Origin: Macrostomum lignano
Lineage: Eukaryota
DNA length: 64,000 nt
NCBI GenBank assembly: GCA_002269645.1
Contig: NIVC01000647.1
Coordinates: 62,001-126,000, forward strand
Reading direction: 5' to 3'
The notes below the pieces were generated by a model, which worked only from the letters and a program-made list of their open reading frames with translations, had not been told where the DNA came from and ran no database searches. Position 1 is the first letter of the stretch. Each line of letters starts with the position of its first letter. Made by a program: the position numbers and the translations under genes. Positions 1 to 64,000 of the stretch are shown here, in pieces.

Positions 1-676
1 TGAGAACCGCTGCTTTAATCCGTCCAACCCTCGCACACCGCTCCTCCCCCTTCATTCCTCAACTCAAGTCTGCCGCGTGGCGTAGTTGAGTTGCGTCACT
101 CACAAAGATTCAGAAACTTTACCTGCACTCTCAAAAGTGACGACCATAGACTTCTGTGATGGTGACTTTTCGATGTTGCTGAGTATATGCGAAGTTACTA
201 CCTTGTTATTATAATTGAGTTATGATTTACTTTTACTACTTAATTGTGTAATGCCTTTGTCTTCATCTTTTACTCACTTGATGCACGGTTAGTGATGAGT
301 TATGTTGCCACACAGAATCGCCCATATCGCTTTTATCGCTTTTTATCGCCTTCCTCCAGGTCATTTAGTCATGCTACTCTCGTCCTACCCCCCTCTCTGT
401 ATCTCTACCTATTGTCCTATCTCGCGATCCTCTCCTTTACAGTACATCACTCTTCTGATATTTCATCACCCTAACCTACAGGAGTAGGGGGGGGGGGAGA
501 GATGGGGCGCATGAGGGCGGGAATCAGAGTTTTCGCAGACGGAAATCTTCATTATGAAGTTTACGAATGAATAGGCCTTTAACCCCCCCCCCAACTAAAA
601 CCGCACCTGCGTGTAATCCCACAAGGTGTAGTATATATAATGTTTGAAAGAATATTTGATGTTTGATGTTTGAATG

Positions 677-2450
677 TCTAAATGTTTGAAAGACTGCCAG
701 AAATCATAGAACCGTGAGAAGCTCGTTTTTTTAAATCTCAATCCCCGATTCTTAATTCCCTTTCCCAGATAGGGCATATGGCAACTTTTGCGAGAAACTT
801 GAAAGACTGGGTCAGCTATCATTATTTCATTAAATTAATTCATGAATTAATTCATAAGACAGAGAGGAGAGCTTATGGCACCTTTTTCTAAATGTTTGAA
901 AGACTGCCAGCTATCATAGAACCGTGAGAAGCTCGTTTTTTAAATCTCAATCCCCGATTCTTAATTCCCTATCCCTGATTCCTAATGTTGGAATCCGAAT
1001 CCCCAATTCTTAATTCCCTATCCTTGATGCCTAATTCCTAAATCACGGCGCAACAAATGGCCGCTGCCAACAAGGAGGTTCCTTCGGGAGCTACCTTTGC
1101 GGCGAAGGCCAAGGCCAAAATCCCGGGAGTGATCATTCAAGGTCGCGACCAGGACTGGACCACTGGTCAGCTTCAAAAAGTGTGGAGTGCTATTGACTCC
1201 TATCTGATTGAGCTGACTGTCGAGGAGGGAATCTCCATCGGCATTGAGCGGATGGTGCTGCAAAGCAAATTCGTTCTTATTGCTCCTAGCAGTGAGGAGG
1301 ACGCTCAGCAGCTGCTCCAGCGCCTGCCGACGGTCTCCTTGGATGCTGACCTCGGCGGAGCTCTTTTTCTTCGCGAAGGCCAGCGTCCAAAGACGATACC
1401 CTATGTGGTTTTCGTCCCTGCTAAGAGCACCGCAGCTGGATCAGACGTTATCTGCCGGGTCCTACTGCGCCTGAATCCCGACCTCCCTGCTAGTGGACTG
1501 GTGTATCACCGCAAAGTCCGCAGGGGGGAGACGGGCAACTCAGTCAAGCCCCAGCGGCCTGGGACGAGGACGATTTGCTGTCCAAGTCTCCTTGATGGCC
1601 CGGGGCTCTAGCCAGACATTGCATTTAATACAGTAAGACTAAGCTCCACGTGTGTGGCCCGGGGAACAACCGCCCTAGAGAGGCTATCCTCGCTGCCAGC
1701 CATCTCCAGGCTTGGTTGAGGACTGATCTTTCAGATGGAGACCTCTGTATCATCCAATCTAACCATCTCTCATCTCTAACACAACTCTAACGCAAACCTC
1801 ATGCTCCGCAACCGCGGTAGCACTCCAGAAACTCCGCGGAAACTCAGGCGGAAGGCCAAAAGCCTTTACCGCCGTGCCATGAAGACCAGAAACCCGGAGG
1901 ACATGGAGATTTTCCGGCAAGCCTCCCGCAACTTCAAATCTGAAGTGCACAAGGCCAAGGAATGTAAATGGCGCCAATTTTGCAATGAATTGGAGCAAGA
2001 CAGACCTACTTCTAGGCTTGTCTAGGCCCTTTTTTATTAGCTTCTAAATGGCCGCTTCTCCAGGCACCAGTACCTGCAGGGCAACGCCACCAACGCCATC
2101 TGCAGTTTCTGTAACTCAGGTGACGAAACCGCTGAGCATTTCGTCAGCATCTGTCCCGCCTTTACGCGAGCCAGACTCACTTACCTCGGGCCACACACAT
2201 CTATTACTGAAGCGTGCAAACCCGAAAACTTTAATCAGCTCATGCGCTACCTCCGGGCCACCCGCAGGGCTGAACTCTCCTTTCCAGAGAGCACTATAGC
2301 TGCTGGCGACACTGAGGGACCTCCCTGGGCGGCGCCAACCCTTCGTCCATAGCGACGCGTCGGCAGTTCAGGGATTAGCGGAATGGGCGTTCGCGCCTTC
2401 CCGCTGTGTCCCTCCGGGACAGCCCTGCAGCTACGTCAAGTAAGTCAAGA
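677..2450 (+). mobile_element. Degenerate, internally deleted non-LTR retrotransposon (LINE; R1/LOA/I-group-like) lacking the RT domain
   Basis: Repetitive 5' region (about 85-bp direct repeat at about 677-761 and 887-970). Gag/ORF1-like ORF at 1057-1611. Frameshifted APE-endonuclease-like remnants at about 1590-1790 (PDIA(L)IQ, RPREAIL, DLSDGDLCII). Post-endonuclease linker at 1801-2025 (AKECKWRQFC). Then, in the same frame, the ORF2 C-terminal knuckle CSFCNSGDETAEHFVSIC (C-x2-C-x8-H-x4-C, 2101-2154), stop at 2352. Short TCAAG/TAAG tail at about 2435-2450. Clade assignment and 5' boundary are inference. Confidence 0.75.
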
Positions 2451-2679
2451 TTTGTATGGACTTTATGCTGTCTTTATCGTTTTTTATCGTTCAAAAACTT
2501 AATTCACATGTATTGTAACTGTTCTAAAGTTTGATATAATAGTTAGCACTATTATTTATACATTCCGATAAATTAACCGTATTGCTATAGAGCTCACCGA
2601 CCACAAAGCCTCTCTCTATCCGGCCCTCGGTCCTTTGAAACTTCTCAGTAGCAACCCGACCCACTTAAGGTTTGTGTCT

Positions 2680-2870
2680 CTTTCAGCTCTCTCTTCTCTC
2701 TCCTCTCCTCTCCTTTCTCTTCTCGCCCCTCTCCCCTCCCTACCCTCCCCTCTCTCCCCTCTCTCCCCTCTTCTCTCTTCGTATGTTCTATCTTTTCTCT
2801 CATCCCATCTCTCGCATCTCCTCTCTTCTTTCATCTCTATCTTCTATCTCCTCTCCTTTCGACTCATATC
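2680..2870. repeat. CT-rich low-complexity tract
   Basis: Degenerate CTCTC/CTCCT runs; explains ORFs 2616..2935. Confidence 0.8.
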
Positions 2871-3162
2871 TAGCCCGCAGCCATGAACTAGATTCTAAAA
2901 AGTTTGCCGGACCCTTTGCTATAGAATCTTCGTAAAAACCTTGGATCCATCATCAGTACAGTCTGATTGTTACGTAAAGGCACACTATTGAAAAAGACAC
3001 AGTGATTATATTGCCTGTTGCCGCCAATCGTTGGTATAGTTGAGATGCAATGAAATTCTCTTCCCTTTATATTTGAGATCAAAATAAGATTTCATGCGAA
3101 CACTGTGTTAAACATGAGTTCAGTCCAGTAGCCAGTCCATTGTGCTGGCTCGGTGATTCAAT

Positions 3163-3488
3163 TCACTTCTCAGGCAGCTGGGGGATCGCAATCCGGACTC
3201 GCTCCTCGCTTCCCGCCGAACTGCCGCCCGAAGCTGGTGGTGGTCCTCCGCCTCCGGGCCGCGGGCCGCTGCCGCCGCCGCCGCCGCCGCCGCCGCTGCC
3301 GCCAGGTCCCCTGCTGCCGCCGCCGCTAGGAGCGGCAGGGGCCATCTGGAGCATGACGGCTGGAATTTGGATCGAGGGATTGTCAGGAAATTGGAACTGC
3401 AACAACTACAGAGCTTCATCACAGCTACCTTGGCAACTGGTAACTTACCCGCAATGACCAGCACAAGAGTGAGCTTGGCGAGTGTCAT
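3163..3488 (-). CDS. Small secreted Gly/Pro-rich protein, 78 aa, 2 exons
   Basis: Exons 3488-3449 and 3359-3163 with an 89-nt intron (G|GTAAGT ... TTCCAG|CC), 237 nt in total. Translation MTLAKLTLVLVIAAVMLQMAPAAPSGGGSRGPGG...EERVRIAIPQLPEK*. The splice joins two half signal peptides into one hydrophobic leader ending in A-P-A. Confidence 0.72.
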
Positions 3489-3879
3489 TTCTTTGCAATT
3501 TGACGCTCTGTTTTGACGTGTCGATAAAATTGTAGGGAGAACTATAGCTTGACTAAATCCGAAAAATAAAAAACCAAGTGTTATATAGCTCTGCCGCCAC
3601 CCACGCTTGAGCTGCCATCGATTTTATCAAAACTGGCTCAGCTCCAGCATGGGAATTCAATTTTAATCTTGCTAATCAGTCGAATGGTTTTAATGCTCGA
3701 TTAGCATTGCTAATCTGATTTCTGATCAGTTTAACATTATCGGGAGAAATCAAGCATATAATATTTCATATTTCATAGTTACTTGGGCAAGATTTCTTAG
3801 CTTTATGGCTTTAGTATTTTACTATAGGTAGACCTGTTCCACTTCTGCCTGCTTTGGGGCTGGCTGGCTGGTGTCCATG

Positions 3880-4110
3880 GGGTGTCTACTCTCCTGCGTC
3901 TGGGGTGTCTACTCTCCTGAGACTGGGGTGTCTACTCTCCTGAGACTGGGGTGTCTACTCTCCTGAGACTGGGGTGTCTACTCTCCTGAGTCCGAGGTGT
4001 TTACTCTCCTGAGTCCCGTGAGTGTCTACTCTCTGAGTCCCGTGAGTGTCTACTCTCCTGAGTCTAGGGTGTCTACTCTCCTGAGTCTAGGGTGTCTACT
4101 CTCCTGAGTC
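3880..4110. repeat. Minisatellite, about 23-bp unit GGGGTGTCTACTCTCCTGAGACT
   Basis: About 9-10 degenerate tandem copies between two divergent genes. Confidence 0.9.
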
Positions 4111-4752
4111 CAATTTCCTAAACTAGTTCGCTGCCCAAGTATGTAATGTTTATGCGTTACAAAAATGCAACACAGAAGCGCCTATTGCAGTCATTTACTG
4201 AGAATATTATTATAAAATTGCGCTCAGAAATTCTCGTTCTACACCGTAGCAAAGATCACCATAAAGACCCCAACGGAAATGAGTTCTCATGCCTAAACCT
4301 AGCCCCAGGCTAGGGCGTCGGCACCAAAAAACTCACAAAACGAGCGCAACGGGGCAGAGACGCTGAGCACACAGAGCCGCATTGGCCGGCTCTCCACTCT
4401 CCCCCCCCCCGCGCCCTCTGCACCGGAGAGCCGCTCGGCAGGAAGGCACACAGTAAGCAGGCCTTTCACCTCTGACACAGCGGCGGGCAGGAGGCAGGAA
4501 AAGCAACTCCGCAGTGGCTTTGCATTCTTTCATGCTGCAGTGCACAATTCAACCAACTCCAACGATGGCTGGGGGCACCGACCATCTCTCCCCAGTGAGA
4601 GGCCCTTACCAGAGCACCGTTCTCATAAGCTCTGACTTTTTTTCTCATCTCTGCACAAACATTCAATCGCAATAACTGCAGCCAAAAAAGCTCTCGAAAG
4701 ACGGCAGCAAATTTCGCGGCTCAAAGTTTTCATCGGCACAGGAGAGTCGATC

Positions 4753-7391
4753 ATGCCGCGGCCGCTGCAGCAGCTGCTGACTTTCATTTGCCTCGCCGCC
4801 GCGCTGCGAGAAACCGCCTTCGCTGCTGACTCGGCGAGAGCATCGGGCGGCAGCAAAGGCTCCGGCACCCCGGTGTACCCGGTGCTGTGCGATCCGACCA
4901 CGCAGGGCTGCATCAGGAGTCCCTACGGCTGCCGCAGCGTGCACTGGAGCGGCGCTGCGGCCCTCGGCTGCGACTTCCTGGCCACATGGCAACGCGCCGA
5001 AGACGGAGGCGGCGACATTGAGCTGGCTGTGAGCGGTCGGGTCGGCCTGGACGGCGGCTACATCGCCGCGGGATTCAAGCCTGGCAGGGGAGGGAGCGGT
5101 CAAGGTAAGAAGACGCACTGACCTGCTCTTCAGAACGAACGTCTGCCCTTCAGAACGGATGTCTGCCCTTCAGAACGAACGTCTGCCCTTCAAAACGAAC
5201 GTCTGCCCTTCAGAACGGGTGTCTGCCCTTCAGAACGGATGTCTGCTCTTCAGAACGAACGTCTGCCCTTCAGAACGGATGTCTGGCCTTCAGAAGGGAT
5301 ATCTGGCCTTCAGAAGGGATATCTACCCTTCAGAAGGGACGTCTGCCCTTCAGAAGAGACGTCTGCCCTTCATAACGGACGTCTGGCCTTCAGAAAGGAT
5401 ATCTGGCCTTCAGAAGGGATATCTGGCCTTCAAAAGGGATATCTGGCCTTCAGAAAGGATATCTACCCTTCAGAAGGGATATCTACCCTTCAGAAGGCAC
5501 TTCTGCCCTTCCTAAATGTTTCTGTTCTCTCAAAGGACGTCTGTCCTTGCGAATGGGTGTCTGTCTTTCCTACATGTAATAGGTCTGCCCCCCCCCCCCA
5601 CGAAGATGTGCCTGCCCTTCTGAAGGGGTGTCTGCCTGTCTTTCAGAAGGACGTCTATATCTAGTCTAGAAGGTGTCTACCCACCTAAAAGGTCTGTTCT
5701 CACAAATAACTTTCTGTTCTTCTGAAGAAGGGCCATCAGCCCTTATATCTATATTTGGAGAGTCTCAATCAGCCTTACTCAATTGCGACCCCGAACCCGA
5801 CCTTGCAGGCGTCCTGCTGGCCTGCTATAAGACGCCCACCGATTCCGGCGTCCACATGCGGCTGACTTCAGCCAGCAGCGGCTACTACTTCCTGCAGGCC
5901 TCCGAGGCCGACGATGTCAGCCTACTGACCGAGGCCGACAGCGCGCCGAAGTTCGGAGCGGACAGGCCGGAGCGGGCCGCCTACTTCTGGCCGGTGAGGG
6001 GGCAGGGCTACGCCACGCTCGAGTGCCGGGCCCGGCTGCGGCTCCAGCATCCAGCGCTGGACTGGCTTCATCATCCGGAGATCCTGGCCCATCCGGTTGG
6101 CATGCGACGGCCCGGCCGGAATCCGGTGGAATCGGACGGACTGGCCAAGCCAGACTGGCGCTACACCGGGCCGGCTCGGACACTGTCCGAGAGCGGAGAC
6201 TCGGTCGGGCCGGCCAGCACTGGCGGGGCCAAAGCGCACGGCTGCTTGATGGTGCTGGCCTGGGTTCTGTGCGCCTCCGTCGGCATGCTGTTGGCCAGGT
6301 GATTCATAGGGGAGAAGTCCGAAGATAGAGGATTACACTGCAGTGCCTGTGATCTTTGGGCGTCGTGAGAAATTCAATTTAGACCACCGAGTAAAGTAGC
6401 CGAACAAAGAGTTCAATCGTGCACACGGAAAACAGTTGGAGAGGACGGCGCGGCGGGAGCACTCGCTGCGGGAAAAGCTCGCGCAGGCAAACCTCGGCGG
6501 GAAAACTTCCTGCGGGAAAGTCTCATAGACTCCTCACATAATTGTACCAGAGATTAAGTTCAAAAAATTTTCACTCTACTCGCTAGTAGTGTAGCAAGCA
6601 GTAGTACGCTCGTAATCTAGCTCTCACACAGAGGGGTATCGCGCGCCTTCTACAATAAACGCCAATTCAGAGCAGTTCATCAACGCCATCCACCCCAAAA
6701 CTGCACCTAACCATGCAGGTACTACAAGACGCAATGGCCATCACGCCTGCTTGGCAAAGAGCTGGCCTGGTTCCAGGTGCACCGCGCCCTGATGGCCTCC
6801 TGCTGCATCCTCACACTCATCTCATTCATCGTGATCTTCGCCGATGTCGCGGGCTACAGCGCACTGGATGATCTACCGGACCTGGTCCACCCTGTGCTTG
6901 GCATCATCGTGACCATCTTGACCCTGGCTAACCCGCTCATCTCCCTCTGCCGCTGCCATCCCGACAGCGACAGGCGGCCGTGGTTCAACTGGACCCACTG
7001 GATAGTGGGCACCATTGCCTACATCCTAGCTGTAATCAACCTGTTTCTCGGCCTGCGCCTGGAACGCGCCGGAGCTCTTAAGACCATCGATTACCACATC
7101 TGGCTGCTGATCTTCTTCGTGCTACTGCAGTTCGTGATCGAAATCATTCTGGAGATTCACACCCTGTACCATTGGCGCCGGAACAAGCGGCGCTGGCGCC
7201 AGTACCAGCAGGACATGCTAGACTATCAGCAGCAGAGGCAGAAGGACGCCGGCACGCTGCAGAAGCCGCAGGCGCGTCCAACTGAGCCAAAGCCGGCTGG
7301 TTACTGTCTGAGAGCCTTCCTACTGGCGTTGCACGTTGTGGTGGCCACGGCAGTGTCAATCATGCTGGTTGTTGTCATCATCGTGTACTGA
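4753..7391 (+). CDS. FRRS1: DOMON + cytochrome b561 protein (ferric-chelate reductase 1-like), 504 aa, 3 exons
   Basis: Exons 4753-5104, 5809-6298 and 6719-7391, all GT-AG, 1515 nt, phases consistent. Signal peptide and DOMON-like segment (DIELAVSGRVGLDGGYIAAGF). b561 domain with four heme His motifs KAHG, FQVHR, LVHP and NWTHW. The junction gives LARYYK..WP, as in FRRS1. The symbol indicates family, not proven orthology. Confidence 0.85.
5125..5510. repeat. Intronic minisatellite, 20-bp unit GTCTGCCCTTCAGAACGAAC and variants
   Basis: About 19 copies starting about 20 nt after the donor at 5105. Confidence 0.92.
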
Positions 7392-7919
7392 TTTTCTTAG
7401 AAAAGAAATCAGGTCTTGGAACACTTGGAAGGCTAATGATGTAGGAAATGATAATTCTGCCTATCTTTTGCATGTTTTGCGTCGTCAAGTCCTTTGAGAT
7501 GTCTTGTAAAAATTGAATAATATGACGCCCAGAAATAATCCCAGTTTTCAAGGGCTAATTGTAAAACAAATTAGTCATTTGCTACTTCTACCAGTCTACA
7601 TAATGCTATATGTAAGTTGTTATTCCTCCATTACTTCCTAAATTAAAGTCCACAATAATTTCTTAAACGCATTAACTTTACATGAGAATGCGCATTGCGT
7701 GGTTTGTTTGATGGCGCTGAAATCCACTAATAGCTCGCATTCATACTCGTAACTGCAGGTGCTACTGAAGCCCAGTTTCTGTCGGATTAATCCAAAGTAC
7801 AAAGTCCATTAATTATTGCATTGTAGGTAGCGCATGCAGTATAGGCTGAGTTCTTTAAATTCCATTTGCATGCGCGAGCTAGTGTAACAAAGTAGTGTAA
7901 CAGTGACTGTATGACAGCC

Positions 7920-8178
7920 TGAGGATCTGGGAGGCTGGCCCAGCAACTGAGGATCTGGGAGACTGGAGGCCCAGCAACTGAGGATCTAGGGAGGCTGGCC
8001 CAGCAACTGAGAATATGGGAGGCTGGCCCAGACACTGAGGATCTGGGAGACTGGCCCAGCAACTGAGAATATGGGAGGCTGGCCCAGACACTGAGGATCT
8101 GGGAGACTGGCCCAGCAACTGAGGATCTGGGAGGCTGACCCAGAAACTGACGATCTGGGAGGCTGGCCCAGCAACTCG
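7920..8178. repeat. Minisatellite, about 28-bp unit GAGGATCTGGGAGGCTGGCCCAGCAACT
   Basis: About 9 copies; related to the arrays at 9510-10240 and, inverted, 32520-32680. Confidence 0.9.
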
Positions 8179-8878
8179 GATACCAAAACTAGTCAGTCAA
8201 AAGAAAGCAGTCAGAAACTCACGAAGGTATTACAATTTTTAGGCGAAAAGAACTAAAGCCGGTTCGAGTGGAAAACTACGAAAAAAAGCGATAGAGTCTA
8301 TTTTTTATTTTCTCTTGTTGTCATTGTTGCGACTTTTCATCAATTATTATCTTAGCTGAATTTGTCTGTCAGAGCAGACCAACACTAAAAAATGAGCAGT
8401 TTAAGCTATGCTGTTTTCTATCAATTCAGCTGAGAGAGGCGGCTAGAATCAGAATGAAAACTAAAGTTTGTTTGTACTTTTGGTCTCTTAACTGCGGACA
8501 ATCTTCGATAAAGGATTGCGTGGACAATATGAGCATGCTTCAGGGTCACAACACTATTTTCGAGGGAGGGATGGAGGGATAGAAAACAGATACGAGTATA
8601 ATAAATTCAGAATTATCTAAGAAACTAAGATTAAACTAAAACTAAAATTGGGGTTTGTTATCTAAACAAAGAATTGATGACGCAAGTAATAATAATAATA
8701 GTAATAGTAATAATAATGTAAATACTACACATCGGGAGAGTGGGTAGTTAATTAATTATTCGAATATTATCTGATCCGATATATGTCAGTCTGCTGTCGA
8801 GGAGGGAGACTCTATAATGATAGAAAAGTTTTGTCAATCTCTGTGTTGTTTATCAATTCTGCCGCATTGATCCCGGGC

Positions 8879-11800
8879 TCAGTACTGATGGTTCTTCACG
8901 AACAGCGAGCTCTGGCCGGCGGCGCTGCCCATGCCGCCCTCGTACTTGCCCAGAGCGGCCAGCGAGTTGGCCCTGGCCCTCTTCAGCAGCTCGTCCTGTC
9001 CGGCCTTCACGTTCTCCTTCTTGCCACCCCAGGCCGCCAGCACAGAGGCCTGCAAGGCGCGGCCGTAGCTGAAGGTCAGGGCCCACGGCTTGCGGCCCGG
9101 GAACTTGTTGATAGCGTCCAGGTGGACCGTGGCGTCCTCCTCGCTCTGGCCGCCGCTCAGGAAGGTGATCCCGACAACGGCTGGCGGCACGCCGCGGCTC
9201 AGGGCCGTCACAGTGGCCTCAGCAACCTGCTGCGGGGTGTTGCGAACAGGGCAGGCCTGGCCGCAAGTGACCATGTTGGGCTTGAGCAGGGTGCCCTCCA
9301 GGTAGACGTGGTGATCAGCCAGAGCCTTGTAGGTGAAGGCCAGCACCTGCTCGGTGACCTTCTGAGCCGTGGCCAGGTCGTGATCGCCGTCCTGGAGTGC
9401 GGGAGCGGCGGTGTGAATGAGAAAGTCAAGATAGAAATTATGCGGAAGCTGTACGAACGACTGGCAAGATGGGTGAGGGAGATGTTAGCTAGGGTATAGA
9501 GGATTTGGAAGTTGGTCACTGAAATTGAGGATCTGGGTGGTTGGTCACTGAAATTGAAGATTTGGGAGGTTGGTCACTGAAATTGAGGATCTGGGTGGTT
9601 GGTCTCTGAAATTGAAGATTTGGGAGGCTGGTCACTGAAATTCAAGATCTGGGTGGTTGGTCACTGAAATTGAAGATTTGGGAGGTTGGTCACTGAAATT
9701 GAAGATTTGGGAGGTTGGTCACTGAAATTGAGGATCTGGGTGGTTGGTCACTGAAATTAAAGATTTGGGAGGTTGGTCACTGAAATTGAAGATTTGGGAG
9801 GTTGGTCACTGAAATTGAGGATCTGGGTGGTTGGTCACTGAAATTGAGGATCTGGGTGGTTGGTCACTGAAATTGAAGATTTGGAAGGTTGGTCACTGAA
9901 ATCGAGGATCTGGGTGGTTGGTCACTGAAATCGAGGATCTGGGTGGTTGGTCACTGAAATTGAAGATTTGGAAGGTTGGTCACTGAAATTGAGGATCTGG
10001 GTGGTTGGTGACTGAAACTGAGGATCTGGGAGGTTGGTCACTGAAACTGGGGATCTGGGAGGTTGGTCACTGAAACTGAGGATCTGGGAGGTTGGTCACT
10101 GAAATTGAGGATCTGGGAGGTTGGTCACTGAAATTGAGGATCTGGGAGGTTGGTCACTGAAATTGAGGATCTGGGAGGTTGGTGACCAAGATTCAGGTCT
10201 GGGAGATTGGTCACTGAAACTGAGGATCTGGGAGGTTGGTCCCAATTCTCACCTGCAGCACCTCCGGCTCAACAATGGGCACGAGACCATTCTGCTGGCA
10301 GATGGAAGCGTAACGAGCCAGCACGTTGGCGTTCTCCAGCATGGCCTGGTAGGACGGCGTGTTTGGCCCGATCTTCAGCACGCAGCGCCACTTGGCGAAC
10401 TGGGCGCCGTCTTTCTTGTACTGGGCGCAGCGCTCCGACAGGCCGTCCAAGCCCTGCAGTGTGTCGGGTTGGGCAGCCATTCTCTAGGGGCGATTCTTTA
10501 GGTGATGGATCTCTAAGTTGCGATTCTCTGAGCGGCGATTTTCTAAGAAGCGATTCTCTGAGTGGCGATTTTCTAAGAAGCGATTCTCTGAGTGGCGATT
10601 TTCTAAGAAGCGATTCTCTGAGTGGCGATTTTCTAAGAAGCGATTCTCTGAGTGGCGATTTTCTAAGAAGCGATTTTCTAAGAAGCGATTCTCTGAGTGG
10701 CGATTTTCTAAGAAGCGATTCTCTGAGTGGCGATTTTCTAAGAAGCGATTCTCTGAGTGGCGATTTTCTAAGAAGCGATTCTCTGAGTGGCGATTTTCTA
10801 AGAAGCGATTCTCTGAGTGGCGATTTTCTAAGAAGCGATTCTCTGAGCGGCGATTTTCTAAGAAGCGATTCTCTGAGTGGCGATTTTCTAAGAAGCGATT
10901 CTCTGAGTGGCGATTTTCTAAGAAGAAATGATCTAAGTGGCGATTCACAAAAGGAAATCAATAGGGCGAAAGAAACCAGGGCCAATTAACTTCATCAATA
11001 ACAGACTCTCCAAGGCCCTCACCTGGGTGGTGCACTCGTCATGCGAGCCGGCCAGCGGCACGACGCCCTTGTCCACCTTGATCCCGGGAATGATGCCGCG
11101 CTTCTGCAGCACCTGCGGGAACGGAGTGCCACAGTCGGCCTTCTGGTAGAAGGTCTCGTGGAACAGAATCACGCCGGAGATATAGTTGGACACTTCGGCA
11201 TCGGCGGTGAACAGCAGCTGACGGTACAGGCGCCTGTTCTCTTCGGTGTTCTCAACGTTGATGCCCTGGAAGCGCTTGGCGCAGGTGCCTTGGCGAATAG
11301 GATAAATTGACAGGTTGGAACAATTTATGATTTATGAGTTGATTACATTCTGCGTAATACACATTAGGCATGTTGGTGTTAACCCCTCCCTGATTCTTCA
11401 GTGGGTACTGCTACTCAGTCATCAGGTATTTCATTAGGTACTGCTACTCAGTCATCAGGTATTTCATTAGGTACTGCTACTCACTCATCAGGTATTTCAT
11501 TAGGTACTGCTACTCACTCATCAGGTATTTCATCCCCACTTCTCATCCACTATTCATGCTCTTCAAGCACCAATGCTTATGCTGTGCGGTTCCATTTAAT
11601 TCCAGTCTTGCCCAAAGCTTTAGCCTATCCATATTAAAAGTACAAAGGGACGGAAATGCTAATGCATCCGAAGCCCGTTTGGTCCCGTTCCAGTACAAAT
11701 AATGGACACAAACAACACCAGACCAACTTGTGTGTTTATAGAAAAAATGTAACTTCTAATACATATAGAAGTTAACGCACAATTCATACTACTGACTACT

Positions 11801-13237
11801 AGCTGGAAATGTAATAAACTGACTGGAATGCTATACCTAGATTGCACTGTACTTTGATACTCTTTAAGGCACCCTTGCCCAACACAAACGCTCGCACAGG
11901 CTCTCTCTGTCTCTCTCTCTCTCCCCTTCTCGTCTCGCTCGGAAGGAGATCAATAAAAACCAGTCGAAGCCTGCCGACCCGTCTGGCGCAGAAGTGTACA
12001 CTCCTGCTGTACACCTTCCCCTGCGCCCGTCTAGCACTACAGAAAGAGACTGGAATCTCGCGCAGAGGGGAGAGAGAGAGGAAAGGAGGCTAAGAGTGCG
12101 TATGGGGTCAAAATACAAGCCCAGATACGGAGGACGCTTCTCTAATCTAGCCAACGGTCTTTCTGACTATACTTGTAGATGGAGTGAGCCGTTACTATAT
12201 GCTAAGTTCACTGGAAGGTCAATTAAACTTATAAACAGACTTTTCACTAATATCTAAACTAAACAAAGTAGTACAGGCACAGCGTGCTAAATGAACTTTG
12301 AAGAGTAAAAAACAATGGAATTTTGAGCGAGTCACAGAAAAGCAAACAAATGACTTAATATTCGATAAAACAAGTTTCTTTTCAAAACACAAAACTTTAT
12401 GGATTGAAACATTTCCGAACTTAAATTAAAACAGGACTGAAATTAATAAGTTCCACTGTTTGAAAATACAGCTATGACCCTCATAGAAAAGACAGCGATG
12501 GCTCTCATTGGGAATACAGCTGACTCTCATTGGGAAGACAGCTATGAGTCTCATTGGAAAGACAGCTGACTCTCATTGGAAAGACAGCTATGACTCTCAT
12601 TGGGAAGACAGCTATGACTCTCATTGGAAAGACAGCTATGACTCTCATTGGGAAGACAGCAGACTCATTGGAAAGACAGATGACTCTCATTGGGAAGACA
12701 GCTATGACCCTCATTGGAAAGACAGCTATGACTCTCATTGGGAAGACAGCAATGACTCTCATTGGGAAGAAAGCTATGACTCTCATTGGAAAGACAGCTA
12801 TGACTCTCATTGAGAAGACAGCAATGACTCTCATTGGAAAGACAGCTATGACCCTCATTGGAAAGACAGCAATGACTCATTGGAAAGACAGCTATGACTC
12901 TCATAGGAAAGACAGCTATGACCCTCATTGGAAAGATAGCAATGACTCATTAGAAAGACAGATATGACTCTTATTGGGAAGACAGCAATGACCCTCATTG
13001 GGAAGACAGCTATGACCCTCATTGAGAAAACAACCTTGAACATCATCAAAAAGACAGCTATAAAAGTACAGTGACCAAAATTAAAAAGACAAAATGAGCA
13101 CTCCTAAAATGCAACTAAAGCTTACCAGTGCTTTCATCAGCAGCCAAAATGCCTTTGCCAGGAGCAGCAATAGCATTGGCAATATCGCGCAGCTCCTTCT
13201 GCTTCTCAGCACTCAGATATTCAGCATAGGAAGGCAT
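8879..13237 (-). CDS. ALDO: Class I fructose-bisphosphate aldolase, 363 aa, 4 exons
   Basis: Exons 13237-13126, 11288-11023, 10453-10253 and 9391-8879, 1092 nt, canonical splice sites. Motifs [48 protein letters not shown] (Schiff-base Lys), [18 protein letters not shown] and C-terminal Tyr. Confidence 0.98.
9510..10240. repeat. Intronic minisatellite, 29-bp unit GAGGATCTGGGAGGTTGGTCACTGAAATT
   Basis: About 25 copies filling most of aldolase intron 3. Confidence 0.95.
10505..10945. repeat. Intronic minisatellite, 30-bp unit (15-bp dimer) GCGATTCTCTGAGTGGCGATTTTCTAAGAA
   Basis: About 14 copies in aldolase intron 2. Confidence 0.95.
11403..11530. repeat. Minisatellite, 33-bp unit GGTACTGCTACTCAGTCATCAGGTATTTCATTA
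   Basis: About 4 copies in aldolase intron 1. Confidence 0.9.
12470..13030. repeat. Intronic minisatellite, 24-bp unit ATGACTCTCATTGGAAAGACAGCT
   Basis: About 23 copies in aldolase intron 1. Confidence 0.95.
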
Positions 13238-16200
13238 GATGATTCAGGTAGTTTAAATTGATTATTAAGGGCTATAGCCAAAAAGCTGGAATGTGAATTT
13301 TTGTTAATATCAAATAAGTATACCTAATAACTACAAGAATTATGATAGATATATCAGTTAAAAAATTAAAGGAAAACAAAAGTAAAACAAAGAAAAATAG
13401 TTTCTAGAAAAAAATAGATGCTTTAAAATTAACTTAAAAAACAAAAATATATCTTTAAGTTTTTTAAAATTTGTATTGACAAAATTAAAAACTAAATTTT
13501 CATACCAGCATATGCCTGTCATGATCTTTATTAATAGATAAGGCCTCAACTAAATAAGGTTGCTAGTCAGATTATCATATTCTATTTAGTATTTTATCAT
13601 ATTTATATAATAAAGTGAATAGGAATAAAGTAGCCTTGTAAATTAATATGACAAAGTGATCAATATTTCAATAATAACTGGGACCTTGGGTTCTCAATGC
13701 TTTATACTAGCCAGTCAGTAAAATGGTAAGACAATATTGCAATGCACATCATAGTGCATAACTCCATAAGTAACAAAATGCATATAAACTAAATTGGAAA
13801 TTTGGATAGTTATCCTTCTAGTGAGAGGGCCAAATAATCCGTGCTGTGCACCACTCAGACTTTCACACCGCTTTGGTGCTTTCGCCGCGCACAAGTGAAA
13901 CGCTAGAGTCTGTATGTACTATAAAATAGACCTACTAAGACAAGTAAACCAATTCATCTAGGCATAACTTTTAAAAACACAAATACTGATCTGAAGCTAA
14001 GAGAAAATAGATGTCAGTTAGTTTTCAGTAATCATGGTAACTGCAGAATATTTAATTCAGTTTTACAAAACAATAAACGTTTAATTTACTATTGCAAATT
14101 AGTTTACTGAAAATTTACTGCACTATGTTTTTACATTTGATTTTTGTGTCCAGATATTAACGAAAACTACTTAAAGCTAAAATACAATGAAAGTATTTAA
14201 TAAGTATTTAACGCTAAAGTAAATGTTTTCTTAGTATCGCATTTAGACGTTATTAAACTTTTTGTTGCGTACATTTTGTTATTGTAATATATACTTCAAT
14301 GATAACATCACGCAGTGAGCACACAGCAAAGATTTTTTCGTCTCACTTCTTTTTGATGCAAAATAGAGCAATAAATTAATTCCTTGCAGTCTGAATGGAA
14401 CGTGCAAGTGTATCATCATCAGTGGTGACTGTTGATTTTTTTGTATTATCCTATTTGTACAAGAACAATACAATACACAGTAAATGTTTCATAAACGTAA
14501 AGCTAAACGTCCCATCATGCTTTCCACTCCTCATGACGTGGAAAAACGATTAATTGTTTCATTTATATGCCCAGCTATTCCATGAAATTTAAATGTTTAC
14601 TTTTTTGTTCAGAAGTAGAAACAAGCTAAATACCATTTTTAAGCTTGCTTACAATTCCAGAACAAAACAATTTATATTTTCACGTTTTGGCTTTCAAAAA
14701 TATATAGAAGTGTTAGATATAAGTCAAGTCCTTCATTTTCAAAAATTAAATGCATGTTTTTTAACTTTCAAACTAAATGCCTTGTTTTTCAGTTCGAAAA
14801 CAGACGAAACAAAATGTCAAAGCTTCTGGAAGCAGGTGGAAAATCAAGAAATATGCGGAATGCAGCTTAACCCTATCGAACCCGGCCGCTGCAGAGCAGC
14901 TAGTCATTTGCTCCCATATTCCCATTGACATTTGCTCAAATTCTGCCGTCTATGGCCCAATTGTAAGTCCCATGAGAAGTCTTCGACTTTGTCTACAGGG
15001 TCATATCGGGTAGGCTCGGGTGAGTTAATCTGGTGTTAGAATTGTCTATGGCCGCTCTGCAGCCAGTGGGTTTTTTCGATGTGCTTTGGATTTCCGGCGG
15101 AGCTTAAGTGGTATGTTAATATCTTCAAATTCGTTCTCACGATCTTGTTGTGACCGGGAATCTATAGTTCAGGGCTAGGTGGGACCGGCCCTGCACTTTC
15201 TTGCCGTTCCCCCACTGTGTCTTGTTTCGCCCCCCCCTAGCCGCACCCACCTCCCCATTTTTCTTCCCGGGCCATTTGCGGGCCAAATTCTGATTGGTGG
15301 CCCCACCTCCCTGCTCTGTACCCCTTTGTTACTCCGTTGTTGTCTATGGCCAATATCGTTAGCGAGCTTACCTGACCCTAGAAATAACCCAAACAAATGA
15401 ATAAAATTGCGTAAACTACGGGAATTAGCCTACAGACGCCTCGCCTTGCCAATCTTTTCGGAACAGGGGTTTAAATATATACGCTACGAGAGTTAGTAGA
15501 ATGTACTGCATGAACCCACTTCAAGTTCCGAATTGTCAGTTCGACCTACGTGCTGACCTGCCTCGCTCGTCCTCTGGGGGAGCTTTAATTTTCAGCTAGT
15601 GATCGAAGATCGCTGCGATCACGTCATGTCGTCCCTGCAATCTCAACTGATTATACCAGCAAACTGCAGGTAATTCGCGTTATCGTTTCCGATCTTCGAT
15701 TATTGGCAAGACACGCAAGCTTCCTAGCTACCCACGTCAATTTCTTAATTCCCAGTGGCATCCTCTTATTCTCAAAGCCTTCCATTATAAGCTGTAGGCG
15801 TCATCTCCTTAATTGGTTATCATCAATTTAAGCACTAGTGACAATGTGACGGCTAAATTGAATATCCTCTATTTCGTGACTTGGTCCACAGCACAGTGTG
15901 AACCAATAAGTATGTTTTGTTTATATTTTTATATCCTATATTATATATCATATTTTTTAAATACTTTAGTTATACGAGTTTATCTAGCGCAAAGAGACGA
16001 AAAACACATACTGCAGATAGTCGAATTTCTCGAAAACAAAACTGATCATCGTTACCAAGGGCAACGCGCGCTGTGAACAGCAGTTAGCAGAAACAGAAAC
16101 ACGACGTGACATTGAAAAAGCCGGCTAAGATTAAAATCTGGTTAGACATCCAATAAGCATCCGGTTAAAGTGATTAAGCATTGTTAGTGTAACAAATCCA

Positions 16201-16725
16201 CGTGCTTTTACAATTATTGTGCGTTTAGGGAGTAGAATATAGAATAATGTTGTGCCAACAAGCTAAAATAGGACAACAAAACCTTGGGATTTATTGCATG
16301 GGATAAGATATTTTCACAATGATTGACACAAGCTGAGTAAAACACGATTTAAATTCTCTCTATTATGATTATTTTGAACAAGAGACAGTTTTGGATAAAA
16401 GTTTAAAGAGCTGATGCCATACGGCTGGCATGAGCACACATAACCAACAACATAATAAGCATATTACCAGAGGCATTAGTTTGTACTGTCCGCAAACCGG
16501 CACGACAAACAAAGGTCAATGTTTTTTTTTCGCGGATAAGCATATGCTATCGAATTGTCGAATCATTCTTTAAGATTTGCAGTACTCCTCTCAACTCGAT
16601 ATTGCATCTGCTAGATGATAGACTAGCCAAAATTGATCAATGGGTAGCATGAGAATTGATTGATGCCGCAGGCGTTCTGCCTCAAATTGACTTCTGGCGA
16701 TTCAGTTAAAGGCGAGTGACGGACC

Positions 16726-17040
16726 AGGGGTTGGGATTGGTGTTAGGGATTATAGCGTTAGGGCTGGGATAAGAGTTAGGGTTGGGATTAGTGCTGGAGG
16801 GTTGGGATTAGTGTTAGGGTTGGGATTAGTGTTAGGGTTTGGATTAGTGTTAGGGTTGGGATTAGTGTTAGGGTTGGGATTAGTGTTAGGGTTGGGATTA
16901 GTGTTAGGGTTGGGATTAGTGTTAGGGTTGGGATTAGTGTTAGGGTTGGGATTAGTGTTAGGGTTGGAATTAGTGTTAGGGTTGGAATTAGTGTAAGGGT
17001 TGGGATTAGTGTTAGGGTTGGGATTAGTGTTAGGGTTGGG
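16726..17040. repeat. Telomere-like 18-bp minisatellite TTAGGG-TTGGGA-TTAGTG
   Basis: About 17 copies; each unit is three hexamers, one of them an exact TTAGGG. Confidence 0.9.
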
Positions 17041-17294
17041 AATGGATGAAAGAGATAAAGACATGAGAGAGTGTGTGTGGAGCCCCGTCACACAGGTTGG
17101 AACCAGAGAAGGCTGGGGGAGGAGAAGAGAGAAGTGCTCAAACCTGGTGATGAGCCAGGAAAAAACGCCAGTAGAGACCAGTCAACCCGCATGGGACCAC
17201 CTACCATCCCAAGAGGTTGGAAGGAGAAGGAAAACTACAAGGGAAAAATTCAGCTTCGTCGGAGACCCTGATCAACGACTTTCTAAAGTACAGA

Positions 17295-24804
<7,510 letters not shown>

Positions 24805-25289
24805 GCCTCATCAGGGGTGCTGATTGAAACTGTGTGGAGCAATTGGCAGACAGGTTTTTTCAGAGCCTCTCCTCGCTGAGCTGCAGCAACAAAAATTAAT
24901 CAAGGCTAATAATGAACGAGCGCGTCTTTTCGTCTCAGGTTCGAACCGGAATGAATCCAGTTTTGATGGCTAGCGATGAATGCAAAGTACTTTTGCTGCC
25001 AAGCAGATGAGAGGCGCAAGGGTAAGCAGGTAAAATGCTTTTGGCGCTGCTTTTAGACTTGATTTGCTCTGGGGATTGTCACGGATCGCCTAGCAGTTGA
25101 ACTGAGGCTGGGAGAGCGCAGGATCTGACAACTGAGCAGGAGCAGAGTCGAGTACCTGGCAGCGGCTTTAAATTGGTTGCTAGGGGGGGGGGTGCAAGAC
25201 AGGATCTGCGCGGTTGTCGAATGAAATTCGAGACCGTCAGCACCATCAGCCAATGGCGATTCAAGTCAGGGGGAGATTTTAAAAATGGG

Positions 25290-25840
25290 AGTCTGATTGG
25301 GGATCTGGAAGTAATATTGAGGACCTGAGAGTGAGATTGGGAATCTGAGAGTGAGATTGGGGATCTGAGAGTGAGATTGGGGATCTTAGAGTGAGATTGG
25401 GGATCTGAGAGTGAGATTGGGGATCTGAGAGTGAGATTGGGGATCTTAGAGTGAGATTAGGGATCTGAGAGTGAGATTAGGGATCTGAGAGTGAGATTGG
25501 GGATCTGGGAGTGAGATTGGGGATCTGGGAGTGAGATTGGGGATCTGAGAGTGGGATTGGGGATCTGAGAGTGAGATTAGGGTCTGGCAGTGAGATTGGG
25601 GATCTGAGAGTGAGATTAAGGATCTGGGGGAGATTGAGGATCTGAGAGTGAGATTGGGGATCTGAGAGTGAGGTTATGGATCTGAGAGTGAGATTAGGGA
25701 TCTGAGAGTGAGATTGGGGATCTGGGAGTGAGATTGGGGATCTGAGAGTGAGATTGAGGATCTGGAAGTGAGATTGGGGATCTAAGAGTGAGATTGGGAT
25801 CTGAGGGTGAGATTCAGGAGCTGGACGATTGAGGATCTGG
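25290..25840. repeat. Minisatellite, 20-bp unit GAGATTGGGGATCTGAGAGT
   Basis: Same family and orientation as the array at 23960-24740. Confidence 0.93.
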
Positions 25841-26571
25841 TAGATAGGGGCTCTAATGGTGCAGTTAGGGATCTGTGAGAAACCAGGACATTGGGTGTTA
25901 TCGCAGGACCTGCTTTCCTTACACACTGCTGATAATGGGTTAATAATTGCATGAAAATCAATGTGCATTTCTCACGAATTTCAGTAAAATTGTTTACAAT
26001 AACACGGTCGTTTTAATTTTCTTTCACAATTCCAATCAAGTGAATGTTTGAAAGAACTCTTGGCAGCAAAAACCTGTTTTTATTTTTTCAGCTTCTCTAA
26101 GACTGGAAGGAAACGTTATTTATTAAACTGAGTCTTCACTACAAGCACCTGCAATTTAGAAACTGTCTGCATTTTTGACAAGCAAGTTTTTATGTAGTTA
26201 TTTTTTAATTGTAGAATTTAATTTTTCATTTTTCTTTCATAATCCTTCTTCTATTTTATTTTAAGCCGCTTTTGTTTGCCTTCTCCTTGAGCAGTCTGAG
26301 TGCAATAAAAGAGTTTTATTTAAAGCAGAAAATTTAATTAGACAGACACGTCAGTGGCGAGCGTCACAGAAACAGTACAGCAAAAGGTCGAAAAATTATT
26401 TCTTTCCAGTTTTAGTTCGTTCGTTCCTATCAACTACTGTTAGTAGAGATGTGACATTTTATGCTTAACACATGAATTTTTAACTCAAGAGAATTGATGA
26501 GCCGCTTGCAGCTCGCCGTGTCTTCATGCACACAGACGATTCATCCTTCCCATCTCGTCCCCAATCAGTAA

Positions 26572-26895
26572 GTACACTGATGACTCATCATTCCCATCTC
26601 GTCCCTTTTCTGCATGTACACTGATGACTCATCATTCCCATCTCGTCCCTTTTCTGCATGTACACTGATGACTCATCATTCCCATCTCGTCCCTTTTCTG
26701 CATGTACACTGATGACTCATCATTCCCATCTCGTCCCTTTTCTGCATGTACACTGATGACCCATCCCTCCCATCTCGTCCCCTATCTGCATGTACACTGA
26801 TAACTCATCCCTCCCATCTCGTCCCTTATTTGCATGTACACTGATGACTCGCCATTCGCATCTCGTCCCTTATCTGCATGTACGCTGATGACTCA
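26572..26895. repeat. Minisatellite, 44-bp unit GTACACTGATGACTCATCATTCCCATCTCGTCCCTTTTCTGCAT
   Basis: About 7 contiguous copies, period 44 (26572 and 26616), no unique spacers. Confidence 0.93.
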
Positions 26896-27333
26896 TCGCT
26901 CAAACTTCTAATAATTTTGCCTCAAATGGTACTACCATTTATCCACTAAAATCAGTACCTTATGTTCTCTCCAACAGCTTAGTAAATTTAAATGTAAATG
27001 TAATTACGAAGTAAGGAAATTATGTTGTTCTGCAAGATTTCGCATTGACAGTTGCATAAAAGGCTAAAATGATACTTTTCGATCCGTCAACAACCAGTCC
27101 CAGCCGGTTGGTCAGTAAGAGTGAACTGACGAAATATTCGGAGACCTGGAAATACGCAATATTCACGAAGGTAAAATTTAGTGCGCAATTGTCGACACAT
27201 AAAATAAGTGAAAAAAACGGGTCTCAGAGTTTTCATTGCCACATTAACAGCTGGCAAGAAAGTGAAAGCAACTGCTTAAAAAATCTCAAGTTAAACAAGT
27301 TGATTTCAATTGCAAATTTTCTGCAAGCGGAGC

Positions 27334-30300
27334 ATGGACAATCAGGGCGCTGCTGCAGCGGTGGCTGGTGAGTGCTTTGTGATGCAGATCTATCAAAATA
27401 AATAAACATTTACACTTTATCAAAAATTAACTTCCATTTGTAATCGAAATTCTGCCTTCAACTTGTCTTTCAGATCAAGAAGACCTTACGAAAAAGTTCT
27501 GCAAGAAAAGTGCTGCAGATTCAGCGAACCAGGTGAGCAGTCGGTCATGAGGAACTAAATTATAAATATGCTGTCAGATGCTCAGTCAAATATGCTGTCA
27601 AATGTGTGTCTGTCCTGATGTCTATAGTGTCTGTCTTGATATCTATAGTGTCTGTCTTGATATCTATAGTGTCTGTCTTGATATCTATAGTGTCTGTCCT
27701 GATGTCTATAGTGTCTGTCTTGATATCTATAGTGTCTGTCTTGATATCTATAGCGTTTGTCTTGATATCTATAGTGTCTGTCCTGATGTCTATAGTGTCT
27801 GTCTTGATGTCTATAGTGTCTGTCTTGATATCTATAGTGTCTGTTTTAATATCTATAGTGTCTGTCTTGATATCTATAGTGTCTGTTTTAATATCTATAG
27901 TGTCTATCTTGATGTCTATAGTGTCTGTCTTGATATCTATAGTGTCTGTCTTGATATCTATAGTGTCTGTCTTGATATCTATAGTGTCTGTCCTGATATC
28001 TATAGTGTCTGTCTTGATATCTATAGTGTCTGTTTTAATATCTATAGTGTCTATTTTGATATCTATAGTGTCTGTCTTGATATCTATAGTGTCTGTCCTG
28101 ATATCTATAGTGTCTGTCTTGATATCTATAGTGTCTGTTTTAATATCTATAGTGTCTATTTTGATATCTATAGTGTCTGTCTTGATATCTATAGTGTCTG
28201 TCCTGATATCTATAGTGTCTGTCTTGATATCTATAGTGTCTGTTTTAATATCTATAGTGTCTGTCTTGATCTATATAGTGTCTGACTTGATCTCTATAGT
28301 GTCTATCTTGATCTCTATAGTGTCTGTCTTGATATCTATTGTGTCTGACTTGATCCCTACAGTGTCTGTCTTGATCCCTACAGTGTCTGTCTTGATCCCT
28401 ACAGTGTCTGTCTTCATCCCTACAGTGTCTGTCTTGATCTCTATAGTGTCTGTCTTGATATCTATAGTGTCTGTCTTGATATCTATATTGTCTGTCTTGA
28501 TATCTATAGTGTCTGTCTTGATATCTATAGTGTCTGTCTTGATATCTATAGTGTCTGTCTTGATCCCTATAGTGTCTGTCTTGATCTCTATAGTGTCTGT
28601 CTTGATCTCTATAGTGTCTGTCTTGATATCTATAGTGTCTGTCTTGATATCTATAGTGTCTGTCTTGATCTCTATAGTGTCTGTCTTGATATCTATAGTG
28701 TCTGTCTTGATCTCTATAGTGTCTGTCTTGATATCTATAGTGTCTGTCTTGATCTCTATAGTGTCTGTCTTGATATCTATAGTGTCTGTCTTGATATCGA
28801 TAGTGTCTGTCTTGATATCTATAGTGTCTGTCTTGATCCCTACAGTGTCTGTCTTGATCCCTACAGTGTCTGTCTTGATCCCTACAGTGTCTGACTTGAT
28901 CCCTACAGTGTCTGACTTGATCCCTACAGTGTCTGTCTTGATCCCTACAGTGTCTGTCTTGATCCCTACAGTGTCTGTCTTGATCCCTACAGTGTCTGAC
29001 TTGATCCCTATAGTGTCTGTCTTGATCCCTACAGTGTCTGTCTTGATCCCTACAGTGTCTGTCTTGATCCCTACAGTGTCTGACTTGATCCCTATAGTGT
29101 CTGTCTTGATCCCTACAGTGTCTGTCTTGATCCCTACAGTGTCTGACTTGATCCCTATAGTGTCTGACTTAATCTCTATAGTGTCTGTTTTGCCCTAAAC
29201 AGTCAAGCTAGCCTGCAAGCTGCTGATCACACACAGGAATTCACATGCACATGAAAGTAGGGATTGGGTTAAGAAATCGAATTTCTCGTCATAAAAATAT
29301 TCTGCATTTGCAGTGTCAATTCCCACTCTGATCAAACAGTGGATGCTACAGTGGCTTCAGGTGCACTCTGCAGAGAGCTCCGGTCCCCGTGTTGTCCTGC
29401 CGTCCCCCTGCACAGCCCTACTGAGAATGCGATTGGTTGGCTAGTGCGGGAGCAGAGCGGGAGAGGAGAGAGGGAGACAGTGCGGTAGGGTAGGGAGCCA
29501 AGAGAAGTGGGCGGTGGAGAACAACTGCAGGTCCAAGCAGGAGAAGGCTCCCCCCCCTCTATCCCACATGTGTGAGAGAGCAGCTGCTATGAAGCAAAGA
29601 AATGGAGTTTTGAATTTTTTAAACTTTACTACCGCAACCTTGAACTCTTGCCGTTTGCTCGATCTAGACATTCTGCAGAAGTGGAAACCTTTCCCTCTAG
29701 GAGAAATTCATAATATAGAACAAAATAAATTCATACACGGATAGGCGCGGAGAGAGGCCGTGACCTGAGAGCCATAGCCCGGGATTAGATATAAGAGTGA
29801 CCGCTTAATTCGGTCTGTTTCAGAGCTCCAGCGACAGCAGGGAGATGAGCGCCAAGAAGGTGGATTACACTGCTCTGGTCGGTGAGTAGGGCTGCATTGC
29901 CGACATTGCGAACCAAAAGTAATATGATAATAAGACGTCTATCAGTCTAGGGACAGATTGTTTCTGAGATTATTTATGAGATTAGGTCTCTGAGAGAAGA
30001 TTCTCACCGTTCACACACTACGTGAGATTAGATCTGAGAGAGAAGATTCTCACCGTTCACACACCACGTGAGATTAGATCTGAGAGAGAAGATTCTCACC
30101 GTTCACAACAAGATGAGCTCTCAAGAACAAAAATCCTATCACAAGCTATCATGTTTCTAGAAAAACTACCAAATTCTTAATAACAAAACTGACGAATTCT
30201 CGGCAGGAGCGGCCGACTCTGCATCAGCACAGACTGCGGAGGCTGGGGAGACTATCTCCTCGGCTGCACCAGCTTTCCTGATGGCTTCGCTGCCTTCGCA

Positions 30301-33300
30301 GCACCAACATCAGCACCAGCACCAGCACCAGCGCCTGGCCGAGCTGGTGCCAGCTGGAGAGGCCGGAGCGGTCATCGAAGGCGACGACATCGAACTGTTC
30401 GCGGCTGACGACGACGACGACAGTTTGGCGCCGAGCGACGCCGAGACGGAGCGAAGTGTCCGAGTTCTGAGGCCGGTGTCCACCCAGCAGCAGTTTGACG
30501 ATCGACACGGCGGTCGGCTGGTTCGACAGCCGCTGCTGCACCGGCTGCGGGACAGGCTGAAGTCGGCCAAGACCGGCTGTCCACCCGATCGGGGGCGCCT
30601 GTGCGGAGCTCTCGTGCAGCTGCTGCCGTTTTTGGGCATCATGCGAGAGTACAACCTGCGGGAGTGGCTGCTGCCCGACCTCATCTCGGGTGAGCCCAGC
30701 TGAGGCCGGAGGGTTGAAGGTTCAACGGGTTTCACTTCCAATGGGTCTATGAGTCAGTAGGTTGACGATTGAGTCAGTAGGTTGATGAATGAGTCAGTAG
30801 GTTGACGAGTGAGTCAGTAGGTTGATGAGTGAGTCAGTAGGTTGATGAATGAGTCAGTAGGTTGATGATTGAGTCAGTAGGTTGATGAATGAGTCAGTAG
30901 GTTGATGAATGAGTCAGTAGGTTGATGAATGAGTCAGTAGGTTGATGAATGAGTGAGTAGGTTGATGAATGAGTCAGTAGGTTGATGAATGAGTCAGTAG
31001 GTTGATGATTGAGTCAGTAGGTTGATGAATGAGTCAGTAGGTTGATGAATGAGTCAGTAGGTTGATGAATGAGTCAGTAGGTTGATGAATGAGTGAGTAG
31101 GTTGATGAATGAGTCAGTAGGTTGATGAATGAGTCAGTAGGTTGATGATTGAGTCAGTAGGTTGATGAATGAGTCAGTAGGTTGATGAGTGAGTCAGTAG
31201 GTTGATGAATGAGTCAGTAGGTTGATGATTGAGTCAGTAGGTTGATGAATGAGTCAGTAGGTTGATGAATGAGTCAGTAGGTTGATGAATGAGTCAGTAG
31301 GTTGATGAGTGAGTCAGTAGGTTGATGAATGAGTCAGTAGGTTGATGATTGAGTCAGTAGGTTGATGATTGATGAAAGAGTCAATACTTTTTTTCCATTA
31401 TTATTCTCATGAGCTCGGATTACTCAATATTACAGTAAAAACGAATGCCTGCATAAAACAGTTCGTACGCTTCACTTCATCAGAATAAAACGCAACTTGC
31501 ATGACTAACAAACCACGTCGTACAATGGCTTAGTTGATTTAAAACAAATGAATTTCTGCTTTCAAGTCAGTTTGCAGTACTGTATTCTTCCTATTGCAAC
31601 AAATTTTCACCTGATTAATTACGCGCGTAAGATTTCATGCTCAGTGGATCAAAATTTTGGCCTGATTATTACACACCTTATTTTATCCGGATTTCGCTCG
31701 AGAGACCTATGTACATTGGCTGTGACGGCTGGGGGCAGAGATGTATTGCCTAACTGAAAGCCTACTGCAATGTACATTGGCTGTGACGGCTGGGGGCAGA
31801 GATGTAATGGTTAACTGAAAGGCTCCTGCAAAGTACATTGGCTGTGACGGCTGGGGGCAGAGATGTATTGCCTAACTGAAAGCCTACTGCAATGTACATT
31901 GGCTGTGACGGCTGGGGGCAGAGATGAAATGGTTAACTGAAAGGCTCCTGCAATGTACATTGGCTGTGACGGCTGGGGGCAGAGATGTATTGGCTAACTG
32001 AAAGGCTCCTGCAATGTACATTGGCTGTGACGGCTGGGGCAGAGATTTAATGGCTAACTGAAAGGCCCCTGCTTATTTCAAACTTTTGCACACCCTTACT
32101 GAGCAAAACATTCTCAATCCACGATTTTTTCAGGCCTGACGGTGGGAATCATGCACATCCCCCAGGGCATGGCGTACGCCTTCCTGGCCGAGCTGCCGCC
32201 CTACCTGGGCCTGTACACCTCCTTCTTCCCTCCTCTGATCTACTTCTTCTTCGGCACATCGCGCCAGATCTCCATGGGCACCTTGGCGATCGTCTCTCTG
32301 CTGATTGGCAGTCTGGTCAGGAAGAACCTGCCGGCGGTTGCTATGCAGGTGACCCCAGCTGGCGATAATGTGACTGCGGAAGCTTTCATAGTCAATGCCA
32401 CCTCGATGGCGACTGACCAGTCGTGGGGATCAGACCCGCTGATACGGAGCAGAGTCTCTCTGGCCTGCGCCACCTGTCTGTGCGTGGGGCTTATTCAGGT
32501 GAGAGATGCGGCAGGTTGGACTTTGATCCCCAGTTGCTGGGCCATGCAGCCTCCCAGATCCCCAGTTGCTGAGCCAGCCTCCCAGACTCTCAGTTGCTAG
32601 GCCAGCCTCCCAGATCATCAGTTGCTAGGCCAGCCTCCCAGATCATCAGTTGCTGGGCCAGCCTCCCATATCCTCAGTTGCTGGGTTTTTTTTGACGCGC
32701 AACTGTCGCCAATTCTCCCAACAACCAGCTGCTCATGGGCATCTTGCGACTCGGGTTTCTAACTCGGTACCTGAGCGACCCGCTAATCTCCGGGTTCACC
32801 ATGGGCGTCGCGGTGCACGTGTTCAGCAGCCAGATCAAGTACGTGCTGGGCATCAGTGTGCCCGGCAGGAATGGCCTGGCCAGTTTGCCCCTGGTGAGTC
32901 TGGGCTTTCATTGAGAATGAGCAGTGAATAGAATGCAAAGCACCCACTGACCTCTCCGGATCGCCAGCACTACTACGATCTGGCCTGCAACATTGGTCAG
33001 ACCAATTTTGTCACCCTGGGCATCGCGGCCGTTGCCGTAGTGATCCTGTACGTCACCAAGGAATTCGTTAATCCGCGAGTTCGCAAGAAGATTAAAGCGC
33101 CTCTGCCGACCGAACTGATCATTGTAAGAATCCGAGTGCTTGCTCAAACAGCTGTCTTTTTTATGCAAATTTTCTCATGTCTGACTTAATCTCTACCAGG
33201 TAACTCTTGGGACAGTGATCTCTTATGCGTTCGATCTTAAGAAGAATTACAACGTTAAAATCGTTGGCACCATTCCGACTGGGTAAGGATGCCGATAGAT

Positions 33301-36300
33301 CAGTTTCCTTGTGTTGACTCCCTGCACCCACCTCACTCCCTGCCCCCACCTCACTCCCTGCACCCACCTCACTCCCTGCCCCCACCTCACTCCCTGCACC
33401 CACCTCACTCCCTGCCCCCACCTCACTCCCTGCACCCACCTTACTCCCTGCACCCACCTCACTTCCTGCACCCACCTCACTGCCTGCACCCACCTCACTT
33501 CCTGCACCCACCTCACTCCCTTCACCCACCTCACTGCCTGCACTCACCTCACTACCTGTGCCCCCTCAATAAGCGACAGCACAAGTGAATAAAGCAGTTG
33601 GCAACAAATCGAAATCCATCAGAATTCCTCCGCCTGAGTTTCCGGACCTCAGCGTTCTGCAGCCCTCGATGGCAGTTGAAATCATCACTGTGGCCATCAT
33701 TGCTTTCTCGGTTTGCGTTTCTTTGGCTAAAATATTTGGCAAAAAGTACAACTACGAAGTGGCGCCCAGTCAGGTGAGTTCAAGCTGTACTTTGGCTTGA
33801 GTTGGCGTGGTGAGTTTGTTATATTACATTGTCTGTATCGCCAACCATGAACCACAGCTTGCATAGATGGAATTGAGAATGTCGAATGTCCTGAGCACAT
33901 ACAGCTCTCCAATACTGTACTCAGGCACAGCACTCATGCACACGCTCACACAGGGTGTACAGCGGGCTGACTTTCTAATCGTCAGGCATGTGCACTCTCT
34001 GTGCCTTCGGGGGTTGTCCCTCATGGCTGTGAATCGACAACCCCTGGCCAATTTTCGTGCGCACCAGCCCCAAATGAATGTGGCCGCGTAATGGAATCGA
34101 ACCAGGGGTCGTGGCGCGAGTCAGACGCGTTAACCGCAGATCCATACCTCTGAAAGGCACGAATTGAAGCACACCTGACTGCACACCCACCACCAGGAGC
34201 TCATAGCCTACGGCATCTGCAACACCGTCGGTGCCTTCTTCCACTGCTGGCCAGCCGGCTCCTCCCTGTCCCGCTCCGCTGTCCAGGACAGCATGGGCGG
34301 CAAGACCCAGGTGGCCGCTCTGGTCTCCTCAACGCTGCTGCTGCTCGTGCTGCTGTTTGTTGGCAAATATTTCGAGACCGTGCCCAACTGCTGCCTGTCC
34401 GCCATCATCCTGGTTGCCATCAAGGGCATGCTGGAGCAGGTCAAGGAGGCGCCGATCCTGTGGCGCCTGTCGCCCTACGACTTTTGGACTTGGATTGTCA
34501 CCTGCCTGGGCGTGGTGCTGCTATCAGTTGACTACGGCCTCATCATGGGCCTGGCCTTCTCTGTGTTCAGTATCATCGTACGAACTCAATCGCCAACCTC
34601 GTCAATTTTGGGTAGAATTACTGGGACGGATCTGTACAAAAATGTGCACGCGTACGATGATGTGAGTGGCTAATTGCGAATTCAGTGTTTCATATCAGTG
34701 TAATATCCCTGCACCCACCTCACTCCCTACACCCACCTCACTCCCTGCTCTCACCTCACTCCCTGCACCCACCTCACTCCCTACACCCACCTCACTCCCT
34801 GCACTCACCTCACTCCCTACACCCACCTCACTCCCTGCACCCACCTCACTCCCTACACCCACCTCACTTCCTGCAGCCATCGCACTCCCTACACCCACAT
34901 CACTCCCTGCACCCACATCACTCCCTGCACCTACATCACTCCCTGCATCCACCTCACTCCCCGCATCACCTCACTCCATACACCCACATCACTCCCTGCA
35001 CCTACATCACTCCCTGCATCCACCTCACTCCCCGCATCACCTCACTCCCTACACCCACATCACTCCCTGCACCCACCTCACTCCCTGCACCCACCTCACT
35101 CCCTACACCCACCTCACTCCCTGCACTCACCTCACTCCTTGCACCCACCTCACTTCCTGCAGCCATATCACTCCCTGCATCCACCTCACTCCCCGCACCA
35201 CCTCACTCCCTAAACCCACCTCCCTGCACCCACCTCACTCCCTACACCTACATCACTTCCTGCATCCACCTCACTCCCTGCACCCACATCACTCCCTGCA
35301 CCCACATCACTCCCTGCACCTACATCACTCCCTGCATCCACCTCACTCCCCGCACCACCTCACTTCTGCATTCACCAGATTGAAGAGGTCGCCGGCCTCA
35401 AGATCTTCCGTTTCGAGGGCTCCCTGTACTTTGCCTGCGCCGAGAACTTCCGCGAAAGCCTCTACCGCAAAACCGGCGTCAATCCGCGTCGTGTCGTTCA
35501 GCAACGCCGTCGTCTAGGGGAAAAGTACGCTCGGGTAACCGCCACCTCCGATGCGTCTGCGGCGACTGTCAAGCGGACCTTCACCCGCATGAGCGAGTCG
35601 GAGAAGGCCGAAGCGGCCAAGGCGGTGGGCCTGGACTGGCCACGCGTACCTGTTCAGCACGTGATTCTTGACGCCTCCACCTGGGGCTACATCGACTATG
35701 TTGGAGTCCGGGCGCTCAGCCAGGCCATTCAGGAGTACCGGGATATTGGGGTGGCAGTTTATATCGCTAATCCCAAGTGTGAGTTCGGGTTTATCTGGCA
35801 AATGCAGAAATTCATATGCCATAGATTTATGCCATGGTCAGGCTTCCATTTATTGCCATTAAATCAAACCAATTACAGCCTAATTGCATACGGCTTGAGC
35901 CATCTTTTGTCGCTATTTCGCTATTTTGTCGCTTTGAACATGTATACAGTATCAAGCGTGTGATTTGATTGCGCAATTAATGAGGGCGTCAACCAGCTTT
36001 AAAAGCGCAAAACGTTTAACCACTCACCCAGACCCAACCCCTCACCATGCAAGCCTGCAGCCCCTCCCAGCCCAACCCGTCACCCGGCCCAACAACCCTC
36101 ACTCAATCCAACCCCTCACCCAGCCCAACCCCTCACCAAGCCCAACTCCTCACCCAGCCCAACCCCTCACCCAGCCCAACCCCTCACCCAGCCCAACCCC
36201 TCACCCAGCCCAACCCTCACCCAGCCCAACCCCCCACCCAGCCCGATCCCTCACCCAGCCCAACCCTCAACCAGCCCAACCCCCACCCAGCCCGACCCCT

Positions 36301-36608
36301 CACCCAGCCCGACCCCTCACTCAATTTCAGGTGGCATCCGTGCCTGTCTGGAGCGCTCCGATTTCTACGAGAAGAACCGGTACGACATAATTTACGTGTC
36401 GGTGCACGACGCGGTCCTGGCCGCTCAGTTCGACCAGCGCGCCGCTCTAAGAAAATCCGAGCAGCAGCTGCTCTCGGCTTCATCGGCTGCTATTAAAGTC
36501 TCGTCACCAACTGACGGCGAGACTAGCGCCGCTGCCCAACTGAGGAAGAGAGCTGAAGCGAACGGAGCTGAGCAGGATGATTCAGCCAAGGCCGTCACCA
36601 AAGTTTAG
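27334..36608 (+). CDS. SLC26: SLC26 (SulP) anion transporter with STAS domain, prestin/SLC26A6-like, about 898 aa, 12 exons
   Basis: Exons 27334-27367, 27474-27532, 29824-29881, 30207-30689, 32134-32498, 32729-32893, 32968-33123, 33200-33282, 33623-33773, 34197-34661, 35379-35778 and 36331-36608; 2697 nt, all GT-AG and in phase. Signature DLISGLTVGIMHIPQGMAYA, also GLYTSFFP, GTSRQIS, GFTMGVAVHVFSSQ, ELIAYG and GSSLSRS. STAS motifs IFRFEGSLYFA and VILDASTWGYID. A possible extra in-frame exon lies at 24980-25021. The three micro-exons are less certain than the core. Confidence 0.92.
27610..29190. repeat. Intronic minisatellite, 21-bp unit GTGTCTGTCTTGATATCTATA
   Basis: About 75 copies; source of the 530-aa SIVSVLI ORF. 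Confidence 0.96.
29978..30110. repeat. Minisatellite, about 46-bp unit GAGATTAGATCTGAGAGAGAAGATTCTCACCGTTCACACACCACGT
   Basis: About 3 copies in an SLC26 intron. Confidence 0.85.
30750..31375. repeat. Intronic minisatellite, 20-bp unit GAGTCAGTAGGTTGATGAAT
   Basis: About 31 copies shortly after the donor at 30690. Confidence 0.96.
31711..32070. repeat. Intronic minisatellite, 61-bp unit with alternating variants
   Basis: Period 61 (31711, 31772, 31833); about 6 copies just upstream of the acceptor at 32133. Confidence 0.93.
32520..32680. repeat. Intronic 28-bp repeat, inverted relative of the 7920 array
   Basis: Unit GCCAGCCTCCCAGATCxxCAGTTGCTGG is the reverse complement of the 7920 unit. 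Confidence 0.88.
33320..33555. repeat. Intronic 18-bp minisatellite CACCCACCTCACTCCCTG
   Basis: About 13 copies; the same family recurs at 34705-35370. Confidence 0.93.
34705..35370. repeat. Intronic 18-bp minisatellite CACCCACCTCACTCCCTG (second array)
   Basis: About 37 copies running up to the acceptor at 35378. Confidence 0.93.
36020..36322. repeat. Intronic 17-bp minisatellite TCACCCAGCCCAACCCC
   Basis: Degenerate copies ending at the last SLC26 acceptor (36330). Confidence 0.9.
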
Positions 36609-37550
36609 GCAAAACAATGCCGGATTTCAGAGACGTTGATTCGGTTGATAACTGCTTAAAAGTTTATCTTTATAAAAATTATCAAGAGCTACTTTTTAGA
36701 AAATAAAACAAAACAGAAATTCAAATTTATGATCAAATAAAAATGCTTATAAAATTAACTCTTGGTATTTATTACTGAAATCAAGTTGATTAATGTCATG
36801 AATTTTTTTCATCACAAAAAATCAAATTCTGCTTGTTTTTAGGTTTAAACTGTCAATTTTAACTCGAGAGAGTCGAAATGTTTCAATTTAAATTCGTGCC
36901 ACTTCGATTATTTCCCGAATAACAACAATAAGCTTTTTAATTCAGACACTACCACATAAAATTAAAATCTCTTTTTTGGCCCGAATATTTGAATATTTGA
37001 TTATTTCGAGGTAATTTTTTCAGCAAAAATATAATTTTCCGATTTTTCGTCATACTCATGCTAGTATTTGTTAATATTGGTTGATTTCATTTAAGCGGTT
37101 GATTTTCTTCTTTTTATTCAGTTTGAAATCCAATCAATAGCTAAACTATTTACAAAAATGTATTTATGCAGGCACCTTTAATCAAAATAAGTAGCACATT
37201 TATATTTATTGCACAAGATATCAATTAAGAGAAAAAATAAACACATCGTGGCTAGCTGCGAGCTTTCCAAAATCTTTTCAAACTGGGAATCTTAGTTTTC
37301 CTGAATTTTGTCGTTCATTATTTTTCCCATCAACCATCCATTAAAACAAAATTCTAAATCATGGTTGCCAAAACAAACAGACGCAATCGAAAATATTAAA
37401 CATAGCCATGATTCAATGAGGAATTCAACATACTCATAAAGTTAGTCGTAGAACGAACTGTTAAACCGGTTTGCAAGCGTTTGTTAATGATAAATGGTTC
37501 GCTTCCTTTGATTATTGACTCCTTACAATCAAGGCAGCAAACGAATTACG

Positions 37551-39664
37551 TCAGTCACCCATGCAGCATCCCAGGCTGCCAGCCTTCCGGGTTCTTTCGA
37601 ACGCGTCCGTGTGCTTGTTGTGGTTGACGATCTCCCATTTCTTCATCCACGGACCGGAGATCACTGCGCTGAACTCATCAGCTGCGGATTCGTCCCTGGC
37701 CATGGACTCCAGCTGGGCTCTGTTCCGGTCCACAGAGTCGAAGCTGTCCCAGTCTGGCCGGAAGTCCGGCTCCCCGTCGCGGCGCACCTCACAGGTGGGC
37801 TTGAGGCCGAACAAGCCAGCCGGGGTGCCCGTGCGCTGCCAGCGGAAGTCGATGGACCAGCGCACCACGTCCGAGCGGTTGTTGAGGCTCCGGTGCGGTG
37901 TGAAGTTGTTGAACAGCAGGAAAGAGCCGTACGGCACGTCAAGAGTCACGGGGTCCTTGGCCATGTCCACGCCAAACTCCTTCTCGATGATGTCCTCGTC
38001 CAGGTCAATGTACCAGGTGGGCCCGGCGCAGCAGGTGTGCTTGGCGATGTAGCCGTCCCGGTGGCAGCCCGGCACCATCTGCAGGGTGCCGTTCTGCTCG
38101 TTAGTGTCCAGCAGTGGCACCCAGGCGGTGACGATAAGCGTGTTGTAGGACTCCACGTCGAAGTAGCCGCTGTCCTGATGCCAGGGAACCGTGCTGGCGG
38201 CGTTGTTTGGCGTCTTGGTGCGCAGGTTCCACACCGGGTTGAAAGAGATGTTCGGGCCGACGATGTCCTCGAGGAGGTTCAGCATTCGCTCGTGAGCGGC
38301 AATGGCCCGGAACGAGGGCGGCAAGGTGGACAGTTTGTGAAGCACTATGTTGGCACCGGGGAAGTCACGCTCGATGGCGCAAAGGCGGTGGTAGAATCCG
38401 AGGCCCTCGTGCTTGTCTGGCGTGAAGTTTTCAGTGTTAAGTCAGTAAAGTAAAAAATAATTAGCTAGAATATGTGCCGCATGGTGCAGTGCTACATCTC
38501 AGAAAGTGTCGAATTCAATGAGCTCTGTTCTTACTGACATCACGCTTAAATTAAGCTCAGATATTACATTACTGACATAGTGTTTACACCAAGCTTTGAT
38601 CTTGCTGACATCATGTTAACACCAAGCTCTAATATTTACTGACATCGTGTTTACACCAAGCACTGTTCTTACTGATATCGTGTTTGCCCCAAGCTCTGAT
38701 CTTTACTGACATCGCATTTGCACCAAGCTCTGATTTTTACTGACATCGCATTTGCACCAAGCTCTGATCTTTACTGACATCGCATTTGCACCAAGCTCTG
38801 ATCTTTACTGACATCGCATTTGCACCAAGCTCTGATCTTTACTGACATCGCATTTGCACCAAGCTCAGATCTTGCTGACATCGTGATAACACCAAGCTTT
38901 GATCTTATACTGACATTGCGTTTGCCCCAAGCTCTGATCTTACTGACATTGCGTTTACACCAAGCTCTGATCTTTACTGACATTGCGTTCGCCTCAAGCT
39001 CTGATCTTACTGACATTGCGTCTGCACCAAGCTCTGATCTTACTGACATTGCGTTTGCCCCAAGCTCTGATCTTACTGACATTGCGTTTGCACCAAGCTC
39101 TGATCTCGCTGACATCGTGTTTACACCAAGCTCTGATCTTTACTTACATTGCGTTTGCACCAAGCTCTGATCTTACTGACATCGTGTTTACACCAAGCTC
39201 TTACTGACGTACCAGCAGCTTCAAGCCAGCACTCACAGTTCACCACATCTTACTGACGCCAAGCCCTCAAGACTGGAATTTCCGGGCCCGTCCGCATGGC
39301 GACCTTACTATTTTGGTGAAGTACGTTGGCACAGACCTTGTGTGATTTAGACTCAAAAGGGACAGTCACGAGAGCACAGAAGTCAGGGCAATATAAAGTC
39401 ACATAATTAACAATCACCTTTGATCTTGCCGGCATTATACAGTTTATCCGCCAGCTCAGAGACTTTCACCGTAATGTCAGCTTTAACAGCGTCCAGCTCC
39501 TCTTTGGCGAAGAAGTCTCGCACCAGGGTGAAGCCTCGAGTGTAGAATTCGTCCAGCTGTGCCCGACTCAGCTGGCCCGGCTTGTTGCCTTTGGCCGGCC
39601 GCTCCTTGAACAGCTCGGGGTGCCGCTCGCCAGTGTAGCCTGGATTGGAGGCGCTGCTCGTCAT
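37551..39664 (-). CDS. PhyH-family 2-oxoglutarate/Fe(II) dioxygenase (phytanoyl-CoA dioxygenase domain), 370 aa, 2 exons
   Basis: Exons 39664-39418 and 38416-37551, 1113 nt, phase 1. N-terminal LSRAQLDEFYTRGFTLVRDFF; HxD motif VPWHQDSGY; AWVPLLD..EQNGTLQMVPGCH; distal His/Arg in TPHRSLNNRSDVVRWSIDFRW. Confidence 0.92.
38560..39205. repeat. Intronic 33-34-bp minisatellite ACTGACATCGCATTTGCACCAAGCTCTGATCTTT
   Basis: About 19 copies in the PhyH intron. Confidence 0.94.
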
Positions 39665-40816
39665 TGCAAAATTTCTGTAAAAAATTTCGCTAACTCAACT
39701 CAACTTGGAAGTTGGGTTCGTGCGATAAAAAGGCACAAAACTGTCTGTGTCTGTTTTTATACAGCACAGTTGTATAACAAGTTGATAACAAGTCTTGTGA
39801 AAATAAACTAAGCAGAATACACGATTGAGGGTGTACGACATGATATAACAGATAAGCAAATTCTCGGAGGTCTGTCATATGTTGGCACATAGGTGAGGTT
39901 TTATAATATTAAGCCACAAGCACAAGCTGTGCTGCACGATAGAAGCTTCCTATTAGGGTTAGGCGTGATTCCTTATCTCTGTAGTATATAAAGTATTTAC
40001 CACTGCAATTATTTTTAGCTTAAATTCTCAATCGGCAATAAATATGAGTTTACAAATTTCTGGCACTGTATCATTATTTCTTAGTTAGTCTACTACTATT
40101 GCTTCAAATTAAAACTAAATAAGGTTTATGCATTTCTAGCTATTTTTGGATCACTAGTATGACTATTTAGTTATATTCTATTTATTATAGATTAAAACAA
40201 TACTTAACAGACACAAGAAATGTAATACAACAATATATTATAGCAAATTTAGCTATAGAATAATAAGAATAAAATCAAACTTTCATTTCCTGTGATTCAT
40301 GTAATTGCTTGTTAATATTAATAAAACAAAAGCCAAAAAGCCAAAAAAATATGAAAAAAATTACCTAAGATCAGAAGTCAGAGATCAGAGATCAGAAATT
40401 ACCTAAGTCAGTAAGATCAGAGCTTGGTGCAAACGCAATGACAGTAAATTTAAATTTAACATCAATTAATATCAGTCCTATAACACAAAGAAATTTCTGC
40501 TCAATACAATAATTTTCAAGATTAAAAACTTATCTAACAAACTTTTATGGTTATGGCATGGTGAAAATTAACCATCAAAACATGAAACACACAGTAAGAA
40601 ACTAAAATCGTAAAATCTAATTTTTGCTTGAAAAAGAGGGCTAAATGTTACCAAAAAAAGTTTGTTTAGGATTGTAAAACAATTACTTCGAATTTCTGCT
40701 ACGAGTATTATCTACGACCAGCGTCTTGAGCTGTTCTGCATACTCTTTCTGAGAAAATCCCGATAGTTAAAGAATTCTGAAGAATTGCAATTTCGTAGGG
40801 TATTTTCATAAATTCA

Positions 40817-41066
40817 CAGTGGCAGATTTAACCGGGCGGGAGGCGGAGAATATTAGGGTAGAAAAGGTCCTCACCGCCCTCAGTTTGTTAAGTATGGCGC
40901 CCCTTTAGTGTATTATGGGGCCCCTCTAATGTATATTATGGCGCCCTTGTAGAGCATTATGGCGCCCATGTAGTGAATTATGGCGCCCCTCTATAGTGTA
41001 TATTATGACGCCCCCACTAATGTTTAAAATCCACCCCATCATTTTATATTTCTAAATCCGCCTCTG
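40817..41066. mobile_element. Non-autonomous hAT-type MITE, 250 bp
   Basis: Imperfect 14-bp TIRs: CAGTGGCAGATTTA and reverse-complement CAGAGGCGGATTTA (12/14). Perfect 8-bp TSD TAAATTCA at 40809-40816 and 41067-41074. Internal TATTATGGCGCCC subrepeats. An 8-bp TSD is characteristic of the hAT superfamily. Confidence 0.88.
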
Positions 41067-42432
41067 TAAATTCATTTAAATATTAAAAAATGTTGCTCCT
41101 GCTCCCAAGCGCGAGTTATACTTTCTATTAAATAACTAGACGATTCATAGAATTTTTAGCATTCAAAATTATCTATATTGGGATTATCACACCAACAAGG
41201 CAAATAATTATATCACTTACTACCTAGAGGAGTTATCGATCTATATTTTATTGATATTTAAATTGATCACTTTCTGATCTTATGAATAGACAGTTTTTTT
41301 GCAAACACTTGTTTTATTAACGTCTTAAAATTATGCTCGTACAACACACGACGCAAGAGATTGCATACTCGCATGAGACCGAATAGCTATTGCCGTAGAT
41401 ATGAAGCACACGTGACGTTGTCAGTTTAAGTAGCCCCGCCAAGGGCCGTTTTAGCATACGGTACCAATCTATAATATTGTTGGTTCGTACTCTCACGTCT
41501 GCTTAAAGTATAATGCCCAAAGAATTTTAATCAGCTTGCGTACATTTGTAAAGCCTGCGTACAGTGCGCGATCAATAATTTCTGTTTTCTGTTTTTTTCC
41601 AGCCGGCCAATAGAAAAGCCGCGCATTAATTATGTTAAGTTCTCCGCGCGCACCCACCCGCAGCCCGCTCTTTATCAGTCCTGTCTGGCTGGGGCGCTCG
41701 GGGCCTTTACCCCGTTCCTGTTTTTCTGCCCCGTTAGCCAGCCTTAGGCTCCTTAGACTGTCGCCGCCCCGGCACTCCGTGTTTGCTTGCCTTCTCTCCG
41801 CCTCACTCCGCCACGGTTCTTAATCACGCCTCTGCCAAGCCTCAGTCACGCCACTTCTACTGTCTGTTCGAGCTCTCACTACCGAGCACCGCCTGCACCG
41901 CACGTTCACCGCCATCACTTCGTCACCATTGCCTCAAATTCATCGACCTACTCTGCCTTCTACCATCTAACTTATTGTTGTGTAACCGCCAGTGCATCGT
42001 TTACGAATCCAACTAGTACTTTAACCTCTGTTGGCCGCCCAGACGGAATTAATAATAGCAAGCCTAACTGTCCTCTCATACGCTACAATAAACAAAGTCT
42101 GCGGCCATTGCCCGCATCAGTCGCCATTATTGCCAAGTGCTACCGCTACAAAAATTGCCTCGGCCGTATTGTCTTCGTTGATTATTTCCGGGGCCGCCAC
42201 ATTATCGTCACACAGACTCAAAGAAAATGGGTTTTATATTGTAACATTTATTTCCCTCTGTTTTTTAAGTTTAACAAAAAGTGTTTTTATTCATGCAATA
42301 TACTCGTAACTATAATATACATCCAGCATGTTTTAACAACTAAATTTAGCACGGAATGAGTGTAAAAAGCACTATTAAGATACAAAATCATCCCGATCCG
42401 CGGTCCTTAACCCAGGAAGAAACAGATAGCAG

Positions 42433-43913
42433 CTAAGTGAGCCAAACCGAGCCATCATCTCTCAGCGCCAGTAGGCCGGATGTCCGATTTGCCAGGCGTT
42501 TGCGAATCTCATTGGCTGGCTTTGCGTCCGCTGGAATGGGCTGAAACCGGGCGCACAGCTGCCCTAGCCAGCCGGTTGGTACGTAGCCGTCTTCAGCCGA
42601 CACCGGCACCACCAGTTTCATCATGTCGGCGGCTCGCTCCGCGTGCATCCGGCACGAGTTCGTCTCCTTGAACCGGCGCGACAGACAGACAACTACTAGG
42701 CGACATGAGTCAACAGCGTCGCGCGTTGCTCGAAGACTGTCAGTTAGCGATGCAGCATCCTTGAAGTCGACCCACACGCTGACGCCCAATTGAAGCAGAT
42801 CTTCCCGCAGCTTGCGCACGAAGTCCTTCTGCTCAGTGTGGTAGGTCAACACGACATCAGCACTTGACTGCGACGGCTTCGGCTCCGACGGAGCCCCGCT
42901 GATGCTTGTGACGCTGGCCTCTTCTTTTTCTGATCCGCGGATTCGTCCAGTGCAGCGAACGCCCGGCTGCTGGGCCCGAGCACCTTCATCGTGAACTTCT
43001 CGCCCATGTTGAACAGCAGTCCTTGCAGCGTCTGCGACATCTCCCAGTCCTTGGCGGTGGCCAGACGCCTCAGACAGTCGCAGATCTCGGCACCCATGGC
43101 CAGCTTCAGCTGCCGGTCCTTCTCAAACGACAGAGTGAACGCAAGCTCGAGCCCGGCGCCGACGTCCTGCGACTCGGCGGCCTCCAGCATCGCCTTGACG
43201 GCCGGCAGCACGCCGAGCTTCATCAGCAGGGCCTTGTTGACATCGTTGAGGGCGAGGCGCTGCGTGCACCTGGCCAGCTCCGGCAGGCTGTACACCATGT
43301 TGCCAGTCTCGAAGCTCCGCTCGCTGCAGCTCAGCGACGCCCGGAGGCCGTCCACCAGGTGCCCGATGATGTCGCTCTCGCCGAGGAACAGATCCGCCTG
43401 GCTCTCATCCAGCGCGAATGCCATCAGCAGCAGCGCCTGCAGGGACCTCGCTGGCTCCGGCGACTTCAGCAGAGGCCGCACCGGCCCGACCAGGTCGAAC
43501 TTGGCCAGGTTGGAGTTCACGAAGCTGTCATTCTTGAACAGGCAGTTGTACATGATGGTGACCAGCTGGAACATGAGGTTGGAGCACAGGTCGCTCAGCT
43601 TCCCGCCGAGGTACTCCGGGCTCCATGACTTCAGCATGTCGCAGAAGACGCCGCTGACGAAGCCCTCCGAGGTGGCCAGCAACTGGCAGAACTCCGTGGA
43701 CTCGTCGCTCCGATCCTGGATGCGGCTGAGCAGCGAGCCCAGCATCCGCTGCTCCATCCGGCGCTGCTTCCCCGTTGACGGATCGGCAAACTTTGAGTCC
43801 CGGTTTCGGCGGTACACGTGCTCGGCCAGCGCCAGGGCGTTTGGCGCCGCCTCCCGCACCAGCGACTCGCTGAGCGACTCCAGCTCTTCCTCGCTGCGAG
43901 AGCTTCTGTACAT
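42433..43913 (-). CDS. ARM-like repeat + C-terminal TIR (TIR_2) protein, split by an apparent 1-nt frameshift (assembly error, pseudogene or recoding)
   Basis: ORF 43913-42846 is helical and ARM-like (LALNDVNKALLMKLGVLP, LAFTLSFEKD, LQGLLFNM). An overlapping -1 frame, open from about 43100 to 42433, carries a linker then ADVVLTY...VRKLREDL..LGVSVWVD...AVDSCRLVVVCLSRRFKETNSCRMHAERA...VVPV...GWLG, a TIR_2 signature. Adding one base at the T5 run (42925-42929) gives a single 493-aa ORF. Confidence 0.8.
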
Positions 43914-44178
43914 TCGGCTTCTCTTCTAGATTTGAAAACTTTCTGGGGGACTCAGTTGTGCTTGAGAAAGAAAACTGGCTGCCCATGTGAGCTGGAAAAG
44001 CTTTAAGTCCTATTCTGCAGCCAGAGCGAGTGAGTACACTGAGTGCACGCTGAAATGCAGAGTACACTGACACACAGAAAGCTGGTAGTGTAAAGCTTGT
44101 CAATGAAACTCACTGCCTGTGTCAGAGTACAGAATGGAGTGGGTTTGCTCAGTTAAGCAGGAAAAAAGACAGTTGAAA

Positions 44179-44470
<292 letters not shown>

Positions 44471-44889
44471 AGAGGCTACAAAGAGAATCAGTAGACGGTA
44501 ATTATTTCTAAGTGCTCAAATAATTATGCACAAAGGCAGCCACAGCCTGTATCTGCTTAAGCAATGGCAACGCAGATCCCATGATTCTAACCTTTAATTC
44601 TGCTGTCAGTCTTCAGCTGACAGTATTGATTTCATTAGCGGCTAGAGAGGAAGCCTCAGTGACACTGATGCGTGCAGGTGAGGCAGTTAATTGCCGATGC
44701 AACTGTAGTTGCAGTTTCACTATGAGTTATTAGAAAAGTGCCCTCCCTGCAGTCCTTCATCTTTCAAAAAAGCAAATTCCTATAATTATAAAGGACAGTT
44801 TGACACTCATCAAAAATGTTTTTGTCTTTCTGGATTAAGTGGGAATATAGACGATATAATTAACATAGTAAACCCCCCAAAACCTCACT

Positions 44890-45542
44890 AATACACAAAC
44901 CCACACTCACAACCCCACGTCCACAACCCCACACCCAGAACCCCACATCCACAACCCCAGACCCACAACCCCACACCCACAACCCCACATCCACAACCCC
45001 AGACCCACAACCCCACACCCACAACCCCACATCCACAACCCCACATCCACAACCCCACACCCACAACCCCACACCCACAACCCCACACCCACAACCCCAC
45101 ATCCACAACCCCACATCCACAACCCCACACCCACAACCCCACACCCACAACCCCACACCCACAACCCCACATCCTCAACCCCAGATCCACAACCCCACAC
45201 CCACAACCCCACATCCACAACCCCACACCCACAACCCCACACCCACAACCCCACATCCACAACCCCACACCCACAACCCCACACCCACAACCCCACATCC
45301 ACAACCCCACACCCACAACCCCACATCCACAACCCCAGACCCACAACCCCACACCCACAACCCCACATCCACAACCCCACACCCACAACCCCACACCCAC
45401 AACCCACACCCACAACCCCACACCCACAACCCCACATCCACAACCCACACCCACAACCCCACACCCACAACCCCACACCCACAACCCCACACCCACAACC
45501 CCACACCCACAACCCCATACCCACAACCCCACACCCACAACC
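44890..45542. repeat. 14-bp minisatellite ACACCCACAACCCC
   Basis: About 46 copies; source of the GVVGVGLWVWGCGC ORFs. Confidence 0.95.
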
Positions 45543-46174
45543 CATGCTTAGAAACCACAGTTCCAATCCAGCTACTTAAAAGTACATTCGCGGTAAAAAT
45601 TTTATTGCCCAAAAACTTCAACTTGAGGACACCGCAGATGTTGCAGACACTGAGAGACCAACGCAACCGGAAGCCATGCCCTCTCCACTCAGCACCTACC
45701 GCAGTGTTTATCATAAAATATGCTGTCCAGTTCACAGCACATGCACACAGCTGGCGAAATCAACTGCAGGTAGGCCAGCCTCTATCTGGAAATTGAACGC
45801 TCGTGCGGGCTAACGCAGTCAGTCAACAAGACTGTGCGCTTTGAGGCAAAAGAGAGACGGACCAATGACAGACTTACCTGCTCCTTTCCTGCCCTTCATC
45901 AATTCTGCCCGCCCAAATCTCATTAGTATATTATTGGTTTTGGACGGGAAAGCAGAGTGGGAGGATTGGAGAGCCACTAAAAAAGGACAGCAGAGCGGAG
46001 AAGCAGGGAAAGACGTCGGAATTGACCGTGAGTACTGTGGTACACCTTCTGCATATTGGTGAGTAGGGCGAGCCTGAATACTCCTGATAGTCAAGCCAAC
46101 CAAGTTAATAATTCTGATTTTTGTTTCATGGAATTCAATGTTTAAGTATGATTTCTGAGCTAAAAAACTTCAAA

Positions 46175-47457
46175 ACCAACTCAAACTTCTCAGACACTAC
46201 CCAACTCAAACTCCTCAGACACTACCCAACTCAAACTACTCAGACCCTACCCAACTCAAACTCCTCAGACACTACCCAACTCAAACTCCTCAGACACTAC
46301 CCAACTCAAACTCCTAAGCACTACCCAACTCAAACTCCTCAGACACTACCCAACTCAAACTCCTCAGACACTACCCAACTCAAACTCCTCAGTGACTACC
46401 CAACTCAAACTACTCAGACCCTACCCAACTCAAACTCCTCAGACCCTACCCAACTCAAACTTCTCAGACCCTACCCAACTCAAACTTTTCAGACCCAACT
46501 CAAACTACTCAGACCCTACCCAACTCAAACTCCTCAGACCCTACCCAACTCAAGCTCCTCAGACACTACCCAACTCAAACTTCTCAGACACTACCCAACT
46601 CAAACTCTTCAGACACTACCCAACTCAAACTCTTCAGACACTACCCAACTCAAACTCTTCAGACACTACCCAACTCAAACTCCTCAGACACTACCCAACT
46701 CAAACTTCTCAGTGACTACCCAACTCAAACTACTCAGACCCTACCCAACTCAAACTCCTCAGACCCTACCCAACTCAAACTCCTCAGACACTACCCAACT
46801 CAAACTCTTCAGACACTACCCAACTCAAACTCCTCAGACACTACCCAACTCAAACTTCTCAGTGACTACCCAACTCAAACTACTCAGACCCTACCCAACT
46901 CAAACTCCTCAGACCCTACCCAACTCAAACTTCTCAGACCCTACCCAACTCAAACTTTTCAGACCCAACTCAAACTACTCAGACCCTACCCAACTCAAAC
47001 TCCTCAGACCCTACCCAACTCAAGCTCCTCAGACACTACCCAACTCAAACTTCTCAGACACTACCCAACTCAAACTTCTCAGACACTACCCAACTCAAAC
47101 TCCTCAGACCCTACCCAACTCAAACTTCTCAGACCCTACCCAACTCAAACTCCTCAGACCCTACCCAACTTAAACTACTCAGACACTACCCAACTCAAAC
47201 TTCTCAGACCCTACCCAACTCAAACTTCTCAGACCCTACCCAACTCAAACTCTTCAGACACTACCCAACTCAAACTCCTCAGACACTACCCAACTCAAAC
47301 TCCTCAGACACTACCCAACTCAAACTCTTCAGACACTACCCAACTCAAACTCTTCAGACCCTACCCAACTCAAACTTCTCAGACACTACCCAACTCAAAC
47401 TCCTCATACACTACCCAACTCAAACTCCTCAGACCCTACCCAACTCAAACTCCTCAG
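46175..47457. repeat. 25-bp minisatellite CAGACACTACCCAACTCAAACTCCT
   Basis: About 50 copies; block duplication at 470-bp spacing; the last copy ends at a candidate acceptor, CTCCTCAG|47458. Confidence 0.96.
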
Positions 47458-47479
47458 CGTCGGCAACAACAGCACCAGG

Positions 47480-49704
<2,225 letters not shown>

Positions 49705-49940
49705 TTAATAATTTGTCATTATTTTGGTCTTTAGTCACTCACTTTGTCTGTTTAGTTCTGAATAGAATGGAGTCCGAATGGAGTTTTGCCATAGACAAAT
49801 TCTGTAGAAAAAAACTCGATTTTAGTGCACTTAGCGACATGAAGAATATATATAGTAAGTTCCTCACCGGCCTTCAGCTCATTTCTAAGAATATCGAGTA
49901 CGGCTTCCCTCTACTTCAGCTGTCCATGGGCAGCTTGTGC

Positions 49941-50456
<516 letters not shown>

Positions 50457-50914
50457 GATTGCGAGCTCCATTTAAGTAAACAATAAGAAAGGCTTTTAAG
50501 TTTCCAAATTCACTGTCAACCAGAGTGAAACTCAAAAAGTACCATTTTTTATTTTATTGATTTTTTAAATGGAGGACAACGGTTATAAGTTTAAGTTCGG
50601 AAGAATATTATTGTAGTAATTTGTAATCCTTCTAACAGTTTTTCCACCACTCAATGACACCAATCTTATAAGTGTCAGTACAATATCACATGTAGGCTTA
50701 AGGGAAGCAAAGTCAATGCAATCCTGCTAATTTTCGTTTCCATTACTTTCAAACGCAGATTGACCAGGGATCTGGACACACGATAAGTAGCGAACTCATT
50801 TCTACGTGTGTGACACTTGAGAGCATTGATAATGGGGGCTGGGGTTTACTCTCGAGAGAAGTAAAACGCTACAAGCTCTGCTTCGCATTTGATTGCTCAC
50901 ACTTTCATCCCTAT

Positions 50915-51645
50915 TCATATCTTCATTCACATCTTCATTCACATCTTCATTCACATCTTCATTCACAGCTTCATTCACAGCTTCATTCACAGCTTCATTC
51001 GCATCTTCATTCAAATCTTCATTCAAATCTTCATTCACGTCTTCATTCACGTCTGTATTCACATCTTCATTCAAATCTTCATTAAAATCTTCATTCACAT
51101 CTTCATTCACGTCTTCATTCACGTCTGTATTCACTTCACTGCTTCATTTACATCTTCATTCACAGCTTCATTCACAGCTTCATTCGCAGCTTCATTCACA
51201 GCTTCATTTACATCTTCATTCACAGCTTCATTCACAGCTTCATTCACAGCTTCATTCACATCTTCATTCACAGCTTCATTCACAGCTTCATTCACAGCTT
51301 CATTCACAGCTTCATTCACAGCTTCATTCACAGCTTCATTCACAGCTTCATTCACAGCTTCATTCACAGCTTCATTCACAGCTTCATTCACAGCTTCATT
51401 CACAGCTTCATTCACAGCTTCATTCACAGCTTCATTCACAGCTTCATTCACAGCTTCATTCACAGCTTCATTCACAGCTTCATTCACAGCTTCATTCACA
51501 GCTTCATTCACAGCTTCATTCACAGCTTCATTCACAGCTTCATTCACAGCTTCATTCACAGCTTCATTCACAGCTTCATTCACAGCTTCATTCACAGCTT
51601 CATTCACAGCTTCATTCACATCTTCATTCACAGCTTCATTCACAT
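50915..51645. repeat. 12-bp minisatellite CTTCATTCACAG
   Basis: About 60 copies, about 85 nt past the CRAL-TRIO stop codon (3' UTR side). Confidence 0.96.
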
Positions 51646-51729
51646 CCGCATCGACGCGCAAACAAAGCAAGCCAGAAGAGAATTCAACGGGAAGACCAGA
51701 AGGAACAATTCAGAGGTGCAGGCGGGCTC

Positions 51730-54700
51730 TCAGTTGGTCATGACTTCCGCTCCCTCGGGTATGGCGAACTCCTCGGGAATTTCTAAAGCCGCCCCCGCCG
51801 CGGCCCCGTTCAACTCCAGCTGCTCCTCGTCGTCGAAGTCGGCAGCGGCGCCGCTGGCAGCCGACTGAAGCGACGCGGCCGATGAAGAGCTCGGCATCGG
51901 AGGCGGCGCAGCGGCCGGCTGCTGCAGTCGACCCTCTCTGTGCGCGACGATGTTCGGATGAGGCAGGTGGCCGCTCGGATGGGCGGCCTCGACGTACTTC
52001 GCCACGTACTCGGCGCAGCCGCGCGGATCGTGCTCGTCTGGCGCTTCGCCCGGCGCCGATCCGCGCCAAAACTGGCGCTGCCTGGGCAGGTGCTTCCGGC
52101 TGCGATTGAGCCGCATCTCCTCGAGCAGCCAGTCGGCCAGGTCGGCCGGGAACCAGGCCTCGAAGGTGTCACGAATTTTCGACTTGCCCCGCAGCATCTT
52201 CATCTTGGCGGCGGTGGCCGGGTGCAGGAAGCGCTGGATTGCGCACCAGACGCCGTGGAAGAGGCCGCTGTGATTGACGCAGAACACCTTGCCGAGACGC
52301 TCCGGGTAGAAGTTGCTGAACACCTGCGTGACTGAGTAGCCGAGGCGCGGGTTGCAGGCAGGCAGGCTGATGCCTGCGGGCGAGTTGAGGATGGCACTGA
52401 CGGGACTGAGGGGATGGCACTGACGGGACTGAGGGGATGGCACTGACGGGACTGAGGGGATGGCACTGACGGGACTGAGGGGATGGCACTGACGGGACTG
52501 AGGGGATGGCACTGACGGGACTGAGGGGATGGCACTGACGGGACTGAGGGGATGGCACTGACGGGACTGAGGGGATGGCACTGACGGGACTGAGGGGATG
52601 GCACTGACGGGACTGAGGGGATGGCACTGACGGGACTGAGGGGATGGCACTGACGGGACTGAGGGGATGGCACTGACGGGACTGAGGGGATGGCACTGAC
52701 GGGACTGAGGGGATGGCACTGACGGGACTGAGGGGATGGCACTGACGGGACTGAGGGGAATGGCACTGACGGGACTGAAGGGAAGGCACTGACGGGACTG
52801 AGGGGATGGCACTGACGGGACTGAAGGGATGGCACTGACGGGACTGAGGGGATGGCACTGACGGGACTGAGGGGATGGCACTGACGGGACTGAGGGGATG
52901 GCACTGACGGGACTGAGGGGGATGGCACTGACGGGACTGAAGGGATGGCACTGACGGGACTGAGGGGATGGCACTGACGGGACTGAAGGGATGGCACTGA
53001 CGGGACTGAGGGGATGGCACTGACGGGACTGAGGGGGATGGCACTGAGCGGGACTGAGAGGGACTGAGGGGGAATGGCACTGAGCGGGACTGAAGGGGAA
53101 TGGCACTGAGCGGGACTGAAGGGGAATGGCACTGAGTGGGACTGAAGGGATGGCACTGAGCGAGACTGAGAGGGACTGAGGGGGGAATGGCACTGAGCGG
53201 GACTGAAGGGGAATGGCACTGAGCGGGACTGAAGGGGAATGGCACTGAGCGGGACTGAGGGGGATGGCACTGAGCGGGACTGACTGGGAATGGCACTGAG
53301 CGAGACTGAGGGGGATGGCACTGAGCGGGACTGAGAGGGACTGAGGGGGGATGGCACTGAGTGGGACTGAGGGGGAATGGCACTGAGTGGGACTGAGGGG
53401 GAATGGCACTGAGTGGGACTGAGGGGGAATGGCACTGAGTGGGACTGAGGGGGGATGTCACTGAGCGGGACTGAGGGGGGATGGCACTGAGGGGGAATGG
53501 CACTGAGGGGGAATGGCACTGAGGGGGAATGGCACTGAGCGGGACTGAGGGGAATGGCACTGAGTGGGACTGAGGGGGGATGGCACTGAGCGGGACTGAA
53601 GGGGGAATGGCACTGAGTGGGACTGACTGGGAATGGCACTGAGCGAGACTGAGGGGGATGGCACTGAGCGGGACTGACTGGGAATGGCACTGAGCGAGAC
53701 TGAGGGGGATGGCACTGAGCGGGACTGAGAGGGACTGAGGGGGAATGGCACTGAGTGGGACTGAGGGGGAATGGCACTGAGTGGGACTGAGGGGGAATGG
53801 CACTGAGCGGGACTGAGGGGGGATGTCACTGAGTGGGACTGAGGGGGGATGGCACTGAGCGGGACTGAGGGGGAATGGCACTGAGGGGGAATGGCACTGA
53901 GTGGGACTGAGGGGAATGGCACTGAGTGGGACTGAGGGGGGATGGCACTGAGCGGGACTGAGGGGGAATGGCACTGAGTGGGACTGAGGGGGGATGTCAC
54001 TGAGTGGGACTGAGGGGGATGGCACTGAGTGGGACTGAGGGGGGATGGCACTGAACGGGACTGAGGGGGAATGGCACTGAGTGGGACTGAGGGGGGATGG
54101 CACTGAGCGGGACTGAGGGGGATGTCACTGAGTGGGACTGAGAGGGATGTCACTGAGTGGGACTGAGGGGGATGGCACTGAGTGGGACTGAGGGGGAATG
54201 GCACTGAGTGGGACTGAGGGGGAATGGCACTGAGTGGGACTGAGGGGGAATGGCACTGAGTGGGACTGAGAGGGGATGGCACTGAGTGGGACTGAGGGGG
54301 ATGGCACTGAGTGGGACTGAGGGGGAATGGCACTGAGTGGGACTGAGGGGGGATGGCACTGAGTGGGACTGAGGGGGGATGTCACTGAGCGGGACTGAGG
54401 GGGGATGGCACTGAGTGGGACTGAGAGGGGATGGCACTGAGTGGGACTGAGGGGGATGGCACTGAGTGGGACTGAGGGGGAATGGCACTGAGTGGTACTG
54501 AGGGGGGATGGCACTGAGTGGGACTGAGGGGGATGTCACCGAGTGGGACTGAGGGGGATGTTACTGAGTGGGCCTGAGGGGGGATGGCACTGAGCGGGAC
54601 TGAGGGGGAATGGCACGGAGCGGGACTGAGGGGAATTGTCAAAGTTTGATTTCAATTCGCAGAAGTGATTGCTCTATAGTGGATTTTAATGGAGCAGAAT

Positions 54701-57700
54701 CATTTCGAGCTGCTTGCTTAATAAGAGTACAAAGTCAAAGAAGAAGTATTCTGGATACAGTAATTTGGTAAACACGTGCAAACTGTCACAGAAAAAAGTC
54801 ACAGAGCTACCCCCCGTTACATTTTAGATTGGGGAATTGCTTTCTCTCCGCTTTACCTCTTGAATTTCATTCTCTCTACGCTAATAATTTCCTAACTGCC
54901 TGAATCGCTCCGAGGCTTCGGCTAGCTTGAGAGCTGCTTCAAAGCGCAGTCTCTGCTGCATTGTTAGAATTTGCACTTCTAGTACACTGCAAAAACCCCG
55001 TCGCCTCTCTTCTCGATTCAGGCCGACCCAGAAAAACTATTGATTTCGTCAATGCCTATTATTTATGCAGAATTTCACCAACAGCTTGCAGTCCCTTTCA
55101 AAACAATGATGAGAGTAAAACTGCCTGCAGAGCCTTAAATTATGAGAATAATAAAGAGGGGCAACTTTCTTGCTACTTTAAGTAGTAGTCTAACGGAACT
55201 ACCGAATTTTTTTAATAGATAGAAAACTAGCGATTCAGATTTGCATGAATTGCGTGATTTTCAAAATCAAGCAGCTCCCTCAAGGGCCAGATAAAGTATC
55301 CAGATCATTGCTGCGGGCCAGATAAGAGAGGAAGAGGGAATAGAGGAGAGAGAAGAGAATAGAGGATATGAGAGATGAGAGAAGAAGTAAGAGAGAAGAT
55401 AATAGAAAATAAGAGAGGAGAGAGATGTGAGGAGAGGAGAGAGGTGTGAGGAGAGGAGAGAGATGTGAGGAGAGGGGAGAGATGTGAGGAGAGGAGACAG
55501 ATGAGAGGAGAGAAGAGCGATGAGAGGAGAGGAGAGAGATGAGAAGAGAGATGAGAGGAGAAGAGAGAGAGGAGAGGAGTGAGGAGAGATGAGAGGAGAG
55601 AAGAGAGATGAGAAGAGAGATGAGAAGAGAGATGAGAGGAGAAGAGAGAGATGAGAGGAGAGAAGAGAGATGAAAGGAGAAGAGAGAGATGAGAGGAGAG
55701 AAGAGAGATGAAAGGAGAAGAGAGAGATGAGAGGAGAGAAGAGAGATGAAAGGAGAAGAGAGAGATGAGAGGAGAGAAGAGAGATGAGAAGAGAGAGATG
55801 AGAGGAGAAGAGAGAGATGAGAGGAGAAGAGAGAGATGAGAAGAGAGATGAGAGGAGAAGAGAGAGATGAGAGGAGAGAAGAGAGATGAGAAAGTAGAGA
55901 AGAGAGAGGGGAGAGAGAAGAGGACAGATGAAATCTGAGCAGAGACACAAGCCCTGAGCGGGTCGACGGGCTTATTGTGAAGTTTCAAAGGACCGGAGGG
56001 CCGGATAGAGAGGCCGACCCCTGATCTACACTGCGAATTTATGACGCAGAATCTCAGCAATGCAATTCAACAATAACGTACCTGTGCAGTCGATAACGAA
56101 AATCCAGGTGGTCACACCAGGCCGCATAGTCCGTTTAGCATTCTCAATCAGGTAGGTGCAGTGCGCGATCGACTCCTCCACGCCGTTGCTGCTAGCGCTG
56201 GCCTGCGCAAAGCAGGAGTAGATCACAGGCCGACCGGACTCATCGAACCCAACCTGACGCTACAGGTGCGAAAGTTGATGAGGATGTGCAAAAACACAGG
56301 TGATTCAGACATGTGTTTCTAGTTTTGGGTGAATAGATTACAAACCAAAAACTCTTTCTGAACAGTTTTAACACATTTGTTGCGCTAATTATAATTTAAT
56401 CGATAAAAATGCGATACGATGTAACAGGATGAGCCGAACAAAAACTTTTTCGCTGCCACATTTAGAATTTTTTGTTTCTTCATATTTCTTTCAAGCGTCT
56501 GTCCTTAGTGAACTTTAAGCTTTAAGGAGTTGATCTTGATATATGTTCTAGCTGTTGGTACAGACACTGAATCTGCTGCATTCTACATTGAATCTGCTGC
56601 ATTCTACACTGAATCTGCTGCATTCTACACTGAATCTGCTGCATTCTACACTGAATCTGCTGCATTCTACACTGAATCTGCTGCATTCTACACTGAATCT
56701 GCTGCATTCTACATTGAATCTACTGCATTCTACACTGAATCTGCTGCATTCTACACTGAATCTGCTGCATTCTACACTGAATCTGCTGCATTCGACATTG
56801 AATCTGCTGCATTCTACACTGAATCTGCTGCATTCTACACTGAATCTGCTGCATTCTACACTGAATCTGCTGCATTCGACATTGAATCTGCTGCATTCTA
56901 CACTAAATCTGCTGCATTCTACACTAAATCTGCTGCATTCTACACTGAATATGCTGCATTCTACACTGAATCTGCTGCATTCTACATTGAATCTGCTGCA
57001 TTCTACACTGAATCTACTGCATTCTACATTGAATCTGCTGCATTCTACACTGAATCTGCTGCATTCTACATGGAATCTACTGCATTCTACACTGAATCTA
57101 CTGCATTCTACATTGAATCTGCTGCATTCTACACTGAATCTGCTGCATTCTACATGGAATCTACTGCATTCTACATGGAATCTACTGCATTCTACACTGA
57201 ATCTGCTGCATTCTACATTGAATCTACTGCATTCTACACTGAATCTGCTGCATTCTACACTGAATCTGCTGCATTCTACACTGAATCTGCTGCATTCGAC
57301 ATTGAATCTGCTGCATTCTACACTGAATCTGCTGCATTCTACACTGAATCTGCTGCATTCTACACTGAATCTGCTGCATTCGACATTGAATCTGCTGCAT
57401 TCTACACTAAATCTGCTGCATTCTACACTAAATCTGCTGCATTCTACACTGAATATGCTGCATTCTACACTGAATCTGCTGCATTCTACATTGAATCTGC
57501 TGCATTCTACACTGAATCTACTGCATTCTACATTGAATCTGCTGCATTCTACACTGAATCTGCTGCATTCTACATGGAATCTACTGCATTCTACATGGAA
57601 TCTACTGCATTCTACACTGAATCTACTGCATTCTAATGACCACCCTCCATGATCTGCCTCCATAATGCAGATCACCCTCCAGTAGAGCTACCAGCAAATC

Positions 57701-60700
57701 AAGCTCAATCTCGTGTGCTTTTCCGGTAGCATAACTAAGCTGGGTTTCTTTCCCTAGCGGAGGAACAACAGTGATTTCCGTTCCGCCCTTCTTGCTGCCT
57801 TTTTCTCTACTACCTCCTGTCTTCCTTATACGATATTAGGTATAGATAGGCATTTTTGGTCACGCCACATTGACATGGGTCTATCGGGAATTTTTAGCAT
57901 AATTCTCTGCCCGTTTCAAAGTGTGGGTGAACTTCGGCATGAGAAACAGCTGCTGCAACTGCTGCTTGCTAAAATGGCTATGTAGACTCTGCAGCGGGAT
58001 TCTAGAATCGAGAGCTGATTGAATTTTGCGAGTCAAGCGGGTTTGAGTTTCCCAGCACGAGCGTCTCTCCCCAACACTGCACAGTCTTTGAGAAGAAGAG
58101 GGAGACGTTTTCAGAGGAAATTGGCGCCTGCCAAGGTGCTCTGAAAGCTTCTCCCCGAGTGGGGTCGCTTCTGCGTCTGCAGTCAGGCCTTGGAGAGAAA
58201 TGAGCAAAGTTTTTCGATTTTTAGAATGATAGTCCGAAATTTAACTTTAGACATTCATTTAGTGAGCTGCATTTGACCCTGAATCTCTAAAAATTAATAA
58301 ATTATCACTTAAAGCACCTTTGTCAATTTGTTTGCTTTAAAAAATCAAGTGCTTGGGGAGTTGCTGAGATGCCAATTGGCTCAATGAGGAGTTGCTGAGA
58401 TGCCAATTGGCTCAATGAGGAGTTGCTGAGATGCCAATTGGCTCAATGAGGAGTTGCTGAGATGCCAATTGGCTCAATGAGGAGTTGCTGAGATGCCAAT
58501 TGGCTCAATGGGAGTTGCTAAGATGCCAATTGGCTCAATGAGGAGTTGCTGAGATGCCAATTGGCTCAATGAGGAGTTGCTGAGATGCCAATTGGCTCAA
58601 TGAGGAGTTGCTGAGATGCCAATTGGCTCAATGAGGAGTTGCTGAGATGCCAATTGGCTCAATGAGGAGTTGCTGAGATGCCAATTGGCTCAATGGGGAG
58701 TTGCTAAGATGCCAATTGGCTCAATGAGGAGTTGCTGAGATGCCAATTGGCTCAATGAGGAGTTGCTGAGATGCCAATTGGCTCAATGAGGAGTTGCTGA
58801 GATGCCAATTGGCTCAATGGGGAGTTGCTAAGATGCCAATTGGCTCAATGAGGAGTTGCTGAGATGCCAATTGGCTCAATGAGGAGTTGCTGAGATGCCA
58901 ATTGGCTCAATGGGGAGTTGCTGAGATGCCAATTGGCTCAATGGGGAGTTGCTAAGATGCCAATTGGCTCAATGAGGAGTTGCTGAGATGCCAATTGGCT
59001 CAATGGGGAGTTGCTGAGATGCCAATTGGCTCAATGGGGAGTTGCTAAGATGCCAATTGGCTCAATGAGGAGTTGCTGAGATGCCAATTGGCTCAATGAG
59101 GAGTTGCTGAGATGCCAATTGGCTCAATGGGGAGTTGCTAAGATGCCAATTGGCTCAATGAGGAGTTGCTGAGATGCCAATTGGCTCAATGGGGAGTTGC
59201 TGAGATGCCAATTGGCTCAATGAGGAGTTGCTGAGATGCCAATTGACTCAATGGGGAGTTGCTGAGATGCCAATTGGCTCAATGAGGAGTTGCTGAGATG
59301 CCAATTGGCTCAATGAGGAGTTGCTGAGATGCCAATTGGCTCAATGAGGAGTTGCTGAGATGCCAATTGGCTCAATGAGGAGTTGCTGAGATGCCAATTG
59401 GCTCAATGGGGAGTTGCTAAGATGCCAATTGGCTCAATGAGGAGTTGCTGAGATGCCAATTGGCTCAATGAGGAGTTGCTGAGATGCCAATTGGCTCAAT
59501 GAGGAGTTGCTGAGATGCCAATTGGCTCAATGAGGAGTTGCTGAGATGCCAATTGGCTCAATGAGGAGTTGCTGAGATGCCAATTGGCTCAATGAGGAGT
59601 TGCTGAGATGCCAATTGGCTCAATGGGGAGTTGCTGAGATGCCAATTGGCTCAATGGGGAGTTGCTAAGATGCCAATTGGCTCAATGAGGAGTTGCTGAG
59701 ATGCCAATTGGCTCAATGGGGAGTTGCTGAGATGCCAATTGGCTCAATGGGGAGTTGCTAAGATGCCAATTGGCTCAATGAGGAGTTGCTGAGATGCCAA
59801 TTGGCTCAATGAGGAGTTGCTGAGATGCCAATTGGCTCAATGGGGAGTTGCTAAGATGCCAATTGGCTCAATGAGGAGTTGCTGAGATGCCAATTGGCTC
59901 AATGAGGAGTTGCTGAGATGCCAATTGGCTCAATGAGGAGTTGCTGAGATGCCAATTGACTCAATGGGGAGTTGCTGAGATGCCAAGACTCAATGGGGAG
60001 TTGCTGAGATGCCAATTGACTCAATGGGGAGTTGCTGAGATGCCAATTGACTCAATGGGGAGTTGCTGAGATGCCAAGACTCAATGGGGAGTTGCTGAGA
60101 TGCCAATTGACTCAATGGGGAGTTGCTGAGATGCCAATTGACTCAATGGGGAGTTGCTGAGATGCCAATTGACTCAATGGGGAGTTGCTGAGATGCCAAT
60201 TGACTCAATGGGGAGTTGCTGAGATGCCAATTGACTCAATGGGGAGTTGCTTAGATGCCAATTGACTCAATGGGGAGATGCTGAGATGCCAAGACTCAAT
60301 GGGGGAGGTGCTGAGATGCCAAGACTCAATGGGGAGTTGCTGAGAAGCCCATTGGCTCAACGGGAAGGTACTGAGATGCCATGGCTTAATGGGGAGTTGC
60401 TGAAATGCCATGGCTCAATGGGGAGTTGCTGAGATGCTCAATGGGGAGTTGCTGAGATGCTCAATGGGGAGTTGCTGAAATGCCTTGGCTCAATGGGGAA
60501 TTGCTGAAATGCCAAGACTCAATGGGGAGTTGCTGAAATGCCATGGCTCAATGGGGGAGGTGCTGAGATGCCAAGACTCAATGGGGGAGGTGCTGAGATG
60601 CCAAGACTCAGTAGGGAGTTGCTCGCATCGCGCAGCCAACTTGCTCACCATGCTGTGACAGCCAGGCTGCTGCTGGCACCAGCGACAGTCGGCAGTCAGT

Positions 60701-61032
60701 GGCCTGTAGGACCGTCTCCAAGCGATGGCGTCGCGCAGCTGCTTCTCGGCGGCGTCGATGTTCCATTCACGGGCTTTGAGAAATCGCAGTAATCTGTTCG
60801 GACATTGGGCAATGGGAAATTGCTGATGCTATGACTAATCTAGGGATTTGACTGCATGATTGTGAAGATGTAATAATTTGACTAATTGTGGCTTCGATTA
60901 AGAGACAAACGTTTGGGCCACTAAGCCACGCACTCACGTTTCATCCTCCTGAATGTAGTTTTCGTCTGGCAGCGGTTCCTCGTCTGCAATTCTTATGCGC
61001 AGCTCTTTCAGTAGCTGGTCGTGATTGCTCAT
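51730..61032 (-). CDS. CRAL-TRIO (Sec14/Pdr16-like) lipid-transfer protein, 353 aa, 4 coding exons
   Basis: Exons 61032-60938, 60793-60649, 56259-56082 and 52373-51730, 1062 nt, in phase. CRAL_TRIO_N motif LLRFLKAREWNIDAA; RQVGFDESGRPVIY; WIFVIDCTG; NFYPERLGKVF; VWCAIQRFLHPATAAKM. Confidence 0.92.
52390..54635. repeat. Intronic minisatellite, 24-26-bp unit GATGGCACTGACGGGACTGAGGGG
   Basis: About 90 copies; homogeneous 24-mers near the acceptor, variable 25-26-mers further away. Confidence 0.96.
55325..55930. repeat. GA-rich low-complexity array (GAGATGAGAGGAGAAGA-like)
   Basis: Purine-only degenerate repeat on the + strand; polypyrimidine on the sense strand. Confidence 0.9.
56565..57635. 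repeat. Intronic 21-bp minisatellite GAATCTGCTGCATTCTACACT
   Basis: About 51 copies; variant block repeated at 504-bp spacing (about 56791 and 57295). Confidence 0.96.
58355..60625. repeat. Intronic 31-bp minisatellite GAGTTGCTGAGATGCCAATTGGCTCAATGAG
   Basis: About 70 copies (period 31: 58391 and 58422); palindromic GCCAATTGGC core; degenerates toward the donor at 60648. Confidence 0.96.
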
Positions 61033-62968
61033 TTCTGTACCTGACAGTTGAACAAACCAGCTCAGCTCCGATGGTTGCTAGAAGGTGGACCACGATTTTC
61101 TGTTGAGGTGTGCTCGTGTAGATTGTGGAATAGTTTTATGTGAGTCGCCAATCTGTTTTTCTGTGTGAGTTCCGTGAGCTCCGTACACTGCACAAGTTTG
61201 AGAACTCCGGACGAATTAGAAAAAATCGATTGACTTGGCTTGTAATAGTGGGCAAAGCTAGAGAGAACAGAGAGAGAAGAGAGGAGTGTGAGACTTAACT
61301 ACTGTAAGTCGCGTACACACAGCGCATTGTGCGTATGTGTGAGATCCGTTGGTCACGGACTGCAGTGGCATGAAACTGTGCGGTTTGTATTGACGTACAT
61401 ATGACGCTCGTAATTTTGACTTTCAAACTTTTTTTGATACTATAAAGAAAACTTTTAAAAAGTATAAAGAAGTGGCTATAACTTGTGTAGTCGTTCCTAA
61501 CGCCTCAGTCAAAATGATTGTCTCTGCAATGTGGCTATAGCGTAGGTGATTCGAGCTGTGCTATAACGGTAAATGGCAATAAACACATTTATAATGTATT
61601 ACATGGCTCTAATATGTAGCGTAAAAATTCACTAAATCAATTAATATAGTAGCGTGTTTTACATGTATAACAACCGATGCTAAAATCTCACGGTTACCTG
61701 TAACTGCAAATGTATGGTTCAGAATGATAAGAAAAGCACGCCCAAGTGAAAAGAAAATACATGCTAACGAGCTCGTAAAATAATTACTTTGTTAAGCTTA
61801 CGGCTATCAAATTTTTGCGGTGACTGATTGAGCCGTTTTCTCTATCAGATCCTGTTTTCCTGACCTCATGCACTATTTGGAACGGAAATTGGAGAATAAT
61901 CGCCCGAACAGCAGTGAACCCACCATCCGAATGGTCTCCGGGGAACGAAAAATCGCCATTATTGGCTCAGAATCAATTGAGTAAGAGCTAAAAAAGCTGA
62001 CATGTTTATTGTTTAAGTTGGTCGTAGTTAAAGTATGTTAATGCACGGGACTTTCGGATTTTTTAAGCACACTTTTAAACAAAAGCATTGTACATTTTTC
62101 AACTTCAATTCTATTGTAAAAGAAATTAGACGCTGTAAATTTATCTTTTAAAATTACAAGTAGCTCATTGTCTAAACTTTGAAGAAACGCTTGAAAAAAT
62201 CACACGAATATCCACTGTACATCTGCTGCGCAATTTTAAATCCCATACAATTAAACTGTTGACTTATCCATTGTCACCGCGCCACTTATTTATTTATTTG
62301 CTCGTAAGCTATCGCAAGTTGGTTTTAACACTCGGGTAAGTTTGTCTTAATAAAAAACTTAACCTAATAGCTTGCTTTTTTAGCCATTTAAGAAATATCG
62401 GTTGATTTTTTAATCTAATTTATGTAATAAGACCAGTCGAAATAAGCACAATTTTTCAACCTACCAAACCAATTAAAAATAAATAATGAGCTGGTTTTAT
62501 TGATTCAGTAGTTGATTTTGTCAATGTAATCAAATAGTTTTTATATCAAAATGCATTCAGTTTAAATTTGTTTTCAAATATTGAAACTGAAAGTTACAAA
62601 ATATTATACATTATAATAGTACAAATTATTAATCATATTAATAAATGATTCTGGTTATTTTAGATTCTGCTTGGTAAAAATGTAATGTAGTTCCCACTTC
62701 GATCTAACGCATCTAGGCTATTTATCACATTTTATTCAGAAACAAAGAAAAGTAGTAGTGCTAGTGGTATTATTGTAAAATTTGAATTTTTTTTAATTTG
62801 AAAATTTGAATTTGAAATATTTGCATAGTTTTGTTAAATTTTAAGTGGCATTTATTTTATAGGATTCTCTTTCATCTTAAACCTAGACTTCCCATTAATA
62901 GTTATAAGAGCCTTCAAGTTTGATGGATTTTCATAAAAACACTTGAACGTGATGAACTGACTTTCAGA

Positions 62969-63542
62969 ATGAGCAGCACTAACAATCAGCAGCAGAAGGA
63001 TGCAAGCAGCAGCAACAGCACGCAGCCCTCGCTGTCCAGCGCAGCCTCGGGTAGCAACAACTGCGCCAAGACGGAGGACAAGGCCAGCCAAGGCAAGAAG
63101 CCTCGCGGTCCCCGTGCTGGGAGCAAGCGGCACCAGCACGAAGCTGGTCAGAGACAGCAGCAGCGACAGCTGATCCGCTACAACCGGGACACGCTCCTGC
63201 AGATGCGCGACTCCCGCCTGTCATCAGCCTGGCCCAGGGCTCTGAACAGAGCGTACGTGGGCGACGGAGGCCTGTGGGACCCGGTGAAACTCTTCGAGGG
63301 AGAGCGGAAGAGCGCCTTCGAGAGCAAGACGAAGATTGAGCGAGTCAGGAACGGTGAGACTTTCTGCCATTTTTCTCCCATCTTGCCTGATAATTAATTC
63401 TATGTTGATGCTGCAACTCCCTGATCATCGTCGCACCAAACTGAACTTTCAGTTCGTGGTGCCGCCATGGTGCAGCCATCTTACAGCAGCGGGCCCAGCG
63501 CCGAAGACAGCCAGTCGTTTGGAAGGTCATCGAGACGAAGAA
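62969..63542 (+). CDS. EIF4ENIF1: eIF4E transporter (4E-T)-like protein, 5' partial; probably continues beyond the window
   Basis: Exons 62969-63353 and 63453-63542 (phase 1 / phase 1). Canonical eIF4E-binding YxxxxL-phi motif (YNRDTLL) followed by SSAWP...GGLWDP, matching the 4E-T N-terminal YTKEELL...GVWDP pattern. A possible upstream in-frame exon lies at 61868-61980. A shorter C8orf88-like relative cannot be excluded. Confidence 0.72.
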
Positions 63543-64000
63543 GTGAGTTGCTGGCTGCTGCAAATAAAATTTCGTATGGATCATCAATTAATTTTTTATG
63601 TAGGCTCTTCTGTCATCACTTGTGCTAGCGTTACTTCTAACCCACATTCCGTACTAGTTCGAAAAGAAATTGTTTTTACACCAATTTTTTATTTGAAATT
63701 ATCCAAAAAACTTTGCGTCATAGCAAGTGCTTCCATGTGCTATGATGCCTTTCCTATTACTGAGTATTTTAGCTGTGAGAGAGGGGCTTAAGCCAGTTTG
63801 CTGAATCAGGAGAGGTGTGAACAGTTTGCCTGATGCGTAAACCCCCTTTCCCTTAAAAACTGCCCCAGAACTGCCGATTGGTTATAAGTGCAGCCACTTT
63901 GACTTTTTATTATCGATTGTTGAATGTACATATACAAATGTACATTTGTCAGGCTGAACGGTTTGAATTTGGGGGGAGGGGTTGTAGAGGGGGTAAGAAA

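What the first reader, a model, noticed from the sequence alone, without database searches (positions are those of the whole stretch)
3163..3488. Hidden two-exon gene for a 78-aa secreted glycine-rich peptide
Seen: no ORF in the track gives this product. Removing an 89-nt intron with strong sites (GTAAGT, TTCCAG) produces a clean signal peptide, MTLAKLTLVLVIAAVMLQMAPA. It is followed by a Cys-free Gly/Pro/Ser tract and a charged tail, EERVRIAIPQLPEK. Inference: a possibly lineage-specific antimicrobial, cuticle/adhesive or signalling peptide that annotation pipelines would probably miss. I recognise no family.
Basis: partly seen in the sequence, partly recalled or inferred. Interest (0 to 1): 0.7.

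Follow-up and report, generated by a model that had tools for sequence, protein, structure and literature searches.

The report
Annotated flatworm glycine-rich secreted peptide gene
The two-exon gene is real, but it is not hidden: it is already in GenBank as an uncharacterised 'hypothetical protein' of the flatworm Macrostomum lignano, it has two near-identical sister copies, and its function is still unknown.

Summary
It is not a missed gene. The window is Macrostomum lignano contig NIVC01000647.1, and GenBank has this locus as PAA79185.1 (BOX15_Mlig019159g3, "partial", 121 aa) with exactly this intron. That annotation was built only from RNA-seq and transcript assemblies. The extra 43 residues are 5'UTR read-through. 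Two paralogous loci with the same neighbours (GDPD, peptide gene, cytochrome b561, aldolase) carry 76-residue gene models. The only GT..AG solution for them uses the same ATG and the same 89-nt intron, with two fewer Gly codons. No homologue was found among 1.84 billion representative proteins, and there is no Pfam match, so it is an orphan. The N-terminus fits a cleavable signal peptide by rule of thumb. The mature part of about 55 aa is basic, free of Cys and aromatic residues, and 39% Gly. Antimicrobial, adhesive and signalling roles remain untested. Neuropeptide, collagen and eggshell-protein criteria are not met. Interest is low.

The parts
3581..3587 (-). TATATAA, a candidate TATA box 93-99 nt upstream of the ATG
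   Evidence: pattern scan. It is identical in all three paralogous copies. It is only a candidate, because the annotated model starts upstream of it, at 3617.
3489..3617 (-). 5' UTR, annotated in GenBank as the first 43 codons of a '5'-partial' CDS
   Evidence: P0004 starts WQLKRGW..., which is the translation from 3617. In the genome, in-frame TGA TAA stops lie at 3629..3624 and there is no ATG before 3488. In both paralogues a 4-nt insertion puts a stop 21 codons upstream of the ATG, and their gene calls start at that ATG.
3449..3488 (-). Coding exon 1 (40 nt): Met1 to the first base of codon 14; first part of the signal peptide
   Evidence: It is identical in all three copies. There is a purine (G) at -3 relative to the ATG (read).
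3360..3448 (-). Intron of 89 nt, phase 1, GTAAGT...TTCCAG
   Evidence: The GenBank gene range of 455 nt equals 366 nt of CDS plus 89 nt. An intron of the same length and with the same splice sites is the only solution for the L003 and L004 gene calls. One substitution is seen among the three copies.
3163..3359 (-). Coding exon 2 (197 nt, including the TGA at 3165..3163): rest of the signal peptide, the Gly/Pro/Ser tract and the tail EERVRIAIPQLPEK
3334..3359 (-). Exon 2 part of the predicted 22-aa signal peptide (cleavage after APA22, or alternatively after APS25)
   Evidence: Rule-of-thumb reading only. K5 lies in the n-region. The h-region LTLVLVIAAVML has a mean Kyte-Doolittle value of 3.09. 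Ala sits at -3 and -1. No SignalP-type tool was available.
3265..3303 (-). (GGC)n trinucleotide repeat that encodes the poly-Gly core; its length differs between copies
   Evidence: TRF reports period 3 with 13 copies. The window copy has 6 nt (two Gly codons) more than both paralogues.
3068..3073 (-). AATATA(AA), a candidate poly(A) signal about 90 nt after the stop codon
   Evidence: It is conserved in the three copies. The actual 3' end of the transcript was not seen.

Best explanation
[quoted passage not shown] GenBank already has it as BOX15_Mlig019159g3 (PAA79185.1). It is one of three near-identical copies produced by that species' recent polyploidy. Shown: the gene structure; transcript-derived gene models with an 89-nt intron at this locus and at two syntenic paralogous loci; and the absence of detectable homologues. 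Inferred: translation starts at Met 3488. The first ~22 residues act as a cleavable ER signal peptide, with a phase-1 intron inside it. A basic 53-56-aa polypeptide (pI about 10.7, 4.6-4.8 kDa) is released into the secretory pathway. It is rich in Gly, Pro and Ser, lacks Cys and aromatic residues, and is probably disordered. The length of its poly-Gly core drifts through GGC-repeat slippage. My best guess at its role is a taxon-restricted gland or epidermal secretory product, for example a component of mucus, matrix or seminal fluid. I think a processed hormone or a classical antimicrobial peptide is less likely. This guess rests on composition alone and is weak (about 0.3).
For: The window ORF 42846..43913(-) is an exact M. 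lignano protein. The 78-aa query matches P0004 at 100% identity over 100% of its length; P0004 is PAA79185.1, 'hypothetical protein BOX15_Mlig019159g3, partial'. That gene lies on NIVC01000647.1, and its 455-nt range equals 366 coding nt plus 89. The Mlig_3_7 GenBank annotation derives only from RNA-seq (STAR, StringTie, TACO) and a de novo transcriptome, with ORFs called by TransDecoder (PMC5730564). Paralogous loci L003 8033..8352(-) and L004 7184..7503(-) carry 76-residue gene calls in the same order: GDPD, peptide gene, cytochrome b561; aldolase follows in the window locus and in L003. The only GT..AG solution for those calls uses the same ATG and the same 89-nt intron. The only two exonic substitutions among the copies are synonymous in the spliced frame, and the indel is in frame. 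No ATG lies between the in-frame upstream stops and Met 3488. Three subgenomes have been reported for M. lignano (PMC10733133). The leader has a strongly hydrophobic 12-residue core and A-x-A before the proposed cleavage site. Orphan status.
Against: I saw no RNA-seq reads, ribosome profiling or peptide evidence directly. Transcript support is inferred from how the annotation was made. Reads were allowed to multi-map, so expression of this particular copy is not shown. The three copies are about 98% identical in their flanks as well, so the lower divergence of the CDS is not significant (2/231 against 14/633 variable sites, Fisher p=0.26). The GGC-rich region is open in several frames and on both strands, so an ORF there is weak evidence on its own. 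No orthologue from another species could be examined. The reconstructed 76-aa paralogue product is not in the protein collection, even though 76-residue genes are listed at both loci. No signal-peptide predictor was available. The annotated 5' end (3617) lies upstream of the candidate TATA box.
Confidence: 0.72

Rival explanations
1. The transcript is real and spliced but is not translated into a functional peptide. It would be a young or non-coding transcript whose 78-codon ORF exists because a GC-rich trinucleotide repeat stays open by chance.
For: There is no homologue anywhere and no Pfam match. More than half of the ORF is low-complexity GGC-repeat sequence. The same stretch is open in other frames and on the opposite strand (122 aa unspliced, 105 aa on the + strand). 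There is no significant sign of purifying selection. TransDecoder ORF calls are not evidence of translation.
Against: The ORF begins with a well-formed signal peptide right at the first possible ATG, with a purine at -3. The ORF, its start, its stop and both splice sites are intact in all three copies. Both exonic substitutions are silent in this frame and the indel is in frame.
Confidence: 0.15
2. The main product is the unspliced (intron-retaining) 122-aa ORF 3488..3120(-). It starts with the same 13 residues and continues into a Cys-rich and poly-Ala sequence.
For: This frame is open from the same ATG through the intron. The 6-nt indel is in frame here too.
Against: The window gene model removes the intron. 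The paralogue gene ranges also require an 89-nt intron. Both exonic substitutions in L004 are non-synonymous in this frame (Ala>Val and Ala>Glu, read). A further L004 substitution (window 3132) turns TGG into TGA and shortens this frame. There is no family match.
Confidence: 0.04
3. The hydrophobic N-terminus is an uncleaved signal anchor, so the product is a small type II membrane protein with an extracellular Gly-rich tail, not a secreted peptide.
For: Cleavage was not tested. Pro at -2 and at +2 around the proposed A22|A23 site is not ideal.
Against: The hydrophobic core has only about 12-15 residues (mean hydropathy falls from 3.09 over 12 residues to 2.02 over 19). That is short for a membrane span and typical of a cleavable signal peptide. 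It is followed by small residues that fit the -3/-1 rule at two possible sites.
Confidence: 0.06

Closest known systems
GenBank PAA79185.1 (BOX15_Mlig019159g3) and the 76-residue gene calls at the two paralogous M. lignano loci (NIVC01002079.1, NIVC01000328.1)
   Same: The paralogue gene ranges are explained only by the same ATG and intron, and their products differ by two Gly.
   Different: The GenBank entry carries a spurious 43-aa N-terminal extension because the 5'UTR of this copy happens to be open in frame. No function, expression pattern or publication is attached to it.
Caenorhabditis elegans NLP-29/CNC (caenacin) glycine-rich secreted peptides (recalled from memory, not tested here)
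   Same: They are small secreted products of roughly similar size, with a signal peptide followed by a Gly-dominated, Cys-free, cationic mature part, and they are taxon-restricted.
   Different: Those peptides are built of Gly-Tyr or Gly-aromatic repeats and are induced by infection. This peptide has no aromatic residue at all, shows no sequence similarity, and nothing is known about whether it is induced.
Arthropod and plant glycine-rich secreted proteins (acanthoscurrin/ctenidin-type antimicrobial peptides; class I plant GRPs) (from memory)
   Same: A signal peptide plus a (G)n/GGX low-complexity domain, with a basic net charge.
   Different: There is no homology. Those proteins are typically longer, have regular GGX repeats and contain Tyr, His or Leu. 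Here the repeat is a plain poly-Gly run interrupted by Ser, Pro and Arg, followed by a unique charged tail.
Flatworm eggshell precursor proteins (schistosome p14/p48 type, Gly/Tyr-rich) (from memory)
   Same: They are flatworm secreted proteins with very high Gly content.
   Different: Eggshell precursors depend on abundant Tyr for quinone tanning. This peptide has no Tyr. The identifier was not found in the held germline gene lists (those files may be incomplete).

Membership tests
Classical secretory protein with a cleavable N-terminal signal peptide | Positively charged n-region, a hydrophobic h-region of 7-15 residues, and a c-region with small neutral residues at -3 and -1 | tested here: met
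   K5; h-region LTLVLVIAAVML with mean hydropathy 3.09; A20-P21-A22|A23, or alternatively A23-P24-S25|G26. This is a rule-of-thumb reading, because no trained predictor was available.
Classical secretory protein with a cleavable N-terminal signal peptide | Demonstrated cleavage and secretion | not testable with these tools
   This needs SignalP or Phobius and an expression or secretome experiment.
Neuropeptide / prohormone precursor | Dibasic (KR/RR/KK) or furin-type processing sites flanking the peptides, often with a C-terminal Gly as amidation donor | tested here: not met
   The sequence has no KR, RR, RK or KK and no G[KR][KR]. It has only single Arg residues (SRG, PRP, ERVRI).
Neuropeptide / prohormone precursor | Conserved mature peptide motif shared with known flatworm npp/spp families | tested here: not met
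   No homologue in 1.84 billion representatives or in the word-indexed 5.8 billion proteins. No Pfam hit.
Glycine-rich antimicrobial peptides (caenacin/NLP, acanthoscurrin type) | Secreted, Gly-rich, net cationic mature peptide | tested here: met
   The mature part is 39% Gly with pI 10.7. Its net charge is about +2 (4 Arg, 1 Lys, 3 Glu, counted).
Glycine-rich antimicrobial peptides (caenacin/NLP, acanthoscurrin type) | Aromatic or His residues interspersed in the Gly repeats; sequence relatedness to a known family | tested here: not met
   No Y, F, W or H. No similarity to anything.
Glycine-rich antimicrobial peptides (caenacin/NLP, acanthoscurrin type) | Antimicrobial activity or induction by infection | not testable with these tools
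   This needs an assay of the synthetic peptide and expression data.
Collagen-like proteins | Uninterrupted Gly-X-Y triplet periodicity | tested here: not met
   The tract consists of runs of consecutive Gly (GGGGGGGG, GGGG) with no G-X-Y periodicity.
Flatworm eggshell precursors (Gly/Tyr-rich) | High Tyr content for cross-linking | tested here: not met
   No Tyr.
M. lignano adhesive-organ proteins (Mlig-ap1/ap2; PMC6410801) | Listed among adhesive or tail-specific transcripts; sequence related to the ap1/ap2 proteins | tested here: inconclusive
   Mlig019159 is absent from the four held supplementary files of PMC6410801, but stored files can be truncated. The 78-aa product has no detectable relative other than its own locus.

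The most novel reading that the evidence does not exclude
Mlig019159 is a Macrostomum-specific, possibly de novo-born secreted peptide with a real biological role, for example as a seminal-fluid, gland-secretion or epithelial-defence component. Its poly-Gly length would vary between subgenomes through repeat slippage. It would then be a compact, triplicated orphan effector that can be studied in a flatworm where transgenesis and RNAi are available.
Probability: 0.25. Interest if true: 0.35.

Novelty: already known. Interest (0 to 1): 0.15.

Why it matters
It matters little beyond housekeeping. It also allows a small correction to the public record. PAA79185.1 should be a complete 78-aa protein starting at Met 44 of the deposited sequence, not a 5'-partial 121-aa one. 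Small secreted orphan proteins are of general interest in Macrostomum, for example in work on seminal fluid, adhesion and rapidly evolving reproductive genes. Nothing found here ties this gene to any of those roles.

Tried and rejected
(1) Exact look-up of the 78-aa, 122-aa, 63-aa and 60-aa products found none of them in the collection. The gene appeared only as the 121-aa 'partial' form.

(2) I first tried to reach paralogous loci with the C-terminal exon of the cytochrome b561 neighbour. The full-length protein worked later.

I reached the paralogues through cluster members instead.

(4) A cross-species synteny test was not possible. The best non-lignano relative of the cytochrome b561 neighbour is a 1.6-kb Logan transcript contig (SRR28338164) with no genomic flank.

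(5) A literature search for 'Mlig019159' found no main-text hit. It found no hit in the held supplements of PMC5816591, PMC7336406, PMC6410801, PMC12896417, PMC12732829 or PMC5946080. At least one of those files was cut when stored, so absence is not informative.

(6) A selection test on the three copies has no power (p=0.26).

(7) Rfam found nothing in the window. Pfam found nothing for either candidate product.

(8) Local tblastn found no further copy in the window or in the fetched loci.

(9) I did not run structure prediction. A single low-complexity sequence without an alignment would give an uninterpretable low-confidence model.

Full report
**What is in the sequence.** The feature lies on the minus strand.
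- ATG at 3488..3486.
- Exon 1 at 3488..3449 (40 nt).
- Intron at 3448..3360 (89 nt, GTAAGT…TTCCAG, phase 1).
- Exon 2 at 3359..3163, ending in TGA.

Joined, the exons encode the 78-aa product MTLAKLTLVLVIAAVMLQMAPAAPSGGGSRGPGGSGGGGGGGGSGPRPGGGGPPPASGGSSAGSEERVRIAIPQLPEK. No contiguous ORF gives this product. That ORF is a formal rival.

**Where the window comes from.** A single-exon ORF at 42846..43913(-) is an exact match to a protein in a cluster named from Macrostomum lignano (TIR-domain protein). The locus itself maps to contig NIVC01000647.1 of assembly GCA_002269645.1, Mlig_3_7. The window is therefore genomic DNA of this free-living flatworm. The many minisatellites and short introns fit that origin.

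**The gene is already annotated.**
- A search with the 78-aa product returned one hit, P0004, at 100% identity over the whole query. It is [quoted passage not shown], accession PAA79185.1, 121 aa.
- Its gene range is 455 nt, which equals 366 coding nt plus 89. It corresponds to window 3617..3163(-).
- The GenBank annotation of Mlig_3_7 was not predicted ab initio. It is a genome-guided transcriptome built from STAR-mapped RNA-seq assembled with StringTie, merged by TACO with the de novo assembly MLRNA150904. Trans-splicing and poly(A) evidence were used to cut it into genes, and ORFs were called by TransDecoder (PMC5730564).
- The intron therefore rests on transcript evidence, although I could not inspect reads myself.

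**Why the entry is called 'partial'.** The extra 43 N-terminal residues (WQLKRGW…NCKE) are the 5'UTR read in frame. In the genome, in-frame stops TGA TAA lie at 3629..3624, just upstream of the model's first base. No ATG occurs before 3488. In the two paralogues a 4-nt insertion in the 5'UTR shifts the upstream frame and places a stop 21 codons before the ATG. Their gene calls start at that ATG. The true product of the window copy is therefore the 78-aa protein, and 'partial' is an artefact.

**Paralogues.**
- I reconstructed the neighbouring aldolase and cytochrome b561/DOMON proteins and looked up their clusters. This led to two further contigs.
- The gene order GDPD, small gene, cytochrome b561 is the same at both paralogous loci. 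Aldolase follows in the window locus and in L003; L004 did not show it within the fetched flank.
- L003 8033..8352(-) on NIVC01002079.1 and L004 7184..7503(-) on NIVC01000328.1 each carry a gene call of 76 residues in 320 nt, which is 231 coding nt plus 89.
- The only GT..AG solution starts at the same ATG, removes an 89-nt GTAAGT…TTCCAG intron and gives the same protein with two fewer Gly.
- Three copies fit the annotation's naming rule, in which a shared prefix means at least 95% transcript identity. They also fit the three subgenomes reported for this neopolyploid (PMC10733133).
- Over about 860 aligned columns the copies differ at 2 of 231 coding sites and at 14 of 633 non-coding sites. 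Both coding changes are third positions of Gly codons and silent in the spliced frame. The difference between coding and non-coding is not significant (Fisher p=0.26).
- The paralogues therefore confirm the gene structure but cannot prove selection on the protein.
- One loose end remains. The reconstructed 76-aa sequence is not in the protein collection, although the gene tables list 76-residue products.

**Relatives and family.** phmmer against 1.84 billion representative proteins found only the locus's own product. The word-indexed search of 5.8 billion proteins gave the same result. Pfam gave nothing above noise for the spliced or the unspliced product. There is one copy per locus and no other copy in the window. 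The collection does hold transcript-derived proteins of related species: the cytochrome b561 neighbour has a 75%-identical Logan hit. Short ORFs may be under-represented there, so 'orphan' is the best current description, not a proven fact.

**What the product looks like.**
- The leader has a Lys at position 5 and a 12-residue core, LTLVLVIAAVML, with mean hydropathy 3.09. It ends in small residues that fit the -3/-1 rule, at APA22|A or alternatively at APS25|G (and my reading). The core is too short for a typical membrane span.
- The phase-1 intron sits inside the signal-peptide coding region. From memory, this arrangement is common for secreted proteins.
- The mature part is 53-56 aa, about 4.6-4.8 kDa, with pI 10.7. 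It is 39% Gly, 16% Pro and 14% Ser, with no Cys, Tyr, Phe, Trp or His.
- The poly-Gly core is a (GGC)n microsatellite whose length differs between copies.
- It has no dibasic sites, no amidation motif, no Gly-X-Y periodicity and no Tyr. It therefore fails the defining features of prohormones, collagens and flatworm eggshell precursors.
- It shares only composition and charge with glycine-rich antimicrobial peptides.

**Most likely mechanism.** The protein is probably targeted co-translationally to the ER by the N-terminal signal peptide. The signal peptide is then cleaved, and a short, basic, disordered Gly/Pro/Ser-rich polypeptide is secreted. I favour a gland or epithelial secretory product over a processed signalling peptide, but only composition supports this guess. 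The transcript and the splice are effectively shown through the annotation. Translation, cleavage, secretion and function are inferred.

**Literature.** 'Mlig019159' occurs in no main text of the library. It also occurs in none of the held supplements of six M. lignano papers that cover neoblast and germline genes, cross-species orthogroups, adhesion, ploidy, intestine and ageing. At least one of those files was truncated on storage, so this is weak negative evidence.

**Verdict.** It is wrong on the main selling point, because the gene is not hidden and has been public as a transcript-based model since 2017. Function remains unknown and none of the proposed roles is supported. The finding is ordinary, so I score its interest low.

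Noticed in passing
window 3617..3489 (-); GenBank PAA79185.1: The deposited protein is flagged 5'-partial and carries 43 spurious N-terminal residues translated from the 5'UTR. Genomic in-frame stops at 3629..3624 and the paralogue gene calls that start at the ATG show that the product is a complete 78-aa protein.
   Followed up: yes
window 3878..4111 and 2688..2855: A 23-nt minisatellite (about 10 copies) lies in the 1.1-kb divergent intergenic region between the peptide gene and the cytochrome b561 gene. A CT/AG-rich simple repeat lies about 300 nt downstream of the peptide gene. The upstream repeat seems to be present in the paralogues too (repetitive translations).
   Followed up: partly
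window 10207-10989, 19018-19482, 22271-22987, 27578-29198, 34666-35517, 44888-45735, 46121-47173, 49885-50535, 50889-51786, 51730-54333, 55267-56060, 56530-57675: The window is packed with long minisatellite arrays that produce many long, overlapping, multi-frame ORFs of 150-640 aa. These are almost certainly not genes, and they would mislead a naive ORF track.
   Followed up: no
window 51730..53409 (-): A 559-aa ORF joins a genuine CRAL/TRIO-domain exon (Pfam, E=7e-10) in frame to about 400 aa of minisatellite-encoded Pro/Ser/Gln/Cys-rich repeat. The paralogous CRAL_TRIO gene product is only 353 aa, so the repeat is probably intronic or non-coding.
   Followed up: partly
window 47480..48535 (+): An ORF with a DXD glycosyltransferase sugar-binding region (PF04488, E=1e-11) runs in frame into a (GRQA)n repeat. 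A related fragment (…[14 protein letters not shown]…) reappears at 49937..50458, next to another repeat, which suggests a repeat-disrupted or duplicated exon.
   Followed up: no
window 42846..43913 (-): The protein in this window copy is 355 aa, while the other two members of its cluster are 493 and 509 aa and carry a TIR_2 domain. The 355-aa ORF itself gives no Pfam hit, so this copy may be truncated or mis-modelled.
   Followed up: partly
window 1057..1611 (+): A 184-aa ATG ORF with no Pfam hit. It is not in the protein collection and not annotated as a gene. Its nature is unknown.
   Followed up: partly
window 17295..18194 (-), 32142..32600 (+), 37551..38345 (-), 4753..7391 (+), 8879..13237 (-): Other genes in the window: a rhodopsin-type GPCR exon, an SLC26 sulfate-permease exon, a PhyH dioxygenase exon, a cytochrome b561 protein (PAA79186.1) and fructose-bisphosphate aldolase (363 aa, the same sequence on three contigs).
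   Followed up: partly
tool behaviour:: A 204-aa exon of the cytochrome b561 protein found nothing in the word-indexed search, although the full-length protein retrieved its own cluster. The 76-aa paralogue product is listed as a called gene but is absent from the protein collection. Short or partial queries can therefore be missed, which weakens the 'no homologue' result for a 78-aa peptide.
   Followed up: no
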